This document shows, in pieces, positions 1 to 64,000 of a stretch of DNA of 64,000 nt. Both the position numbers and the translations under genes were made by a program. Numbering within the stretch: position 1 is the first letter of the stretch; every line of letters starts with the position of its first letter. The notes beneath the pieces were generated by a model, which ran no database searches, was not told the DNA's origin, and saw only the letters and a list, made by a program, of their open reading frames with translations. This stretch comes from a virus. Location: the IMG/VR virus record IMGVR_UViG_3300025949_000016; one strand, 5' to 3'.

Positions 1-83
1 ATGATTACGTAAAAGAACATTATGATCTTTTAGAAATAAATAAAATAAGGAGAGAGATTATTAACTCATTTAAATAATTAAAT

Positions 84-566
84 ATGGCAACTTGTAACTA
101 TTTTTGTAAATTTGAAAAAAAAGTAAGATCAAGTTTAAAAAAAAGTAAAAAAGAATATTCAACTAGTATAAACTTTGGTTCATTCATTATTGAATCTGAA
201 GATAACTATGAAGATGGAGATTCAATAGAGCTGGATGTAGAGTATTCTGAAACTGCTCATTGTTGTGGAGTAGTAGAATTAGGAGATATTGATGTTCAAG
301 ATGAAAATAAAGGCTTAATAAAAGAAGAGTGGAAAATTGAGTACATAAAATTGCTTCTTCTACATTTATTTAAAAATGAAACTTCAGGAAAATCTTGTAA
401 ATTATTTCAATTTACTATACCTATTAGATCTTATAGAGGAAAAATAATAGAAGACTATCTACTTTTTGAAAAAGGAGCTATAGCCGCAGGGTTTGAATGT
501 GTAGCAGAATTTAAGAATTCTAATTCTGGGAATTTATTACGACATTATATAAAATATAAATTATGA
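84..566 (+). CDS. GNAT-like protein (CCG ... F-x-N-x-x-SG family)
   Basis: HCCGVVEL and GFECVAEFKNSNSGN resemble the ORFs at 17200 and 18536. Confidence 0.45.
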   Translation: MATCNYFCKFEKKVRSSLKKSKKEYSTSINFGSFIIESEDNYEDGDSIELDVEYSETAHCCGVVELGDIDVQDENKGLIKEEWKIEYIKLLLLHLFKNETSGKSCKLFQFTIPIRSYRGKIIEDYLLFEKGAIAAGFECVAEFKNSNSGNLLRHYIKYKL

Positions 567-745
567 CTCAAAACTTAATATTGATTTATTTTATTATTGG
601 TATTACATATACTATTATAAACGGAGCGTTTAGAAAGCTAGATACAGATGGTGATTATTTATTGCCACTATCGTGGATACTTATCTGGCCTTTGTTTATA
701 CTAGCCTTAATTATTGACAGAACTATTAAACTCTTTAAAAAATGA
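563..745 (+). CDS. small membrane protein
   Basis: two hydrophobic segments; ATGA overlap with neighbours. Confidence 0.6.
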   Translation: MTQNLILIYFIIGITYTIINGAFRKLDTDGDYLLPLSWILIWPLFILALIIDRTIKLFKK

Positions 746-924
746 CATTTTTAAAAGCCGAACTTTTATTAATACTAATATTAATAATTTTATTTTTATT
801 AGATAGCTCTGAAGAGGATCAATTTGATGAATTTAGTAATAGAATAGGAAATATAGCCGCAGTTTGTACGTTTCTATTATTAATAAACACTATTATTTGT
901 ATATTTTATTATATAAAGATATGA
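742..924 (+). CDS. small membrane protein
   Basis: two hydrophobic segments around an acidic loop; ATGA overlaps. Confidence 0.55.
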   Translation: MTFLKAELLLILILIILFLLDSSEEDQFDEFSNRIGNIAAVCTFLLLINTIICIFYYIKI

Positions 925-1265
925 GACCTTTATCATTATCTAGAGAGCAATCAACCAAAATAATTGAAATGGCTAAAGAGTTATTTCCAGAATATATCAA
1001 TATTCGATTTGGAAAAAATTCTGAATATAATTTCATTTGGATGGACTCTATGCCAAGCACCAATCCTGATCCAGTAGACTTTCATTGGTTTGAGTTATGT
1101 ACAACTAAGATTGCTATAAGATTAGAGCAATTAATCAAGGAAAACCCTGAGCATAGAGAAATAATGGATTTTATACCTTTTATAGTAGTAGATGAAATGA
1201 TGATGAAAGGTAATCATCCAGTAGATATATTATATGAGCAATATAAAAAATTAAAAAATGAATAA
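921..1265 (+). CDS. hypothetical protein, paralogue of 2389..2757
   Basis: start re-assigned to ATG 921 (ATGA overlap); LSREQSTKIIEMAKELF resembles LTKDQQEKLLEMAKWTF. Confidence 0.6.
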   Translation: MRPLSLSREQSTKIIEMAKELFPEYINIRFGKNSEYNFIWMDSMPSTNPDPVDFHWFELCTTKIAIRLEQLIKENPEHREIMDFIPFIVVDEMMMKGNHPVDILYEQYKKLKNE

Positions 1266-1752
1266 GCTTGATAGAGATAAACAACATGAAGAATCTGATA
1301 AAGATTATAAAAAGCGGCTAACGGAATTTTATAAATCAGAGCGAGCTGAGTTAAAAGAACATCCTCATATAAGATTTCATGCCTCTAATAAAGTAGAAGA
1401 TTTAGCGGATATTATTCATAAATTACATATCTTAAGTAAACCTACTTATTACTTAGATGGATCACCTCATTGTGATTCAAGCAAAGATAGATCTGAAAAT
1501 GATCTTTATTTATTAGTAAGATATTACATAAATCCTAAAATAACATTTAAATTTTGTAGTGAATTATTATGGGAGATGTATAATTTTGGATATAATGCAA
1601 ATATAGGATGTGGAAAATTTTTTCATATGCATTTCTGTCATACGATCAATAGGCATTGTTATACTGCAGTTAGACTAGCAATGAAAGTTGATGAAATAAG
1701 AGACTATCTAAAAGAAAAAAATTTAAACTTAAAAGTAAGAAAAGACTTATGA
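1258..1752 (+). CDS. hypothetical protein
   Basis: 164-aa ORF overlapping both neighbours. Confidence 0.6.
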   Translation: MNKLDRDKQHEESDKDYKKRLTEFYKSERAELKEHPHIRFHASNKVEDLADIIHKLHILSKPTYYLDGSPHCDSSKDRSENDLYLLVRYYINPKITFKFCSELLWEMYNFGYNANIGCGKFFHMHFCHTINRHCYTAVRLAMKVDEIRDYLKEKNLNLKVRKDL

Positions 1753-2387
1753 ATCATTTAAAATTTAATCCAGATGAATCAAGTAAGATATGGATAACAT
1801 CAGACTTCCATTTTAGTCATAAAAATATTATAAAATCAACCTCTAGTTGGCAATATAAAGATATATGTAGAGAGTTTGATAGCGTAGATCATCATGATCA
1901 GTATTTAGTTTATTTAATAAATAAGTACGTAAAATACAATCATACATTAATCTTTGCAGGTGATTGGTCTTTTGCAGGATTTGAAAACATTGAAAAATTC
2001 TACTGGCAACTAGAATGTCATAATATCCATTTTGTATTAGGTAATCACGATCATCATGTTGAAAAGAATAAAGAGAATATTCAAAAATTATTTCTATCTG
2101 TTCAAGATCGATTACATATAGAAATTGGAGATAGAAATTTTATCGTTCAACACATTCCTTTAGAAACTTGGGAAGGAATATTTAAAGGTTGGTTTCATCT
2201 ATTTGGCCACCAACATTCTAATAGAATAGGACCTGGAAGAAAAATGGATATTGGAATAGATAAAGCCGGTAATTTATATAAACCTTATAATATAGATGAA
2301 ATCTTAGAAATATTAGAACCTATTGAAATTCAAGGAGGAATAGGCGATTCTAATATAGAAGTAGAAACAAAATTAAAAAGAAAATAA
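1749..2387 (+). CDS. calcineurin-like metallophosphoesterase
   Basis: SDFH, GD, GNHD and GHQH motifs. Confidence 0.9.
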   Translation: MNHLKFNPDESSKIWITSDFHFSHKNIIKSTSSWQYKDICREFDSVDHHDQYLVYLINKYVKYNHTLIFAGDWSFAGFENIEKFYWQLECHNIHFVLGNHDHHVEKNKENIQKLFLSVQDRLHIEIGDRNFIVQHIPLETWEGIFKGWFHLFGHQHSNRIGPGRKMDIGIDKAGNLYKPYNIDEILEILEPIEIQGGIGDSNIEVETKLKRK

Positions 2388-2388
2388 T

Positions 2389-2757
2389 ATGAAATTAGAT
2401 CCCAGCTTTAAATTTGTACTAACGAAAGATCAGCAAGAAAAATTACTTGAAATGGCTAAGTGGACGTTTGAAGATTTAGAAGTAACAAGTAACCATTATG
2501 AGACATTTACTGTTAAATTGAAAAAAGATAATTCTTCAACATGGGAGTTTATAAATCATCTCACTTTATTACTTTTTCATATACCAATGAAACTTGGAAT
2601 GGATGTTGTTATATGCGATCCTCAAAATCCTAATGTATTATTTGATCAAATTTATGAAAAATATTGCATATATAATGATATACCAGAAAAAGCAGTTAGA
2701 AAAAGTAAATATAAAAATAGTATAGAATATGATGATGAGTGCTTATATATGATATGA
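2389..2757 (+). CDS. hypothetical protein, paralogue of 921..1265
   Basis: shared N-terminal motif. Confidence 0.55.
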   Translation: MKLDPSFKFVLTKDQQEKLLEMAKWTFEDLEVTSNHYETFTVKLKKDNSSTWEFINHLTLLLFHIPMKLGMDVVICDPQNPNVLFDQIYEKYCIYNDIPEKAVRKSKYKNSIEYDDECLYMI

Positions 2758-3479
2758 GAAGTTTAGTAGTAGGAGATTTACATGGAAATAATTATGCTTT
2801 TGAAAGAGCAATACAAGAATTTGAAAGAGAAAAGCAGGATGAAATAATATTTATAGGTGATTACGTAGATGCCTATCATTATACAGATGTAGAAATACTC
2901 CATTTATTAAATCAAGTTATAAACTATAAGAAAGAAAACCCAGAAAAAGTTCAATTATTATTAGGCAATCACTGTGTCCAATATTATTACCTTGGAAATG
3001 ACTGGTTTAAATGCTCTGGATTTAGAAAAACTTATGCACTTGAAGTTCATAAGCTCTTTATGGATAATAAAGATCTCTTTAAGATAGGATATCAACAAGG
3101 AGAATATTTATTTACTCATGCTGGAATAACTAGTAAATGGTATGAAAGATATTATGATCGCCTTATCTATCACTGTCCAGGAGATTTAAAGTATAATTTT
3201 GCAGATACATTAAATATTATGAAGGATACTTTTGATAATTGGATTCTGGGCTCAATAGGACGAATTAGAGGAGGTTTTGGAATAGGAGGACCCTTATGGG
3301 CAGATAAGTCTGAAATGGGTAAATATGAATCTTATAGAGGTTTTAAGCAAGTAGTTGGACACAGTCGTGTAAATGACATAATAGAAGAACCGTGGGATGT
3401 TACTTTTATAGATTGTCTTCATAGGAGAATAAAGTTTTTAACTATTGATCATGAAAAGAAACAAGAAATATGTAATTGA
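2754..3479 (+). CDS. calcineurin-like metallophosphoesterase
   Basis: GDLHG, GDYVD, GNH, THAG, GPLW, VVGHS; start re-assigned to ATG 2754. Confidence 0.9.
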   Translation: MRSLVVGDLHGNNYAFERAIQEFEREKQDEIIFIGDYVDAYHYTDVEILHLLNQVINYKKENPEKVQLLLGNHCVQYYYLGNDWFKCSGFRKTYALEVHKLFMDNKDLFKIGYQQGEYLFTHAGITSKWYERYYDRLIYHCPGDLKYNFADTLNIMKDTFDNWILGSIGRIRGGFGIGGPLWADKSEMGKYESYRGFKQVVGHSRVNDIIEEPWDVTFIDCLHRRIKFLTIDHEKKQEICN

Positions 3480-3654
3480 ATATAGAAGAAAATTAAGAAA
3501 CCTACAACATCCTCCAGAAAAGATACTTAGAAAAGTAGACCAACAGGAAGATGAAATAAAAAACTGGGAAAAAAGATACGGCTTTCATGAACTTCAACTG
3601 CCATTTTGGCAGCCAGTAACAGATGATTTACCTTTTCCTACACCACCCTATTAA
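3445..3654 (+). CDS. small hypothetical protein
   Basis: 69-aa ORF filling the gap before a promoter. Confidence 0.45.
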   Translation: MIMKRNKKYVIEYRRKLRNLQHPPEKILRKVDQQEDEIKNWEKRYGFHELQLPFWQPVTDDLPFPTPPY

Positions 3655-3662
3655 AAAATAAA

Positions 3663-3694
3663 TTTGGTAATTTCGTTTATTTGTTCTAACTTTG
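3663..3694 (+). promoter_or_regulatory. Bacteroidota sigma-A-type promoter
   Basis: TTTG (3663) - 20 nt - TAACTTTG (3687-3694); ATG at 3699. Confidence 0.8.
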
Positions 3695-3698
3695 CATC

Positions 3699-4241
3699 AT
3701 GAGGTTAGAAAACTTAGACGACGTACTAAAAGTATGTGCCAAAAATAATATCAGTCCCAATGAATACCTTTTGCTTTATTGTTTGTTGAAAAACAAACCA
3801 TTACCTCCTCGTTTAAATGATGTTCATTATAAGATAACATTATTTGTAACAGGATATTTAAATAATAAATATGAGCTTTTACCAAAAGCATTAAATCTCT
3901 TTTACGAAGAGATTGATACAGAAAAAGTAGAACAATATAGGTTATTGTGGCCGAGTTTAATATTACCTAGTGGTAAAAATGCACGTTGTTCATTAAAAGA
4001 ATTGCAACCTAAATTCAAATGGTTCTTTGATAATTATGAATATGATTGGAATACAATAATGAAAGCTACTCAAGAATATATAAAATATTATAGTGAACGT
4101 GGTTATAACTTTATGAGAACCTCTTCTTATTTTATATATAAGGAAAGTGTTCCTAAATTTAGAACCTCAACACTAGCTGAATGGTGCGATAAAGTATTAA
4201 ATGGAAATGCCCTACATGAGAGTTTTGATATAGATATATAA
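3699..4241 (+). CDS. putative replication initiator/helicase-associated protein
   Basis: HTH-like N-terminus; directly upstream of and overlapping the helicase. Confidence 0.5.
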   Translation: MRLENLDDVLKVCAKNNISPNEYLLLYCLLKNKPLPPRLNDVHYKITLFVTGYLNNKYELLPKALNLFYEEIDTEKVEQYRLLWPSLILPSGKNARCSLKELQPKFKWFFDNYEYDWNTIMKATQEYIKYYSERGYNFMRTSSYFIYKESVPKFRTSTLAEWCDKVLNGNALHESFDIDI

Positions 4242-5275
4242 TGTCTTTATTTAAGCGAGCGCTGGAGAGGATTGAAGAAAATAAATTAAAGAAATTTAAT
4301 TGTATTCCATTTGATGAAAAATTACCAAGAACATCTGAATACTTAAGTGGACCTCAGCAAGGTAGATATTATATAGTTTCAGGAGCATCTGGTGCCGGTA
4401 AGTCACAATTAACAGATGAATTATTCGTATTTACTCCATTTGAATTTACATTAAATAATAAAGAAATAGATATAGATATTCTTTATTGGTCATTAGAGTT
4501 AGATGGAGAAACCAAAATGCATCAGTGGATTGCCAAAAGACTATATGAAAACTATGGCATAAGAACAAATGTAGATATAATTAGATCAGTTGGTAAAGTA
4601 AGAATCAATGATAATATTCATATGGCAGTTAAAGAAACCAATGAATATTTTAGTAAATTAGAATCAAAGTTAAAGTTTTATGAAGGTTCTTATAGCCCTT
4701 CTAATATAATAGAGGAGATTGAAAATTATTCAATTCAAAATGGAAAACTAGATAATAATGGAGTGTATATTCCAAATAATCCTAATAGATATGTAATAAT
4801 AATAGTTGACCATGCTTCTTTATTATCGTTAGAACCTAATATGAATATTAAACTTTGTATAGAAAAGTTATCCAAATACTTTGTCAAATGTAAAAATAAC
4901 TATAAATACATACCTGTTCTTATTCAGCAACAGAGTGCTGAGAAAGAAAACGTAGATCATTATAAAGCATCTAAAATGGAGCCATCTAAAGATGGACTGG
5001 CAGAATCTAAGTTAACATATAATGATTGTGATGTAGCACTAGGTATATTTCAACCACAAAAACACGAAATAAGAAATTATAGAGGATATGATATGACACT
5101 CACAGGAGACGCTTATAGAAATTTCTCTATATTCAAAAACAGATTTGGTATCTCAAATATAAATGTAGGTTTATATTTCGATGGTGCAACCAATTTCTGG
5201 AAAGAAATGCCCAAGAAGGAAAACATTAACACTACTCATTATGATATGATTAGGAAAAGAAATCCTAATTGGTAA
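4241..5275 (+). CDS. dnaB: DnaB-like (SF4) replicative helicase
   Basis: Walker A GASGAGKS, SLE, IIVDH Walker B, KNRFG arginine finger. Confidence 0.88.
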   Translation: MSLFKRALERIEENKLKKFNCIPFDEKLPRTSEYLSGPQQGRYYIVSGASGAGKSQLTDELFVFTPFEFTLNNKEIDIDILYWSLELDGETKMHQWIAKRLYENYGIRTNVDIIRSVGKVRINDNIHMAVKETNEYFSKLESKLKFYEGSYSPSNIIEEIENYSIQNGKLDNNGVYIPNNPNRYVIIIVDHASLLSLEPNMNIKLCIEKLSKYFVKCKNNYKYIPVLIQQQSAEKENVDHYKASKMEPSKDGLAESKLTYNDCDVALGIFQPQKHEIRNYRGYDMTLTGDAYRNFSIFKNRFGISNINVGLYFDGATNFWKEMPKKENINTTHYDMIRKRNPNW

Positions 5276-5593
5276 ATGTATAAAGGCAAGCTAAGAAGAG
5301 ATTTGAAAAACCAATTTTTAAGAATTAAAATCCAAAGAATGACTAAGAAAATCAATCAGAATCAATTAATCGGACAGTTTATCAGTAAAAATAAAAAAAG
5401 AAAATTAACCACTTATGAAATTACCACCATGGTAAATAAGGGACTTCCTAGAGGTGTAAAGAAGCTTACCCCTATACAGGTTAGTAAGTGCTTAAGTAGG
5501 TTTAGTATAAAAGGTGTAGTAAAAATTGCAGATTCTAATGGTGTTCATCCCAAAACTGGCCTAAAAGCCAATAGATGGACATATAGTGCGTAA
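5276..5593 (+). CDS. basic winged-HTH-like protein
   Basis: LTTYEI...LTPIQVSKCLSRF...GVVK pattern; very basic. Confidence 0.45.
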   Translation: MYKGKLRRDLKNQFLRIKIQRMTKKINQNQLIGQFISKNKKRKLTTYEITTMVNKGLPRGVKKLTPIQVSKCLSRFSIKGVVKIADSNGVHPKTGLKANRWTYSA

Positions 5594-5631
5594 GTAGTGA
5601 TTCTTAGTTTGCCTTTATTTAAAAAGTAAAT

Positions 5632-6135
5632 ATGAAAAATATAATATGTATAGGTCCAATATGCTCTGGAAAAACTACGTGGTCTTTAGATTTTGTTAGA
5701 AATAACGATGATTATATAAGATTTAGTCTAGATGAGTTTAGAATGATGACAAATGGCTCTATATCATCCGATAAAATTGATGATAGATTTATGGCCATTA
5801 TGTACAACTTTATAATAAATATAAACTTTCATAAAAAAGGATTAATAATAGATAATCTTCCACTCAATATTGATTGGTTTAATGTAGTACTAAACGGCAG
5901 CTCTAAAGACGTGCAGATAAAACTCTTCGATGTAGAATTAAGAGAATCTATACTTAGAAATCATAAAAGAAAAAGAGAAGGTGGTCATTTTTTACTTCCA
6001 ACAGTTATTTCAGAATATATGGAAAAATACAGAAATTTCTTAGACTCAAATGAATTTAAGAAATTTACAATAAATAAAAGAGTAGAAGTAATAATAGATG
6101 ATTTTGTAAATATAAATAAACAATTTATTGCGTAA
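5632..6135 (+). CDS. P-loop kinase (polynucleotide kinase-like)
   Basis: GPICSGKTT, DEFR, IIDN, RNHKR lid. Confidence 0.8.
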   Translation: MKNIICIGPICSGKTTWSLDFVRNNDDYIRFSLDEFRMMTNGSISSDKIDDRFMAIMYNFIININFHKKGLIIDNLPLNIDWFNVVLNGSSKDVQIKLFDVELRESILRNHKRKREGGHFLLPTVISEYMEKYRNFLDSNEFKKFTINKRVEVIIDDFVNINKQFIA

Positions 6136-6161
6136 AATGAAAATGAAAACTATGAAAACGA

Positions 6162-6845
6162 ATGGCTAATTCTGCACTAATTTTTGGTGAATCTAAAACA
6201 GGTAAGTCAACTTCTATTGAAAAGTTAGATCCTGCTACAACTTTTATTATCAATGTGGCAGATAAACCTCTACCTTTTAGAGGTTGGAGGTCTAAATATG
6301 TACCATTTAATTCTAAAGAAAAGACAGGAAATATTATTTCTATAAGAAGAGTTGATCATATATTAAAAGTATTAGATATAATAGATAAAGAAATGCCACA
6401 CGTTAAAACAATTGTGTTGGAAGATTTTCAATATATGTCTGCATTTGAATTTATGCTAAGAATAAAAGAGAATGGATACAATAAGTTTAATGATATAGCT
6501 AGTAATATTTTAACAGTTGCTAGTATTAAGCCTCAAGAAATGAGGAAAGATCTTATTATCTTTTATTTAAATCATGAAGAAGATGAAGTTGATGATAAAG
6601 GAGTAGTTAAAATAAGAGCAAAAACCTGCGGAAAGTTAATTAATAAGCTTATAACTTTTGAAGGATTATTTACTACTGTTTTAAGATCTAATAATAGAAG
6701 TGGTGAGAAAGGTATTGAATATTTCTTTGAAACCCAAAGTAATGGAACAACTACCGCAGGTACTCCAAAAGGAATGTTTGAAGAAGTAGAAATACCTAAC
6801 GACCTTGAACTAGTCAGGAAAGCCATTATAGATTACGAACAATAA
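6162..6845 (+). CDS. Sak4-like/AAA_24 ATPase (recombinase)
   Basis: GESKTGKS, KPLPF, IVLEDFQY; adjacent to SSB. Confidence 0.8.
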   Translation: MANSALIFGESKTGKSTSIEKLDPATTFIINVADKPLPFRGWRSKYVPFNSKEKTGNIISIRRVDHILKVLDIIDKEMPHVKTIVLEDFQYMSAFEFMLRIKENGYNKFNDIASNILTVASIKPQEMRKDLIIFYLNHEEDEVDDKGVVKIRAKTCGKLINKLITFEGLFTTVLRSNNRSGEKGIEYFFETQSNGTTTAGTPKGMFEEVEIPNDLELVRKAIIDYEQ

Positions 6846-6867
6846 TAAAAATTAAATTCCGTATAAT

Positions 6868-7509
6868 ATGAATTATGATTTGTCAAAACTAGACGCGAGT
6901 CAAAAGCAAGCCAATTTATCCCCTTATCTTACCTATGGATCTAATCAAGTATTGAAGATTAATGACATTGAGTTAAAGTATTCTAAGAATACTGGATCTC
7001 CAAAGGCCATTCTTCATATGGAAACTCCTCCTATAACAACGGATGGATTTACTCCACTAGAAGGATTTAAAGGTAAAGTTGGTAAAGTTGCTTGTGGTGT
7101 ATATATGAAAGATGAATCTTCTAAACAATTATTTCTTAGAAAGATGCTTACAATTGCTATTGCAATGGGTATTGATGATGAAATAAGAGGATTTAAGGGA
7201 GATTCTTTTCAAACTATTGTAGGTAAAATAGCCGACGTTTTTAATAAGAACGGTAAGTTTGCTAGGTTTACTGTATTTGGAGAAGAATATCCTAAGATGG
7301 GCGGTAAATATGGAGTAACACTTTCCTTACCTAGAACAAACTTTGTAGAAGCAGAAAATGCCGATCCTTCTATGCTTGTTCAATTTGATAAGAATGATCC
7401 TTGGCATTATAAAAAGCTTCCTGAAGGAACATCTATAGAAGGTTTTCATGATAATGGTACAGGTAGTGGAGGTAGTTTAGATAGTGATGTTCAAGATCTC
7501 CCTTTTTAA
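6868..7509 (+). CDS. single-stranded DNA-binding protein
   Basis: Gly-rich acidic tail ending QDLPF; lies between the ATPase and primase. Confidence 0.7.
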   Translation: MNYDLSKLDASQKQANLSPYLTYGSNQVLKINDIELKYSKNTGSPKAILHMETPPITTDGFTPLEGFKGKVGKVACGVYMKDESSKQLFLRKMLTIAIAMGIDDEIRGFKGDSFQTIVGKIADVFNKNGKFARFTVFGEEYPKMGGKYGVTLSLPRTNFVEAENADPSMLVQFDKNDPWHYKKLPEGTSIEGFHDNGTGSGGSLDSDVQDLPF

Positions 7510-7539
7510 GCTGTTGTTAAAATCCATATATTAAAATTG

Positions 7540-7565
7540 AAGCCTCTCCCTTGCGAGAGGCTTTT
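7540..7565 (+). terminator. intrinsic terminator after SSB
   Basis: AAGCCTCTC-ccttgc-GAGAGGCTT followed by T. Confidence 0.65.
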
Positions 7566-7577
7566 AAATTGAATGAA

Positions 7578-8576
7578 ATGTATAAATATGACTTAAACAA
7601 TATTATTGAAACAATAAACGATGTACCGGAGGAGTGGATTTACAAGTATTATTATGAACAGAGATTCTTAGGTGATCCCAATCCTTTAAGAGGGAAAATC
7701 TATCAACCGTTTGATGGTAGAATAATAAGAGTGAGATCTGCTGTTTCTAGAGATACAAATCCATCACTGGTATTTTATTATAAAAATGGACACTACTTAT
7801 GGAATGATTTTTCTAGTGGTATGAAAGGAGATGCCGTAGCTTTTGTATCTTATATTCTAAATAAAAATAGAAGTCAAGCAGAAATTAACATTTTATATAG
7901 TTATGAAGAATTCTTATCCAATGGAGGAGAAATTAAACCTATTATTATAAGGGAAAGAGAAAAAGCAATCTTTGAACCAATAACAAAATCATTTTCTCAA
8001 TATTCTATAGAAGACTTTGCAAGTTATAAAATATCTCTTTCTACATTAAATTTCTATAAAGTTAAACAATTAGATGAATACAAAATAAAAAAAGGTTCTA
8101 CTATTACTACTCATACAGGATATACTTTCGGATTTTTTTGCAATAAAGGATTATATCAAATATATAGTCCTGGAATGGAGAAAAATAAATATATCCATGT
8201 TGATACGTCTTATCTTATAGGTAGTGAACAATTAGAATTTAAAAGTGATAATTGTCTAATCATATCTGGCCTTAAAGATATAATGGCACTTAGAGACCTT
8301 CAGTTAGACGTTGAATGTGTTGCAGGTTTATCAGAAACTTCTTTATTATCATATGATCAAATAGACTTTTTACGCAGTCATTATAAATTTATATTAACTA
8401 TGTTTGATAATGATAGAGCAGGATTAGAAGGTATGAGAAGATATAAAAAAGTGTATGATATAGACTTTGTGCATGTTCAAATGGAAAAAGATTTAGCTGA
8501 AAATAACCGGTCATACAGTCCAGAGTTTCTAAGAGCTGGTTATACTATACTTATAAATAAAAAAATTAATATGTGA
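7578..8576 (+). CDS. DNA primase (TOPRIM)
   Basis: DTNPSL, WNDFSSG, SGLKD, FDNDRAG, KDLAE; ATG 7578 preferred to the TTG inside the hairpin. Confidence 0.8.
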   Translation: MYKYDLNNIIETINDVPEEWIYKYYYEQRFLGDPNPLRGKIYQPFDGRIIRVRSAVSRDTNPSLVFYYKNGHYLWNDFSSGMKGDAVAFVSYILNKNRSQAEINILYSYEEFLSNGGEIKPIIIREREKAIFEPITKSFSQYSIEDFASYKISLSTLNFYKVKQLDEYKIKKGSTITTHTGYTFGFFCNKGLYQIYSPGMEKNKYIHVDTSYLIGSEQLEFKSDNCLIISGLKDIMALRDLQLDVECVAGLSETSLLSYDQIDFLRSHYKFILTMFDNDRAGLEGMRRYKKVYDIDFVHVQMEKDLAENNRSYSPEFLRAGYTILINKKINM

Positions 8577-8896
8577 AAAATAACCTTAAAATATTATTAT
8601 CAGCTTATGATGCAAAAGAAAGGCTAATATCTCATTTTGGAATAATTGAAGTAGGTTTAAAAAGTGGTCAGCATTTAAGAAATGAAATGAAATTTGAGTT
8701 TGATAAATTTACTAAATATAATGGGTTTAAACCTAGTTATATGTCTTGCAGGTTTATATTTATAGATCCAGATAAAGAAGATATTGAATATAGAAAATGT
8801 CAACGTTGGCCAGGTTATGAAATTATAAGTAATAAATTTCAAACTACTTTATTTTACTATAAACCAGATATTGGTGTACAATATAAAACTATTTAG
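8573..8896 (+). CDS. hypothetical protein
   Basis: 107-aa ORF with GTGA overlap. Confidence 0.5.
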   Translation: MKNNLKILLSAYDAKERLISHFGIIEVGLKSGQHLRNEMKFEFDKFTKYNGFKPSYMSCRFIFIDPDKEDIEYRKCQRWPGYEIISNKFQTTLFYYKPDIGVQYKTI

Positions 8897-8898
8897 TT

Positions 8899-9303
8899 AT
8901 GAATAAGTGTTGTTTTTATGGATCACTTAGAAAGGCTATGTATAATTATACTAAAATAATTAATAAGCATGGAGTAAATTCAATGAAATATATAAAGACT
9001 ATAAAACTTCCTGGATTTACTTTATACGATACTAATTTAGGATACCCGACCGCTATTAGATCTTTCGGTGATAATATAATAGTAGTAGATCTATTTGAAT
9101 TAGATGATCATGCATTTGAATCCATAGAGTATATGGAAGTTAATGCAGGTTATGAAGAAGATTTTGTGAGTATTGACGACCAAACATATAGTATATTCTT
9201 ATTTAGCTCCAATCAAATAGAAGAAAACTTTAAATTAATCACAAGTGGTGATTGGATAATGTACGTTAATAAATCAATCTTTATAAAACAATTAAATAAT
9301 TAA
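8899..9303 (+). CDS. gamma-glutamylcyclotransferase (GGACT/AIG2-like)
   Basis: FYGSLRK..N, LGYP, IEYME, SGDW. Confidence 0.85.
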   Translation: MNKCCFYGSLRKAMYNYTKIINKHGVNSMKYIKTIKLPGFTLYDTNLGYPTAIRSFGDNIIVVDLFELDDHAFESIEYMEVNAGYEEDFVSIDDQTYSIFLFSSNQIEENFKLITSGDWIMYVNKSIFIKQLNN

Positions 9304-9306
9304 GAT

Positions 9307-9711
9307 ATGTTAATGCAATCTAAGAAAAAAGTTAAGAAAGTTAATTCTCAATTAAAACCTAAACCAACTCATTTTTATCTTAGAATATTTTCAAGGCATC
9401 CTAGTACAGAAAAGATTAGACATAAAATACTTGTTCCAAAAGTTAAAGCTGTTTATAGACATGGATCTACCACTGTATCTAATTTTGAATATGAAGTTAA
9501 TAGTATTGACTGTATAAAGAATAGTGCTGATAAACTATTAATGAAAAAATGCTTTGATAAAGCAGAAGTTCATCATGCTCCTTGGTTTCATATGAGTGAG
9601 ATTGAATCTAAGAAGAAAGAGTTTGAAGAATTTCTAAAAAAGATTGATTTTGAAAAAGATAAAGAGTCTTTCTTAATTATTAAGAATCGTTGGGGATCTA
9701 GAGGAGTTGGT
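9307..9711 (+). CDS. ATP-grasp ligase, exon 1 (135 codons)
   Basis: NSADKLLMK and IIKNRWGSRGVG ATP-grasp loop; ends in T at the 5' splice site. Confidence 0.85.
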
Positions 9712-9720
9712 GAAATATCT

Positions 9721-9752
9721 TTTGGTTAATTGAAAGATTTTTCGTATATTGT
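9721..9752 (+). promoter_or_regulatory. intron-internal promoter candidate for the endonuclease
   Basis: TTTG - 20 nt - TATATTGT; ATG at 9756. Confidence 0.55.
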
Positions 9753-9755
9753 TAT

Positions 9756-10358
9756 ATGGAAGAAAAAATAACAATATATGCATTGATTGATCCAATATCA
9801 CTAAAAATTAGATATATTGGTAGAACAAAATGCTCCCTTAAAAAAAGATTAAGAGAACATATAAGTAAAGCTAAAAATAATTATAACAATACTCATAAAT
9901 CAAATTGGATTAAAAGTCTTTTAAGGATTAATCTAAAACCTTTTATAAGAAAACTAACTATTATAGATGGGTGGACAGAATCTCATAAATTTGAAAGATA
10001 TTTAATTAATAAATATAAGCATAGGCTTTTGAATCACGATGATAGAGGTGAAGGTGAGATGTTTAGAGAAATTTCACTTGAGCAAAGAAAAAAAATTTCA
10101 AATACTTTAAAAGAATACTTTGAAATAAATAAAAATAATCTATCTTGGTGTAAGAAAGTATATGCATATTCTTATGATGGAGTGTTTATAAGTGAGCATC
10201 CATCAATAAGACAAGCAAGTAAGGATTTAAGAGTAAAGGAAAGAACTATAAGAAATAGTTGTTATAATAAAACAAAATATCCAAAAATTGGTCATAAACA
10301 ATTTAGCTTTATAAAAGTAGAATCAATGAAAAATTGGACAATAAAAACAGAGAGTTAA
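9756..10358 (+). CDS. GIY-YIG homing endonuclease with NUMOD1-like C-terminus
   Basis: IYAL...RYIG...RLREH...E...N; KKVYAYSYDG...SIRQAS. Confidence 0.9.
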   Translation: MEEKITIYALIDPISLKIRYIGRTKCSLKKRLREHISKAKNNYNNTHKSNWIKSLLRINLKPFIRKLTIIDGWTESHKFERYLINKYKHRLLNHDDRGEGEMFREISLEQRKKISNTLKEYFEINKNNLSWCKKVYAYSYDGVFISEHPSIRQASKDLRVKERTIRNSCYNKTKYPKIGHKQFSFIKVESMKNWTIKTES

Positions 10359-10609
10359 TTGCCGTGTTATGTGGTAACACATAATATTATTATTGAGTAA
10401 AATCGGTGAATTCTGAGAAGAAAATACCGAGCTAATTTCTGAAAATAAAGAGTCAGAAACAGTGTAACGCATAGGAACTGAAACTAGAAATAGAATATAA
10501 TGTTCCCAAGAGTGCTCGACATCCTAATGGGATGAAAATATATGCTGAGCTTACAAGAATTTGAATTGTAAGAACTAAAGGATAAAAAGCCTTTAGGATA
10601 ACAAAACTG

Positions 10610-11083
10610 AACTATTTAATAAAAACAAAAGTAGATCTTGATAAATTCATTAAAGATAAATCAAAGAGTCTTGAAAATTATATTATTGAAGAATATAAAA
10701 ACTATAGCGTAGAATATAGGTTACATGTAAGTAGAGAAGGATGTTTCTATGCTTGTAGAAAGGTTCTTAAAAAAGATACTCCTAAGGAAAATAGGTTTCA
10801 AAGACATGATGATAATTGCTCTTGGTTAGTAGAAACCAATCCAGGATTTAATAAGCCAGAAAACTGGAATGAAATAGTAGAAGACTGCAAGAAAGCAGTA
10901 GTTGCAATGGATGCTGATGTGTTAGCTTTTGATGTTAAGTGTACTTCTATTAAGGATAAGAAGGATAAAAAGTGTAGATTTATTCTTATAGAAAGTTGCA
11001 GTGCAGCATCTTTTGGAGATAAAACTGCGGAAAAATACATTCAAGAGTTACCTAAAATATTAAAATTAAAGTACGGACTATGA
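10610..11083 (+). CDS. ATP-grasp ligase, exon 2 (157 codons plus stop; absent from the ORF track)
   Basis: NYLIK...YIIEEY...EYRLHV...AFDV...ILIESCSAASFG; TGA overlaps the next ATG. Confidence 0.85.
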   Translation, partial: NYLIKTKVDLDKFIKDKSKSLENYIIEEYKNYSVEYRLHVSREGCFYACRKVLKKDTPKENRFQRHDDNCSWLVETNPGFNKPENWNEIVEDCKKAVVAMDADVLAFDVKCTSIKDKKDKKCRFILIESCSAASFGDKTAEKYIQELPKILKLKYGL

Positions 11084-11769
11084 AAATTATAGATGAAGTA
11101 AGTTCAAAATATAACCTATTTGAGATAGGACATGGGCAAAGAGAGGTTCAATTTGCATTTATAGATGGAAAAACTGGTAAAACGATAACTCCATTCTGTA
11201 GATGCAAGGATTATTTTAATGATATGTTCTTTTCAAATAAGATAGGTAAGGAACTAAGTATTTATGGATTTCATTGGAAGCCTAATCAAGACGAAGGTAT
11301 TTTAGATAGAAATACAATGACAGTGGCTGTTAGATTAAGGGATCAACATACTAAGAATATCTATGATCTTAAAGAAGAAGAGATACAATCGGTAAGAAAA
11401 TTAATGCAACAAGTTTCTAATAAAGCAGGTCTTGGTAGAATAATTGTTAGAGTATGTGAAGAAAATAAGAATATTATCGTATACTTTAATAGAAAATGGG
11501 CAGATACTCCTTATCTAAATAGTGCATTTTTCTTCTTTATTAGACTTGGATTTACGTATAAAAATGGAGAAGATATATTATCTTGGTATAATAAAGGAGA
11601 AAAATTCATATCTCCCAATGATCAATTCTATTTCAAACAAGGTTCTTCTAGAATAAAGGATATATTAGAAGGTAAACTTGACTTAAATCAGAAATATGAA
11701 ATGTATACTAATGCTAATATTCATGGAGCATCTGGGTTAATTGGTTATAAAGATTATAAGGTAGCTTAA
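11080..11769 (+). CDS. uncharacterised protein of the amidoligase cluster
   Basis: 229 aa with a CRCKDYFND motif; coupled to ATP-grasp exon 2. Confidence 0.6.
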   Translation: MKIIDEVSSKYNLFEIGHGQREVQFAFIDGKTGKTITPFCRCKDYFNDMFFSNKIGKELSIYGFHWKPNQDEGILDRNTMTVAVRLRDQHTKNIYDLKEEEIQSVRKLMQQVSNKAGLGRIIVRVCEENKNIIVYFNRKWADTPYLNSAFFFFIRLGFTYKNGEDILSWYNKGEKFISPNDQFYFKQGSSRIKDILEGKLDLNQKYEMYTNANIHGASGLIGYKDYKVA

Positions 11770-11791
11770 AAGAAATAAAAAAAATATAAAT

Positions 11792-14245
11792 ATGGAAGTA
11801 ATATATTTAAAAGTTTTACTATATGTAGTTGGATTTCATAGTTTACTCTGGTGTTATTTAAAGCGAAGGGGACATAAATTCAGTTCATTAGGATGCGGAA
11901 TAAGTGGATTTGTAGGCTCTAAGCCAGCTGATCCAAACCTTATTAGGATCATTATGATGTTTAATGAAAGTAGAGGAGAAGATGGAACTGGATGGGCAGT
12001 CAACAATATCGTAGAAAAGGATACAGAGAAAGTAACTAAGTTCATTCAATCTCATAGTCTAGATATAAGTCCAGAGGATGAAAATTTTACCATAGTCGCT
12101 CACGCTAGAAAATCAAGTTCCGGTACTAAAAATAATAAAGAATTGGTTCATCCTTTCTCTATTTATGCTGATGGAGTAGAAAAAGATAAACCAGATCTCA
12201 TATTAGCTATGAATGGAACTTTAACAAATACTCAATTAATGGCTACTACATTTGAAGTACCTTATAAAGAATTTACAAATTCTGATACTCAAATGTTAGC
12301 TAGAGCAATGGCTAAATTGGGAGAAAAAGATTATGTTAAGGCTATAGAAGGGTATGAAGGTACTGCCACTTTAGTGTTTTTTACTCCTAAACATCCTAAT
12401 ACATTACTGGTATATAGAGATCCGCAGCGGGCAATATACTATTGGCAGAAATCCGAAGATGAAATGTATATATCATCTATGGAAGAGCCTTTAGTAGCAG
12501 TTGGCGCTAATAAAAATGAAGTAATTGTATTTGAGAGTGAACATTTATATAAAATTGTTAAAGGTAAAATAAAGGAAAAAAAGAAAATAGATAGAAATCC
12601 TCTTAAGTATAAATCTTTATATCAAACTAATAAGCAGCATCGTCATGCAAGAGATGGAATGTATTATGAAAATGAGTATGGCTATAGTGATTATGAAAAT
12701 TGCCAGGTTCCTTTAATTGATATGAGGACTAGAGCAAAAAATATAAAAAGTCTTCATGCAGGAAAAGGAAATCTTGTTTATTGTTTACAAGATAAATACT
12801 ATAGAAATGGTCATTTATGTAGCGGAATGCTTAAAATAAATGATAAAGGAGAAGTAAATGAAAGGTTAGAATCTAACGAATTTAAAAAATACTTCTTTAT
12901 TAATGGTTATATGTGTAAAGATGAGCAAGCTTATGATAAATTAACGGATAAGTGCTCAGATAAAAATGGAAGGTTTGATATTAAAAAGTTTAAAAGTTTT
13001 TATCTTTCCGAACTAGTTGAGTTTTTTAAATATCCAATAACAACTATTGTAAATGAAAAAGAAAGATGGATACTTAACTCAGAGTATTCTACAAAATGCC
13101 AAACAATAGGAGATAAAATGGATATTGATATATTTTTATCACCTAATATTATTACGGTTAGATACGATGGAGAATTTACTGCCACTACTCTAAAAGATGT
13201 GGCTAATGTTGTATTAATTAAAGAAAGAGAACTTACAGTAAACCAAAGTTGTAAAAATTTAACAAATAAAACGGTTGATAAAATAAATAGTGAAGTTAAT
13301 GAAACAATACAGCACACTGAATTAGTTAGAATAATAAAAACAGATACAAGAAAAACATTTAGATCTAATTACTTCTATACTTTATATAGAATAGACATAG
13401 CCAAATGTAACCCAAGTCCTGAAGTAAAAGTTCATTTCTTTTCGATTCTATTAAAAGAATTAAGACATTTTAATGTAATAACAGAAGGGAGATATAATCA
13501 GTTACTTAATGAAGGTAGTAAAAATAAATTTGAAAGTCATGAATTAATAAAAGAGATAGATAAGTATATTGAACCTTTTTATAATAAATTAAATTATAAA
13601 AACGAAGATAAAATATCTAATATTCTATCTACAATAGATAAATTAAATTTATTAGATAATAGTGAAAGTAAAATTACAGAAGAAGATGTTATTAAAAGTA
13701 TTCGTGATAATAATGAATTATTCAACAATAATAACTTTAATAATGATTTGTTAGATTATAGTGAGGAAACTTTCAGTAAATTTACTACAAATTGGGTTCC
13801 AATTGATACTATGGATCATATGTATCCTTTTGCGGAGGCAATATGTTTATGTTTACATAAAATTGGATTTATTAATTTTAGTGAATTAGAAGACATTTTA
13901 AATAATAGTTATATAACTTTATTAAAAAGGACCGAGGCTTTATGGAATAACTGGAGAGAACAATACAAAGAGACAAGTGATAAAGTATTAAAAAATGCAA
14001 AAAAAATAATTAGTGAAGAAATTATTGAAGAAGTATTTTCATCGGAAGATCTTGAGAAAGAATGTAAAGATGAAATAAGCAATATTGTTGATTCTATAAA
14101 ATCTTATATTCAACAAGTTGAGGTTCAAGATATTGAACTAAGAACTCCTTGGATTGAAGATTCATTGAATCATATGGAATCGACAATAGGTTATATAAAG
14201 AGATATTTATTAAAGGAAGAAAAACAAGAAAATGAAAAAGAATAA
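11792..14245 (+). CDS. class II (Ntn) glutamine amidotransferase with N-terminal hydrophobic leader and long C-terminal extension
   Basis: CGISG at residue 35, SRGEDGTG, HARKSS, HPF, MNGTL, SDTQ. Confidence 0.85.
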   Translation: MEVIYLKVLLYVVGFHSLLWCYLKRRGHKFSSLGCGISGFVGSKPADPNLIRIIMMFNESRGEDGTGWAVNNIVEKDTEKVTKFIQSHSLDISPEDENFTIVAHARKSSSGTKNNKELVHPFSIYADGVEKDKPDLILAMNGTLTNTQLMATTFEVPYKEFTNSDTQMLARAMAKLGEKDYVKAIEGYEGTATLVFFTPKHPNTLLVYRDPQRAIYYWQKSEDEMYISSMEEPLVAVGANKNEVIVFESEHLYKIVKGKIKEKKKIDRNPLKYKSLYQTNKQHRHARDGMYYENEYGYSDYENCQVPLIDMRTRAKNIKSLHAGKGNLVYCLQDKYYRNGHLCSGMLKINDKGEVNERLESNEFKKYFFINGYMCKDEQAYDKLTDKCSDKNGRFDIKKFKSFYLSELVEFFKYPITTIVNEKERWILNSEYSTKCQTIGDKMDIDIFLSPNIITVRYDGEFTATTLKDVANVVLIKERELTVNQSCKNLTNKTVDKINSEVNETIQHTELVRIIKTDTRKTFRSNYFYTLYRIDIAKCNPSPEVKVHFFSILLKELRHFNVITEGRYNQLLNEGSKNKFESHELIKEIDKYIEPFYNKLNYKNEDKISNILSTIDKLNLLDNSESKITEEDVIKSIRDNNELFNNNNFNNDLLDYSEETFSKFTTNWVPIDTMDHMYPFAEAICLCLHKIGFINFSELEDILNNSYITLLKRTEALWNNWREQYKETSDKVLKNAKKIISEEIIEEVFSSEDLEKECKDEISNIVDSIKSYIQQVEVQDIELRTPWIEDSLNHMESTIGYIKRYLLKEEKQENEKE

Positions 14246-15815
14246 TAAACTTGTAAAAGATTATAAAGGTAATCTTATTCCTAAAGCAAGTGCTAGAAAA
14301 ATAGGAGAAAAGTATTATGAAGAAGGAAAGTCTTGTTTTTTAATGGAAGATGGTCAGTGGTATAGAATAACATCTACAGAAAAGATAATATATGATCATT
14401 ATAAAAAAGGTTATGTATTAGTTAATTCAACTAAACTATTAGATGGCATTATTAATGAAAAAGGTGAATTAGGTAAGTTTAGTGAAAATGACTTCTATGT
14501 AACAGGTAGAAAAAAAGAAGGTAGGAAAACTGGAGTATATAATCTAATACTTAATGAAAAAATAGCAGAAAAACTAGGATACATAGAATCTATCGGAGAT
14601 GGATTCTTCTATCCTAAGGATGAAATTACAGAAGAAGATAAAAAAGGATGGTTTAATAAAAAAACAATTCCTGCCACAGAAAGATCTAAGAGTTATAATC
14701 TAGAATCTGATCCTGAAAGAAAAAGACAATTGCAAGAATGCTATGATAAGTTAGATATTAAAATATCTCCTATAAGTAGGAAAATTGCAGGATGGATTGG
14801 GGATTATACATGGGGTATGGAAGCCGAGGTTATCAATGGTCATATACCAAGAAGAATAAGAACTATTTATGGAATTAAGGCTTTAAAGGATGGAAGCTTG
14901 AGACATGACGGAGGAGAAGGAATTGAATACGTTTCCATGCCAATGTCTGGACCTAAAGGAGTTGAAGTAATAAGAAAATTCTGTCAAGAATTATCCAGGA
15001 GATGTGAAGTTAATAATTTATGCTCTGTTCATTTTCATTTTGGAAATGTACGTAAAGATAAGTTATATGTCATTGCTCTTTATAGAATAATTACTTTAAT
15101 TCAAAACGAGCTTGTAAAGTATTTTCCATATTCTAGATTTAATTCTATAAGACCTGACGGTAAAGTTTATTGTAAACTATTAAATGATCTAGAAATAAAT
15201 TATATAAGAATTCTTAAATGTGAGTCTGAAGAAAACTTTCATAAATTAGTTGTAGAGGAATTTAATAAGATTTACAAATGGTTAAATAATGGTAAAGGAT
15301 TATCGGAATTAGTAGAAGAGCCTAAAGTAATAAGAGAAACAACTATTATAAACGGAAAGAAAATGTTCTGTGATAAATGGTTAAAGAAGGTGTTTACTAC
15401 TAAATCTGTTAATCATGCTATTAATGGTCAGAAATGGGACCGCGCCGAAAGATATTTCTTAGTTAATTTCCTTAATTTATTCTTTAGTAATATAGGAACT
15501 ATAGAGTTTAGGCAAATGGAGGGAAGTACAAATTCTACTAAGGTTTTAATTTGGTTTGTAACGTGTGCCTCTGTACTAAAATATGCTGAAGACATAAAAA
15601 GAGGGTTAAGTATTAAGAAACTAACATTAAAGGATATTCTTATAGATAATATTGACGAAGAGTATGCCGATTATATAATGGAATATTTTAAGTTAAGAAA
15701 TAAGCAATTCTTTAACGGAGATTCTTATAAAGGAAATTATAAATCAATCGAAAATGAATGGTTTAAAAATGATTCAGAGTTTAACTTTAAATTAGGTAAT
15801 ATAGAAATAAAATAA
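14232..15815 (+). CDS. putative amidoligase (COOH-NH2 ligase, Amidoligase_2-like)
   Basis: WGMEAE, DGSL, IEYVS, CSVHFH, TIEFR. Confidence 0.85.
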   Translation: MKKNNKLVKDYKGNLIPKASARKIGEKYYEEGKSCFLMEDGQWYRITSTEKIIYDHYKKGYVLVNSTKLLDGIINEKGELGKFSENDFYVTGRKKEGRKTGVYNLILNEKIAEKLGYIESIGDGFFYPKDEITEEDKKGWFNKKTIPATERSKSYNLESDPERKRQLQECYDKLDIKISPISRKIAGWIGDYTWGMEAEVINGHIPRRIRTIYGIKALKDGSLRHDGGEGIEYVSMPMSGPKGVEVIRKFCQELSRRCEVNNLCSVHFHFGNVRKDKLYVIALYRIITLIQNELVKYFPYSRFNSIRPDGKVYCKLLNDLEINYIRILKCESEENFHKLVVEEFNKIYKWLNNGKGLSELVEEPKVIRETTIINGKKMFCDKWLKKVFTTKSVNHAINGQKWDRAERYFLVNFLNLFFSNIGTIEFRQMEGSTNSTKVLIWFVTCASVLKYAEDIKRGLSIKKLTLKDILIDNIDEEYADYIMEYFKLRNKQFFNGDSYKGNYKSIENEWFKNDSEFNFKLGNIEIK

Positions 15816-15816
15816 A

Positions 15817-16473
15817 ATGAAAGATTATAAGTATTATGCATCTGCATGTAGTAGTAGTCATGGTAATTTTTTAGAGCCTCTTGGTTTTTCTTCAACAAAT
15901 AATATTGAAGAAGCTGACGTAATTATATTTGGAGGTGGTGCAGATGTTGATCCGAAGAATTATGGAGAAGAGAAAGGATCTAGAACATATGCTAATCCAA
16001 AAAGAGATAAAGAGGAAATAAGAGATTTCAAATTTGCTCAAAAAGTTGGAATTCCTTCTCTGGGAATCTGTAGAGGTCATCAATTCCTTTGTGCAATGGT
16101 AGGAGGTAAGCTAATTCAAGATGTAAGTAATCATGCTGGATCTGATCATCAAATTTCTACATTTGATGGACTAACACTTACTACAAATAGTCTTCACCAT
16201 CAAATGATAAACCCATATATCTTAAAGCCTAAGGAATATAAGATATTAGCATGGACTCCTAAAAGACTTTCTAATAGGTATTTTGGAGCAAAGGATAAAT
16301 CAGTTTATCTTCCTTATGAATTTAAGGAAATTGAAGCAATATATTTCCCTACTATTAGAGCATTTAGTGTACAGTTTCACCCAGAAATGATGTTTAATCG
16401 TAGTGGAAAAAATGAAGCAGTTGTTACTTGGACGCAAAAAACATTTTTGCAATTTTTTGAAAATAAACTTTAA
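15817..16473 (+). CDS. class I glutamine amidotransferase / peptidase C26 (PuuD-like)
   Basis: GGGADV, GICRGHQ, NSLHHQ, QFHPE. Confidence 0.9.
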   Translation: MKDYKYYASACSSSHGNFLEPLGFSSTNNIEEADVIIFGGGADVDPKNYGEEKGSRTYANPKRDKEEIRDFKFAQKVGIPSLGICRGHQFLCAMVGGKLIQDVSNHAGSDHQISTFDGLTLTTNSLHHQMINPYILKPKEYKILAWTPKRLSNRYFGAKDKSVYLPYEFKEIEAIYFPTIRAFSVQFHPEMMFNRSGKNEAVVTWTQKTFLQFFENKL

Positions 16474-16484
16474 ATATAATTAAT

Positions 16485-17231
16485 ATGTACAGACCTAAGA
16501 TAGGAATCGTTGGATGGTCAACAGGACCTAATTCGTTTGGTGCTACAAAACCTTATTTACATCATTTATCTTTATTTGGAGACGTGATTATACTTCCTCC
16601 AACTAAAACTACATATGACTTTTTAGACTTAGTAGTCTTACCAGGCGGAGCAGATACATTACCAACTAGATATGGAATGGTTCCTGGATATTATAATAGT
16701 GATCCTGATCAATACAAAGAAGCTTTTATTGATCTTAACCTCCAAAACTATATTAATGCAGGTATTCCAATTTGGGGTACTTGTTTGGGATTTCAACAAT
16801 TAATAGTTTATTTCGGTGGGAAAATGATTCAAAATATAGTAGGTCATAGTCATAGTGACGTGGAAAAATATGGTAGAGGCCATGAAGTAAATGAGTTAAC
16901 ATTTGTTCCTAAGTACGAGCCATTTAGGGATAAAATGTTAAAGATAAGGCCAAGAGCACCCAAGAAAATAAAAGTATGTTCATTACATCATCAAGGCATT
17001 GAGTTTGATGAAGATAAGCCAAACTATGGTTTACCAGAGTGTTTAGATGTAATTGCATATAGTGAAGAACTAGTAGAGTTTTTTAGACATAAAGAACTTC
17101 CTATTGCAGGGGGTCAAAGTCACGTTGAAGAGGATTTTAACATGGTAGGAAACACATTAATCAAAGAACTATTATCCAGATCACCAAATAGAAAGAAATA
17201 TGAATCAACTGTGGAAATCATTAAGAACTGA
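16485..17231 (+). CDS. class I glutamine amidotransferase / peptidase C26
   Basis: PGGAD, GTCLGFQ, SLHHQ, QSHVE. Confidence 0.88.
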   Translation: MYRPKIGIVGWSTGPNSFGATKPYLHHLSLFGDVIILPPTKTTYDFLDLVVLPGGADTLPTRYGMVPGYYNSDPDQYKEAFIDLNLQNYINAGIPIWGTCLGFQQLIVYFGGKMIQNIVGHSHSDVEKYGRGHEVNELTFVPKYEPFRDKMLKIRPRAPKKIKVCSLHHQGIEFDEDKPNYGLPECLDVIAYSEELVEFFRHKELPIAGGQSHVEEDFNMVGNTLIKELLSRSPNRKKYESTVEIIKN

Positions 17232-17685
17232 TTTAAGTACTCTTCTTAATGTAAAAGAAGATTCGTTCCTTATAAAAATTTATGAAAATTCTTCCAATGT
17301 ATTTTTTACGCTGGAAGAATTTTTTAATCAATATAATCCTGAAGAATTACAGAAAGGACAATGTAATTTAATGTTTAGAATAGATGCTGGAGGAAAATCA
17401 ATAGCTACTTTTCAATTAAAAGACATGTATAATTGTAATGGCATAATTGTGGGTAGTGATTTATTAGTGATAAGAGCATTTAGAAATAAAGGATTAGGTA
17501 CCTTACTTACTAAGTTTATGATGGAATTTAGTAAATATTACGGATATGGTGTTATTCAAGCGGCAGATTTAACCAGTAATGAATATCAAGTAAAGATATT
17601 TACTAAGCTTGGATGGGAAAAGAGTATTAATTTTAATAATCCAAAAACTGGTAATAATTTAACAATTTGGTTTAATAAATTTTAA
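17200..17685 (+). CDS. GNAT acetyltransferase
   Basis: acetyl-CoA motif A FRNKGLGT; IFTKLGW. Confidence 0.8.
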   Translation: MNQLWKSLRTDLSTLLNVKEDSFLIKIYENSSNVFFTLEEFFNQYNPEELQKGQCNLMFRIDAGGKSIATFQLKDMYNCNGIIVGSDLLVIRAFRNKGLGTLLTKFMMEFSKYYGYGVIQAADLTSNEYQVKIFTKLGWEKSINFNNPKTGNNLTIWFNKF

Positions 17686-17690
17686 GTAAT

Positions 17691-18533
17691 ATGAAAACTA
17701 TTGATAAAAGTAAAGTATTAGTTGGATCTGATTTTGAAATGTTCTTACAGAATAGTGAAGGAAAAATAATTTCAGCCATCCCATTTAATAGTGGTACTAA
17801 AGAAAACCCTGAGAAAATAGAAGGATATCCTGGATGCTGTATTCAACGTGATGGAATACTTCAGGAATGTAACGTACCTCCAGTAAGATTAGATGAATCT
17901 GATAACTTTATTGAGAATATAAAACTTGTAAAAGAATATATTTATAATAAGTTTGCACACAAATATGATCTAAAATTAGTTTGTTGCCCAACTGCTTGCT
18001 TGGAAGAAGATCAATTGCAACATGATGAGGCTCGACAAATTGGTTGTAGCGCAGATTATAATGCTTGGAAAGATGGAGAAGTAAATGAGAAACCTTCTTA
18101 TGATGATAGCGGACTTAGATGCTGCGGTATGCATTTTCACCTTAGTTATCCAGACGCCGATGTTGATACTTCTATAGATTTAATGAAACTCTTTGATCTT
18201 TTCTTAACCGTTCCATTTGTACTCTTAGACAAAGATAAAGATAGAAGAAAGCTATACGGTAAAGCAGGATCTTTTAGACTCTGTAACTGGGGAGAAGTGG
18301 GAGGATTTGAAGCTAGAACTTTATCTAATTACGTATTATCAGATTATGAACTCATTGAATACGTTTTTAATCAATTAAATGAAATGTTTAATTATTATAA
18401 TACTCATTCAATGGATGAAGTAAATGAAGTAGCTGATGATATTATTAAAGCTATTAATGAATCCAATGAAGAGCTAGCAGGAATAATTTGTGAGAAATTT
18501 GAAATACTTTTACTTTTACCTGAATTATATTAA
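17691..18533 (+). CDS. phiEco32-like COOH-NH2 ligase type 2
   Basis: GSDFEMFL, GCSADYNAW, LRCCGMHFH, RRKLYGKAGSFR, EARTLSN. Confidence 0.88.
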   Translation: MKTIDKSKVLVGSDFEMFLQNSEGKIISAIPFNSGTKENPEKIEGYPGCCIQRDGILQECNVPPVRLDESDNFIENIKLVKEYIYNKFAHKYDLKLVCCPTACLEEDQLQHDEARQIGCSADYNAWKDGEVNEKPSYDDSGLRCCGMHFHLSYPDADVDTSIDLMKLFDLFLTVPFVLLDKDKDRRKLYGKAGSFRLCNWGEVGGFEARTLSNYVLSDYELIEYVFNQLNEMFNYYNTHSMDEVNEVADDIIKAINESNEELAGIICEKFEILLLLPELY

Positions 18534-18535
18534 AT

Positions 18536-19075
18536 ATGACATTAGTAGATTTAAAATCCACCCTACAAAAACTATTAGATGATGACACTATAGATATTAG
18601 ATTGAATGATATAAGTGTAAGTGACAGTGAGATATTAAATACTAAGCTTCTAAATGGAAAAAGATTAGTTTATCCTTATCCAACAGATGTATTTTTTCGA
18701 ATTAACATTAGTGATATAAATCAAGATTTTATATCATTTAATTTAAAAGAATTTAATACTTGTTGTGGTAAATTAATCTTACATGGCATTCGTTATACGG
18801 ATGCATACAATGATTATAAAGATAAAATGAAAGGTAAAGAGTTAAGTAAAGAACTCTTCAAAGAAGCAATTAATCTAATATTTAGTAGTTTAGTGGAAAT
18901 AATGGAAGGATTGGATTATAGCTCTTTATCTTTTATTGTATCTGAAATGGAGCAAAAAAAATTATTTGAAATTTTAACTCATTTAGGTTATAAACCTGTT
19001 AATAGTTTTAGTAACAAAAGAATGCCTTTGAAAAATAAATGTCATGAATATATAATAAATTTGGAAAATTCATAA
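18536..19075 (+). CDS. GNAT-like protein
   Basis: TCCG and LTHLGYKPVNSFSN resemble 17200 and 84. Confidence 0.5.
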   Translation: MTLVDLKSTLQKLLDDDTIDIRLNDISVSDSEILNTKLLNGKRLVYPYPTDVFFRINISDINQDFISFNLKEFNTCCGKLILHGIRYTDAYNDYKDKMKGKELSKELFKEAINLIFSSLVEIMEGLDYSSLSFIVSEMEQKKLFEILTHLGYKPVNSFSNKRMPLKNKCHEYIINLENS

Positions 19076-19091
19076 ATATTCCGTACATTTG
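19060..19091 (+). promoter_or_regulatory. Bacteroidota sigma-A-type promoter
   Basis: TTTG - 20 nt - TACATTTG; ATG at 19096. Confidence 0.8.
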
Positions 19092-19095
19092 CCTT

Positions 19096-19464
19096 ATGGT
19101 AAATGTAAAACGTAAAGGTGGAAATGCGGAGAGAAAGTTTATTTCTGAGATAAATGGACTTGATTTAGGATATCTTGTAGGTAGTTCTAGATTGCATAGT
19201 AGATATATGGATAATATGGATGTAGATATAGTAGATCATCCATTAGCCACGGCTAAATTTCCCTATCATATTCAGTCTAAAAGTATTACAGGATATCCTA
19301 AATATCATGATATTTTTTCAGAATTTAAACTTACTGATAAACCACTTATTGTATTTCATGAATTAACTGAAAAAAGAGGATCAAGATTCTTTAAACTTTC
19401 AGATTATGTAATAATGAAAAAAGAAGATTTCTATGAAATATTAAAAAGATTAAAAAATGTCTAG
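19096..19464 (+). CDS. Holliday junction resolvase-like PD-(D/E)XK nuclease
   Basis: KRKGGNAER, DVD, IQSK. Confidence 0.75.
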   Translation: MVNVKRKGGNAERKFISEINGLDLGYLVGSSRLHSRYMDNMDVDIVDHPLATAKFPYHIQSKSITGYPKYHDIFSEFKLTDKPLIVFHELTEKRGSRFFKLSDYVIMKKEDFYEILKRLKNV

Positions 19465-20779
19465 AGAAACTAGAAAGCCTGAGTATATAAAAAGTAATTC
19501 TTATATTGAAGATTCAGATAAGATTGAAAGTTATTTTTATAACGTTACATATAATCCTACAGTAAATGTAGTTAATGAACCTGTAGATCCAGGTCCACCA
19601 GAACCACTTGAATTACCTTTATTACCTGAAAATGAAGAATATAAGCTTATATTACAAAACGGAGAGGTTTTTGCTGTAAACGTTGCAGACTATCCTACTT
19701 TTAGAATGGATAATTCATTATTAATAAGTAATGCAATAATGTATGATATTGGTAATAGTCAGCGATTTAAATTTGATAATACTGGATCTGTATGTGTAGA
19801 GCATGTAGATGTTGAAGAGAATGAACATGAACAATATCAATATACTTCTAACTTCGATTTTTATGGTAAATATAAAGTAATAAATTCTGAGAAAAAAGTA
19901 ATAAGTAAAAGCTCATTATCATTTAATGATATTGCTTCCATCCTATATACTCCAGTTTTATACTTCAATAATATAAAAAAAGAAAGTAATCAAATTAACA
20001 AACTTCTTTCTTGCTTTCTTCAAGAAAGTGGTCAATTCGATGAGCGTTTTATCATCAAGCCAAAATCTCCAGATTCTCCTTTACTTGATAAATACTTAAC
20101 AACACTTGCAGAATTAATTAATTCTGAAATTGATGAGAAAGAAGAGATTGAAAATATTGAAGATCTAGAAAAAAAAGCTTATGAAAAAGTAGGCTACAAT
20201 AAACCAATTGAATCAGTAATAAACGAAGCAAAGGATTTTGAAGAATATTTTAGATTTTTACTTGTAAAAAAAGACAAACAAGTAATAGATGAAAAGGACT
20301 ATAATTATGTAAATCAATTAAGTAGTTTAATAAAAAATAGATATAGTTTTAAATCTGGAAAAGCTAAAGTAAATAAAGAATTTTCTTTTGAAGATGAAAA
20401 ATATTCTAAGCAATTTTCATTTTCTGAAGTAGTAGATCGTATTGAAGAATCTGACAGTAATCTTATGATAACTCTATTTTTATATGTTCCAAATATTCTT
20501 AGGTTAACTAATTATTTGGAGGATAATAAAACAGATATTAAAATAGGTATGATTTATGAAATTTTAAATAATAATTATAATAAGAAATCTAAGACTATAA
20601 AATGTACATTATTTGTTTGCGATTCTAATTATAATTGTAAGTTTATTGATATAAAATCAACTACTTTATTAAAGTATAAAAATAGATTTATTGAAGTAAT
20701 AAGTAATTTCGATAAATCACATAATGATAGTAGATTAGCTAATATACCCAGAGAATTAAGAGCATTAAATAGTATATAA
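19457..20779 (+). CDS. possible degenerate PD-(D/E)XK exonuclease-like protein
   Basis: SFNDIASILYTPVLY and VVDRI present, (D/E)xK absent; Pro-rich N-terminal segment. Confidence 0.4.
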   Translation: MSRETRKPEYIKSNSYIEDSDKIESYFYNVTYNPTVNVVNEPVDPGPPEPLELPLLPENEEYKLILQNGEVFAVNVADYPTFRMDNSLLISNAIMYDIGNSQRFKFDNTGSVCVEHVDVEENEHEQYQYTSNFDFYGKYKVINSEKKVISKSSLSFNDIASILYTPVLYFNNIKKESNQINKLLSCFLQESGQFDERFIIKPKSPDSPLLDKYLTTLAELINSEIDEKEEIENIEDLEKKAYEKVGYNKPIESVINEAKDFEEYFRFLLVKKDKQVIDEKDYNYVNQLSSLIKNRYSFKSGKAKVNKEFSFEDEKYSKQFSFSEVVDRIEESDSNLMITLFLYVPNILRLTNYLEDNKTDIKIGMIYEILNNNYNKKSKTIKCTLFVCDSNYNCKFIDIKSTTLLKYKNRFIEVISNFDKSHNDSRLANIPRELRALNSI

Positions 20780-20802
20780 ATAAAATCCTATATTAATAGA
20801 GA

Positions 20803-21471
20803 ATGAGTTCAGGAAAATCTTATCTTTTACAAGAGACATACGTTCAAAAATCGAGGATATTTCTATTTCCTCTAGTTGGAATACCTAATAGCAAGCATTT
20901 TAGACCCACTAACACATACATAGCAAGTGAAAATTTGATATGTGATGCTTATCCAGAAGGATTATCTTATGATGATAAAACTTTAATTGTATTATATTCT
21001 AAGTCATACAAGAAAAAGGATGATGATTTATATGAGAAAATTAAAGATAATCTAATTAAGAAAATGTCTAGTGACGATGATATACCGAGTGGCTGGGATA
21101 CATTTGAAACCAAAGTCTTATTATCTAATAGAAACTTTATAGCTTTTCACGAAAGTGATGAAGAATATATTTATACTTTTGATTTATCCGATTATGAAGA
21201 TGATTGGAATAATTTTCTAAAAGGTAAATATTCTTTATTTAAAGAAAATACTAAAGATAAGATACTAAGGTTTAGAAAAGATGTATTATCAGACCAAGCA
21301 AAACATAGGTTATATTGTTATTTGTATCCAACAACGAAAGAATGTATAATGGCTTTTGCAAAAGAATTGGAGATGGATGTAAAAGATTTAATGGAGGTTA
21401 AAGAGTTATGTAGTAAACCCGATCTTTTACAAGAAACTTATAAACATTTATTGTATGAAGTTAAAGATTAA
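20803..21471 (+). CDS. hypothetical protein
   Basis: 222-aa ORF upstream of dUTPase. Confidence 0.65.
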   Translation: MSSGKSYLLQETYVQKSRIFLFPLVGIPNSKHFRPTNTYIASENLICDAYPEGLSYDDKTLIVLYSKSYKKKDDDLYEKIKDNLIKKMSSDDDIPSGWDTFETKVLLSNRNFIAFHESDEEYIYTFDLSDYEDDWNNFLKGKYSLFKENTKDKILRFRKDVLSDQAKHRLYCYLYPTTKECIMAFAKELEMDVKDLMEVKELCSKPDLLQETYKHLLYEVKD

Positions 21472-21883
21472 AAAACTATCTGAGAATGCTGTAATTCCTA
21501 CAAAAGCACATTCAACTGATGCAGGATATGATCTAACAGCAATAGGAGTGGAGATTGTAGACCAAGGAAAGTTTGGTTATATAGAGTATAGTTTTGGTTT
21601 GGCTTTTGAAATTCAAGAAGGGTATGCTGGATTTATATTTCCAAGATCCTCTATATCGAAGACAGGATTACTTCTTGCCAATGCAGTTGGAGTAATTGAC
21701 TCTTCATATCGAGGACCTGTTACAGCAAGGTTTAAGCATATACCTGGAACCAAACGTTATGAAATAGGAGATAGAGTAGCTCAGTTAGTTATTTTAAAAT
21801 TAGAAGATGTAGAAATAGAAATAACCGACACTTTGTCAGATTCTGACCGTGGAACTGGTGGTTATGGTTCTAGTGGTTCATAA
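21455..21883 (+). CDS. dut: trimeric dUTPase
   Basis: AGYDL, PRSS, GVIDSSYRG, RVAQL, RGTGGYGSSG. Confidence 0.97.
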   Translation: MKLKIKKLSENAVIPTKAHSTDAGYDLTAIGVEIVDQGKFGYIEYSFGLAFEIQEGYAGFIFPRSSISKTGLLLANAVGVIDSSYRGPVTARFKHIPGTKRYEIGDRVAQLVILKLEDVEIEITDTLSDSDRGTGGYGSSGS

Positions 21884-21909
21884 AGTCCCGTTTTTAATCC
21901 AAAAATAAA

Positions 21910-21941
21910 TTTGGTGATTTCAAGAATTTGTTTTACCTTTG
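21910..21941 (+). promoter_or_regulatory. Bacteroidota sigma-A-type promoter
   Basis: TTTG - 20 nt - TACCTTTG. Confidence 0.8.
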
Positions 21942-21962
21942 TATAAATAAATTAATTTAATT

Positions 21963-22334
21963 ATGACAAAACCATTGGTTTACGTTAAAACACAAGTAAA
22001 GGTAGACACAAATCCTGAACCTATCGATTCTTGGGAGCTCCTAGCTTTTGGAGGTTGTCCCATTATGCATGCGGCCTATAATCCTGTAACACAAGGACTT
22101 GTATGTCAGTTTAGTTCTGTAAAAGAAAATTACATTGACGTTCCTAAGGCTAATGCTAAAGGACAGGTAAAATTTCAAACACAGAAGGCTGAACAGTATT
22201 ATCGAGTAGTAGTTACAGATAAGGATGCAATTGAACATATTCTGAGTACCTATGTAAGTAATTATGCAGGACAAAATTGGAATGTAGTCTATGAAAAACC
22301 TGAAGTTGAAGAATTAGTAAAAGCAGAAGTGTAA
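21963..22334 (+). CDS. hypothetical protein in its own transcription unit
   Basis: flanked by a promoter and a terminator. Confidence 0.7.
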   Translation: MTKPLVYVKTQVKVDTNPEPIDSWELLAFGGCPIMHAAYNPVTQGLVCQFSSVKENYIDVPKANAKGQVKFQTQKAEQYYRVVVTDKDAIEHILSTYVSNYAGQNWNVVYEKPEVEELVKAEV

Positions 22335-22337
22335 AGT

Positions 22338-22364
22338 AAAGCCCTCAGAAATGGGGGCTTTTTT
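22338..22364 (+). terminator. intrinsic terminator
   Basis: AAAGCCCTCA-gaaa-TGGGGGCTTT followed by a T run. Confidence 0.8.
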
Positions 22365-22375
22365 AATTTTAATAT

Positions 22376-22972
22376 ATGATAGATAATTTTGATCAGATTA
22401 CAAATCTAATAAGAAATAAAAGTAAAGATCCAAAAGAATTTTGGTTCTTACAAATAATAAAGAGACGTAAAGATAATCCTGGCCTTTCTAGAGATATGAA
22501 ATTGATTGATAATTATTTTATCAAAGGAGCTTTACATTTACTTGAGAAAAAAGAAGATATTATTGAAAAATGTAAATTAAATAACGCTCGGGCTTACTTT
22601 AGACTGAATTTAAGAAATTGGAATAAAATATCCTTACAATTAATAAGAACTATTGCAGAAAATATTGTTACAGGTAATTCTGAAAGTAATAAAAATGCTA
22701 TATTAAGTGTTTGTGGAAAATATCATTCTGATCTAGAAAAGAAATGGATAATTGATTTAGATGGAGAGCAAACACACTCAGTCCATCCAATCATAAGCTT
22801 TACAGATGAATTAAAACCTATTGGTAATAAATTAATTGATATTATCCCTACAGTAAATGGAAAGCATTTAATAATGAAACCGTTTGATTTAGAAGCATTT
22901 AAAAACAATTATCCTAATATTTCAATACACAAAGATAACCCAACACTTTTATACTATAACAATGAAACGTAA
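22376..22972 (+). CDS. AEP/PrimPol-like protein (tentative)
   Basis: WIIDLD, TVNGKH and a downstream Asp follow the order of AEP motifs I-III. Confidence 0.45.
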   Translation: MIDNFDQITNLIRNKSKDPKEFWFLQIIKRRKDNPGLSRDMKLIDNYFIKGALHLLEKKEDIIEKCKLNNARAYFRLNLRNWNKISLQLIRTIAENIVTGNSESNKNAILSVCGKYHSDLEKKWIIDLDGEQTHSVHPIISFTDELKPIGNKLIDIIPTVNGKHLIMKPFDLEAFKNNYPNISIHKDNPTLLYYNNET

Positions 22973-23309
22973 AGATATAATAAAGATAAAGGAGATAACT
23001 AATATAAATGAAGCTTTTAATTTATGTGACTACATAGCTAAACGAAATAAAAGAAAATTTAACTTTTCTAAGTTAGCAGAAGAGTTAAATGAACTTTCAG
23101 ATGTTTGTTTGAAGTTTATAAATAAAAAAGGAGAATTTAGACCAAATAAAGAAAAATTCATCGAAGAATTAGGTGATGTTATTACTAGAATTGAAATGCT
23201 AATCGAGGCCGAAAATATAATAAAAAAAGATGTAGATCAAAGAATTATATTCAAAGCTAATAAATACTTACAATATATTAAAGAAGGTAAATATGATAAA
23301 GGAATATGA
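22962..23309 (+). CDS. MazG-like NTP pyrophosphohydrolase
   Basis: EELNEL ... EELGDV. Confidence 0.8.
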   Translation: MKRKDIIKIKEITNINEAFNLCDYIAKRNKRKFNFSKLAEELNELSDVCLKFINKKGEFRPNKEKFIEELGDVITRIEMLIEAENIIKKDVDQRIIFKANKYLQYIKEGKYDKGI

Positions 23310-23566
23310 TGAATTTTCACGAAGACTATATAGAAGAGTGGATGCCTCATCCGCCTGAAAAAATCATACATAAAAATCTTTACTATCTAGATAAAATAAA
23401 AGAGATTGAATTACAAATTAAATGGTTAACTTGCCAAAAATTTCATCATGATCCTGATATTGATGATCAACTAAGAGCGGATAAAGAAGCTGAGTTAGAA
23501 GATAGTTTAAGCTGGCATAAAGCCAAATTAAAGCAAATAAATAATAGAAATAAAAAATTTTGTTAA
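23306..23566 (+). CDS. hypothetical coiled-coil protein
   Basis: 86-aa ORF with ATGA overlap. Confidence 0.5.
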   Translation: MMNFHEDYIEEWMPHPPEKIIHKNLYYLDKIKEIELQIKWLTCQKFHHDPDIDDQLRADKEAELEDSLSWHKAKLKQINNRNKKFC

Positions 23567-23589
23567 TTCAATTATTTATCATATCTTTG
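23559..23589 (+). promoter_or_regulatory. Bacteroidota sigma-A-type promoter for the polymerase
   Basis: TTTG - 19 nt - TATCTTTG. Confidence 0.7.
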
Positions 23590-23604
23590 TAGAAATACAA
23601 AAAT

Positions 23605-25560
23605 ATGATAGTTGTCTATGATCTAGAAACTTTAAAAGATTTTTTTCTTTATATTGATGTATCCTTAAGCGAGGATAAATTTAATGTTTTTGAAATCTCA
23701 AAGATTAAAAATGATATAATTCCTTTATTAAATCATATAAGATCAACTAAATTAGCTGGACAAATAGGATTTAATAACCTAAATTTTGATGCCCAAGTTC
23801 AACAATATATAATTAATAAAGGAAACTATTGGTTTAATCTTACAGGGGAAGAAATAGCAAATGAGATTCATAGTTATGTCCAATACATAATTGACAAATC
23901 TAATAGAAATGAATGGTTAGATTATTCAGAGAAAGATTTTTCTATAAGACAGGTTGATCTATATAAGATATGGCATTTTGACAATAAAGCTAAAATGACA
24001 TCTCTTAAGTGGTTGCAATATATGACAGATTGGCATAACATTGAAGATATGCCAATTGATCATCTTATCTCTATTGATAGAAGAGAAATTGCTGATCAAA
24101 TAATCAGTTATTGTAAAAATGACTGTTTATCTACTAAGCATTTCTATAATATTACTAGAGGTAAAACCGAACATCCACTTTATAAAGATATAGATAAACT
24201 ACAACTTCGTAAAGATATAAAGGAAGAGTTTGGATTTACTTGTACTAATTTTAACGACGTAAAAATTGGCGATGAAATTAATAAGGTAAATTACTTAAAA
24301 GCCACTGGTATAAGTAAGTATGATCTTAAAGAGAAGAAAGCGGTTATAACACCATTTACTTTTGAAGATTGTTTTCCTACTTGTACTAAGTTTTTAAGTA
24401 GGGAATTAAATGATTTTATAAATTCTATACGAAAAGTAAAAGTAAGTCTTGAGAATAAACAAGAATTTCATTTTAAATTTGGATCAACTAAATATGTTCT
24501 AGCTAAAGGTGGTTTACATAGTGAAGACAAACCGCGCCTAATTATACCTAAAAATTATGAGATATTAAGAGATGCGGATATTGGATCTATGTATCCTAAT
24601 ACTATTAGAAAGCGTAAGATTTACCCAAGAGGACTAGGAGAAAAATGGTTAGAAGGATATACTGGTGTAATAGAAAAAAGGCTAGAAGCCAAGAAAAAGT
24701 TTAAAGAAACCAAGGATAAGAAATACCAGTCCATACAAGAAGCCTTTAAATTGGCTTTAAACGGAGGGTCATTTGGTAAATTACAAGATAAATCTAATTG
24801 GCAATACGATCCATTTGCTTGTTTTCAAGTAACAATTGGAGGTCAAATAGATTTATTAATGTTAATTGAGAGATTAGAACTTTCAGGTATTAGAGTCATG
24901 AGCGCTAATACCGATGGTATAGTTTCTCTATTTGATAAAAATCAAGAAGAAACCTATAATAAAGTCTGTAAAGAATGGGAAATATTAGTAGGTAATAATG
25001 ATTTGGGACAATTAGAATACGCGGATTATAAATTATTAGCACAAAGGTCAGTTAATCATTATATTGCTATTAAAATGAATGGTGAAGTAAAACATAAAGG
25101 AGAATTTAGTATACACCATGAAATGCATCGTAATAAGAGCTATAGAGTAATACCACTAGCTTTGGATGCCTTTTATTCTAAAGGGTTAAACCCACGTACC
25201 TTTATTACCAATCATATCAATATATTTGACTTCTGTGCTGGCATGAGAACAAAAGGTGAGTGGAGACTAGAAGCAGTAAGTCTCGATAGAGACAGAATGA
25301 AACGAGAAAGGCTTCAAAAAACCAACCGTTATTTTATTTCTAATAAAGGCGTGAAATTAGTTAAATGTCATCCAGATGGTAGAGAAATTCAAGAAGATGC
25401 TGGAAGGTGGATGGCTACAATATATAATAAACATGTTGAAAAAGACATTAAAGAATATGACATAAATTACGATTTTTATATAAGAAAAACCTATGAAATC
25501 ATTGGTGAAATCCAACCAGAAATAACCGATGATGGATCAGAACAGCTTTCATTGTTTTAA
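23605..25560 (+). CDS. family B DNA polymerase with 3'-5' exonuclease
   Basis: Exo I YDLET, Exo II GFNNLNFD, Exo III YCKND; DIGSMYP, KLALNG, NTDG. Confidence 0.93.
   Translation: MIVVYDLETLKDFFLYIDVSLSEDKFNVFEISKIKNDIIPLLNHIRSTKLAGQIGFNNLNFDAQVQQYIINKGNYWFNLTGEEIANEIHSYVQYIIDKSNRNEWLDYSEKDFSIRQVDLYKIWHFDNKAKMTSLKWLQYMTDWHNIEDMPIDHLISIDRREIADQIISYCKNDCLSTKHFYNITRGKTEHPLYKDIDKLQLRKDIKEEFGFTCTNFNDVKIGDEINKVNYLKATGISKYDLKEKKAVITPFTFEDCFPTCTKFLSRELNDFINSIRKVKVSLENKQEFHFKFGSTKYVLAKGGLHSEDKPRLIIPKNYEILRDADIGSMYPNTIRKRKIYPRGLGEKWLEGYTGVIEKRLEAKKKFKETKDKKYQSIQEAFKLALNGGSFGKLQDKSNWQYDPFACFQVTIGGQIDLLMLIERLELSGIRVMSANTDGIVSLFDKNQEETYNKVCKEWEILVGNNDLGQLEYADYKLLAQRSVNHYIAIKMNGEVKHKGEFSIHHEMHRNKSYRVIPLALDAFYSKGLNPRTFITNHINIFDFCAGMRTKGEWRLEAVSLDRDRMKRERLQKTNRYFISNKGVKLVKCHPDGREIQEDAGRWMATIYNKHVEKDIKEYDINYDFYIRKTYEIIGEIQPEITDDGSEQLSLF
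25175..25203 (+). repeat. 29-bp exact direct repeat, copy 1
   Basis: ATTCTAAAGGGTTAAACCCACGTACCTTT, identical to 26361-26389. Confidence 0.9.
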
Positions 25561-25566
25561 AGTGTG

Positions 25567-25683
25567 AAAGAGTGGTGTATGTCGATCTTATCGCTTATAG
25601 AGCTTGATGAAGCAAGTCATCATGTCAAAGTACCCTTTAGCTGGTAAACTGCTGAGTTATAAGAAACGCCCCTGCCACTTTTT
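25567..25683 (+). ncRNA. candidate structured RNA element, family unknown
   Basis: 11-bp closing stem AAAGAGTGGTG/TGCCACTTTTT, inner stem CTTATAG/TTATAAG, several hairpins, more GC-rich than flanks. Confidence 0.4.
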
Positions 25684-25694
25684 AAATTTAATAA

Positions 25695-25976
25695 ATGGAA
25701 AAAATAACTTTCGAAGATTTTTATAATAGATATTCTGTCAAAAGAAATCCAATAAATAGTACTTCTAATTATGAGAATACAATGCTAGATATGGATGATG
25801 ATGAAGAATTAGAAGAAGTAGAAAATTCCAAACCTACAAAGGTTTGGACGTTAACAGAAGATAAGTCGGAACGTTTTATATTGAAGCCTGGGCTTATTTA
25901 TAATACTGATGTAATAGGTTATTTTATATGCAATAATGAATGGAAAGATAAAAAAGAAAACTTTATATTAATATGA
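25695..25976 (+). CDS. hypothetical acidic protein
   Basis: 93-aa ORF. Confidence 0.65.
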   Translation: MEKITFEDFYNRYSVKRNPINSTSNYENTMLDMDDDEELEEVENSKPTKVWTLTEDKSERFILKPGLIYNTDVIGYFICNNEWKDKKENFILI

Positions 25977-26452
25977 AATGGGTGATTACTTTCAATCATG
26001 ATTCAGGAGATTATCATTATTATACTACAGATAATGTAGATGGTTTTAAACAAGCTTGGCCATTAAGAGAAGTTGTATTTGAAACCTCACATATAGATGA
26101 CCTCTCTGCTGAGTGGAAACTATATAATAAAATGAATACAGATATATATAATAAAAAATATAAGAAAAATAAAAGAAGCGTTCCGGGAACAACACTACCT
26201 TCAGGAATATTTAAAAAGAAAGAACCATCAGATGATATTTATTCAAATAATCCTTGTAATATAGAAGATGATTATAATGAAGAATATGAAGAATTTATGG
26301 ATGGAATTAGAAGAATGAAATCTTTAGATAAAGCTGAAGAGAAGATTATTAAATCATCTAATTCTAAAGGGTTAAACCCACGTACCTTTTCTAAGAATTA
26401 TGAAGATCATTTAGCGTGGGTTAATGAGCATGAATATATAGAAAAAAGATAG
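25973..26452 (+). CDS. hypothetical protein
   Basis: 159-aa ORF, last gene of the + block. Confidence 0.6.
   Translation: MKWVITFNHDSGDYHYYTTDNVDGFKQAWPLREVVFETSHIDDLSAEWKLYNKMNTDIYNKKYKKNKRSVPGTTLPSGIFKKKEPSDDIYSNNPCNIEDDYNEEYEEFMDGIRRMKSLDKAEEKIIKSSNSKGLNPRTFSKNYEDHLAWVNEHEYIEKR
26361..26389 (+). repeat. 29-bp exact direct repeat, copy 2
   Basis: identical to 25175-25203. Confidence 0.9.
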
Positions 26453-26463
26453 AATTTTAAAAG

Positions 26464-26488
26464 AAAAGAGAGGTAATACCTCTCTTTT
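26464..26488. terminator. bidirectional terminator at the convergence point
   Basis: AAAAGAGAGGTA-A-TACCTCTCTTTT perfect inverted repeat between convergent genes. Confidence 0.85.
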
Positions 26489-29400
26489 TATTTTATTCTT
26501 GACATGGCATCTAAGTTCTTGACTGCTTGATCTGGATACATGTATTGCATTAAGCGTTGTGGTAAAGCTACTAGTTTTTCCACGTCTGCCATTACTTTAA
26601 ATTCTCCGGGTTCATGCCATCCTACTTTCTTAGAATAAATAACATCACTTTTATCTACTCCTGGAAGTCCTAATTCATAATAAAGGCTTTGAGATCCGTG
26701 GTTAACTAGATTAACCAAGTTTTTTATCTTACCAAGTATAGGAAAAGGATTTTGAATCTTTCTAAGTAAATCATCAAATCCTACACCCGGTATAGGTTGA
26801 AAAGCTTCATTTTGTTGTTGAATACCTTTTAGTGCGTAAATAAGATTATTAGCTAGTAAAGAGTTATCCTTCAACTTCTTATTATCATCTCCCCCTAAAG
26901 CTCTTAACATTAAGAAGAATACTATTGTAAACCCAAATTCAGTACTTGCTTTTATAACGGCTGCTTTTTCTTCTTTTGTATAATATTTCCATCCGCTTAC
27001 TATAGGAGGTAAATACCATTCAGATTTAATATCTCTTAATAATAATTTACCCAATAATCTCCAATAACCTTCATCTCTTATACCATCTTGAATATCAAGC
27101 CTTCTAGCTCCATATCTTTTAACAGTAAAAGGTATAACATATCTATTCATGAATAAAGCGAGTTTAGTTAAGATAAACTTATCAGCTAATATTCTATCTC
27201 CATACTCACCATTGATTCTACGAGAAGAGCTGTTTAATCGAGAGATCATTTCTTTTCTATCTTCTTCTGTTACTACAACTTCAGGTTTTAATTCAAGTTT
27301 TCTATTCTTTAAAGTAAAGGCATCAAATATAGGTATATAAGTTTCTTTACCATCTATCATAGCTTTGACTCTATAATTTAAAGAAATAGCTATACCCATA
27401 TGATAATTAAGCATATGTTCAGTAATCGTATTAGGTACAGATAAACTAGAAACTAATTCTCTTACTTTTCCTGCGGCTAGAGTTTTATTGTTCTTACTGT
27501 ATAACTTAAAATTAATCCCACCAAAATAATCAAAGAACTGGTTAATATAAGATTTATTACCATATTTACCCATGTCACTCATTAATTCATGTATATTAGC
27601 ATAATAAATTTTTTGAGCTTGAAAGAAATTCTTCATAGTAAAACTACCTGACTTTTTACTTTCTGTCTCCATAATTGACTGAGTAAAGGCATTTACATAG
27701 TTTTGGATAGAGGAGTTTAAATTAAATCCAAGCATTAATTTAGCTCCGGCTCCTAATATGTTATTAATAGCCTTAACGCCTGGAATATCTTTCATAGATT
27801 CTCCATAAATCTCAGATTTAATCATTTCATTAATCTGTAAAGCAGTATTACTCATGGAAGAACGAATAGCAAGACCTGTACCTTTAGGTACGTACTTTCT
27901 TCTCATTGTTTGTACAACACCATTCTTAGTCTTTACGGGTTTATAGTCAGGATTATTAACCACGTCTTTAACCGCATTAACTAGTGGTAAGGATTTAACT
28001 AATTGATCTCGCTTTAAAGATTCTTCAGCAAATGCTAAAATGGATCGAGCAAGGTCTATACTTTGATCCTCTGCACTAATGACTCCTAAAAACTTCATTG
28101 GAACAAGTCCTGTAAAATCATCATTATAACCATAAAGAACATCTTTATCCTGTTCATTCTTAGTTACCTTATCGTTCCAAGCTCTTAAAAATTGACCTAA
28201 CCTACTAAAAGATTCTGGAACACCTTTTGTTATACTATTACTAAATAATCTTTCTAACTCAGTTTTTCTAATAGAAGGTAATTCATAGCCTTTTCTTCTT
28301 GGAGTAGGGATTGATTCTTGAGCTTTTAAATAAATATTAGTTAAAAAGCTAAGATAATTTAATGTTGCTTTGTCTTTAGGATCACTAGAACTCACTAGTC
28401 TTTTATAATCTTGATTAACAAAACGATCATCTTTAGCTCCAAATAATTTAGGTTGTACATCTCCACTAATGGATTCTTTGTAATTCTTGTTTACGTATTC
28501 ATCTTTAATAGTTCTTTTTTTATACTTAATAGAAGGTTGACCTTCATTAATATATTTATTATCACGAGGTCTAGTCTGTTGCCAAATATAAATAGGTCTT
28601 TCTTCTTCTACCCATTCTCCTGAAAAACTACCAGGTTGAGCGGGGTTATATGTCTCATCAACTTTAAAGTTCTGAACAGTAATATGATTTTCTTTCCACC
28701 AATCAGATGACTTTAAAGCAATCTCAGCCTTACTAGTTCTATATAAGTTTTCTATAAATGACTTATCTTTACCGTCTACTTTACCTCCTTTTATTTCTAT
28801 CCAATCGTTTCCATTCTTTTGATAGGTGGCTCCACTTAAGAAGAATTTTTCAGGCATCTGAGTAATATCAACCGCCCACTTTAATTGCTCTGTTCTTTCA
28901 GCTATTTCATCATGATAATATTTAGTGTCTTTTCTTTCATCTAGTTTACCTAATTCTTTAAGTAACTTAATATATTCTTTCATTAATTCTCCACTAACAT
29001 TCTTTTTATTAGATTCTATAATAGCTATTTCATCATTAATCTTTTGGAGATCACCATCCAATTCTTCTGTGTCTCCCCATGTAAAGTTAATTTTCTCAAT
29101 TATCTCAGAACGTTGGTTATAAAGATTACTAAGTCTTATTTTCTCATTTTTAGTTAATCCATTGGCCGATTCGATATTACTTTTAATTTCTTCAATTTCT
29201 TCTTCTATTCGTTTAACATCTCGCACTTCATCTTCACTAATATCTCTACCATTTATTATACCATTATTATCTCTATAAGGTTTAGCAATTTCTTCCATTC
29301 CATCATAGAGTTTCTTCAAGTCTTCATTCTTATTATTAGTAAGACCCATTGCTGTTTGAAGATTATGAAGACTATTTAATATTCTTTTCTTTTCTTCCCA

Positions 29401-32400
29401 GTAATCTTTTGTAAGTTCTGTAACAGTATTATCTTCGAACCATCTTTCAAGGCGTATATCACTAATTTCACCAGATTTATGTTTACGAAGAATTCTAGCT
29501 TTTTCTGCTTCAAACTTGATAGCTCCTTTTTCTGTTAACTGATATGTACTATATTTACTTAAAAGTTCCCTTCTTTTCTTTAGATGTTCGGCTACTTTGT
29601 ACTCATTACTATCAGGAGACTTTTCATACAGTGCAGACAGTCTTGCTAATTGAAAATTAAGATCATCCAACTGATCATAAAGAGTACCTAATCTTTCATC
29701 GTCTTCTTCTTGATCTATAGCAGTCTCGACATCTTCAATATTACCAATAAGAGGTCCCATATAATCCCATATAGAAAATCCTCCTAGATCGTCATATAAC
29801 ATATCTAGAGCATCATGAACTTCAGGAGTATATCTCTGCTCCATATAATCTTTAATAAACTGACGACGTCCTTCCTTTAGCTTATTAATCTTATCTATAA
29901 TCTCTGCCAATTTGACAGGATCTAAATTAGGATCGTTTTCAATAACTCTTTTTTCTTCAAATAAATCTGATAAACCTTTTTTGAACTTTTGTAATTCAAC
30001 TATATGATCGTTATTATAAGCATGCAATAAACTCAATACATTCTTATATGTATAATTACCATTTTCATCTTTACCTTTTTCATAGTCTATCTCCTTATGT
30101 ACTTGAATTAGCGGCGAGTTAAACTCCGTAATTTTACTAGTACTTCTTCCAGTTTCTTTTCCATACCTGTCAATTTGAGACTGGAAGTTGTTTTGCATAT
30201 CAAGTAACTTAGGGGCAATCTCTCCTATATTATCTCGTATGTATTTTTGAAGTCCGGATACAATAGGATTAGGATTAGAAATTGCAGCAAGCATCCATGT
30301 AGAATAAGTATTAGAATCTCCCATCTCTCCTCTTAACCAGTTTTCTACTTGATCTGAGTTTAACGTAAATTGTTTAGTGATTGCGTCCTGTTCTTTTTTA
30401 ATTCTTTTTTCAATCTCTTTAATTCTCCTTTTGTTATTAAATTTAGTGGCGAGCGCCAAACTTTCGTTTAATTTAGTTAAATTTTCGTTAGCAATATCAA
30501 TAGCTTTCTTAGATGCTGGAGATACTATATCTACGAGTTTGGAAGTAATCAAAGGAAAGATACCCATACTATAAACACCTTCTATCTCTTCTCTCTTAAG
30601 AATCATGTTGTTAATTTCACTCACGGGTTCTTTTATACCAGCTTGTTCCATCTTAATCTTAACCGCCTGAATGTCTTTAATAATAGGGTCAAAGTTTCTT
30701 ATGGAAGAGACAATATTTTCATACTCTTTTAGTTTATAATCCGGGTCCGCAATAGAAGTATCTTCATATAATCGTTTAATCTTATTAGACGCCATATTCA
30801 TTAAGGCTGAAATCTCTGATGTAAAATCAAAGAAAAAGTCAACTTGATCTAAGTTATACTCGGGGTTTTCTAGTTTGTTAAGTTGTCTAAAGATAGTCTG
30901 AAATCCTTCTTGAGATTCTGGAAATCTTGAACGTATAGTTGATCCAAAGGACTTTATAGAGAGTAAGGATTTTTCAATAGTCTTTTTTACCTGGTCAGTT
31001 AATTCTTGTGTGAATCTACCTTTAGCTTTTTGACGTTCAGATTCATAATCACCCTCGGCCGTTACTGCAAAGCTTAATCCATAATTTCTATTATCCTCAT
31101 CTTTAAGGTTATTATAAAGCTCTATACGGTCCATATTCTTTAAATAGTCTGATAATGCATCAAACATATTTTCTTCGAATTTAGCCGGGTTTATTTTATC
31201 TATAATACTATTATTAGCATTAATACCAAAGAGCTTAAGAAATCCTCTTAATAGATCTTTCATAAACCTTATAAAAGGATTTTCTTCTGATTCATTTTCT
31301 GAGATAGACTTTAGGTGGTTTTTAAAACTATGATCCATTAAAGCCCCCATTAGAAACTCTTCTGAATTAGAAAACGGATGAGAATCTCTAGCTGCACCTT
31401 TTAGAGACTTAAAGTAATTATAATAACCATCTACGACTTTTTTAAAGGTTTGTTCTTCTGATGTTAAAGGGATTTGATTTCTTTGTTTAAACCAAGGTTG
31501 AAAGGTGAGTCCATGTAGTAATTCATGAAGCGCCGTCATTGCTTCAAATTCTATAGTATTTATGCCCATAGTATTTTTAGCAAATGTGATATTATTAAGA
31601 CCTCTATTAAAATAAGCCTTAGCATCAGGTTGATCCATTTGATCTAACACTCTAATAGAAAGAGAGGAGTTTTTATATAAATACTTGTAAATCAATCTAC
31701 CCATATTTAATAAATCAGCACGCTCCATTACTAACGCTAATCTGGATGCATTGTTTACTATCTCAGTAGTGGTAGGGTTATTTTTATGAGTATAAAGGTT
31801 CTGTAAAAAGAACTCTTTATATTTATTTTGATCTCCTTCAAAGAAAAGTCTATTAATTATATCTTGACGAGTACCTTCTAAAGATATAGTAGGATTGTTA
31901 TTACTAGTACTAGTGAGTACTGGTTCTTTGTCTTCATTAGCTAACTGAGATTGATTTGCTGCAAACTCTTTTTCTTGTTTATCTATAACGTTATAATTGG
32001 CAGGATCTAGTCTATAATTAGAGTCTTGCTTTTGAAGATAAATAGTTTTATTTGCTAGTTCATTATTTAATTTAACCTTATACCATTCATTACCATATTC
32101 ATCTTTAATCCTTGTAGGATTATATCCTTGCTTTTGTAGAATATTATGAATAGTATTTTCATAGAAACTATTAATTGCTGCGAATTTATTTCTACCTTCA
32201 ATAGCATCCTTTATTTCTTTCCTATATTGTTCTATTTCTCTTTTATATTGTGCTTGTGCATTATCATGATCTTTTCTTGCCTCTTTTATATCTCTCTCAT
32301 AAGTTTCTTTTGAAATTTCAAACTCTTCATTGCCATAAAAAGAGTAATATTTTTCTCCTCTTTTTTCAATACCTGTACCTTTTACAAAATATTGACCTGT

Positions 32401-33813
32401 TCTAACACTTTTCTCCCATTCTGCATCTCCACCTTGTAATAATTCTTCTACTCTTTCTATATTTTCTTTCTTTTGCTTTATAAATTGCTCCAGAGTTTCT
32501 TGTCCTTCTATTTTATTAGCAGTATTTCCACTTGGAAACAATACTTCTTCGTATCCTTTCCTTGTACTATCCTGTATAATAGACTTTACAAAGAAGGTTA
32601 CCCAGTTATTTTCCTTATTAAGAAGCTGTAGAAAATTGTTGGCTCTATTCTGTTCAGAGACTAATCTGTCATCTATTCTCCTACCCGCATCCTCGAATAT
32701 TTCATTATATATGTCCTCATTGCTTTGTTCTCCCTTACCAACCAACATAGGGTTGTCCCTACCCTTCTGAAATAGATCAGACTGTACTTCTAGTATTCTT
32801 CTTGTTTTCTTCTCGGGGTATAAAAAATCCTCTGCTTCTTTCTTACTGCTAAATACTCTTACATCTACTCCTTGCTCAGAATCATAAATGGAGAATTCTC
32901 CGTTTCCAATATCTTGCATTCTTAGATTTTTGAATCCATTGGCTATACCTCTCTCAGCAATTTTGTCATCGGATCGAAACCATCCAATTCCTTGAGCCGT
33001 GGCAAATTGTGCATGACCTTTTATAGACGGAGTAATATTGGGAGTTCTTATCTCATTCTCTCTATAGTTGGTACCTCCAGGAACTGTTAGACCGGAGTAG
33101 TACTGAGCATAGTTGTCCATATTAGTCTCAGTAGTATCTCCACTACTAGCTCTTAATGCAACTAGAGTCCTATTATAATCCTCTCTTGATTTATCTTTAG
33201 CTTCATCAATCTCCACAGTATAACTCAAATCAGCAAGGAGCCCTGTGATCATGTCATCCAAACTTTTGGGATGGTTTTTATCTACCCATTGTTTTAGATA
33301 GTCTATTTGTTGTTTGGGAGAAAATGCACTCAATTCTTTATAAAACTTATCTCTATCTGAGTTAAAGAATCTTTTATAGAAATTTGCTATTTTATCATTT
33401 CTTAAAGCATTTACTATTTTTAATGTGTAGTTTATAGGAAGGTTATAATCAGACTGTTCTAAAGCTTGTTTATATATATCACTATCTTTAGTAGGATATA
33501 ATTCTATTGCAATTTTAGAGAGATTAGGTCCTAATACTCTTCTAGCACCTTCTGCTTCAGATGGAGAAGAATGTAACTGCTCAGACATTTCTTTTAAAAA
33601 TTGAGCAGGGTTCATATCAAAAGCTTTCTCATACATAGGAAATGAAAGCTCATTTCTATGTTCTTTAGCTGCTTCTAAAAGCTCATCTACACTTAATTCA
33701 ACACTTGCTAAACTTCCATTATGTTGATGCCAATACTTATAAGCCTCTAGCTCACCTCTAGTTTTTACTAAATATTTCCAACGATAATCATTAAAATTTG
33801 GACATTGGTTCAT
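26488..33813 (-). CDS. giant virion cargo protein adjacent to the RNA polymerase, with zincin and polyvalent-type domains
   Basis: 2441 aa; PGGTNYRE/EVQSD domain, HELLH motif; position typical of crAss-like phages. Confidence 0.75.
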   Translation of the reverse strand: MNQCPNFNDYRWKYLVKTRGELEAYKYWHQHNGSLASVELSVDELLEAAKEHRNELSFPMYEKAFDMNPAQFLKEMSEQLHSSPSEAEGARRVLGPNLSKIAIELYPTKDSDIYKQALEQSDYNLPINYTLKIVNALRNDKIANFYKRFFNSDRDKFYKELSAFSPKQQIDYLKQWVDKNHPKSLDDMITGLLADLSYTVEIDEAKDKSREDYNRTLVALRASSGDTTETNMDNYAQYYSGLTVPGGTNYRENEIRTPNITPSIKGHAQFATAQGIGWFRSDDKIAERGIANGFKNLRMQDIGNGEFSIYDSEQGVDVRVFSSKKEAEDFLYPEKKTRRILEVQSDLFQKGRDNPMLVGKGEQSNEDIYNEIFEDAGRRIDDRLVSEQNRANNFLQLLNKENNWVTFFVKSIIQDSTRKGYEEVLFPSGNTANKIEGQETLEQFIKQKKENIERVEELLQGGDAEWEKSVRTGQYFVKGTGIEKRGEKYYSFYGNEEFEISKETYERDIKEARKDHDNAQAQYKREIEQYRKEIKDAIEGRNKFAAINSFYENTIHNILQKQGYNPTRIKDEYGNEWYKVKLNNELANKTIYLQKQDSNYRLDPANYNVIDKQEKEFAANQSQLANEDKEPVLTSTSNNNPTISLEGTRQDIINRLFFEGDQNKYKEFFLQNLYTHKNNPTTTEIVNNASRLALVMERADLLNMGRLIYKYLYKNSSLSIRVLDQMDQPDAKAYFNRGLNNITFAKNTMGINTIEFEAMTALHELLHGLTFQPWFKQRNQIPLTSEEQTFKKVVDGYYNYFKSLKGAARDSHPFSNSEEFLMGALMDHSFKNHLKSISENESEENPFIRFMKDLLRGFLKLFGINANNSIIDKINPAKFEENMFDALSDYLKNMDRIELYNNLKDEDNRNYGLSFAVTAEGDYESERQKAKGRFTQELTDQVKKTIEKSLLSIKSFGSTIRSRFPESQEGFQTIFRQLNKLENPEYNLDQVDFFFDFTSEISALMNMASNKIKRLYEDTSIADPDYKLKEYENIVSSIRNFDPIIKDIQAVKIKMEQAGIKEPVSEINNMILKREEIEGVYSMGIFPLITSKLVDIVSPASKKAIDIANENLTKLNESLALATKFNNKRRIKEIEKRIKKEQDAITKQFTLNSDQVENWLRGEMGDSNTYSTWMLAAISNPNPIVSGLQKYIRDNIGEIAPKLLDMQNNFQSQIDRYGKETGRSTSKITEFNSPLIQVHKEIDYEKGKDENGNYTYKNVLSLLHAYNNDHIVELQKFKKGLSDLFEEKRVIENDPNLDPVKLAEIIDKINKLKEGRRQFIKDYMEQRYTPEVHDALDMLYDDLGGFSIWDYMGPLIGNIEDVETAIDQEEDDERLGTLYDQLDDLNFQLARLSALYEKSPDSNEYKVAEHLKKRRELLSKYSTYQLTEKGAIKFEAEKARILRKHKSGEISDIRLERWFEDNTVTELTKDYWEEKKRILNSLHNLQTAMGLTNNKNEDLKKLYDGMEEIAKPYRDNNGIINGRDISEDEVRDVKRIEEEIEEIKSNIESANGLTKNEKIRLSNLYNQRSEIIEKINFTWGDTEELDGDLQKINDEIAIIESNKKNVSGELMKEYIKLLKELGKLDERKDTKYYHDEIAERTEQLKWAVDITQMPEKFFLSGATYQKNGNDWIEIKGGKVDGKDKSFIENLYRTSKAEIALKSSDWWKENHITVQNFKVDETYNPAQPGSFSGEWVEEERPIYIWQQTRPRDNKYINEGQPSIKYKKRTIKDEYVNKNYKESISGDVQPKLFGAKDDRFVNQDYKRLVSSSDPKDKATLNYLSFLTNIYLKAQESIPTPRRKGYELPSIRKTELERLFSNSITKGVPESFSRLGQFLRAWNDKVTKNEQDKDVLYGYNDDFTGLVPMKFLGVISAEDQSIDLARSILAFAEESLKRDQLVKSLPLVNAVKDVVNNPDYKPVKTKNGVVQTMRRKYVPKGTGLAIRSSMSNTALQINEMIKSEIYGESMKDIPGVKAINNILGAGAKLMLGFNLNSSIQNYVNAFTQSIMETESKKSGSFTMKNFFQAQKIYYANIHELMSDMGKYGNKSYINQFFDYFGGINFKLYSKNNKTLAAGKVRELVSSLSVPNTITEHMLNYHMGIAISLNYRVKAMIDGKETYIPIFDAFTLKNRKLELKPEVVVTEEDRKEMISRLNSSSRRINGEYGDRILADKFILTKLALFMNRYVIPFTVKRYGARRLDIQDGIRDEGYWRLLGKLLLRDIKSEWYLPPIVSGWKYYTKEEKAAVIKASTEFGFTIVFFLMLRALGGDDNKKLKDNSLLANNLIYALKGIQQQNEAFQPIPGVGFDDLLRKIQNPFPILGKIKNLVNLVNHGSQSLYYELGLPGVDKSDVIYSKKVGWHEPGEFKVMADVEKLVALPQRLMQYMYPDQAVKNLDAMSRIK

Positions 33814-36800
33814 TACTTACAATTTTTTAACATTTGTTCATATTCTTCGTCTGTAAAGAGTTTTAATTGATTTGGATTAAATTCATCTATATTTTTATAC
33901 CTTAATAATCCATATTCTGAAAGAACTCTTTCAACTTCTTCTAAGTTTTCTTCAGGTACTTCATCATTTTGATAAGCTTCTAATGCTTTAGTAATAGTTG
34001 GATATATTAAATCAAACTTATCATTAGTTATACTCTTTAAGTCTTTTATTAAATCTTCCAGAGTTTCATATTCACTTAATAAACTATCTCCAAACTTTTG
34101 ATATAATTTCCAGAAGTTTTCAAAGTTTTCTGGAGTTAGTCTTGTTGTTACACTTTCTTCATGTAAATTATCAGGTTTAGTATCTAATGGAGCATCATAG
34201 AATTCTGGTTCATAATTAGATAATTGATCCATCATTAATTTAAACTCCGCTTTACCTAAAGCTTGTTTAAATTCTGATTCATTTTCTCCTACTTCTTCTC
34301 CTGGCCAATATTGCCTTTCTGTCTTAATAGGAGTTTCAAGTAACTGTTTCTGTTCTATCTGGGGGTTACTGGGAGCTACTGGACTTATATCATAAACTGC
34401 TAATTTTCCTTTACCATTAAACCAATCTTTAGTTTGTTGAAATTTAAAGTCATTTACAGAGTTAACACCTTCTGATTGTAAGATTGCTTTTTGCCCACCT
34501 GCTTCTGTAATATTAAGCATCCCACGATAATGAACATTAAAAGGAGTATCTCCTAGTTTCATTATACCAGTCTCTCCTGGGTTTAATCCAATAGATCTAG
34601 CGGCAGCTTCATTTCTAGTCGTTGTAGTTTTCTTACCTTCCAATATCTTTTTAATATTATCAAGCTGAAAAGGTATAGAGACTTGTTTTGTTTCTTTGGT
34701 TTCTTTTCTTACTACATTTTCATAAGGAGCTGGCTCCGATTTAGTTTGAATTTGATGCTTGATAATATTAATCTTTCCAGTCTTCTTGGCTATTTCTTCT
34801 GAAATTTTAGGAGATAAGTAATAATCACGACCTCTCCAAGATTGGATATTAGTAGATCCATTTAAGTTATTGAATTGGGCTATAAATTCTTTAGAATAAT
34901 CTTTCATTAATTCAGGATCATTACCTACGTATTTCATCAGGTTCTTAATAGCAGTTTTAAATATGTCTGCTAAAACCTCATAAGGTACGAGTTCTTGATA
35001 GCTTATATTACTTTTAGAAAATCCAGACTGAACAAATCCTAGAATAGCCATGTCAGTGAAGAACTTACGTATTTCGTCAGCCTCCATTGGAGTATATTTT
35101 CTAGAATTGTCTAAATTAATCAACTCTCTAAACTCAGCAATATATCTATTTTGATCGTCTGTAGTATTTTCAAACAACCTATAAATTTCAATATTAGATT
35201 TTTTAACTTGCGCTTTATTAGAAAAATTAGGTCTAATTCTATTTACTAGTGAGTAATCAGTCTTAAGTCCAGGATATTTACTTATTAATTCATTAAATCT
35301 TCTAGCAACATTATTCTTTCCTTCTGTTAAATATTTACCATAACGTTGCAAAGCAGTATCTCCAATTTTTGCCATGCTTTTTACTGCATACTCAATCCAT
35401 TGATTTTCGATATTTCCTATTGTCTTACGTTGGATAGTTCTATTCTTAAATTGAACTTGACCATTGATAAATGGAATTATTTGTTGAGTAAATCTAGGAT
35501 TAAATGCTACAGGCATAAGTTGAGCACCAATAGTGGCTATTAATTTTCTATTTTCAAAAGGGGCTATTACACTCTTATCAAGCATTTTACCAAACTCTTC
35601 TATATTGAACATCCTATTTCTTCCTAGATTACTAATAGCGTCAAATGCTTGCCATACAGATATTGGACTACTTATTTTAGTTGTATCAAAGTTAAGTAAA
35701 GTTTGAAAATTTCTAAAAAGTTGTGCTTGCTCTTGAAGGGAAATAAAATAAGCAAACACTATCGCATTATAACTTTTATTTCTTTGTTCACTTAGAAATT
35801 CATCAACCTTACTTTGCTTAACTGTAGTTCTTTTAAGTATATCTTTACTTAAATAAAATTTATCAATATCTTTACCATTTAGAACCCTATTAACCGCGTT
35901 ATTAAATTCTTTATAATCTAGTTTTAAATGTCCTTGCTCATTTGTATAATAAAAGTTTTGATCCGTTAATTGACCCAAAATTCTTGCTTGAATGTCCGTC
36001 TTAGATTCAAAAACTCCTTTCTTACGTAAATCTGAATAATAACGAAGTAATGCAGGTTGATTTAAGAATCGCATTGCTCTATCAAATGGTACTCCTTGAT
36101 TAATAAGATGACATAAAACATTTACATTTTCAAAGGATGCATTTACGTATCCGAAGAAGTCATCTGAAGCAGCGTCAACTGTAGCGTTAATTAACTGATT
36201 AAGATAGTCTTGCTTAAGTGTGCCATCGACTGAATATTTATCACCTAAATTAATTCTACCATTTTTCATTACTTTATCTCTTTCCTTGGGAGATAAAAGC
36301 ATAAGTCTTACATTTCTAATAACAGGGGAGTTGGTTAATTGGTAATGATTATTCATTGTAACTCCTGCTTGCTGCATAAGTGTAGTAAAGGTATTATTAA
36401 CCGCAAATATAGCAAGAAGTTTCTTAGCAGAAAGTAATGTTTCAAATTTTCTAAGATTACTTTGGTAACGATAAATTTGTGTTCCACTGTAAGGCCGTGG
36501 ATCATCAATATCTCCTTGTCTACGTTTACCAATATCAACTGCAATTTGATTAACTTCTCCTTTAATTAAATCCGTATCATTGGGACGAATTAATTTTTCA
36601 AAGGTTTTAGGATCTGATAAGATCTCTGAAAATAAATCTATAATCTTATTGGCATAACCTTCTTTACTATTATCAGTAATTAAGTTACCTTGATCATCTA
36701 GTGATGGTCTGAATATAGAGAGTTTGTCAATATCAAAGTCAGAACCTGCTTTAGCTACGATTTCTGCTGGTACAATAGCCACAGATCCTGCATGAGGAGG

Positions 36801-39800
36801 TAAAAATTCAGCCACTTCTAAGTTCTCAATAGAGTTATGTCCTTGAGTAGGTATACGATATCCTATTAAAGAAATTTTTTTAGCATTATTATTTCTCCAT
36901 TTATCATTTTTTAATGCTTCATTAAGTCTTTCTAATGTTCCAATATTTTCACCGTCTGGATGCTGTTTAAACAAGAGTTTTTCAAATCCACCAATTAATG
37001 CCACTTTAACTTGAGCTTTACTAGTTCTAAGTGGCTTTCCATTCTCGTCATATTCCATATGGTAAAATTTAAGACCATTTGTACCATACTTTTTAATTTC
37101 ATCCTCAGTAGCATTACGATACTTAAAGTCATTGGATTGAAATCCAGAACTAGATATTTGGATAAGTTGGTCACCACTCAACTTTTGAATCCTCAATTTT
37201 CTATCAATAACACCCATTATAAGATCTTGTATGGCTCTTCTATTAAGAGATGCTTCGAGTGGAAACATCATCTTTTTAGTAGACTCATCATATTGGATAT
37301 AATCTTTGATATTATCGTTAAGATCTCTTAAATCTGCTTGGGCTTGAATAGTAGAAATAAACTTGGGCATGTTTTCTATAAAGAGTTTACCACCCTCTTC
37401 TTTTAAGGATAGTTCCTTGTATAGAGCATCTTTACCTAAATTAACTATACCACGTATATAGCTTTTATAACGTTCATGTCTTTCTGTATCTTGTTCAGAA
37501 GCTTCTCCATTTGAGAAAATATTAGCTTCAATTAACTTACGTACTTGAGATCCAAAGATAGACTCCTCTTTAATTTTAGGACTTGTATTAATTTGCTCTT
37601 TAAGATAGTCTAAAAAATGGGTGGACAGGTCTGCTTTACTGAGATCTACTCCAGAAAATCCATCTTCGTTATAAAGACTATAGGCAGGGGCTTTATATTT
37701 CTTAGTACCAGATAGGAATTTAGCATATCCTACTCCATGCTTAATCATTTCGTTATGAACTTGTTCAAGAGGAGTATTTTGAATAATAGAAGGAATAAGA
37801 GGAGCCACAGAGAATTTATCCATCACCATTGCTGCAGTTCCAGTAGCTTGAATAGGACCGTTATATTGAATCTTAAGTGGTGGAAAATAAGAATAAGTAT
37901 CTTTATTCTTTTGTAAGAATTCTCTATCTAGTTCTTTTTGTTCGTTGGAATAATTAGAATTAAAATCAGCATGTGCTAACCGCCATTTAGCCAGTTCAAC
38001 TTTATACATTCTTTCTTGATCATCACTCCAGTTATTAATAGACTTTAAGAATTGACGATAAAAATCTAATGTAATCCAACCCTGGCCATCACCTATATTT
38101 AATTTACCGTATTTATCTAAAAACTTATTAAGGTCGTTTTGACTTAAAGAAGGATTAACTGCTTTCAGATCTTTCTTATAAATTTCCAAATACTTAGAAG
38201 CACGTTCATCATCTGCAAAATTTACAGTGCGAGTTGTCTTATAGTTATTCTGAACTAAAGATCCCATGAAACCTGCAAATGTATTATTTTCACTTTTCTG
38301 CATATGACGAGCAAATAACTCATCTGTTATAGGAGTTTTACCAGTAGAGATATCACCCTTGGAACGTTTAAAGTAATCTTTGTAGTCAACCTGATAAATA
38401 GTATCTCCATTAAAAAGTTTAGTATACTCAACATTTAAAATAAAGTCATTAGCTAAAAAAGCTCTTATTTTCTGATCAAACGCTTTACCAGTTATGTTTG
38501 TACCTAAATCAGCATGTGTTATGTTTTCTTCTAAAAGAAGTTTTTTAAACTTAGCAAGTTGATCAGTAAAATAAAATTCAATTGCTTTCTCTATATCATT
38601 TCTATTCCTTTGAATAACTTCTTTAGGAGAGAATTTTTCAAGATCAGATTTTAAAGTATTCTTTAGTTTTTCTGTATCTTTAATATCTAATCTAAGTATA
38701 TCTCTAAATAAATTAAATCCTTTAGCTTCTTTTAATAGTTGAGGATTTTTCTTATAAATATCTACATCGTCCGCAGTCTTCATCCTATTAAGCTCATCTG
38801 TAAGATAATTATCTATCATTATATGTCCAAATGTAGGGCTACCAAAACTTGCGGTAAATTCACTTATACCTACTGGCAAATAAGCTTTAGATGGATCTAA
38901 CTTATCTTTTCCTTTGTATTTTTCAAGTTTAATAAAATAAGCACTCTTAGAACTCTCCGTTCTCATTACTTCAACTGCACCTCTTGATAGTAAAGAATTA
39001 AGATCAAATATAGCTTTCTGACGTACGTTTAAATTAGTAGTAGAGTAGCCAACTGTGTTTCCATTCTTATCTTCTCCTTTTAAACCGTTATAGTTACCTA
39101 CTATAATATTATTATCACGTTTTTCTCCAGTTTTTGGATCAAATAAATATTCTAAAAATATAGATCCTTTTACATAAGGGTTATTAGTGAAATCTAAATA
39201 TTGTGTAGTAGGATCATTAATTATATCTCTATAGGATCTAGCTCGATTAATTTTATTGCTTACAATAGATAAAGTATGATTCAAGCTAAGACCATAAATC
39301 ATTTCTCCTTCAGAAGTCTGATAAGAGAGTGAAGGAGCTTCAGTAGAGAACTTAGCTTCTAAGAATAGTAAACCATTGAAAGTTCCTTGTAGTCCGGGGG
39401 CTAAGAAAACTCCATTACCATACATATCACTTTTTAGATCAAAAATTGGATTAAAAATTCTCTGACCATACTGATGTCTTATATTAATATTATCTTGAAT
39501 GTTCTTTAGATATTGAGATAATTCGTTTCTATAAAATGGCTGTTTTTTAGTTTGTTCTGAAAAAGAAAATCCTACTAGTTTTAAAAAGGCATCCCTTCCC
39601 TGAGGAGTGGCCATATTATAAGTTAAAACTTTATTAGGATTTAAATAATATTTACCAGTTTCAGGATCAGCTAGAATATTCTCGTTAACTACATCAGGGT
39701 CCGTGGTTAATCTTCCAACAAAATTATTAGTCCAAAGTCTAGATACCTGGTCTCTATTTCTTTTAGTCTCTTCATTAAAGTAAAAGAGATTTGTACCATT

Positions 39801-42800
39801 CTCTTGAGGTACTATTTTACCTGAGTATATTCCAATATAAGCTCTATTAAAATCTGTTCTAAAAGCAATAATAGCATTAATATCAGATTCTGAATGCTCA
39901 ATATTTGGGCTCGGTAAATGCTGTAGTAAAATAGTAGCTTCTGGAATTTTAGCTTGAACCTCAGGATCAGTTAAACTATTATACATCTCTTCATAGGAAG
40001 ACATATTAGATAATTGAAGTGCGAGATTATTCCAAGTCTTTGCATAATCACAAAGTTTTGGAAAGCCATTTCCATCTAGCGCTATAGTAAACTTACCGTC
40101 TTTAAATTCAACTTCTGGAAGCATTCTTATTAAACTTCTAGTTTCAATGGATGCCGCTTTTATAGAAGATTGCTCATTACCAGAACGATCATATATTTTA
40201 TCGCTAAATATAGCCTCATATTCCTCAGGAGATTCATCATTCATCTCTTGATCGAATTCATTAATCTCATAATTTTCTTGACCTTCTTCAGTATTCTCAG
40301 TTAAATCCTCTTCATTCTTTGGAACATCAATAGCTATTTCTCCTGGTAGTCGAGTAAATAATTTAGATTCTTTTCTGTGATATTGTACAAAATCTTCCCA
40401 ATTAGTGAGAATACGATAAAGATCGTCAGCTAATTCTTCATTGATTTCTTCTCCCTGCTCTCCCTTTTCAAATAAAGGATTATAATACTTCTCAGCTATT
40501 TCTTCATAAATATTTTTATAAACTATTTCCTGAAGTTTCTTATTAGTTCTGAATTCACCTATTGGTCTTTTAGCTATAATTAATTCATTACCTAAAAAGT
40601 AATCAACCACACCTCGATAATAAGCTGCTTTTTGATTATTTACAATTTCTTCTCCTTTTTGATTTAATGCTTTAGAATTAAGTTTTCCCCACATGGCATT
40701 ATTAATAGAAGGAGTATAATGACTTAAATTACCTTTATAAAGATCGTCATATAATTTGGCAACATTAATATCACCAAAGAAGAACTTTTTAATAAAATCT
40801 AAAATACGTCTGAATATATTATTACGATAAGGTCTATCAACTAATCTAGATTTACCATCTGATTCAGAATAATCTCTAAAATCATCTGCTATAAATTCTT
40901 CTAACTGAAAATCAGAAGCTGTTTTAGTATTTAGCTTGTTACCATCCCTATCTACAAAATTAATATCTTTTTTTCTTGCTTCATCATATAAAGACCTTTT
41001 TTCTTTTTCAGTAAGAAATAATTGAGAGAAATGATGCCATTGCTCATGGTAAGCATCTCCTTCTCTAGCATCTCTATATAAAGAAATTCCAGCAGTTGTC
41101 CAAGTAGCTCTAGCATCTGAATTAATTATATCATTAACTCTTTTAGCAACTTCCTCGCCAAAGGTTTTATTAACCTTATCTATTTCAGATTGTTGTAAAG
41201 GGCCTCTATTTTCTCTAGTATCTATTTTAGCTTCAAGAGATTCATATCCTTTTCTACCCTCTTTACTGATTTTTTTAAGAGGTTCTTTAGTTAATGTTTT
41301 ATTTTCCTGTTGAACTTCTTTTCTTATAAGTGATGTAAATCCAAAGTTACCTGGAAGATTAAGATATCGTTCCACAAACCTTTCGTCTAATTCATCACTG
41401 TCTCCTTTAAATGCATTTTCACCATTTTCTTTATACGCATCCCAAACTCTTATTACTCTTGAGTGAGTAATAATAGCTGTATTTTCAATGTCAGGATTTT
41501 CAGAGAATTCTTTATAAGCTTTTAATGCCCTATTTAAAAATGCTCTAAAAGTTTCTCCTAGCTTAATACCGTATTTTTCTGTAGCATCTGGATGAGTAAC
41601 AAAATATTCCTCATCAAAAGATGAATTAGGTTTACTAGTAAACTTTCCAATATTCCAAGTTTCTAGTAATTTATTAGTGTTAAGTTCATTTTTAGTATAT
41701 TCACTAGGTCCTTTAGCGATACCAAGAACGTCTGCTACAAGTCTTGCAGTTTGCCTTGCACGCTCAATAGGAGAACTTATAATTTTCTTGATGTTAAATT
41801 TCTTAAGTTTCTCTCCTAAAGTTTTGGCCTCCTGAATACCTTGCTCATCTAATGGTACATCATTTTTACCAGAGTTTAAGCTTTGCCTATCTTCAGAGTT
41901 CTTAGCATGTCTAAATACAGGTATTTCATTTTTATTAAACTGCATGATTCTCTCTCCAGGAGGCGTACCTTCTTTTCTAGAAAGGTTTCTCTTCATGGAT
42001 TCTGTAGAATCTAAAAAATCAAATATAGCATAACTATTAAGTCCAATATAACGATTACCCTCTGAAGTTATAATAGGTATATCTCTTGTAGTAGAATTTT
42101 CAAATATAAATTTTTTATAATCATCATCTGTAATATATCCTATTTTATTATCTTTTGTTAAAGTAAGCCTATCAAAAGTATTGTTTTCTATATTAAGTCT
42201 TACTATATTTAATCGCTGATTATCAATAAAAGTCTGGGCAACTTCGGGCTCTAATATTAGATTATTTTGAATTATCCTTAATATGAATTTTCCATTATCT
42301 AACTCTCTAATTATAATGCCAGGACGTTTAGATGTACCTAAGAAAAGTAATTGTTCTAAGTAATCTTTTACTACATTAGCATCATTTTCGTCATCGTACT
42401 GATTACTTAATAGTTTAATAACATCTTGATATATATCCGGGATATCTGTAATCCTATTAGGTATTAATCTAATATAAGAAGTGGCATTCTCATGATTATC
42501 TATTACTTGTGCATATAGGCCACCATTTAATAAAGCCTTATTACCTACTAGAACATATTTATTCTTAAGAGGGTTTTCAGGATCAAATCTTTCTAATGGC
42601 GAAGGAGGTATGAATAAGCGACTATTTAAATTACTAGGAATAACATCACTGGTCTTAATAGGATCTTTTGATTTGTTAGATACACCTGGAGTAACTGCTT
42701 TAATATCAACGTATACCTCTTTACCTTGGTCCGTTAGCTGTCTAGCTAAACTTTGCTGCTGTTGCTCTAGTTCATATTGTGCAATGAAATCATCATAAGA

Positions 42801-45800
42801 TTTTCCAGTACGATTTTCTCCTATAATGGCACGTAAAGCCTCTCCTTCTTTCCATTTTATACTATTAAATGAATAGACAAGAGGTTTCCATCCTTCTTTG
42901 GGTTCTGCAGAAGATTCATATAAAGGACTAAAATAAAGCGTATTACGATCCATATCCGTAATAACAAGAACTGATCCATAAGGATTTCCTGATTCTAAAT
43001 AGGCTTTTGTTTCTTCAGAATGAGGTAAATCTGCGTTATCTTTAATAATCTTAGCATGAATACCTTCATTTGGAATACCGTCTTGTGTTAAGCGTCTAAG
43101 ATAACCTTGCTTGAATTGCTTATAAGGATCTTCATCTAGCTGCCGATTATAGTGTCCATTCTCATCAGTTAATTCTTCCTGTGTAACTGTTTTATTAGAA
43201 CTTTCATAAGCTATATAAGAAAATGATTCTCCATCCAAATTTTCATCTGGTATTTCGTTAGTCTCAGGATTAAAGTCTTTAGATACATCACCTACTTCAG
43301 GATTTTCATCAGGAGTTTTTTCAGTACTTTCTTCTATATCGTCCTCGCTTAATTCCTCTTCTTTAGGTACATGAGTAGCATAGTGTTCTTCTACTATATC
43401 TGTATCATCCTCTACCTTATCAGAATTTTCATCTTCTATATCTTTTTCATTATTATCAAATATAGTACCAGTTATCTTTTTAGTATTTAACTGGTTTAAT
43501 AACTCCATCTCATGAAGCTCGTCTATATTACCTGCCCTAGATTCATCGTTAATGAGTTTAGATAATTTAGTAAACTCATCCATTTTAATAGTCTTTCCAT
43601 GAATATCTATTATAGTTCTAAGTTCATCAAACCGCTTATCTTGTAACTCAGGACTTTTAGATTCAACCTTTTCTTCCTGATTTAAAGCGTGTACATCATC
43701 TAAGTATTTTTGACTTATTTTACTACGTTCTTCATTAGTCTTAGCTTTCTTAAGATCTTCATTTCTTTTGTCTAGAAGAGATTTGGCTATTTTTTGTTTC
43801 TCTGTTAACTCAGGTTCTTTTTGTGTATTTTCTAAAGGTTTATTTTCTTTAGTTTTTTGTTCTTCTTTCTTTTCTTCTTTCTGTTTTTCCTCTTCTTGTT
43901 TTTGAATTTCTTTAATTTGTTCTTCAAAGGCTTCCGCTTGCTTATCAAACTTCTCTTTAGTATAAGTAGAATTATTCAAGTGACGGTTATATTCATCTCT
44001 TACATCTTCTATGGTGTTACTTAACTGAGCATCTTTAATAGTCAAATCATGTAATTCAGAAGCTAGAGGGTGTTTATTTTTATTCTCATCTTTGTAGTAA
44101 AAATAACCATCTTTATCCTGTTTTAGTTCTTTAACAGTATCTTCGTTATCCTTTACTAGTTTATTATATTCTCTTGAATAATCATCTAGCTTTTTAATAG
44201 CATTGGACTTATTAAGTTCTGAACTATTTTCAACTGCCGCTTTTTGAGCTTCAATTCTTAATTTAGCAACATTTGCTTCATGAACAAATGAATCAGTAAC
44301 ATCACTATTACCTATTCTATTACTTACATCTCTTATTTCATTCTTTAATTTATTATGTTCATCAATTAAAGCTTGAGATGTTGCTCCTAAACTAAAGAGT
44401 TCATTCTTTCTAAATTGATTAACTATAGGATCATTACCTGATAACTTAAGCTTATCTATAATTCTACTTAATGACTTAATATTATTAGCGTAATTCTTAT
44501 ACTCCTCAATTTGGCTACCAACTCCTTCTTTACTGTCTGGATCAAATCCAAGTCTTGCCAAGTCTTCGGTTTTCCAATTTCTCATGTTATCCAACTGACT
44601 TATGAGTTTATCATAAGATCCGTTATTTATATGAGATTGAACTAATGATGCAAATAGTTGCTTTTGAAGAACGTTTCTAGTGATAAGATCTTGGATAGAT
44701 TGAGCAGCCTTCATCTTATCCGTATTAGCTGATTGAGTAAGTAAAACGGCTGCCGCTTTTTGATAATCTGTTTTTAGTTTTCCATCTTCACCAATAGAAT
44801 ATATATCTTGAATCTTTAACCAATTATTACGGACTTGATTTAGTGCATTTAGAGCTTCTTTACCGTGGCTTTGTTCTTTGGTATACTCCTTACCTATTGC
44901 TTCCATAGATGTTCCAAATAAGCCACCTATTAGAGCTCCTACACCTATATTCATAGCAGTATCTCTATCCTTACCTTGAAGAGCGTTAAGAGTCTGGTGC
45001 CACATTTGACCTAATACTCCACCTGCATAAGTGAAAGGATTATCACCTTTATTCTTACCATTTTCGTTATACTGTTGAATAGCTTGTTGAATATTTTCTT
45101 CATAGAAGCCTTCCACTCCAATGCCAGTCAAAGCTTTCTTTCCATAGAATCCTAATTTGCTAGTTTTTGGAATAGTATATTCTTCTAGTAAAGAACTTTG
45201 GCCAAGTTTAACAGCTCCTTCTTCAACTCCTTTTTTACCTAAAGCTTTAAATATAAGATTGGATTCCCAGAGATTAGATAAGGAAAGCGCAGCTAAGTTA
45301 GATAAAAAAGAGTTACGAGCACGGTCTCCTGCTATATTTTGAGCCTCTTGATCTGTATATTTACCAGTTGCCATTAGTTTATTATACACATCATCTCTTA
45401 CCTGCTTTGCTTCAAACATAGATTCTGAAGCTGTATTAAGAGCTGTAGTAAATCCAATATCAAATTTACTAGCTAATTTTCCAGCTCCGTTGGCTAAATA
45501 TTCTCCAGATGCTCCTATTGCATCTCCCATACCAAGTCCACTTGCGATCTTTGCACCTAATGAAAGTTTAGAAATAGCAGCACCAGGAATAAAAGCACTT
45601 GCCATAAAAGCAGCAGCATCTATTACATCTCCAGACCAAAACGTTTGATCTTTAATAGCACGTTCAAAAAATCCCATATCTCTTGCAGCAGCACTTTGAT
45701 AAACTGGAAGCCATTGATTTTTTATTTTATCTTCCATTCCTTCAAAGAACTTAGCAAACATATTATCCCCTGCTGCACTTATAGTGTTCTTTTCAAACCA

Positions 45801-46298
45801 ATTTACAGGATTAGCAAGACCAAGTAAATAACCAACACCTGTGCCTAATTTAGAAATAGTAAGTAAAGGAAGGCGAGCAAATATGGATTTTCCAAAAAAT
45901 TCCCAAGCAGCATTTTGATGCTGATTATAAAAGTCTTCATTATCTCTGGTTACATCAAATCCAAAGTTTTGATTAGTATAACGCTCCGTTTGTGATTGAG
46001 GTAATAAAATATCAGGTAGTTTTTTAAAACTATCAGGATACTGATTAGCTGCTTTTTGAACTAATGAACTATAAAAAGCATTATTATATTCAGGAGATGT
46101 TTTATCTAGATTTATGTTTTCTCCAGGAGATACTGTTCCATATAAACCTTTAGGAGCATGAGGTTGCTCTATATCATTAGGATTAGTAAATTGACTAGAC
46201 TGATCTCCAAAGAAATTATTAAGTCTTGCTTGCGTATCTTTTTGCATAGCAAGAATATCTGTATCGTTAAATCCAGTAAAAATATCAGATGTAGACAT
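33813..46298 (-). CDS. virion DNA-dependent RNA polymerase (crAss-like), multidomain
   Basis: 4161 aa; GYRIPTQG and GSDFDIDKL (DFDID at 36726-36740). Confidence 0.9.
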   Translation of the reverse strand: MSTSDIFTGFNDTDILAMQKDTQARLNNFFGDQSSQFTNPNDIEQPHAPKGLYGTVSPGENINLDKTSPEYNNAFYSSLVQKAANQYPDSFKKLPDILLPQSQTERYTNQNFGFDVTRDNEDFYNQHQNAAWEFFGKSIFARLPLLTISKLGTGVGYLLGLANPVNWFEKNTISAAGDNMFAKFFEGMEDKIKNQWLPVYQSAAARDMGFFERAIKDQTFWSGDVIDAAAFMASAFIPGAAISKLSLGAKIASGLGMGDAIGASGEYLANGAGKLASKFDIGFTTALNTASESMFEAKQVRDDVYNKLMATGKYTDQEAQNIAGDRARNSFLSNLAALSLSNLWESNLIFKALGKKGVEEGAVKLGQSSLLEEYTIPKTSKLGFYGKKALTGIGVEGFYEENIQQAIQQYNENGKNKGDNPFTYAGGVLGQMWHQTLNALQGKDRDTAMNIGVGALIGGLFGTSMEAIGKEYTKEQSHGKEALNALNQVRNNWLKIQDIYSIGEDGKLKTDYQKAAAVLLTQSANTDKMKAAQSIQDLITRNVLQKQLFASLVQSHINNGSYDKLISQLDNMRNWKTEDLARLGFDPDSKEGVGSQIEEYKNYANNIKSLSRIIDKLKLSGNDPIVNQFRKNELFSLGATSQALIDEHNKLKNEIRDVSNRIGNSDVTDSFVHEANVAKLRIEAQKAAVENSSELNKSNAIKKLDDYSREYNKLVKDNEDTVKELKQDKDGYFYYKDENKNKHPLASELHDLTIKDAQLSNTIEDVRDEYNRHLNNSTYTKEKFDKQAEAFEEQIKEIQKQEEEKQKEEKKEEQKTKENKPLENTQKEPELTEKQKIAKSLLDKRNEDLKKAKTNEERSKISQKYLDDVHALNQEEKVESKSPELQDKRFDELRTIIDIHGKTIKMDEFTKLSKLINDESRAGNIDELHEMELLNQLNTKKITGTIFDNNEKDIEDENSDKVEDDTDIVEEHYATHVPKEEELSEDDIEESTEKTPDENPEVGDVSKDFNPETNEIPDENLDGESFSYIAYESSNKTVTQEELTDENGHYNRQLDEDPYKQFKQGYLRRLTQDGIPNEGIHAKIIKDNADLPHSEETKAYLESGNPYGSVLVITDMDRNTLYFSPLYESSAEPKEGWKPLVYSFNSIKWKEGEALRAIIGENRTGKSYDDFIAQYELEQQQQSLARQLTDQGKEVYVDIKAVTPGVSNKSKDPIKTSDVIPSNLNSRLFIPPSPLERFDPENPLKNKYVLVGNKALLNGGLYAQVIDNHENATSYIRLIPNRITDIPDIYQDVIKLLSNQYDDENDANVVKDYLEQLLFLGTSKRPGIIIRELDNGKFILRIIQNNLILEPEVAQTFIDNQRLNIVRLNIENNTFDRLTLTKDNKIGYITDDDYKKFIFENSTTRDIPIITSEGNRYIGLNSYAIFDFLDSTESMKRNLSRKEGTPPGERIMQFNKNEIPVFRHAKNSEDRQSLNSGKNDVPLDEQGIQEAKTLGEKLKKFNIKKIISSPIERARQTARLVADVLGIAKGPSEYTKNELNTNKLLETWNIGKFTSKPNSSFDEEYFVTHPDATEKYGIKLGETFRAFLNRALKAYKEFSENPDIENTAIITHSRVIRVWDAYKENGENAFKGDSDELDERFVERYLNLPGNFGFTSLIRKEVQQENKTLTKEPLKKISKEGRKGYESLEAKIDTRENRGPLQQSEIDKVNKTFGEEVAKRVNDIINSDARATWTTAGISLYRDAREGDAYHEQWHHFSQLFLTEKEKRSLYDEARKKDINFVDRDGNKLNTKTASDFQLEEFIADDFRDYSESDGKSRLVDRPYRNNIFRRILDFIKKFFFGDINVAKLYDDLYKGNLSHYTPSINNAMWGKLNSKALNQKGEEIVNNQKAAYYRGVVDYFLGNELIIAKRPIGEFRTNKKLQEIVYKNIYEEIAEKYYNPLFEKGEQGEEINEELADDLYRILTNWEDFVQYHRKESKLFTRLPGEIAIDVPKNEEDLTENTEEGQENYEINEFDQEMNDESPEEYEAIFSDKIYDRSGNEQSSIKAASIETRSLIRMLPEVEFKDGKFTIALDGNGFPKLCDYAKTWNNLALQLSNMSSYEEMYNSLTDPEVQAKIPEATILLQHLPSPNIEHSESDINAIIAFRTDFNRAYIGIYSGKIVPQENGTNLFYFNEETKRNRDQVSRLWTNNFVGRLTTDPDVVNENILADPETGKYYLNPNKVLTYNMATPQGRDAFLKLVGFSFSEQTKKQPFYRNELSQYLKNIQDNINIRHQYGQRIFNPIFDLKSDMYGNGVFLAPGLQGTFNGLLFLEAKFSTEAPSLSYQTSEGEMIYGLSLNHTLSIVSNKINRARSYRDIINDPTTQYLDFTNNPYVKGSIFLEYLFDPKTGEKRDNNIIVGNYNGLKGEDKNGNTVGYSTTNLNVRQKAIFDLNSLLSRGAVEVMRTESSKSAYFIKLEKYKGKDKLDPSKAYLPVGISEFTASFGSPTFGHIMIDNYLTDELNRMKTADDVDIYKKNPQLLKEAKGFNLFRDILRLDIKDTEKLKNTLKSDLEKFSPKEVIQRNRNDIEKAIEFYFTDQLAKFKKLLLEENITHADLGTNITGKAFDQKIRAFLANDFILNVEYTKLFNGDTIYQVDYKDYFKRSKGDISTGKTPITDELFARHMQKSENNTFAGFMGSLVQNNYKTTRTVNFADDERASKYLEIYKKDLKAVNPSLSQNDLNKFLDKYGKLNIGDGQGWITLDFYRQFLKSINNWSDDQERMYKVELAKWRLAHADFNSNYSNEQKELDREFLQKNKDTYSYFPPLKIQYNGPIQATGTAAMVMDKFSVAPLIPSIIQNTPLEQVHNEMIKHGVGYAKFLSGTKKYKAPAYSLYNEDGFSGVDLSKADLSTHFLDYLKEQINTSPKIKEESIFGSQVRKLIEANIFSNGEASEQDTERHERYKSYIRGIVNLGKDALYKELSLKEEGGKLFIENMPKFISTIQAQADLRDLNDNIKDYIQYDESTKKMMFPLEASLNRRAIQDLIMGVIDRKLRIQKLSGDQLIQISSSGFQSNDFKYRNATEDEIKKYGTNGLKFYHMEYDENGKPLRTSKAQVKVALIGGFEKLLFKQHPDGENIGTLERLNEALKNDKWRNNNAKKISLIGYRIPTQGHNSIENLEVAEFLPPHAGSVAIVPAEIVAKAGSDFDIDKLSIFRPSLDDQGNLITDNSKEGYANKIIDLFSEILSDPKTFEKLIRPNDTDLIKGEVNQIAVDIGKRRQGDIDDPRPYSGTQIYRYQSNLRKFETLLSAKKLLAIFAVNNTFTTLMQQAGVTMNNHYQLTNSPVIRNVRLMLLSPKERDKVMKNGRINLGDKYSVDGTLKQDYLNQLINATVDAASDDFFGYVNASFENVNVLCHLINQGVPFDRAMRFLNQPALLRYYSDLRKKGVFESKTDIQARILGQLTDQNFYYTNEQGHLKLDYKEFNNAVNRVLNGKDIDKFYLSKDILKRTTVKQSKVDEFLSEQRNKSYNAIVFAYFISLQEQAQLFRNFQTLLNFDTTKISSPISVWQAFDAISNLGRNRMFNIEEFGKMLDKSVIAPFENRKLIATIGAQLMPVAFNPRFTQQIIPFINGQVQFKNRTIQRKTIGNIENQWIEYAVKSMAKIGDTALQRYGKYLTEGKNNVARRFNELISKYPGLKTDYSLVNRIRPNFSNKAQVKKSNIEIYRLFENTTDDQNRYIAEFRELINLDNSRKYTPMEADEIRKFFTDMAILGFVQSGFSKSNISYQELVPYEVLADIFKTAIKNLMKYVGNDPELMKDYSKEFIAQFNNLNGSTNIQSWRGRDYYLSPKISEEIAKKTGKINIIKHQIQTKSEPAPYENVVRKETKETKQVSIPFQLDNIKKILEGKKTTTTRNEAAARSIGLNPGETGIMKLGDTPFNVHYRGMLNITEAGGQKAILQSEGVNSVNDFKFQQTKDWFNGKGKLAVYDISPVAPSNPQIEQKQLLETPIKTERQYWPGEEVGENESEFKQALGKAEFKLMMDQLSNYEPEFYDAPLDTKPDNLHEESVTTRLTPENFENFWKLYQKFGDSLLSEYETLEDLIKDLKSITNDKFDLIYPTITKALEAYQNDEVPEENLEEVERVLSEYGLLRYKNIDEFNPNQLKLFTDEEYEQMLKNCK

Positions 46299-48850
46299 TA
46301 CTTAGTTTTATAATCTGGTACGCCACCAGTTGTTCTAATCAAATTTAAAAAGTCTTGCTGACTTAAATTACCAAGGGTTGTTGCAATTTGAGCGGCAGAT
46401 TCTAAGGTGTTAAAAGGAGCTCCATTCATATCAGACCCAAACATCGCTCCAGAATAAGGATCTACTATTGTATAAGATGGATGTCCATTTTGTATATTAA
46501 CTTTAAATTGAAAATTTCTATTACCCCATTGTGCTGGTGCTGTATCAAATATATCATTAGGAGTAGCGGTAGATCTAAAGTCTACTAGTCTTTTGATAGG
46601 AGATAATTTAACGTCCTGAAAAGATTGTGCTTGTGTTAATTGGCCATATTTATCTCCAGGTAAAAAGAAAGTGTCATCTGCTTTTATATATCTCCCTCCC
46701 TCTGCTTTAACTCTATCTTTAATTTTATCAATATTTACATGAGCATCTCCTTGAACTTTAAAATAAATTCCTCCACTTGCATCTTTTGCACTTAATAACA
46801 CATCCTCAGGTTTAACTACATAATCACTACCAGCAATTGCTCTTAATGTAATTTGATGGGCTGCATTGTAATAAGGATTTTTATCATTTTGAAATAAGTT
46901 TTCAATACCAGCTATTCTAGTTATATTTTGTTTTAGAATATCTGCTCTTTTAGATTCGAAATCTCCAGTTACTTTAGATATATCATTTAAAGCTCCCTGT
47001 AATGTTTGACTAGAGAAATCATAGTTTTTTCCTTGATATCTTATTACTTGAGATTCAACGGTTGTTGGCGTTCCTGAAACATCTCTAATTGTTTTTTCAG
47101 TTCCAAGACTCATAGTGGGATGAGTACCATTTAATATTCTTTTTATATCATCAGCAGTTAAGTTAAAATTAAACTTTGTTGGAGATATACCTGAATATAT
47201 ATCCCCTGTTTGATTAAATTCTCGTAAACTTAAAGATCCTCCGCTTTTAATATTATTGATAATATTTTCTCTCCCTTTATATATCTCTGGATATTTTTGA
47301 GCAAGTTGTCCATTAACGTAATTATCAATACCTGCAAACATTTGATCCTCGGCTGATTTCTTAGCTGCTGATTGTTTGTATTGATCTAATGCTGCTTTAC
47401 TTCTAGGATCTGCCCAAAACGCTTGCGTTGCAGCATCCCTTGTCTCTTTAGGTATGGACGTATCTGTTACATCTACTCCTCTAGCATCTTTTATTTGTTT
47501 ATTTAAATTATCAACAGCTCCTTGCCAATCTTTTTCACTAGAAGATCTTAGTTCATTATATTTACTTACTCCAAATTCTTCATCGTTAAAATTATCAGCC
47601 GTTTTATATCCAGGTATGCCTAAAAGAGGTTGACCATTCAATCCTTTAAGTCCAGCTATCTGAAGTTTAGTATCATTATTTAAATTAGCAATTTTCCATT
47701 TTAAATCAGAAGCTATATTAAAACGATTATTCTCATTAGCTTCTTGATACATTGTTTTCCAAACTTGATCCGGAGTATACTTTATATCAATATTTTTTTG
47801 AGCCGAGGCTTTACTTAAATAATCCATATAGTTACTTGAGTAGATACTAGCAGCTATTTGATTCTTATATGGAAGAATATTAGAATAATCACCGGCTTTT
47901 ATTTTAGTATTTTCTCTAGTGGCGTCATCTAAGAGTCCTTTATAATTATTAATTTGCGTATTAATATCTTCTTTCTGAGCATCAGTTGCTCCATTTAAAG
48001 CTCCCTGTAATTCTCTAAGCCTAGAATTATAAGCGTCTATTCTTTCTTGATTATGATTAGCATAATCTGATATAAGTGCGTTAGGATTATCATGATATCT
48101 CACTCTACCATCTATGGCTAACTGATTTTTAGCTTTATCTGATAGGTGAGCATCCATATATGCTCTATATTGAGATGCTATTATAGATTTATCCGTCTTA
48201 TTTAACATGTAACCACTTGGATTACCGCCCCTATCCGTTGGTTTTCCATTAGCGTCTAAATACATAGGAGTAGTAAGTGACATTGTGTCAGGTTTAAAAC
48301 TCCTCTCTAGTGTTCTTATCTCAGCAGCAACGTCAGTATATGGAGTATAAAAAGCACGTGTAGAATAATGAGAACGCCAGTTAGCAGCAGAAGAATCATT
48401 AACAAAATCTTGGAGATGGTTACTAAGATCTCTAACGTTAGTTTCACTATATTCTTTTCCATTATCTTTAGTTCTATAAGATTGAGCTGTGGCAAATTCT
48501 TGTTTATAATGTCTTGTAATAGCATTATCACCCATTATATTATCATCATGAGTAATGGGATCAAATACCTTCATGGCCTCGCCATAATTTTCACCTAATG
48601 ATAAATCTGTTTTAACTACTCTTTGAAGATTTTCATTAACCCCTTGCATAAGTTGATTAAGGCGTTCATGATTATCAGCTCTACTTAAATCTAAGCCTAA
48701 GTAGTTTTGATATGCATTTCTAAGATTAGATGCAGCTCCTTCCCAATATTGGTTACGCGTTTGAACTGCTCCTATGATTTGTTGAGTAGGTAACTGATAC
48801 GGATTAGTTACGTATGATTGAGCATCATATGGAGTTTGATATCCGGCCAT
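46298..48850 (-). CDS. virion cargo protein upstream of the RNA polymerase
   Basis: 850 aa, Q/N-rich, coupled to the RNAP gene. Confidence 0.65.
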   Translation of the reverse strand: MAGYQTPYDAQSYVTNPYQLPTQQIIGAVQTRNQYWEGAASNLRNAYQNYLGLDLSRADNHERLNQLMQGVNENLQRVVKTDLSLGENYGEAMKVFDPITHDDNIMGDNAITRHYKQEFATAQSYRTKDNGKEYSETNVRDLSNHLQDFVNDSSAANWRSHYSTRAFYTPYTDVAAEIRTLERSFKPDTMSLTTPMYLDANGKPTDRGGNPSGYMLNKTDKSIIASQYRAYMDAHLSDKAKNQLAIDGRVRYHDNPNALISDYANHNQERIDAYNSRLRELQGALNGATDAQKEDINTQINNYKGLLDDATRENTKIKAGDYSNILPYKNQIAASIYSSNYMDYLSKASAQKNIDIKYTPDQVWKTMYQEANENNRFNIASDLKWKIANLNNDTKLQIAGLKGLNGQPLLGIPGYKTADNFNDEEFGVSKYNELRSSSEKDWQGAVDNLNKQIKDARGVDVTDTSIPKETRDAATQAFWADPRSKAALDQYKQSAAKKSAEDQMFAGIDNYVNGQLAQKYPEIYKGRENIINNIKSGGSLSLREFNQTGDIYSGISPTKFNFNLTADDIKRILNGTHPTMSLGTEKTIRDVSGTPTTVESQVIRYQGKNYDFSSQTLQGALNDISKVTGDFESKRADILKQNITRIAGIENLFQNDKNPYYNAAHQITLRAIAGSDYVVKPEDVLLSAKDASGGIYFKVQGDAHVNIDKIKDRVKAEGGRYIKADDTFFLPGDKYGQLTQAQSFQDVKLSPIKRLVDFRSTATPNDIFDTAPAQWGNRNFQFKVNIQNGHPSYTIVDPYSGAMFGSDMNGAPFNTLESAAQIATTLGNLSQQDFLNLIRTTGGVPDYKTK

Positions 48851-49350
48851 TATTTATTTTCAAAAAGTTTTTCTAATTGTTTATCTGTCATCTCTCCTCT
48901 TTCTTTATCTTTATCCCACCGATTACAACATGCATGTTGATCAATTATTCCAGGAGTATCTCCATCAAAATCATTTCTTACTCTTTTGCAAGATTGAATT
49001 TTAGATGAAAAGTACTCACATCTACCACAGGTAAAGCCTTCTTTATTCTCTGTATATCCAGCTTCTAGTTTAGTAACTAAACCAAAGTAAGGTAATGATT
49101 TAGCCAATTCGGATTCAGGACTTTTATGTATAAATAAATTACAACCACCTATAGGACTTATATTTTCAGAAGATCCAAATAACGCACATTTAGTAGATTT
49201 CTCTTTAGAAAAGACACACTCATCACAGTGATATTTAGTTTCCGGTCTGTATAAGTAACCAGCAGCTTGCTTTGGCCATTTTTCTTTATCTTCTGAAGGC
49301 ATATTTCTTTTTTGAACTTGCCTCATTAAGTCTATTATTTTATTTTCCAT
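48850..49350 (-). CDS. tandem HiPIP-like four-Cys repeat protein
   Basis: two Y..CxxC...C...CxxF/W units; start re-assigned to ATG 49350. Confidence 0.55.
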   Translation of the reverse strand: MENKIIDLMRQVQKRNMPSEDKEKWPKQAAGYLYRPETKYHCDECVFSKEKSTKCALFGSSENISPIGGCNLFIHKSPESELAKSLPYFGLVTKLEAGYTENKEGFTCGRCEYFSSKIQSCKRVRNDFDGDTPGIIDQHACCNRWDKDKERGEMTDKQLEKLFENK

Positions 49351-49379
49351 TAATTTACTAGATTTAATAAATCTATAAT

Positions 49380-49411
49380 ATAATATACAATAATTTTGTA
49401 TATTTACCAAT
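49380..49411 (-). promoter_or_regulatory. candidate second-class (late) promoter
   Basis: ATTG - 20 nt - TATATTAT on the minus strand. Confidence 0.5.
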
Positions 49412-49423
49412 TAATTTTTAATA

Positions 49424-51967
49424 TTATTGTAGAGGTCCATAAGGATTATTAGTATAAAATGGTCCTTGACCTTGAACTTGAGTACCTCTTGCTCTAATTA
49501 AAGCACTAACAAGACGTTGAGCCTCTAGATCAGGTATACCAGATTGCCTAAAATGCTGATATGTTGCTGCTAATTCTTGAGGCGTATTAATTCTATTAGC
49601 ACCATTAGCCATCCAGATATTAGCAACATCGGCATTATAATTAATACCTCTACCAGTTGCTTCATAGAGAGGCGTGGGTAGATTATATGTTTGACCTGTC
49701 TTAGGATCAACTACTTTACGCATTCCATATTTATTAACTGCTGCAAGACCCCATGCTAATTGATCTGCTTGAGATTGATAACCATTTAATGTGCTCATAA
49801 ATTGGTTAGATGCAAATCTACGTTCATTATCAAAGTTTTGATTAGTTGCTTGAACTTGATTATAATAATTGGCGTCCGCTTGATTATTATACATTACTTG
49901 ATTGGTTCTTTGCTGTAAGTTCGTAAGATTCTGTTGATTACCAATTTGCACATTCTGATTATTGATATTACCACGGACTTGACTAATTTGATCCAAAGCA
50001 GTACCATAAACGTTACTGCCAACCAAACCTGCAGTTCTGGGGTTAAGAGATGCCAACTCACGGGCTTCATATGCTTGATTATTTATAGAGTTAATATAAG
50101 GTTGTTCATTTATTTGATCTAGCCTTACTTCTGGTAAAGAGATTTGATCTCTTTTAGGATAATAGCGGTTAATATTGAAAGCTTGAAGTCCTAAATAACC
50201 CAGATGAGATAACTGACTATCTGTTAACTTACCTTTAATTTGATAAGGTAAAGTAGGATTAGTCTGTATGGGTTGACCAGGTTGACTTGGTTGCATATTA
50301 GGAGGTAACTGAACATTGGGTGTTGGTCTTACCGGAGCAAGTCCTGGAGGTGTTGCTCTTTTCATAGGATTATTAGGTAATGTTGGCGAAAACACTCTGG
50401 CTCCTAATAGATTATCAGTATAGTGACCTCTTAAGTTTTCTAGTGCTTGATCGGGTAAATCTTCAAAATCATAGAATTTACCATTACCAGATAATTTTTT
50501 ACCCAAAGCAGTATCGCCATATTTGCTCCACATACCTCTTATAAGACCTGGATTATTTTGAAGAGCCCAATCATACATTGCTCCTTGAGCGTCTCTTGAA
50601 TTAAGATTAGTCAAATCAACACCGGCTGCTTGCCAATCTTTAATAAGTTTTTGCACACCACCGGGATAATTAAAATTATTAGCAAGACCTGTGGGAGTTA
50701 TTCTACCTAAAGTAGTTTTACCTCCAGGATATTGATCTGATGGATCTATAGGAAGACCTGTATAAGGATCAACTGCCCCACCTCCTGGATAATAACCTCC
50801 TACAGCATATTCGGACATCTTCTCACCTATATCATCAAACTGAGGCTGTTTTTCTGGTGCTGTCCCTTGAGCAAAATCTGGTATCTGAGCATCTTTCTTT
50901 GCTTCTTGTAAGTACGCTATTTGACCTAATTTCTGTTGAAGTTTTTCCAGCATTAATCCTGCTGTGGTTTTAGCTATTCTATCCGTCTTAGGTTCAGTTA
51001 ACGTAGCAATATAAGCATTATAGTCTTTAGGGTTTATTTCTCTACCTAATACTTTAGCAGGTGTGTTCTTTGATCTTGAATTAGAAACACCTGGTTTAAA
51101 TCCAAAACTTTCCCTCTCCCCTCTTGTAAAGGATAATTTAGGATCATTACTAAATATAAAAGAACCTCCCTCAGCATATAAAGGAGTACCACCTTGAGAA
51201 TGTTTTTCTCCTGTTATTTTATAAAGACCCGTGAGTCCAGGTTTAACTAAATATTCTCCTTTTTCTGCTTCTATATTAGCAACAGATCTATCTATAGGCT
51301 TTAAAGAGCCTGTTATAGACGCATCTTCAGGATTGGATGTAATATACCAATTTTTATTTTTAAAGTAAATATAAGGGTTATAATCCGTTACAGTACTATT
51401 GGTGGTTGGATTAAGATCAGTGTTAGGACCGGCACCTATATAATTACCACCTTTTTTAAATTCTTCAATATATCCTCCATTCTCTTTTTTATGAAATCCA
51501 TGTTTCTTTTTCATCATTAATGCAAAAGCTCTTCTATGTCCTGTACACGTACTTTTAGTCATTGGAGTACAATAACCCTTATGTGCCGGATTTACTGCAT
51601 GTTTTAACCATCCTCCTTTCTTCATATAATTAGGATCAGTAATAGTACCAATTAGATTTTGATCGTAAAATCCTCCATTTTCAAAATTTTCCTGATAATA
51701 TCTCTGAAAGTTAATAGCAGGAGATTCGTTATGATAATCGACTTGGTACAATGGACCCCCTCCAGCATACATGTTACCATCCATGTCAGGTACATGCATA
51801 GGAACAATTACTCCTCCCATATCCTGTTGGAAAGGATATTGTAAGGAGCCTCCTTTTTTATTGCAAGTAATACAACCTCCTTGTTTTTTTACATACTCGC
51901 CAAGTACATCATTTTGTGGTGGCTTATTGTATTTATTGGGAATTTTAGAAATTCTGACTTTTGGCAT
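49424..51967 (-). CDS. virion cargo/structural protein with repeated xxxGG motifs
   Basis: 847 aa; EAEKGE...KHSQGG; about ten GG motifs. Confidence 0.65.
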   Translation of the reverse strand: MPKVRISKIPNKYNKPPQNDVLGEYVKKQGGCITCNKKGGSLQYPFQQDMGGVIVPMHVPDMDGNMYAGGGPLYQVDYHNESPAINFQRYYQENFENGGFYDQNLIGTITDPNYMKKGGWLKHAVNPAHKGYCTPMTKSTCTGHRRAFALMMKKKHGFHKKENGGYIEEFKKGGNYIGAGPNTDLNPTTNSTVTDYNPYIYFKNKNWYITSNPEDASITGSLKPIDRSVANIEAEKGEYLVKPGLTGLYKITGEKHSQGGTPLYAEGGSFIFSNDPKLSFTRGERESFGFKPGVSNSRSKNTPAKVLGREINPKDYNAYIATLTEPKTDRIAKTTAGLMLEKLQQKLGQIAYLQEAKKDAQIPDFAQGTAPEKQPQFDDIGEKMSEYAVGGYYPGGGAVDPYTGLPIDPSDQYPGGKTTLGRITPTGLANNFNYPGGVQKLIKDWQAAGVDLTNLNSRDAQGAMYDWALQNNPGLIRGMWSKYGDTALGKKLSGNGKFYDFEDLPDQALENLRGHYTDNLLGARVFSPTLPNNPMKRATPPGLAPVRPTPNVQLPPNMQPSQPGQPIQTNPTLPYQIKGKLTDSQLSHLGYLGLQAFNINRYYPKRDQISLPEVRLDQINEQPYINSINNQAYEARELASLNPRTAGLVGSNVYGTALDQISQVRGNINNQNVQIGNQQNLTNLQQRTNQVMYNNQADANYYNQVQATNQNFDNERRFASNQFMSTLNGYQSQADQLAWGLAAVNKYGMRKVVDPKTGQTYNLPTPLYEATGRGINYNADVANIWMANGANRINTPQELAATYQHFRQSGIPDLEAQRLVSALIRARGTQVQGQGPFYTNNPYGPLQ

Positions 51968-51969
51968 TT

Positions 51970-54402
51970 TTAATCGTTTGAAATTATATCAATCTTGTAA
52001 CCAAGTTTCTTTAATTGTTTTATTTGTATATTTGTTAGATGATATTCACCACCTTCTTCAAATTTTGTAGGATTTTGAGCATCCCAGACTGCAGCAGCTG
52101 TATTAGCATCTCTTAAATAGTTAGCTCTATTTTGATCATATCCTAATTCATTATGCATTAGATAATTATTCTTAGCCTTCTGTAACAATTGCTGATAATT
52201 AAATTTGCTAGGGTCTTTTTGAGCTGCTTCAAAAATTTGCCTATATTGCAGACTATCTGATTGAGTAGGAGTGTAATTTGGATGCATCATATCAAACATA
52301 TATGCATTTGGTATATTATATCTAGGCTTTGGTTCTGGTCCTTCTCCGCCTCCTTGCATCTTCATTTGAGGATTAAAAGGTAACATCATACCTTCAGGCT
52401 TATTCATAACATGTCCACCATGTCTAGCCTCATCTGAATCTTCAAAATCATTACTTGCTATGGTATTATTAAACCTTACTATATTTGCAGGAGTGAAGTG
52501 TTGAAGTATTCTTTTCATCATAAAAGTATTCTGAATATTTTTATTCTTCATGGCTTTTTGAATGTCTTCTAATTTCATATCTCCTTTTCTGGTATCATAT
52601 ATACCCTCTTTATACATCATCCATCTAAGAGCATTTAAATCAGCATATTGCTCACTTGGAGAAATATCATGTCCTTTAGAATTTCCCATCTTTTCTTCAC
52701 TCCATCCTTCAAATGTTTGCTTCTTTCCGGAATTCATCCATTTTGTATATTTGTCTAATGCCTGACCAGCATTCTTATTAAATCCTAAAGTAAAGATATC
52801 TTCCGTACCATTAAAATCTTTTCTAATAGTATGCGTGTATTCATGAGGTAATACATCGTTATATAAATTTGCTCCTATTTCTTTTGCTTGAGGTTTACTT
52901 AATACTATATTAGTATTCTGTGGAGTACCCCATACTTTATTAAATATTGGATTTGAAACTCTACTTCCTATTCTATCATTCTTAGGATCATTTTCTAAAA
53001 TAAACGGATTAAATTTCTTTGATTCTTGATTAAAAATATTCATTTGCTCTTTATACTCATTATCCGTATTATACTTTAAAAATCTATCTTTAAATGTTTG
53101 ACTTTGAAAATAAGAGTTTAAATAATCAACTGATTTTGTATCGACTACGTCTTTTGATTTAGGTTGAAGTGGAGTTTGAGGACCTGGACCAGTTCCACCT
53201 CCATCTTCAAACTTACCATATCCTTTATCAAATGTACTAAGATATTTACCTACAGTTAAGTTATTAGGAGTAGGTCTATATTCAGGTTGATTATAAAAGT
53301 TTGCTTTACCCTCACCTAAGAAAAAGGCGGTGGCCGCCTGGTGCGGATCTTTATATCTTGATAATAAATAAGACCCATATGCATCCATTACTCTTTCTTG
53401 AAAATTAGGATCTGTTTTATAAGTATTAGTAAAGTCTTTTTTATTAATATTAGGAAAATGATTTTCTCTAACTGCTTCTAGAGTAGGAGCAGTGAACTGA
53501 TACTTTCCAAAAGCACTAGAATATTTATTTCCTTCATTATAATTAGCATTTTCTACTCTTGCTATACCATTTTTAAAAGCCTGCAGTAAAGGATTACTAG
53601 ATTGATCTGGCATTGCGGAAGCTCGTAAATCTAACGATGGAGCTTGAATATATGAAGGAGTATTTTGATTATTCTGATCTTGATTAAATTCTTCCTGTTC
53701 TTCAGGTTCCATTAAGAAGTCTAAAGATTTATTATTTCTAGTTTGTTCAGGTTCTTCTATTTGTTCTTTAACATCTTGAATTTGATCTTTATCATCTTCA
53801 TCAATATCTGGTGTTTTTTGACCTTTCTCTGAAAAATAACGATCCATCTCGTCTTTTAAATCTTGAAAGTCTTCTTCGTTAAAATCATCAAAATCTGAAA
53901 AACCACCTCCCGCCTTTTTAGGTTTACCTCCACCAGCTATATATCCGAAATATCTTTTCTGCTTATCAGTAAGTGGATGACCTTGTGCTGTACCATCCCT
54001 TAATATTTCTTTAGCTTTATTTGAAGTTAATCCTCCATTATTAAATTGATTCATTCCATATAATGACTGTTGAGTGGTATTAGGATTATTTGGAATTTGA
54101 AGTAAAGGATTACTTTGAATTCTATTGTAATTATTAAAATCTCTTTTTTGATTCATTCCTCTTAAATAAGCTCCCAATCCTTGAATGGTATTAGATAACA
54201 TAATATGATTATAATCTAAATTACCAAATTCTCTTTTAGACTCCATAATAAAAGGAGTTTGATTATTTATGTAATTTGGAGCATTTACAGAAGGTGCTTG
54301 AATAGGATTCATTCCTGGACTAGTATTAGCCAGTCCTGGCATTTGAGGAGCATATCTTAATTCACCAAATCCTCCCCACGGTATGTTTGCATTAATATTC
54401 AT
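51970..54402 (-). CDS. virion protein with lysozyme-like and zincin domains
   Basis: IARVE...SSAFGKYQF; PHEYTH...EQYAD. Confidence 0.7.
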   Translation of the reverse strand: MNINANIPWGGFGELRYAPQMPGLANTSPGMNPIQAPSVNAPNYINNQTPFIMESKREFGNLDYNHIMLSNTIQGLGAYLRGMNQKRDFNNYNRIQSNPLLQIPNNPNTTQQSLYGMNQFNNGGLTSNKAKEILRDGTAQGHPLTDKQKRYFGYIAGGGKPKKAGGGFSDFDDFNEEDFQDLKDEMDRYFSEKGQKTPDIDEDDKDQIQDVKEQIEEPEQTRNNKSLDFLMEPEEQEEFNQDQNNQNTPSYIQAPSLDLRASAMPDQSSNPLLQAFKNGIARVENANYNEGNKYSSAFGKYQFTAPTLEAVRENHFPNINKKDFTNTYKTDPNFQERVMDAYGSYLLSRYKDPHQAATAFFLGEGKANFYNQPEYRPTPNNLTVGKYLSTFDKGYGKFEDGGGTGPGPQTPLQPKSKDVVDTKSVDYLNSYFQSQTFKDRFLKYNTDNEYKEQMNIFNQESKKFNPFILENDPKNDRIGSRVSNPIFNKVWGTPQNTNIVLSKPQAKEIGANLYNDVLPHEYTHTIRKDFNGTEDIFTLGFNKNAGQALDKYTKWMNSGKKQTFEGWSEEKMGNSKGHDISPSEQYADLNALRWMMYKEGIYDTRKGDMKLEDIQKAMKNKNIQNTFMMKRILQHFTPANIVRFNNTIASNDFEDSDEARHGGHVMNKPEGMMLPFNPQMKMQGGGEGPEPKPRYNIPNAYMFDMMHPNYTPTQSDSLQYRQIFEAAQKDPSKFNYQQLLQKAKNNYLMHNELGYDQNRANYLRDANTAAAVWDAQNPTKFEEGGEYHLTNIQIKQLKKLGYKIDIISND

Positions 54403-57400
54403 TATCTAAGACTTTGAGTTTCATTTGCGTTGGCCCATTTGAAAATATACTTTTTATCATTACTTACTGATTTAGATAAGTAAATCTTATGCCAAAAATT
54501 TCTAAATCGTTTTCTTTCAAAAGGATTTTTATTACTATTAATTGCTTGAGGAGTTACTATCTTAATATATCCATTAGGTTGTATTGTCCATAAAGGATAA
54601 TTATTCTTCGTATATTCTCCTCTATCTTTTGTCAGATCAAAAAATTGGTTTATCCGAGTTTTTTGTTCAACTTTACTATAAGCCACTTTCCATAATCCAT
54701 CTGCATCTTGAGATGGATAGGATTCTATATCAGTTATATCATTTCTTCTTCTCAACTTTGGAAGTAAATAACCACTAGATTGTTCCAAATTATGAATAAC
54801 AATTCTATCAAAATTATCATCTAATATTTGATGATAATAAGAGCAATCCCCAAAATATTTACCCGCTTCTAATACATATTCAATACTTCTAAGAATTTCA
54901 TTATTAGGACCATTATTTATTAAATATTCTATTTCCCAAGGATAATCTATACCATAGAAATTACAGAATGAATCACATCTATTATTATGTGTCCATATAG
55001 AATTATACTTAATAGTATAGAAATGAGTTTCTCCTTGAATTATCCAATCTGGCTGCCAATCATGCCAACTAATAAAAGCTTGATCTTTAGGACTATAAGA
55101 TATCGTCCAAGAGGCATCATCAAAATATACAGGATCTCCAATCTTTATATTAATTGATCCATTAAAGAAAAACTTATTTTTTGTAGAATCATAGGTTACA
55201 AATCCTTTATATGAATCTTTAAGTTTATAATCACGCTTAGATAAATAATATTTCTCATCTGTATTATCCCATCCACTAGTAAGTCCAACGCCGGCTACTG
55301 GATTATCGTAATCTGTAAAGTCTGGAAAATCTTCTAATAACTTGCTAGGTAAATACTCTTTAAACCACCAATGCATTCCATTTCTACTAATCTCTTCAAA
55401 TTGCCCCTTCCAGTTAAATATTCTACCTTGTCTCTGAGATGGATATAAAGAACCGAATTGAGTATTAACAAATGCAAATCTTGATTGAGAATTACCATAC
55501 CAATAGTCTGTATAAACTAAAGGGCGAGGTTCTCTAGCAAATAAGCCCGCATCACCTATTGTTATTTTAATTCCACCTGTAGTTTGTAATTCATCCCTAC
55601 CTATTGTTATATAAGGTGACGACTTATCGAATGTAAATAGAATTTGTTGGTTGTCAACTGCGTGCATACCTGAGATAGCACCAAAGTCGGATAAAGGAAA
55701 ATCATAAAAGTTATTTGTTAAATATATTAACCAATTATCATTTTTAAGATCAAAAGACGCCGGTTGAGAATATATAACTCGATTCTTATAATAAGAGAAA
55801 CAAGTTTCATCTATTTTTGGATCATAATCTACTCTTTGACCAGCAATGAAATTTTCTATTAATTGTTTAGAGAAGCTCTTATCATATAAGAATTGCTCTG
55901 GTATATCTATTCTATCACTTCTAAATAATTCTGATAAATTTGTTTGTGTTTTGGAATAAAAGTTTTGAAAATCTCCTTTGTAATCTCTAAAATCTAAATT
56001 CATTTCTGATTCTACAAAAAAATCTATAACGCCATTATTGAAAAGATAAAAGAAGCCAGGATTACTTTTTAAATTTAATAATTGTAATCCGCCAGGAGAT
56101 GAAAAACAATCTAAATTATACTTATTTGTTGGAAGTCTACCGGGACTTTTACCTACTACTATTAATTCAGAAACGTCATAGTGCTCGGTATTAAGCCAGA
56201 ATCTCGGGAAACCCACGTTACGGTATAGACTATAGTCATACTCCGTACCATCTGGATAATTAGCATTGGCAATGTTTTGGGTGAAAAACTCATGCTTTCT
56301 ATTAACAGCGAATCTATTTAAATAAGTATCGCCGCCAAATACAGCATCACTTTCATAGATTCTATCGCTAGATCCAATTGCTGCTGTATTTTGTAATGTT
56401 GTATTTAGATATCCAGTATCTTGGTATACAACCGAATCAATTGCACCATATTGATCAGGTACTTTTCTTTTAACCATGCCATAATACATACTAGCAATAG
56501 AATTAAAAGACTTATAAGGAGTAGAGCATATGTTAGCATCTGTTATTGTTTGTCTACTATTATCCTTTTTAGTAGGAGCTTTAACAGATTTGTTTAATTG
56601 TAAGTAAACGGAGTTTTCTCTTTTAAAATTATTAAACTTTAAGTTATTAGGTAAAGAATTAATTCCATTATAAAGATATTGGTAATAATTTAGTTTCCTT
56701 CTTTGATTATCTATAGGTATGCAAATATTACTATTAAAGAATCCATGACTATCGTATTGAAGTGCATATCTTTCATAAGGCATGAATGATAAAATGTCAG
56801 CTATAATTTGATTGGCACTGTTGAATGCAAAGTAAACTCCCATTCCAGCTGCAGCTGCTGTTTGAAGTATTTTAAGGGCTGCCTTTGCTACAGCTTCAGC
56901 TGCAGGTAACTCTAATAGTTGGGTAAAACTAAGCCCATTTACTAATCCTTCACATTTATTTAGGAATTCCATTCCAGCTGCTTCTATAGTAACATTAGAA
57001 GGTACAGGGACAGTTTGAGTAATATTAACAACTCCGTTCTTGAGAGATGTGGTACAAGCTTTACCAAAAACAGATAAAACTCCATCTATAGCACCTATAG
57101 CAATAGCCAACCAAAATACTGAATTACTAAGTACTTTAGCTCTAGGATGAAGGTAAACATTTTCAAATGAACCTAAAACATTAGCAATTTCTTCGGTTTC
57201 AAATATTACTTCTTCACCCAACGATACATTAGCAAACAAAGTATTAGGAGAATAAAAATTGAACTGATCATCTTTAAAATCTTTTAAAGGATTAAAATTA
57301 CGTTCTCCACTACTATATCTAGTTTGAGTTGAAGATATGAAATTATCCTCTCTTAAGTCATTATAAGGATAATTAGGATAGAGAACTTCTTGATTGGTAC

Positions 57401-59024
57401 CCCCTTGGTCTAGCGTTTCCTTATAAGATCTAACATTACTAAACATTCCTTTAGCTATAATGGATCTATTTCCATCTCTATTACCTCTTACTATTCTATA
57501 TCCTAATATATCTTCTATATAATTTCCATTATCATCTTTTGGATGCTCTATATTTTCAAACTTAACTCCTAATAGATTTATACTATTTCCATTATTTGCA
57601 TATCTAGGAGCACTACATTCTCTAGGAAATTGAGGGTGACGTATAGGGGTGCAAGCATCCTCTCCATATTGTATTTTATTATCAGGATAAAGTTCTGTAC
57701 TTTCCCAATAACTCATATCTCCTTCTTCTATAACAACCTCAGAGCCTCCATTATTTGGAATAATTCTAGTTACTTTTGATGTATCATATACTTCAAATCT
57801 CTTTACTGGAGTTGTATTTTGATCTACTAACTCGTAAACATCTCCTCCAGTGGCTTGGGCCAACTCATCTTTAGTTGCCTTTCTACCTGGTATATGGAAA
57901 GCAGAAGACCACTCTCCTGTGTTATATAACCATTGAACAGCAAATGAATAACGCTCTCCTCTTAAATAACCTACCTTATTACCGCCATTTTGATAGTAAG
58001 TATTTGGAACTTGATATAATACCCATTTTGGTACTATACTCATTGCTTGTAACTGATAATTTAAATCAGGTCTTGTACTAACTCCTGACCATAATAGATA
58101 CTGATCATTATTAACTAAATTATCGGCCCTATGATATTTAGGTCTTTTAGTAGTTATTTCTTCAAGTGGTATAGTAGTATACTCAGGTCGATCTATATTA
58201 AAAAGTTCAAATTGATTTTGAGAGGTTGAATAATAACCTATGATTTTAGCTGTAGTTACATTTTGAATAGTATAAATAACTACGAGCATAAATTGATCAA
58301 AGCTTTGATCTAAGTTACTTATATTAATATTAATAGATTGTCCTAAACTAAAATGAGACCATATTGACTGAGGATTTGTTATAGAATAAAAATCAGATAC
58401 TCTTAGATTATTAATCGTATAAGCCATTCCTATCTGATATGATCCGTTTTGCAACTCTCCTCCTGATCCTAAACTTAGATTAATAATAGGCACAGATAAT
58501 TTAGGAGTCATTAATAACTCGTTACAATCTAATTCACTAGTATACTTTTTAGTTTTACAAGCATCATCCTGTTCAGTAAATGTATAAGGAATTTTAGAGA
58601 GATTTAAATAACGGCGTGGGTTTTTACCATCTGTCCAATATACTGATTCTGAACAATCAAAATTCTCCTTTGATGCGGCTATAACTAGGTGAGAGGTATC
58701 AAAGTTAAGACATTTATTATTTACTACCTTTGTATAGGAACAATCATTTGTATTAAATATACCAATCTCACTATTTACATTATCTGTAAGAAATAAAATG
58801 TATCGTCCTCCTATTAACTTAGTAAATCCAATACATGTATAAGGAAGATCAACACACCTCTGATTAGAAGGTTCATTACCTAGAAATTGTAAATTTCCTT
58901 GATGAGTATTGTGTACCGAATTTCTTGCGTAACACCAAAAATCTTTACTAATAAGACTTGCATCTAAATCAGTAACTAATCCTTTAGAGGGTGAATTTAA
59001 ATATGAATTAGTAAGATTCTCCAT
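54402..59024 (-). CDS. tail stabilisation/muzzle protein
   Basis: 1540 aa beta-rich; KGLVTD, YWTDGKNPRR, WISWHD-like motif; crAss-like synteny. Confidence 0.8.
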   Translation of the reverse strand: MENLTNSYLNSPSKGLVTDLDASLISKDFWCYARNSVHNTHQGNLQFLGNEPSNQRCVDLPYTCIGFTKLIGGRYILFLTDNVNSEIGIFNTNDCSYTKVVNNKCLNFDTSHLVIAASKENFDCSESVYWTDGKNPRRYLNLSKIPYTFTEQDDACKTKKYTSELDCNELLMTPKLSVPIINLSLGSGGELQNGSYQIGMAYTINNLRVSDFYSITNPQSIWSHFSLGQSININISNLDQSFDQFMLVVIYTIQNVTTAKIIGYYSTSQNQFELFNIDRPEYTTIPLEEITTKRPKYHRADNLVNNDQYLLWSGVSTRPDLNYQLQAMSIVPKWVLYQVPNTYYQNGGNKVGYLRGERYSFAVQWLYNTGEWSSAFHIPGRKATKDELAQATGGDVYELVDQNTTPVKRFEVYDTSKVTRIIPNNGGSEVVIEEGDMSYWESTELYPDNKIQYGEDACTPIRHPQFPRECSAPRYANNGNSINLLGVKFENIEHPKDDNGNYIEDILGYRIVRGNRDGNRSIIAKGMFSNVRSYKETLDQGGTNQEVLYPNYPYNDLREDNFISSTQTRYSSGERNFNPLKDFKDDQFNFYSPNTLFANVSLGEEVIFETEEIANVLGSFENVYLHPRAKVLSNSVFWLAIAIGAIDGVLSVFGKACTTSLKNGVVNITQTVPVPSNVTIEAAGMEFLNKCEGLVNGLSFTQLLELPAAEAVAKAALKILQTAAAAGMGVYFAFNSANQIIADILSFMPYERYALQYDSHGFFNSNICIPIDNQRRKLNYYQYLYNGINSLPNNLKFNNFKRENSVYLQLNKSVKAPTKKDNSRQTITDANICSTPYKSFNSIASMYYGMVKRKVPDQYGAIDSVVYQDTGYLNTTLQNTAAIGSSDRIYESDAVFGGDTYLNRFAVNRKHEFFTQNIANANYPDGTEYDYSLYRNVGFPRFWLNTEHYDVSELIVVGKSPGRLPTNKYNLDCFSSPGGLQLLNLKSNPGFFYLFNNGVIDFFVESEMNLDFRDYKGDFQNFYSKTQTNLSELFRSDRIDIPEQFLYDKSFSKQLIENFIAGQRVDYDPKIDETCFSYYKNRVIYSQPASFDLKNDNWLIYLTNNFYDFPLSDFGAISGMHAVDNQQILFTFDKSSPYITIGRDELQTTGGIKITIGDAGLFAREPRPLVYTDYWYGNSQSRFAFVNTQFGSLYPSQRQGRIFNWKGQFEEISRNGMHWWFKEYLPSKLLEDFPDFTDYDNPVAGVGLTSGWDNTDEKYYLSKRDYKLKDSYKGFVTYDSTKNKFFFNGSINIKIGDPVYFDDASWTISYSPKDQAFISWHDWQPDWIIQGETHFYTIKYNSIWTHNNRCDSFCNFYGIDYPWEIEYLINNGPNNEILRSIEYVLEAGKYFGDCSYYHQILDDNFDRIVIHNLEQSSGYLLPKLRRRNDITDIESYPSQDADGLWKVAYSKVEQKTRINQFFDLTKDRGEYTKNNYPLWTIQPNGYIKIVTPQAINSNKNPFERKRFRNFWHKIYLSKSVSNDKKYIFKWANANETQSLR

Positions 59025-59945
59025 TTATCGTAAATCTTTTCTCCAAAGATGTTTAAAATTACCTTCTCCTTTATAGTAACCGGTTTTAGAAGTATCAAAA
59101 TATTTAATATAACGATTGTAGAATCTATTTCTATTATCAATAAATATACGTTGAAGATCTCCAAATTCTGGAGTATTGACAAATCCCATAGCTCTAATCT
59201 TAGCCTCTCTTAATTCACCTTTAGCAACTTGATAAGCTTGAAGAAAGTCTCCTTCTTTATTAAGAAACATATTTTCAAAAAATCGTTTCTTAATAGCATA
59301 TTCATAATATGGAACAACTAGATCGTGATCTAAAATAAGAACATTATTATTCTCATCTAGCATATCTGATATATAATTTATATAAACTAGACCATGTTTA
59401 AACGAAAAAGTGACATGATCATCCTGTATTCTAATTTGATTAGGAGAGTGAAAATGGAAATTTAAACAAGTATCTGTACATCTACTATGAGAAGATTGAG
59501 TAAGTTCTAAAGTTTCAATATCTGTAAATGTATGTGTTTTAATACCTATTTTTTGAGTAATCCAAATGGGATTATCGCAAGGTCCATCCATTGTATCGCA
59601 TGAGTGCATCTGGCAATGTATATCCACAGGTATCTCTCCTACATGACTTTCTGTTTGAGCTCCCATAAGTATAGGACCTCTAACTGCATGTGTTTTAATA
59701 GCTAATGCTAACTGAAGAAATTGAAAATCTTCTGGTAATAAAGCAGTATGATCTTTTACCTCTAAAAGCATTTCTCTTTCTCCATTAATTCTTAACCCTA
59801 GAAAAGCATTACACTCTCTTACTATTTTTATGTATGCTCCACGATCTATATAACCTTCGTCTGCCCATTTACCTAAGTCTGTTTCAACCGAGGCCATTAG
59901 AGAATCAAAGGTTCGATATTTATAGTTAGTTCTTGTAGTAGGCAT
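59025..59945 (-). CDS. tail tubular/ring protein
   Basis: LPEDF...L, VYINY, synteny. Confidence 0.65.
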   Translation of the reverse strand: MPTTRTNYKYRTFDSLMASVETDLGKWADEGYIDRGAYIKIVRECNAFLGLRINGEREMLLEVKDHTALLPEDFQFLQLALAIKTHAVRGPILMGAQTESHVGEIPVDIHCQMHSCDTMDGPCDNPIWITQKIGIKTHTFTDIETLELTQSSHSRCTDTCLNFHFHSPNQIRIQDDHVTFSFKHGLVYINYISDMLDENNNVLILDHDLVVPYYEYAIKKRFFENMFLNKEGDFLQAYQVAKGELREAKIRAMGFVNTPEFGDLQRIFIDNRNRFYNRYIKYFDTSKTGYYKGEGNFKHLWRKDLR

Positions 59946-60640
59946 TAATCTTTCTTATTATTATTTTTATCTATATTATTATCATCTGGTTGAATTCTAT
60001 CGTAGTAACCTAGCATTTCTTTATTTACATTATCTTTACAAACAGCAAATAGTTCTTTAGGTATTCTAAAGGTATTATCTAGAAAGCTTTTACACGGGTC
60101 ATAAGGATCACAGCAACTATTTTCTTTATCTATATCAAATTCAAATAATGCTTCAATTCTGATACCTTTCCATTCTATATTTGGAAAATAAAGATAGCCG
60201 TCACTCCACCAATAATAAAAGTTTTTATTATATTTGGTATAAGCATCTTCTTGTTTTCTATTCCATTCAGCTATAGTAATGGGAAAAAGTTCTGTAAATC
60301 CATCAAGACTAGATACTTTTCTTATAATAGGACCCCATGATGCTACTAATACATAAGGTAGCTTTTCTCTTGTTCTATATATTTTACAATCAGTTTTAAC
60401 TTCACAACACTCCTCTATTGTAGGTATAGGTATAAGATCTACACATTTCCAAGATTGAAATAAATATCCTAGTTTTAATAATTGGAATTTATTATCCACT
60501 TGTTTAATAAGTAAATCTCTATGAGCTCTCAATAAAGAAAAAACAAACTTATTAGTAACCCTAGAGTCTGCATTAACTAGTTTGTGTGGTATCTTGATCT
60601 GACTGATTGCTGATCGTATCGTCAAGCCGACGTCGTTCAT
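59945..60640 (-). CDS. tail ring protein
   Basis: RTREKLP, DGYLYFPN, synteny. Confidence 0.6.
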   Translation of the reverse strand: MNDVGLTIRSAISQIKIPHKLVNADSRVTNKFVFSLLRAHRDLLIKQVDNKFQLLKLGYLFQSWKCVDLIPIPTIEECCEVKTDCKIYRTREKLPYVLVASWGPIIRKVSSLDGFTELFPITIAEWNRKQEDAYTKYNKNFYYWWSDGYLYFPNIEWKGIRIEALFEFDIDKENSCCDPYDPCKSFLDNTFRIPKELFAVCKDNVNKEMLGYYDRIQPDDNNIDKNNNKKD

Positions 60641-61148
60641 TTTCTTCTAATTTTTTTGTTTTATAACCTTCATGCATTCTTACAATGTAATCTATACGCA
60701 TAAATCTTTCACTATGTTCTATAAAGGCTCTGCTCACCTGTCCTTTAAAATCCCTACAGGCTAAAAATCCATAAAAATCATTATTTTCTATCTTGTATTT
60801 AACGTGATCATAATCCCATCCTATCTTACCTTTCATATTACCAGAGTGAAAATTAAACTCTAAATTACCTGTTTCTATTAAATGTTTTCTATTAGGCGGA
60901 AAAAGGCCTAACCATATTCTACCTAATCCTTTTGGTAATATAATACCCTCTCTATTATTAATAGCTTGATTTCTTATCTCAAGGTTTATTTCTCCTACAA
61001 TAAATTTAAAATCTCCATACTCCATGGAAAGTTTAGGATTTTGACTTAGAAATTTTTTATACGTCTCTCTACTAATAAGATTATGTCTTTTTGGTCTAAA
61101 TCTTGGTGCAAATAAATCCGGATCTTTTGTTCTTTTATAGAGGTTCAT
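60573..61148 (-). CDS. IHF/HU-like protein of the tail module
   Basis: GIILPKGLGRI resembles the HU beta-arm start; basic; synteny. Confidence 0.55.
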   Translation of the reverse strand: MNLYKRTKDPDLFAPRFRPKRHNLISRETYKKFLSQNPKLSMEYGDFKFIVGEINLEIRNQAINNREGIILPKGLGRIWLGLFPPNRKHLIETGNLEFNFHSGNMKGKIGWDYDHVKYKIENNDFYGFLACRDFKGQVSRAFIEHSERFMRIDYIVRMHEGYKTKKLEENERRRLDDTISNQSDQDTTQTS

Positions 61149-61184
61149 TATATACGTTTGGTTTTATAAACTATATCTCCTATT

Positions 61185-61216
61185 ATAATATACTAAATTT
61201 TTGTTACATTTACAAT
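61185..61216 (-). promoter_or_regulatory. candidate second-class (late) promoter
   Basis: ATTG - 20 nt - TATATTAT upstream of the tail operon. Confidence 0.5.
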
Positions 61217-61230
61217 TAATTTTTAAAATT

Positions 61231-61259
61231 AAAAAGGCCAGTATTTCTACTGACCTTTC
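61231..61259 (-). terminator. intrinsic terminator
   Basis: AAAGGCCAGTA/TACTGACCTTT hairpin with a T run on the minus strand. Confidence 0.7.
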
Positions 61260-61289
61260 TTGTCCAAATTACGGATATATAAACTATGA

Positions 61290-62210
61290 CTACAGTTCCA
61301 TTGGTATTAATACTGGCACTTTACCTTCAAGTACAACTCCACATGATATAATAGGTTTATTAGGTAAATCTCTTCCATAATTAAAAGCATATTGCTTATA
61401 ATCAATACCGCATCCAACTGTCATACCAAATATAATGTCTTTATAAGAAGCACTATATTTGATATTAGAAACGCTATGTAAATGTCCAATAACAGCTGAT
61501 TGTCTATTTTTATCTGCTATTTTCATAGCTGCACCATCTCCGGATAGACCTGTACCATGTGTATAAAATACATCATCAATAACATGATGTAAACCAAATT
61601 CATAAGTATCAGGGACTTGAAGAATTTGTTCTAAAGATTTGATCCAAAATTTAGGAAGACCTGAGCTAAATACTCTTCGAACCGGTAATTCATCATGATT
61701 ACCTATACATACCTTAGCTTCTGGAAAAGCCAAGTACCAGCGTTTTAAACGCTCTATAGCAAGCAAGTATTCATCATAAGGAGATTTCCCATTGGGATCA
61801 TGTTCATGATATGACACAGCATGATTATCAAGTAAATCACCTATAAATAACACCTTATTACAATTGAAGTCATTGTATACTTTTAGACAATGTTCTAGAT
61901 AGCCATCTAAGCAAAAAGGCTCATGTAAGTCACCTATAATCAATACATTAGATCCATTTTCTACTTTCTTTTTTCTACCTTCAAACCATTTAACAGGTTT
62001 AATTGCTTCTTCTTTTGGAAGCATAATTTCCTTATAATAAGATAATTTACTTCTACTCTTTGAAATTTGTGGGTTTTTATTTTTTAATTCAAAGATTACT
62101 TTTTCTACATCCTCTAATGAGAGTTTAAAATAATCCGCTAACCATTGCTTACCCTTTTTAAGATAACTTGGTTTTTCTTCTAAAAGCTTACGAAAATTAA
62201 TAATTGTCAT
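61290..62210 (-). CDS. calcineurin-like metallophosphoesterase with N-terminal extension
   Basis: GDLH, GDLLD, GNHD, THG, GHLH. Confidence 0.88.
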   Translation of the reverse strand: MTIINFRKLLEEKPSYLKKGKQWLADYFKLSLEDVEKVIFELKNKNPQISKSRSKLSYYKEIMLPKEEAIKPVKWFEGRKKKVENGSNVLIIGDLHEPFCLDGYLEHCLKVYNDFNCNKVLFIGDLLDNHAVSYHEHDPNGKSPYDEYLLAIERLKRWYLAFPEAKVCIGNHDELPVRRVFSSGLPKFWIKSLEQILQVPDTYEFGLHHVIDDVFYTHGTGLSGDGAAMKIADKNRQSAVIGHLHSVSNIKYSASYKDIIFGMTVGCGIDYKQYAFNYGRDLPNKPIISCGVVLEGKVPVLIPMEL

Positions 62211-62231
62211 AGTTTATATCTTTTTACAATA

Positions 62232-62263
62232 CAAAGATAAGGATAATTTTCGAAACTACCAAA
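62232..62263 (-). promoter_or_regulatory. Bacteroidota sigma-A-type promoter
   Basis: minus strand TTTG - 20 nt - TATCTTTG. Confidence 0.8.
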
Positions 62264-62280
62264 TTTATTTTTCGGCGAAT

Positions 62281-62306
62281 AAAAAACCCGGGATATTTCG
62301 CCCGGG
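62281..62306 (-). terminator. intrinsic terminator
   Basis: CCCGGG-N8-CCCGGG hairpin followed by a T run on the minus strand. Confidence 0.7.
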
Positions 62307-62351
62307 CTAAACTTTACATAAAGTAAAACCAAGAAAAAACCCTATGTTAGT

Positions 62352-63680
62352 TTAAACATTATGAATAGTTACACCACTTATATTTTGACCATTAGCTATA
62401 GTGAAGTTAGCACTATATCCGTTTGGAGAGAAGGCTTTTACATATAAGTCAGTATATCCTCTAGCACCATTCGTACCAGCTCCAGAATTAGACCATGGAA
62501 TATTGGGTAATTGTGGACTAGGGTCAGTTGTATGAATATTAGCCCCACTGTTATAAGTAGTTACACCTTGAGGTATATTTACTACGAAAGGATAATGTGG
62601 ATGTCCTCCAAAACTTGTTTCTCCATTAGGAAATGAAGGACAATTCTGAGCGCCAGGAGGAGGTGTGAATATATCATATCCATTAGATACATTGCATTTT
62701 AGGCCAGGACATGCATTACAAGATGTTTCACGAGTATATCCGAAATACAATGTCATCGGAAATGTAGTAGGCTGTGGGAAAGTGAATACTAAATACATTG
62801 TACCATTGGCAAATGTTCCTACTGCATTAGTATCAGAATTCATTGATATTGTACCATTTATACTAGCATTACTAGTCGTAATTGTTTGAGTTTGACTAAT
62901 AGCCGTTCCACCCGTAGAGCAATTCTTTCTTACATTTACTTGATAAATAGTAGAAGGATTAAGATTAGTAGCTGTATATGGACTTGTGGTAAGACCAGCT
63001 GCAACTACACTATTATTAACTAAGATGTCAAATGTACCACCTGTAGAAGGATTCCAGCTTATATCAAATCCACTGGCTGTTGGGTTATTAACTGCAATAG
63101 TTGGTGCTACACAAGAAGTACTTGTAGTAAATGGAGAATTAGTGCATACCTGCGATCTTGTATTTCCAGCATCTATATAAGATATACTTAGAGAATAGAT
63201 AGTATTTGGATTGAGTCCAGTAATACTGTCATTAATAGTCGAAAATGGAGAAGAATAAGTTTTAGCCCCTGCATTAGTTAAATTCGACATATTAGTTATC
63301 GTTACTTTAACAGTTTGTATCCATGTACCTGAATTATTAGCTGAATTAGGTACTGCTATACTATAAGATACAGAGTCAAAACTAGGAGTTATTGTGTTTA
63401 TTGTAGGGCATACATACTTTATAAATGGACCTTGAGTAATCAAAGGACCATTACCAGAAGAAGGACAATGACAATATCCATATATAGTATATTCTACATT
63501 ATCATCTAATCCAGTTATACTAGCTGAATTCTGAGTGTTAGGTAATGGAGCACCAGTGTATAATGTCCATCCTGTTCCATTTACAGGAGTTCCTGTAGCA
63601 ATATTTTTCTTACCATAGTAAATGTATTGACCATCAGAAGAAGAACCACAAGCATCCCAAGTGAGATTAATTGTTGCCAT
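62352..63680 (-). CDS. fibronectin type III repeat virion protein
   Basis: three units with ITGLDDNVEY, ITGLNPNTIY, TNLNPSTIYQV. Confidence 0.8.
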   Translation of the reverse strand: MATINLTWDACGSSSDGQYIYYGKKNIATGTPVNGTGWTLYTGAPLPNTQNSASITGLDDNVEYTIYGYCHCPSSGNGPLITQGPFIKYVCPTINTITPSFDSVSYSIAVPNSANNSGTWIQTVKVTITNMSNLTNAGAKTYSSPFSTINDSITGLNPNTIYSLSISYIDAGNTRSQVCTNSPFTTSTSCVAPTIAVNNPTASGFDISWNPSTGGTFDILVNNSVVAAGLTTSPYTATNLNPSTIYQVNVRKNCSTGGTAISQTQTITTSNASINGTISMNSDTNAVGTFANGTMYLVFTFPQPTTFPMTLYFGYTRETSCNACPGLKCNVSNGYDIFTPPPGAQNCPSFPNGETSFGGHPHYPFVVNIPQGVTTYNSGANIHTTDPSPQLPNIPWSNSGAGTNGARGYTDLYVKAFSPNGYSANFTIANGQNISGVTIHNV

Positions 63681-63697
63681 TATTTTTTATTTTGATT

Positions 63698-64000
63698 TTA
63701 GCTTATTGTTACGTTAAGATTAGACAATTGCGGGCAAGAAGGTACATTAGGGGTAGTAATAGTTTGCTTACCACATACTTTATTATACGATCCAGCCTTA
63801 ACCTGTACTTGAACTTGATAGGAAGTATTTGCGATTAATCCGTTAAATGCATCTGTAATAGTACTATTAAATGGAGCTTGCATATTCTTAGTTTGAATAA
63901 CATTATTACCAGTAGAATCAAATAATGTAACCACATATGTATCTATATCTCCACCTAAACTTACAAATGAATAAGTAATTGAATTATCTGTAGTTGTTAA
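63698..64000 (-). CDS. fibronectin type III protein, 5' end outside the window
   Basis: frame open to the window edge; FNGLIANTSYQVQV. Confidence 0.75.
   Translation of the reverse strand, partial: LTTTDNSITYSFVSLGGDIDTYVVTLFDSTGNNVIQTKNMQAPFNSTITDAFNGLIANTSYQVQVQVKAGSYNKVCGKQTITTPNVPSCPQLSNLNVTIS

Follow-up and report, generated by a model that had tools for sequence, protein, structure and literature searches.

The region from 8899 to 19075 of the window, by which we mean the whole 64,000-nucleotide stretch of viral DNA analysed here, carries the amidoligase cassette of phiEco32/LUZ24/7-11-type phages in an intact and expanded form. We hold with high confidence that the locus is this cassette and that it is functional, and its best overall explanation is probably an intact, expanded amidoligase cassette that makes an amide-linked product. 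The carrier is a rhizosphere or soil phage distantly related to the crAss-like group, and in it the cassette lies after the primase and before the next recombination/replication genes, with the dUTPase/DNA polymerase on its far side. Inspection of the open reading frames (ORFs) placed ten cassette genes here, all co-oriented on the plus strand and tightly packed, with spacers of −32 to +22 nt and with overlaps of 4 nt between the ATP-grasp and X229 genes, 14 nt between the stop of the amidotransferase and the start of the Amidoligase_2 gene, and 32 nt between C26b and the GNAT gene. A sequence-only reading of this DNA had described a nine-gene cluster of co-oriented, mostly coupled genes; the orientation and coupling are borne out, but the count is ten cassette genes, plus a GIY-YIG/NUMOD1 endonuclease within an insert.

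Pfam and PHROGs profile searches of the window ORFs reproduced the enzyme families called in that reading and assigned no family to the ORFs at 11080–11769 and 18536–19075. Three of the enzymes are ATP-dependent carboxylate-amine ligases, each with its own fold (ATP-grasp, Amidoligase_2 and COOH-NH2 ligase). Three more are of amidotransferase type, one of them Ntn and two class I/C26; a GNAT with a GNAT-like paralogue, a GGACT-like cyclotransferase and X229 complete the set. The gene order is kept in five related metagenomic contigs of 37–148 kb, and because the same order recurs in L002, L003, L004 and L007, whose ligases are 50–73% identical to those of the window, the cassette is not a chance grouping. 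A lack of co-occurrence in related genomes and misaligned catalytic residues had been named beforehand as grounds for doubt; the genes are instead conserved together, and their catalytic motifs are aligned and intact.

The ATP-grasp gene is split into an upstream exon (9307–9711, 135 codons, ending ...GSRGVG) and a downstream exon (10610–11083, 157 codons, in the ORF 10586–11083, which matches phrog_2599 at 1e-9). When joined, the exons give a 292-aa ATP-grasp ligase that aligns end to end, and without a gap at the junction, with seven uninterrupted orthologues of 284–296 aa at 57–67% identity. The intervening 898 nt (9712–10609, plus strand) are probably a group I intron: T9711 closes the upstream exon and G10609 closes the insert, the 258 non-coding nucleotides at its 3′ end fold with a z-score of −5.2, and the insert encodes a 200-aa GIY-YIG and NUMOD1 homing endonuclease (9756–10358, plus strand; PF01541, 2.8e-6; PF07453, 1.8e-6). 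No Rfam match was found for the insert, and both of its boundaries are crossed by DNA contigs of three other samples. Judged from the sequence, the ATP-grasp gene requires removal of this intron-like insert, the splicing itself being predicted. The metal motif of this ATP-grasp clade is Glu-Ser-Cys, whereas that of its relatives is Glu-x-Asn.

The class II (Ntn) glutamine amidotransferase (11792–14245, 817 aa; GATase_6, 1e-9) aligns its nucleophile Cys35 with Cys1 of PurF, and C35, N141-G142 and D165 are invariant. Ahead of the nucleophile stand 34 codons of a hydrophobic leader, a putative propeptide (11792–11893); a leader precedes the cysteine in 34 of 42 full-length relatives, being hydrophobic in 33 of them and 26–36 aa long, and the remaining eight begin Met-Cys. 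The enzyme has about 550 extra residues; its middle domain is beta-rich and its tail is helical. A model of residues 300–570 reached a pLDDT of 88, and this beta domain had no fold match, residues ~496–567 being weakly winged-helix-like in the model (Z≤6.3). The adjoining glutamine-synthetase-like Amidoligase_2 ligase (14232–15815, 527 aa; PF12224, 1.6e-7; phrog_2443, 9e-21), with invariant E197/E199, H267/H269 and E425/R427, lies next to the Ntn amidotransferase in all cassettes examined.

The other enzymes likewise retain their motifs. The GGACT/AIG2-like gamma-glutamyl(amine) cyclotransferase (8899–9303, 134 aa; PF06094, 2e-11; phrog_2520) has a YG(S/T)LR motif and a Glu80 that are invariant in four orthologues, and its profile aligns with YtfP (1xhs) and PH0828 (1v30). 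The two class I amidotransferase/peptidase C26 enzymes are C26a (15817–16473, 218 aa; PF07722, 1.3e-21) and C26b (16485–17231, 248 aa; PF07722, 1.8e-17). The cysteine (GICRGHQ) and His-Pro-Glu of C26a align with Lin1909 (3fij) and also with 7d4r/7d53/7d50, deposited as ‘probable glutamine amidotransferase’, which we take to be P. aeruginosa SpuA; the cysteine (GTCLGFQ) and His-x-Glu of C26b align with TrpG/PabA-type chains, and its C100, H213 and E215 are invariant. The NCBIfam matches of the C26 enzymes are far below the cut-offs and mixed (GuaA, TrpG, PuuD and gamma-glutamyl-CDP-amidate hydrolase). The phiEco32-type COOH-NH2 ligase of the GCS/GS superfamily (17691–18533, 280 aa; PF14395, 2.7e-8; phrog_3815, 8e-53) is present in 311 phage records, and D14, E16, E59, H148, R185, E207 and R209 are invariant across 36 sequences. 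The GNAT acyltransferase GNAT161 (17200–17685, 161 aa) matches PF00583 (Acetyltransf_1) at 7.7e-6, above the curated cut-off, and conserves the R-x-x-G-x-G motif. Y179 (18536–19075, 179 aa) is a fast-evolving protein, only 21–35% identical to its orthologues, which had been called a second GNAT-like protein; that call stands as far as profile comparison carries it, with an hhalign probability of 91% and reciprocal HMM matches to the GNAT161 family, and the two proteins have a C-C/N-G motif in common.

The remaining gene, X229 (11080–11769), whose product had been listed as an unknown CRCKDY protein, belongs to a family of at least 320 representative clusters at 50% identity (E≤1e-3), with invariant C42, D44, S148 and G219. 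Its AlphaFold2 model (pLDDT 96.3) weakly suggests a fold like that of the glutamine-synthetase/PafA ligases, the top matches being PafA, Dop, GS and GCL at Z 6.2–4.1, below the tool's caution level of 8; an hhalign comparison with the COOH-NH2 ligase was negative. In L006, L010, L011 and L012, X229 stands beside genes for a COOH-NH2 ligase and C26 enzymes, and two C26 enzymes are typical of the cassettes with X229, L011 having one within the stretch examined. X229 thus represents a new, unnamed family linked to the cassette.

The cassette itself is an already described system, which genomics has recognised since 2009 in hundreds of phages. The phiEco32/LUZ24-type cassette was predicted by Iyer, Abhiman, Burroughs and Aravind in 2009, with a role in the cell wall or superinfection exclusion, according to PMC10580990, which cites their work, and the gene list for UFV-P2 is given in PMC3890496. 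In phiEco32, the LUZ24 group (PaP3, tf, UFV-P2) and 7-11, as in the window, a COOH-NH2 ligase, an Amidoligase_2 beside a class II amidotransferase, an ATP-grasp and an AIG2/GGCT-like protein are co-oriented near the primase in the early/replication arm. The core shared with the 2009 cassette is thus the ATP-grasp, the Ntn amidotransferase with Amidoligase_2, the COOH-NH2 ligase and the GGCT. In contrast to these phages, the window has the reverse gene order, an amidotransferase of 817 aa with a hydrophobic propeptide rather than one of 486–649 aa, and two C26 enzymes, X229, the GNAT and the GNAT-like paralogue in addition; X229, the propeptide and ~550 residues of the amidotransferase, and the GNAT with its divergent paralogue are the additions of this variant. 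Directly behind the ligase, UFV-P2 and 7-11 encode a protein of 186–201 aa with no detectable kinship to Y179 or C26.

A six-to-seven-gene version is already annotated in the crAss-like cr108_1 (MT774385, Steigviridae). In this phage and its metagenomic relative L008 the cassette has the same genomic position as in the window, with the primase and then a small ORF immediately ahead of it. Both share the ATP-grasp, C26, Ntn amidotransferase, amidoligase and COOH-NH2 ligase (39–40% identity) but have a single C26, a canonical Met-Cys amidotransferase of 450–492 aa and, in place of GGACT, the GNAT pair and X229, two paralogous proteins of 300 and 329 aa with no assigned family. The expanded set is also present in the cultured Leptolyngbya cyanophage Lbo-JY46 (PP438436), which like L012 has two or three C26 paralogues, the COOH-NH2 ligase, the ATP-grasp, X229-family proteins, a long Ntn amidotransferase (679–729 aa) and a long amidoligase (495–526 aa); in Lbo-JY46 a GGCT is annotated and the ATP-grasp has a 240-aa C-terminal extension. 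The 6.2-kb contig L010 carries X229, the COOH-NH2 ligase, two C26 genes and GGACT, and L011 carries one C26, two X229-family genes and the COOH-NH2 ligase within the stretch examined. X229 is duplicated in L011 and L012 and apparently tandem-fused in L010 (551 aa), and Lbo-JY46 and L010–L012 differ from the window in gene order and in lacking the GNAT pair. The genes that had been put forward as the window's best candidate for an undescribed system are real, co-oriented, coupled, conserved together and catalytically intact, but the core is the cassette predicted in 2009, and versions exist in cr108_1 and Lbo-JY46.

In the literature searched, a product, substrate or phenotype is reported for no copy of the cassette, and the writer/eraser pathway and targets proposed in the sequence-only reading are to be taken as interpretation. 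The most likely function is a pathway, fuelled by glutamine or glutamate, of amide ligation and trimming on a small molecule or a precursor of the envelope; that the target is of this kind rather than protein or DNA we put forward tentatively, at somewhat less than an even chance. It is rather unlikely that the target is instead a host or phage protein, to which the ligases would add glutamate, a different amino acid or a short peptide in the manner of RimK, PafA and tubulin-tyrosine-ligase-like enzymes, with C26 and GGACT removing or recycling the tag. Such tagging would agree with the PHROGs label of the ATP-grasp, ‘ribosomal protein S6 glutaminyl transferase’, with the Pup ligase PafA and depupylase Dop being the top fold matches of X229, and with the peptide-tagging systems of these folds discussed by Iyer et al. 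2009. However, the ATP-grasp subfamily has only weak Ddl/PurK matches among PDB and NCBIfam profiles, against which it is not demonstrably RimK-like, the PafA/Dop match is weak, and in no lineage does the cassette contain or adjoin a conserved small gene for an acidic-tailed carrier or substrate.

Extension or amidation of a modified base is improbable, although the cassette lies in the replication block, a small AAA_33 P-loop kinase is encoded at 5632–6135 of the same window, and Lee et al. 2021 (PMC8989533) found that, in some viral contigs, genes with amidoligase and amidotransferase Pfam domains neighbour those for thymidine hypermodification. Among plus-strand ORFs of at least 120 aa in positions 1–26452 of the window there is no ThyA-family hydroxymethylase, aGPT-Pplase-like or TET/JBP gene, Lbo-JY46 has the same expanded set without a ThyA-family gene genome-wide, and we found no support for DNA modification. 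Very improbable, in our estimate, is a role in counter-defence or host takeover, in which the cassette would make or destroy a glutamine- or glutamate-derived host metabolite or signal, for example one linked to NAD salvage. PrsA-like and NAMPT/PncB-like genes do lie 0–3.5 kb from the cassette in Salmonella phage 7-11 and Lbo-JY46, but this adjacency may mean only a shared accessory-gene region, the window and its close relatives have no such neighbours, and no cassette protein matched a PADLOC model.

The transmembrane-like predicted propeptide of the amidotransferase suggests a membrane-proximal step, and the substrate favoured here is therefore a small metabolite or a precursor of the envelope, either peptidoglycan or lipid-linked. 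During the replication phase, the enzymes would spend ATP and glutamine or glutamate in successive ligations, yielding a gamma-glutamyl-type or amidated product. The Ntn amidotransferase and the always-adjacent Amidoligase_2 would together make up one glutamine-dependent ligase. The C26 enzymes may either provide a ligase with ammonia or cut back gamma-glutamyl groups, while the GNAT could cap an amine and GGACT would recycle gamma-glutamyl-amine side products to 5-oxoproline. The same logic, in which a GS-like or different ATP-dependent ligase is paired with a glutamine-hydrolysing enzyme of the class I/C26 or Ntn type, occurs in the gamma-glutamylation pathways PuuA/PuuD and PauA/SpuA and in the two-component amidating ligases MurT/GatD and AsnB-type mDAP amidation; no cassette protein reaches the curated NCBIfam cut-off for such cellular gamma-glutamylation or amidation models, and the likeness, drawn by analogy, is one of chemistry rather than of membership.

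The block at 8899-19075 is a well-conserved and genuine feature, and the sequence-only reading of it was correct at the level of enzyme families: the ORFs that it named are present at their coordinates, all on the + strand, and Pfam and PHROGs together reproduce every assignment. The nine genes originally counted become ten, and the supposedly undescribed system is a known cassette without characterisation, present here as a new variant of the phiEco32 type. Along the + strand it encodes a GGACT (an AIG2/GGCT-like cyclotransferase) at 8899-9303 (PF06094, 44.9 bits against a cut-off of 22.8); an ATP-grasp ligase, with its halves in 9307-9729 and 10586-11083 (phrog_2599, 1e-9); the 'CRCKDY' protein X229 at 11080-11769; a class II (Ntn) amidotransferase at 11792-14245 (GATase_6, 38.9 bits against 27); an Amidoligase_2 enzyme at 14232-15815 (PF12224, 31.9 bits against 22); two Peptidase_C26/GATase paralogues, C26a at 15817-16473 and C26b at 16485-17231, and a GNAT at 17200-17685 (all three from Pfam/PHROGs); a phiEco32-type COOH-NH2 ligase at 17691-18533 (PF14395, 33.8 bits against 25; phrog_3815, 8e-53); and the GNAT-like protein Y179 at 18536-19075. 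X229 and Y179 have no family in Pfam/PHROGs. Catalytic residues are conserved in both C26 enzymes, the amidotransferase, the amidoligase, the COOH-NH2 ligase and the GGACT. The packing is operon-like, with intergenic spacers of -32 to +22 nt and overlaps of 4 nt (ATP-grasp/X229), 14 nt (amidotransferase/amidoligase) and 32 nt (C26b/GNAT); promoter-like sites were fewer than in shuffled sequences and terminator-like sites about as frequent, which makes that scan uninformative.

The amidoligase cassette is among the most widespread multi-enzyme modules of tailed phages without a known product. The core of the cassette is that of the phiEco32-, LUZ24/PaP3/tf/UFV-P2- and 7-11-like phages, and all five features tested for membership are present (the PF14395 ligase, the Amidoligase_2 and amidotransferase pair, ATP-grasp, AIG2/GGCT and location in a replication arm). 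In UFV-P2, the order is COOH-NH2 ligase, 186-aa protein, Amidoligase_2, class II amidotransferase, ATP-grasp, AIG2/GGCT and primase/helicase (PMC3890496), and Salmonella phage 7-11 has a similar cassette. By tblastn, the COOH-NH2 ligase occurs in 311 deposited phage genomes. The crAss-like phage cr108_1 carries a six-to-seven-gene version directly after its primase, annotated in part, and a metagenomic contig (L008) has the same form. The copy described here shows that the module reaches environmental crAss-like phages. The cultured cyanophage Lbo-JY46 also has two C26 genes, GGCT, X229, a long amidotransferase and a long amidoligase, so that the expansion is a recurring sub-type, common to unrelated phages and defined here, rather than a crAss peculiarity. 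X229, a confidently folded but unnamed family, and the membrane-type propeptide of the amidotransferase are the additions made here, and both offer handles for the choice of constructs and for the question of membrane action. No phage genome matched the whole block in a megablast search, scans of IMG/VR with back-translated ligase and primase patterns confirmed no relative, PADLOC returned zero cassette matches, and our literature searches found no biochemical characterisation of the cassette. In 7-11 (L005, 1020-3583) and Lbo-JY46 (L006, 3733-7942), the cassette lies near PrsA-like and NAMPT/PncB-like genes, which form a pair of NAD-salvage type; the window has no such pair.

The expected co-occurrence in related genomes was borne out. 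At E<=1e-10, 70 relatives of the COOH-NH2 ligase were found, many of them encoded on contigs of 80-148 kb. Three metagenomic contigs (L002, L003 and L004; 58-73% ligase identity) share the gene order: primase, small ORF, GGACT, intact ATP-grasp, X229, an amidotransferase of 820-837 aa, amidoligase, C26a, C26b, GNAT, ligase and a Y179-like gene. A fourth, L007 (50% ligase identity), nearly does so, with the same order and a 210-aa protein without a Pfam match in the place of the GGACT. An extra gene of no known family (270-281 aa) lies between the amidoligase and C26a in L002 (7266-8111), L003 (6187-6999) and L004 (7325-8146); the window and L007 lack it, and the amidoligase-C26a gap in the window is 1 nt. 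Compared with L002, the enzymes of the window are 47-73% identical, and Y179 only 36%.

The cassette lies in the + strand early/replication arm, among genes for a DnaB-like helicase (4241-5275), a Sak4-like protein (6162-6845), a Toprim primase (7551-8576), a dUTPase (21455-21883) and a DNA polymerase (23605-25560), all on the + strand; the opposite arm includes ORFs of 2441 and 4161 aa. The best matches of the polymerase are crAss-like phages at about 30% identity, which makes the crAss-like label reasonable, the kinship being distant; the best published match of the COOH-NH2 ligase is cr108_1. The sequence was found in rhizosphere and soil metagenome runs. The gene after Y179 (19096-19464, 122 aa) has an E...D...Q-x-K pattern and may encode a small PD-(D/E)XK resolvase, a reading used here only to set the 3' boundary of the cassette, at 19075. 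At the same position, L007 has an unrelated 122-aa protein (11471-11839) that resembles RusA weakly (E 0.0016, short of the cut-off), possibly a non-orthologous replacement. For two genes between the cassette and the dUTPase, 19457-20779 (440 aa) and 20803-21471 (222 aa), Pfam gave nothing up to E<=1; the relatives keep both positions, that of the 440-aa gene less strictly.

The 817-aa Ntn amidotransferase departs from the canonical Met-Cys start, which was found in 8 of 42 full-length relatives of about 800 aa. The other 34 have a leader before the Cys, hydrophobic and 26-36 residues long in 33 (Kyte-Doolittle 17-residue maxima of about 1.8-3.0) and short, at 11 residues, in one. In the window, a hydrophobic leader of 34 residues (11792-11893) ends in ...SSLG and is followed by the nucleophile Cys35, which aligns to Cys1 of PurF and has no start codon beside it; Asn141-Gly142 (oxyanion) and Asp165 (glutamine-binding) are invariant and also align to PurF. 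The activity of Ntn enzymes requires a free N-terminal Cys, and the leader would therefore have to be removed. These features suggest that the amidotransferase is made as a membrane-associated precursor with a propeptide-like leader. Downstream, a beta-rich domain (residues about 328-480) is confidently modelled and gave no fold match in a search that barely covered it; residues about 496-567 are weakly winged-helix-like, and the last 250 or so are helical and poorly conserved. The neighbouring amidoligase keeps E197/E199, H267/H269 and E425/R427. The two enzymes adjoin in all other cassettes seen, and theirs is the one adjacency retained in every lineage.

Among the remaining enzymes, C26a and C26b both retain the Cys and His-x-Glu triad; early labels of PuuD-like for C26a and TrpG-like for C26b were dropped because NCBIfam does not separate the two. 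The YGSLR motif and Glu80 of the GGACT are conserved, and the COOH-NH2 ligase keeps D14, E16, E59, H148, R185, E207 and R209 across 36 sequences, its metal- and ATP-site residues being invariant. The GNAT and Y179 are confined to the clade of the window. For Y179, proposed as a second GNAT-like protein, only profile comparison (hhalign 91%, reciprocal HMM hits) points to a relationship with the neighbouring GNAT; Y179 has no Pfam match and shows no clear R-x-x-G-x-G motif. Single-sequence searches of the PDB with the ATP-grasp enzyme and the amidotransferase were empty, and profiles of X229, the COOH-NH2 ligase and the amidoligase brought up no credible match there.

X229 belongs to a family of 320 representative clusters at E<=1e-3 in an exhaustive HMMER search, without a match in Pfam or to a PDB sequence. 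In an 80-sequence alignment, C42, D44, S148 and G219 are invariant and E15, K43, D48, W140, R155, D181 and H215 nearly so. The AlphaFold2 model is of very high confidence (pLDDT 96.3, pTM 0.93). Foldseek found nothing in the PDB with this model, and an exhaustive VIA search placed PafA, Dop, GshF, several glutamine synthetases and glutamate-cysteine ligases on top (Z of 6.2-4.1, 135-173 residues aligned); all of the top 10 have the GS/GCL/PafA fold, at Z of 4.6-6.2. This weak match suits the cassette theme but is below the tool's own trust level. The conserved set of X229 (C42, K43, D44, D48, R155, D181 and H215) differs from the Glu-rich set usual in that fold, and profile comparison with the COOH-NH2 ligase gave no similarity. 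Every readable DNA context of an X229 relative is the cassette, namely in the window's clade, in Lbo-JY46 (E 2e-37) and in three further metagenomic contigs (L010, L011 and L012); X229 is absent from cr108_1, L008, UFV-P2 and 7-11 within the stretches fetched. The gene is duplicated in L011 (7674-8333 and 9001-9999) and, directly adjacent, in L012 (9001-9684 and 9684-10487), and L010 encodes a 551-aa X229-family protein that is apparently a tandem fusion (669-2324). These pairs and the apparent fusion suggest that X229 may work as a dimer or pseudo-dimer. A kinship hinted at by BFVD for a 300/329-aa protein pair of cr108_1 was rejected, as the hint was weak and the profiles of the pair resemble those of neither X229 nor the ligase nor the amidoligase.

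From these enzyme types, we infer a linking pathway in which three ATP-dependent ligases would form successive amide bonds, as each of the three folds activates a carboxylate with ATP for coupling to an amine. The adjacency kept in every lineage suggests that the Ntn amidotransferase and Amidoligase_2 may pair up as a glutamine-dependent ligase made of two proteins. The C26 enzymes could serve either as ammonia donors, for which MurT/GatD is a precedent, or as gamma-glutamyl hydrolases, as PuuD is; NCBIfam does not separate these roles. GGACT-type enzymes free 5-oxoproline from gamma-glutamyl-amines, and such an activity would fit a glutamate-based chemistry. The hydrophobic propeptide tilts the balance towards a membrane-proximal substrate. 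Together, the enzyme chemistry and the propeptide point to a target that would be either a small metabolite or a precursor of the envelope, a reading that we rank highest while giving it slightly less than an even chance. Iyer, Abhiman, Burroughs and Aravind (2009), as cited in PMC10580990, predicted a cell-wall modification that prevents superinfection. In a bolder version, which we consider a long shot, X229 would be an active, hitherto unrecognised member of the GS/PafA-Dop fold, serving as a fourth ligase or as an amide hydrolase. With a membrane-anchored, self-processing Ntn amidotransferase, it would define a distinct 'expanded' cassette class whose target would be a lipid-linked precursor of the diderm envelope, modified, for instance, so that superinfecting phages are kept out.

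Protein tagging comes next in our ranking and is unlikely: a conserved small carrier with an acidic C-terminus was looked for beside the cassette and none was found. DNA modification, which we hold to be quite improbable, has a parallel in some viral contigs in which amidoligase and amidotransferase domains lie beside thymidine-hypermodification genes (Lee et al. 2021, PMC8989533). Within the arm, the one possible pointer to nucleotide or DNA modification is the gene for a 167-aa AAA_33 P-loop kinase (5632-6135, + strand), which follows the helicase and precedes the Sak4-like protein. Against this reading, Pfam and PHROGs scans of the ORFs in window 1-26452 detected no ThyA-like hydroxymethylase, TET/JBP or aGPT-Pplase; of the components of a thymidine hypermodification cluster (a 5-hmdU source, 5-HMUDK kinase and aGPT-Pplase) none was detected there, only the unassigned AAA_33 kinase, and Lbo-JY46 has its cassette without any ThyA-family gene. 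Counter-defence metabolism stands last in the ranking, as a very improbable role.

The ATP-grasp ligase is intact only with an 898-nt insert (9712-10609) removed. A single gene is divided between the ORF at 9307-9729 and the open frame at 10586-11083, and the gap holds a GIY-YIG/NUMOD1 endonuclease gene (9756-10358). When 9711 is joined to 10610, the product has 292 aa; it is 57-67% identical to uninterrupted orthologues of 284-296 aa, is gap-free across the junction (...IIKNRWGSRGVG/NYLIKTK..., slash at the joint) and keeps the Lys, Gly-rich loop and Glu motifs. A U before the 5' splice site and a terminal G are features of group I introns; here, a T closes the upstream exon and a G closes the insert, the reading frame of the host gene is restored exactly, and a homing endonuclease is nested within. 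The 258 nt 3' of the endonuclease gene have a folding z of -5.2 against shuffles, and Rfam gave no match to the insert at gathering score or E<=1, nor to the window. The gene would be functional only if the insert is an intron, which we predict to be spliced out. The same insert, with both boundaries, occurs in contigs of three other samples, and neither an intron-less allele nor spliced RNA was seen among contigs of four runs. The sole contig from an RNA library, a 170-nt rhizosphere metatranscriptome contig, matches 9804-9973 exactly, within the endonuclease ORF, and contains no splice joint; DNA carry-over is possible. Homing elements are mobile within the window's clade. Glu-x-Asn is the usual metal-binding motif of ATP-grasp enzymes and is found in cr108_1, L008 and Lbo-JY46, whereas the window's clade has Glu-Ser-Cys (...LIESCSAAS..., exon 2, 10996-11010). 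In L003, a GIY-YIG/NUMOD1 endonuclease gene lies between the two C26 genes (7719-8534, - strand), and a ribonucleotide reductase (14559-17189) has an intein bearing a LAGLIDADG domain.

What the first reader, a model, noticed from the sequence alone, without database searches (positions are those of the whole stretch)
9307..11083. Group I intron splits the ATP-grasp ligase; hidden exon 2 restores a 292-aa enzyme
Seen: joining T9711 to A10610 gives ...KNRWGSRGVG|NYLIK..., an intact ATP-grasp loop, and opens a 157-codon exon missed by the ORF track. The intervening DNA has group I pairings P2-P9, a terminal G and a plausible guide (AGTTAATTGCC, 10353-10363) able to pair with both exons. Known: phage group I introns mostly target conserved genes such as td, nrd, polymerase and terminase. 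Inference: an ATP-grasp host gene is unusual and implies this gene is conserved and widespread enough to sustain homing.
Basis: partly seen in the sequence, partly recalled or inferred. Interest (0 to 1): 0.75.

Follow-up and report, generated by a model that had tools for sequence, protein, structure and literature searches.

The report
Group I intron in phage ATP-grasp gene
An 898-base self-splicing (group I) intron carrying its own homing-endonuclease gene interrupts a RimK-like ATP-grasp ligase gene of an uncultured crAss-like phage. It is a sound annotation fix and a new host gene for a known kind of mobile element, not a new mechanism.

Summary
Joining T9711 to A10610 gives a 292-aa protein. 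It aligns in one unbroken match across the junction with every one of about 45 uninterrupted homologues that reach it (best 66% identity, E 6e-135). The junction falls in the invariant Gly-rich loop, GSRGxG|N.

The intervening 898 nt (9712-10609) has three parts:
- a 44-nt leader;
- an intact GIY-YIG + NUMOD1 endonuclease gene (9756-10358);
- a 251-nt ribozyme core (10359-10609).

The core belongs to a large family found in phage, viral-contig and bacterial sequences. On 33 members, covariation supports P2-P9.1 with the group I P3/P7 pseudoknot: 89.6% of cells paired against 64% when shuffled, and 54 of 65 pairs carry compensatory changes. The guide sequence covaries with the last exon bases across the family, always with U·G at the splice site. 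In the window it is UUGCCG (10359-10364), which pairs with UGGU|GA, so the endonuclease gene sits in the P1 loop.

Rfam RF00028 misses the whole family but finds the Twort introns.

Three divergent exon-1-like proteins stop just after GSRGxG, which suggests the same insertion site in other alleles.

Verdict: a real group I intron and a new member of a known kind. Splicing itself is untested.

The parts
9307..9711 (+). Exon 1 of the ATP-grasp ligase gene (135 codons, ends GSRGVG; last base U9711)
   Evidence: ORF list. Alignments to intact homologues.
9712..10609 (+). Group I intron, 898 nt, from G9712 to the terminal G10609
   Evidence: The boundaries are fixed by protein collinearity together with the U|...G| rule. 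The alternative in-frame junction GG|...U|G would break both group I rules.
9708..9713 (+). 5' strand of P1 (UGGU|GA), with the U9711.G10361 wobble at the splice site
   Evidence: Pairing. Family-wide covariation between exon end and guide: GGU-GCC, GCU-GGC, GAU-GUC.
9756..10358 (+). Homing-endonuclease gene (200 aa, GIY-YIG + NUMOD1) lying in the P1 loop. Its stop codon TAA (10356-10358) overlaps the guide sequence.
   Evidence: Pfam GIY-YIG 28.0 bits (cut-off 22.6) and NUMOD1 28.5 bits (cut-off 22.8). Its frame differs from that of exon 1.
10353..10364 (+). Internal guide sequence AGUUAAUUGCCG. Positions 10359-10364 form P1 with the 5' exon; positions 10353-10360 form P10 with exon 2.
   Evidence: ORF-less relatives carry the same element just upstream of P2, with a tiny P1 loop.
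10359..10609 (+). Ribozyme core. Helices:
- P2 10365-69/10375-79
- P3 10393-98/10514-19
- P4 10403-08/10425-30
- P5 10411-14/10419-22
- P6 10431-33/10461-63
- P6a 10436-42/10453-59
- P7 10467 and 10469-73/10541-46 (C10468 bulged)
- P7.1 10474-78/10502-06
- P7.1a 10484-86/10491-93
- P8 10520-24/10530-34
- P9 10550-56/10566-72
- P9.1 10575-81/10590-96
   Evidence: Helices mapped. Covariation counts on 33 homologues. RNAalifold finds the same helices on its own. The window has the consensus base at 78 of 78 columns that are at least 90% conserved.
10610..11083 (+). Exon 2 (157 codons plus stop, begins NYLIKT). There is no start codon before 10907.
   Evidence: PHROG 2599 'ribosomal protein S6 glutaminyl transferase', E 9e-10.

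Best explanation
Positions 9712-10609 are a mobile group I intron inside a RimK-like ATP-grasp ligase gene of a crAss-like phage.

Proposed mechanism. The gene is transcribed through the intron. The guide UUGCCG (10359-10364) pairs across about 640 nt with UGGU|GA (9708-9713) to form P1, with a U.G wobble at the splice site. The 251-nt core (P3-P9.1, with the P3/P7 pseudoknot) binds guanosine at the G-C pair next to the bulged C10468 in P7 and cuts after U9711. The terminal G10609 then takes the guanosine site, P10 aligns exon 2, and the exons are joined as ...GGU|AAC.... The product is a 292-aa enzyme with an intact GSRGVGN nucleotide-binding loop.

The GIY-YIG/NUMOD1 protein, encoded in the P1 loop and translated on its own, would cut intronless alleles near the GSRGxG|N codons and drive homing.

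Shown here: exon collinearity, the fold and its covariation, the guide-exon pairing, the endonuclease domains, and the ATP-grasp fold of a 66%-identical homologue.

Inferred: splicing itself, the guanosine site, endonuclease activity and homing.
For: 1. Collinearity. The spliced product aligns in a single HSP across the junction with 15 homologues, plus the roughly 30 further metagenome homologues that reach it. The best is L017: 66% identity, E 6e-135. The junction sits in the most conserved motif.
2. No independent start. Exon 2 has no start codon for 99 codons.
3. Family homology. The 251 nt from the endonuclease stop codon to G10609 match 90 phage records, lying inside terminase, capsid, tape-measure, helicase and other genes. 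They also match more than 110 viral contigs.
4. Covariation on 33 members. 89.6% of cells are paired against 64.4% when shuffled, and 35-43% when the partner is slid. 54 of 65 pairs carry a compensatory change. P3, P7, P7.1, P8, P9 and P9.1 are 93-100% paired. RNAalifold recovers every non-pseudoknotted helix, with 51 of 56 pairs compensatory.
5. Canonical P7. P7 has the N-[bulge]-G-C arrangement, and its closing pair covaries A-U/G-C. Junction sequences resemble the RF00028 consensus: AAU-CCGxA-GCx-AA and UGAAxAUAUA.
6. Guide-exon covariation. The guide and the last three exon bases covary in 19 ORF-less members, always ending in U. Removing 254-319 nt restores long reading frames, for example 191/981 and 252/246 codons.
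7. Intact ribozyme. The window carries the family consensus base at 78 of 78 highly conserved columns.
8. Endonuclease domains score above the Pfam cut-offs.
9. Host protein fold. The AlphaFold model of L017 (pLDDT 89) best matches RimK, LysX/ArgX and Ddl. A family profile hits PurK, PurD, Ddl and cyanophycin synthetase, and the loop aligns to their Gly-rich loop.
10. Recurrent insertion site. Truncated exon-1-like proteins P0003, P0004 and P0005 (59, 55 and 43% identity) stop 2-4 codons after GSRGxG|E.
Against: - Rfam RF00028 gives no hit for the window, even at E <= 10 in a 1.3-kb search. It also gives none for 22 other family members.
- There are no RNA data and no splicing assay.
- P1 must form across about 640 nt, and three of its six pairs are wobbles.
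- The subgroup was not assigned with subtype models.
- The Pfam ATP-grasp hits on the homologues are at or below the curated cut-off.
Confidence: 0.92

Rival explanations
1. Dead insertion. A mobile intron/endonuclease cassette landed in the gene but no longer splices, so the ATP-grasp gene is a pseudogene in this phage.
For: No experimental evidence of splicing. RF00028 is negative. P1 needs a long-range pairing that includes wobbles.
Against: - Both exons are still open and keep the family's invariant residues.
- The ribozyme matches the consensus at 78 of 78 conserved columns, and all helices pair.
- The endonuclease gene is intact.
- 14 of 33 family members share the ORF-in-P1-loop layout, so it is a viable arrangement.
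Confidence: 0.04
2. Split gene. A free-standing endonuclease gene divides the ligase into two polypeptides that assemble after translation.
For: Exon 1 ends in a normal stop 6 codons past the junction. From memory, phage genes split by free-standing endonucleases are known in T-even phages.
Against: - Exon 2 has no ATG, GTG or TTG for 99 codons, and an in-frame stop lies 8 codons upstream.
- 251 nt of conserved, covarying RNA structure lie exactly between the endonuclease stop codon and exon 2.
- The break is in the middle of the Gly-rich loop, not at a domain boundary.
Confidence: 0.02
3. The RNA is a different self-splicing or structured element that only resembles group I, given that RF00028 fails on the whole family.
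For: RF00028 is negative for 23 of 23 family members tested, while the Twort introns score 64-101 bits. The P7 sequence (GCAUA/UAUGC) differs from the usual GACUA/UAGUC.
Against: - Helix order, the P3/P7 pseudoknot, stacked P4-P6, A-rich J3/4 and J8/7, the bulged P7, the U.G splice site with a guide sequence and the terminal G are all the defining group I features.
- No other Rfam family matches.
Confidence: 0.02

Closest known systems
Same ribozyme family in other phages: Clostridium phage phiCD211 tape-measure gene (L006:1499-1784), Bacillus phage PJN02 RecD-like helicase (L005), crAss-like cr6_1 ATPase and cr131_1/cr7_1 terminase, bajarodcaudo virus 1 capsid gene
   Same: Homologous 240-290-nt core with the same helices, the guide directly before P2 and a terminal G. 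Many members carry an endonuclease ORF in the P1 loop.
   Different: The host gene here is an ATP-grasp ligase. The relatives' P1-loop ORFs that were checked are LAGLIDADG enzymes, whereas this one is GIY-YIG + NUMOD1. The endonuclease was therefore acquired separately.
Group I introns of crAss-like phages (Yutin et al. 2021, PMC7886860)
   Same: [quoted passage not shown] That study also recognised them through their endonuclease domains.
   Different: That paper names MCP, PolB, primase, ATP_43b and TerL as hosts in gut Delta and Zeta groups; ATP-grasp does not occur in its text. The present phage is syntenic with Cellulophaga phage phi14:2 (Steigviridae) and with 148-kb environmental contigs.
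Phage T4 td intron with I-TevI (from memory)
   Same: A group I intron carrying a GIY-YIG endonuclease, inserted at a conserved active-site motif of an enzyme gene.
   Different: From memory, the I-TevI ORF sits in a peripheral loop of the P6 region, not in P1. The host gene and the ribozyme subfamily also differ.
Staphylococcus phage Twort orf142 introns (crystallised phage group I ribozyme; subgroup IA2 from memory)
   Same: A small phage group I core with extra helices between P7 and P3'. The junction sequences are similar.
   Different: The Twort introns score 64-101 bits on RF00028, and this family scores nothing. There is no BLAST similarity to the window core. The P7 sequence differs.
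RimK / LysX / ArgX ATP-grasp peptide ligases
   Same: The fold of the 66%-identical homologue matches RimK 7qys and 5zct and ArgX 3vpc with Foldseek probability 1.0. The size is similar (about 290 aa), and there is a Gly-rich loop.
   Different: Only 14-19% identity. The substrate is unknown. The gene sits in a phage cluster with a gamma-glutamyl cyclotransferase and an Ntn amidotransferase.

Membership tests
Group I intron | Conserved core helices P3-P9 in the canonical order, with the P3/P7 pseudoknot and adjacent P4-P6 | tested here: met
   65 pairs tested on 33 homologues: 89.6% paired, 54 pairs with compensatory change, 0 of 500 shuffles as good. RNAalifold recovers P2-P6a, P7.1, P8, P9 and P9.1 on its own.
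Group I intron | P1 formed by an internal guide sequence and the 5' exon, with U.G at the splice site | tested here: met
   Window: UGGU|GA pairs with UUGCCG. Across the family the guide and exon end covary (GGU-GCC, GCU-GGC, GAU-GUC), always ending in U.
Group I intron | Terminal G at the 3' end and P10 pairing with the 3' exon | tested here: met
   G10609 is the last intron base. 6 of 8 P10 positions pair. Most family members end in G in the last alignment columns.
Group I intron | Guanosine-binding P7 (a G-C pair next to a bulged nucleotide) | tested here: met
   The arrangement is A10467-[C10468 bulge]-G10469...C10545-U10546. The closing pair covaries A-U 24 / G-C 9, and the G-C pair is invariant in 33 of 33. 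Binding itself was not tested.
Group I intron | Score above the gathering threshold of Rfam RF00028 | tested here: not met
   No hit for the window at the gathering threshold or at E <= 10. No hit for 22 other family members. Positive control: Twort introns at 100.9, 97.4 and 63.6 bits. I read this as a gap in the model, not as exclusion.
Group I intron | Self-splicing started by exogenous guanosine | not testable with these tools
   Needs in vitro transcription with GTP, or RNA-seq.
Group I subgroup IA | Extra helices (P7.1/P7.2) between P7 and the 3' strand of P3 | tested here: inconclusive
   P7.1 (100% paired, 4 of 5 pairs compensatory) with a nested P7.1a lies there. The subtype covariance models (Selles Vidal 2025, PMC11835236) are not available here.
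GIY-YIG homing endonuclease (I-TevI-like) | N-terminal GIY-YIG catalytic domain plus a NUMOD-type DNA-binding module | tested here: met
   GIY-YIG at residues 6-89, 28.0 bits (cut-off 22.6). NUMOD1 at residues 133-167, 28.5 bits (cut-off 22.8). Cleavage was not tested.
ATP-grasp superfamily (RimK-like) | ATP-grasp fold with a Gly-rich loop, full length once spliced | tested here: met
   Collinear with intact homologues. Model of L017 with pLDDT 89; top Foldseek hits are RimK, ArgX and Ddl. Profile hits to PurK, PurD and Ddl. Pfam hits are borderline, 18-27 bits against a cut-off of 27.

The most novel reading that the evidence does not exclude
The ribozyme may represent a large, coherent subclass of group I introns that the Rfam model does not capture and that may not fit the existing subtypes. 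Its marks are P7 = GCAUA/UAUGC, an invariant L9.1 loop AUAAAAAG, an invariant 3' tail GAUAACA, and endonuclease genes habitually placed in the P1 loop. It occurs in phages of Bacillota, crAss-like phages, cyanophages and many bacterial genomes. The ATP-grasp insertion recurs at the same codon in alleles down to 43% identity, which would make it a natural system for studying homing into an auxiliary metabolic gene.
Probability: 0.2. Interest if true: 0.5.

Novelty: new member of a known kind. Interest (0 to 1): 0.35.

Why it matters
- Annotation. It repairs the annotation: one 292-aa ligase replaces a 140-aa fragment, an orphan 58-aa ORF and a 'non-coding' gap. The ligase sits in a phage amide-bond gene cluster whose chemistry is unknown.
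- Host range of the element. It adds an auxiliary metabolic gene to the genes that phage group I introns are known to invade.
- Detection. A very widespread intron family is invisible to the standard Rfam model. Intron surveys that rely on RF00028 will undercount introns, and gene callers will keep splitting their host genes.

Tried and rejected
- Rfam on the window at the gathering threshold and at E <= 10: only chance-level snoRNA and miRNA hits.
- Rfam on six phage loci and sixteen bacterial loci that hold family members: no group I hit.
- The genome search 'own': no genome is held for this window.
- BLAST of the core against phage Twort: only chance-level 14-21-nt matches.
- Endonuclease relatives: tblastn in phages finds four distant hits of 34% identity or less. 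The viral contigs pattern scan finds none.
The DNA of the other interrupted alleles could not be read, so whether they hold the same intron is not shown.
- A first script that picked splice sites by the longest open frame was misled by endonuclease ORFs and was discarded. The version restricted to a local P1 is the one used.
- A pairing between the conserved AUUAUA (J2/3) and AAUAUAAU was considered, then dropped because it is not kept across members (inspection).
- An alternative P1 using a nearby guide in 9722-9745 was rejected: it pairs at most 2 exon bases.
- The 8-nt repeat GTTAATTG (9724-9731 and 10354-10361) is treated as probable chance in AT-rich DNA.
- The genome contigs pattern hits are partly chance: only 44 of 120 hold a real core.

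Full report
**What is in the sequence**

The window is a crAss-like phage. The gene order primase, gamma-glutamyl cyclotransferase, ATP-grasp, hypothetical, Ntn amidotransferase matches Cellulophaga phage phi14:2 gp047-051. It also matches two roughly 148-kb viral contigs.

The ORF starting at 9307 encodes 135 residues ending GSRGVG, then runs 6 more codons to a stop. A 200-aa ORF follows at 9756-10358. It scores above the Pfam cut-offs for GIY-YIG (28.0 bits against 22.6) and NUMOD1 (28.5 against 22.8).

From A10610 a frame is open for 157 codons. It has no ATG, GTG or TTG before 10907, and an in-frame stop lies 8 codons upstream.

**Collinearity**

Exon 1 and exon 2 each hit the same ATP-grasp genes of phi14:2, crAss-like phage cr108_1 and Leptolyngbya phage Lbo-JY46. 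They align end to end with them: GSRGVG|NYLIKT against GSRGRGNTKINT.

The conceptually joined 292-aa product gives a single tblastn HSP across the junction with 15 homologues. The best is L017, at 66% identity and E 6e-135. All of these are uninterrupted.

The junction lies in the most conserved motif of the family, GSRGxG|N. Because the flanking bases differ, the in-frame junction that also obeys the group I rules (exon ends in U, intron ends in G) is unique: U9711 | ... G10609 |.

**The host protein**

Pfam hits on the intact homologues are at or below threshold (ATP-grasp 18-27 bits, RimK 17-19 bits). Exon 2 matches PHROG 2599, 'ribosomal protein S6 glutaminyl transferase', at E 9e-10.

A profile of 11 homologues finds PurK, PurD, Ddl, cyanophycin synthetase and biotin carboxylase in the PDB. 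The GSRGxGN stretch aligns to their Gly-rich loop.

An AlphaFold model of L017 (25-sequence alignment, pLDDT 89.2, pTM 0.85) best matches RimK (7qys, 5zct), then ArgX/LysX and Ddl. The junction falls in the loop between strands 122-127 and 136-139 of that model.

**The RNA**

Rfam finds nothing in the window, either at the gathering threshold or at E <= 10 on 9500-10800. BLAST tells a different story. The 251 nt from the endonuclease stop codon to G10609 match 90 phage records. The matches lie inside or between fragments of terminase, capsid, tape-measure, helicase and ATPase genes, in phages of Clostridioides, Bacillus, Staphylococcus, Clostridium, Enterocloster, Oenococcus and Leptolyngbya, and in several crAss-like phages. 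Some lie next to genes annotated as 'intron-encoded endonuclease' or 'mobile intron protein'.

A short invariant motif (GATAAAAAGC N4-8 GATAACA) retrieved more than 110 viral contigs, and nhmmer confirmed a real core in nearly all of these loci. The same motif retrieved 120 bacterial genome stretches. Of these, 44 hold a real core, in Nostoc, Dolichospermum, Bacillaceae, Clostridia, Veillonellaceae and others.

**Structure**

I derived the helices by eye from a 7-sequence alignment. I then mapped them onto a 33-sequence alignment of full-length members. Results on the 65 proposed pairs:
- 89.6% of cells are standard pairs, against 64.4% in shuffles and 35-43% when the partner is slid by 1-3 columns.
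- 54 pairs have compensatory double changes.
- The covariation score is 0.668 against 0.195, and 0 of 500 shuffles reach it.
- P3 (long range, 10393-98 with 10514-19) is 92.9% paired, with all 6 pairs compensatory.
- P7, P7.1 and P9.1 are 100% paired; P8 is 95% and P9 is 98%.
- P2 and P5 look weak only because MAFFT misaligns these variable hairpins.

RNAalifold, which knew nothing of my model, recovers P2, P3, P4, P5, P6/P6a, P7.1, P8, P9 and P9.1, with 51 of 56 pairs compensatory.

P7 crosses P3, giving the group I pseudoknot. P7 also has the canonical form: a closing pair (A-U in 24 members, G-C in 9, covarying), one bulged base, then an invariant G-C pair.

The junction sequences resemble the RF00028 consensus shown against a Twort intron: AAU-CCGCA-GCC-AA against AAU-ACCGA-GCU-AA, and UGAAGAUAUAGUC against UGAAAAUAUAUGC. 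The extra P7.1/P7.1a between P7 and P3' is the IA-type decoration.

The window carries the consensus base at all 78 columns that are at least 90% conserved in the other 32 members. Its single-sequence fold has z = -4.64.

**P1, the guide and the endonuclease position**

In the two relatives read directly (phiCD211, pCD1602_4), the four bases just before P2 pair with the last bases of the upstream exon across a 4-8-nt loop; a third locus, cr131_1, could not be resolved. Across 19 ORF-less members the guide and the exon end covary (GGU with GCC, GCU with GGC, GAU with GUC). The exon always ends in U opposite G. Removing the 254-319 nt restores long open frames, for example 101/500, 191/981, 185/245 and 252/246 codons.

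The other 14 members, including the window, have no local partner for the guide. Instead, the upstream sequence is the 3' end of an ORF that runs up to or into the guide in all 13 relatives. A simple stop-to-stop scan gave clean ORF calls for only some of them, and the ORFs checked are LAGLIDADG enzymes. So the endonuclease gene lies in the P1 loop.

In the window the guide UUGCCG (10359-10364) pairs with UGGU|GA (9708-9713), and 10353-10360 can pair with the start of exon 2. The relatives' P1-loop ORFs that I checked are LAGLIDADG enzymes, whereas the window's is GIY-YIG/NUMOD1. The endonuclease was therefore acquired separately.

**Why Rfam fails**

RF00028 is present and working. It scores the three Twort orf142 introns at 100.9, 97.4 and 63.6 bits. 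It also finds other introns in the same phage records that hold members of this family. It never hits this family: 23 of 23 members tested are negative. I take this as a sensitivity gap. Subtype-specific models exist (PMC11835236, used in PMC12880540) but could not be run here.

**Distribution of the interrupted allele**

A length-restricted protein search with the 140-aa exon 1 ORF found one near-identical copy and three divergent proteins: P0003 (59% identity), P0004 (55%) and P0005 (43%). All three stop 2-4 codons after GSRGxG|E. That is what an intron beginning GA... at the same site would give. So the same insertion site is likely, but the same intron is not shown.

**What is known**

Group I introns with endonuclease genes are already reported in crAss-like phages, in MCP, PolB, primase, ATP_43b and TerL (Yutin 2021, PMC7886860). 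ATP-grasp does not occur in that text. More than half of viral group I introns are reported as subtype IA2 (PMC11835236).

**Verdict**

The finding is correct in both observation and interpretation. It is a new member of a known kind: a new host gene, and a different endonuclease class in a layout the family already uses. Splicing, endonuclease activity and homing remain inferred.

Noticed in passing
L006:1499-2071 (Clostridium phage phiCD211, tape-measure gene): Two different introns sit 20 nt apart. A member of this family lies at 1499-1784. At 1806-2071 is a canonical group I element that the record annotates as Intron_gpI and that shows ACGACUA and UAUAGUC motifs. This Rfam copy did not report either one at E <= 0.1.
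   Followed up: partly
L189-L308 (genome contigs pattern hits): 44 of 120 bacterial genome stretches with the motif GATAAAAAGC N4-8 GATAACA hold a real family core. Hosts include Nostoc, Dolichospermum, Microcoleus, Bacillaceae, Paenibacillus, Clostridia, Megasphaera, Veillonella and Gemella. 16 were tested with Rfam and none was called group I.
   Followed up: partly
window 9740-9761: The endonuclease start codon (AUG 9756-9758) lies in the 3' arm of a 9-bp hairpin (UUUCGUAUA / UAUAUGGAA). A second hairpin at 9717-9738 follows the 5' splice site. Together they score only z = -1.88. This could be translational control of the endonuclease, as described for T4 intron endonucleases (from memory).
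   Followed up: partly
window 9724-9731 and 10354-10361: An 8-nt direct repeat, GTTAATTG, lies near both ends of the P1-loop insert. Each copy spans a TAA stop codon: that of the exon 1 read-through and that of the endonuclease. It could be chance in AT-rich DNA or a footprint of the ORF insertion.
   Followed up: no
L024:4512-4798 and L020:423-711: Two viral contigs that carry intronless ATP-grasp homologues hold a member of the same ribozyme family in another gene 1-2 kb away. For L024, removing 282 nt joins open frames of 160 and 140 codons. The host genes were not identified.
   Followed up: partly
window 10582-10589 and 10598-10604: The P9.1 loop AUAAAAAG and the 3' tail GAUAACA are almost invariant in all 33 members, yet they are unpaired in the model. 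They are probably tertiary contacts or part of the 3' splice-site docking. No partner was found.
   Followed up: no
window 8899-14245: The interrupted ligase sits in a conserved cluster: gamma-glutamyl cyclotransferase (Pfam GGACT, E 2e-11), ATP-grasp, a 229-aa protein with no family hit, and an 817-aa Ntn-type amidotransferase. The cluster is syntenic with phi14:2 gp048-051, L017 and L019. The exon 2 stop overlaps the next gene's start (ATGA at 11080-11083).
   Followed up: partly
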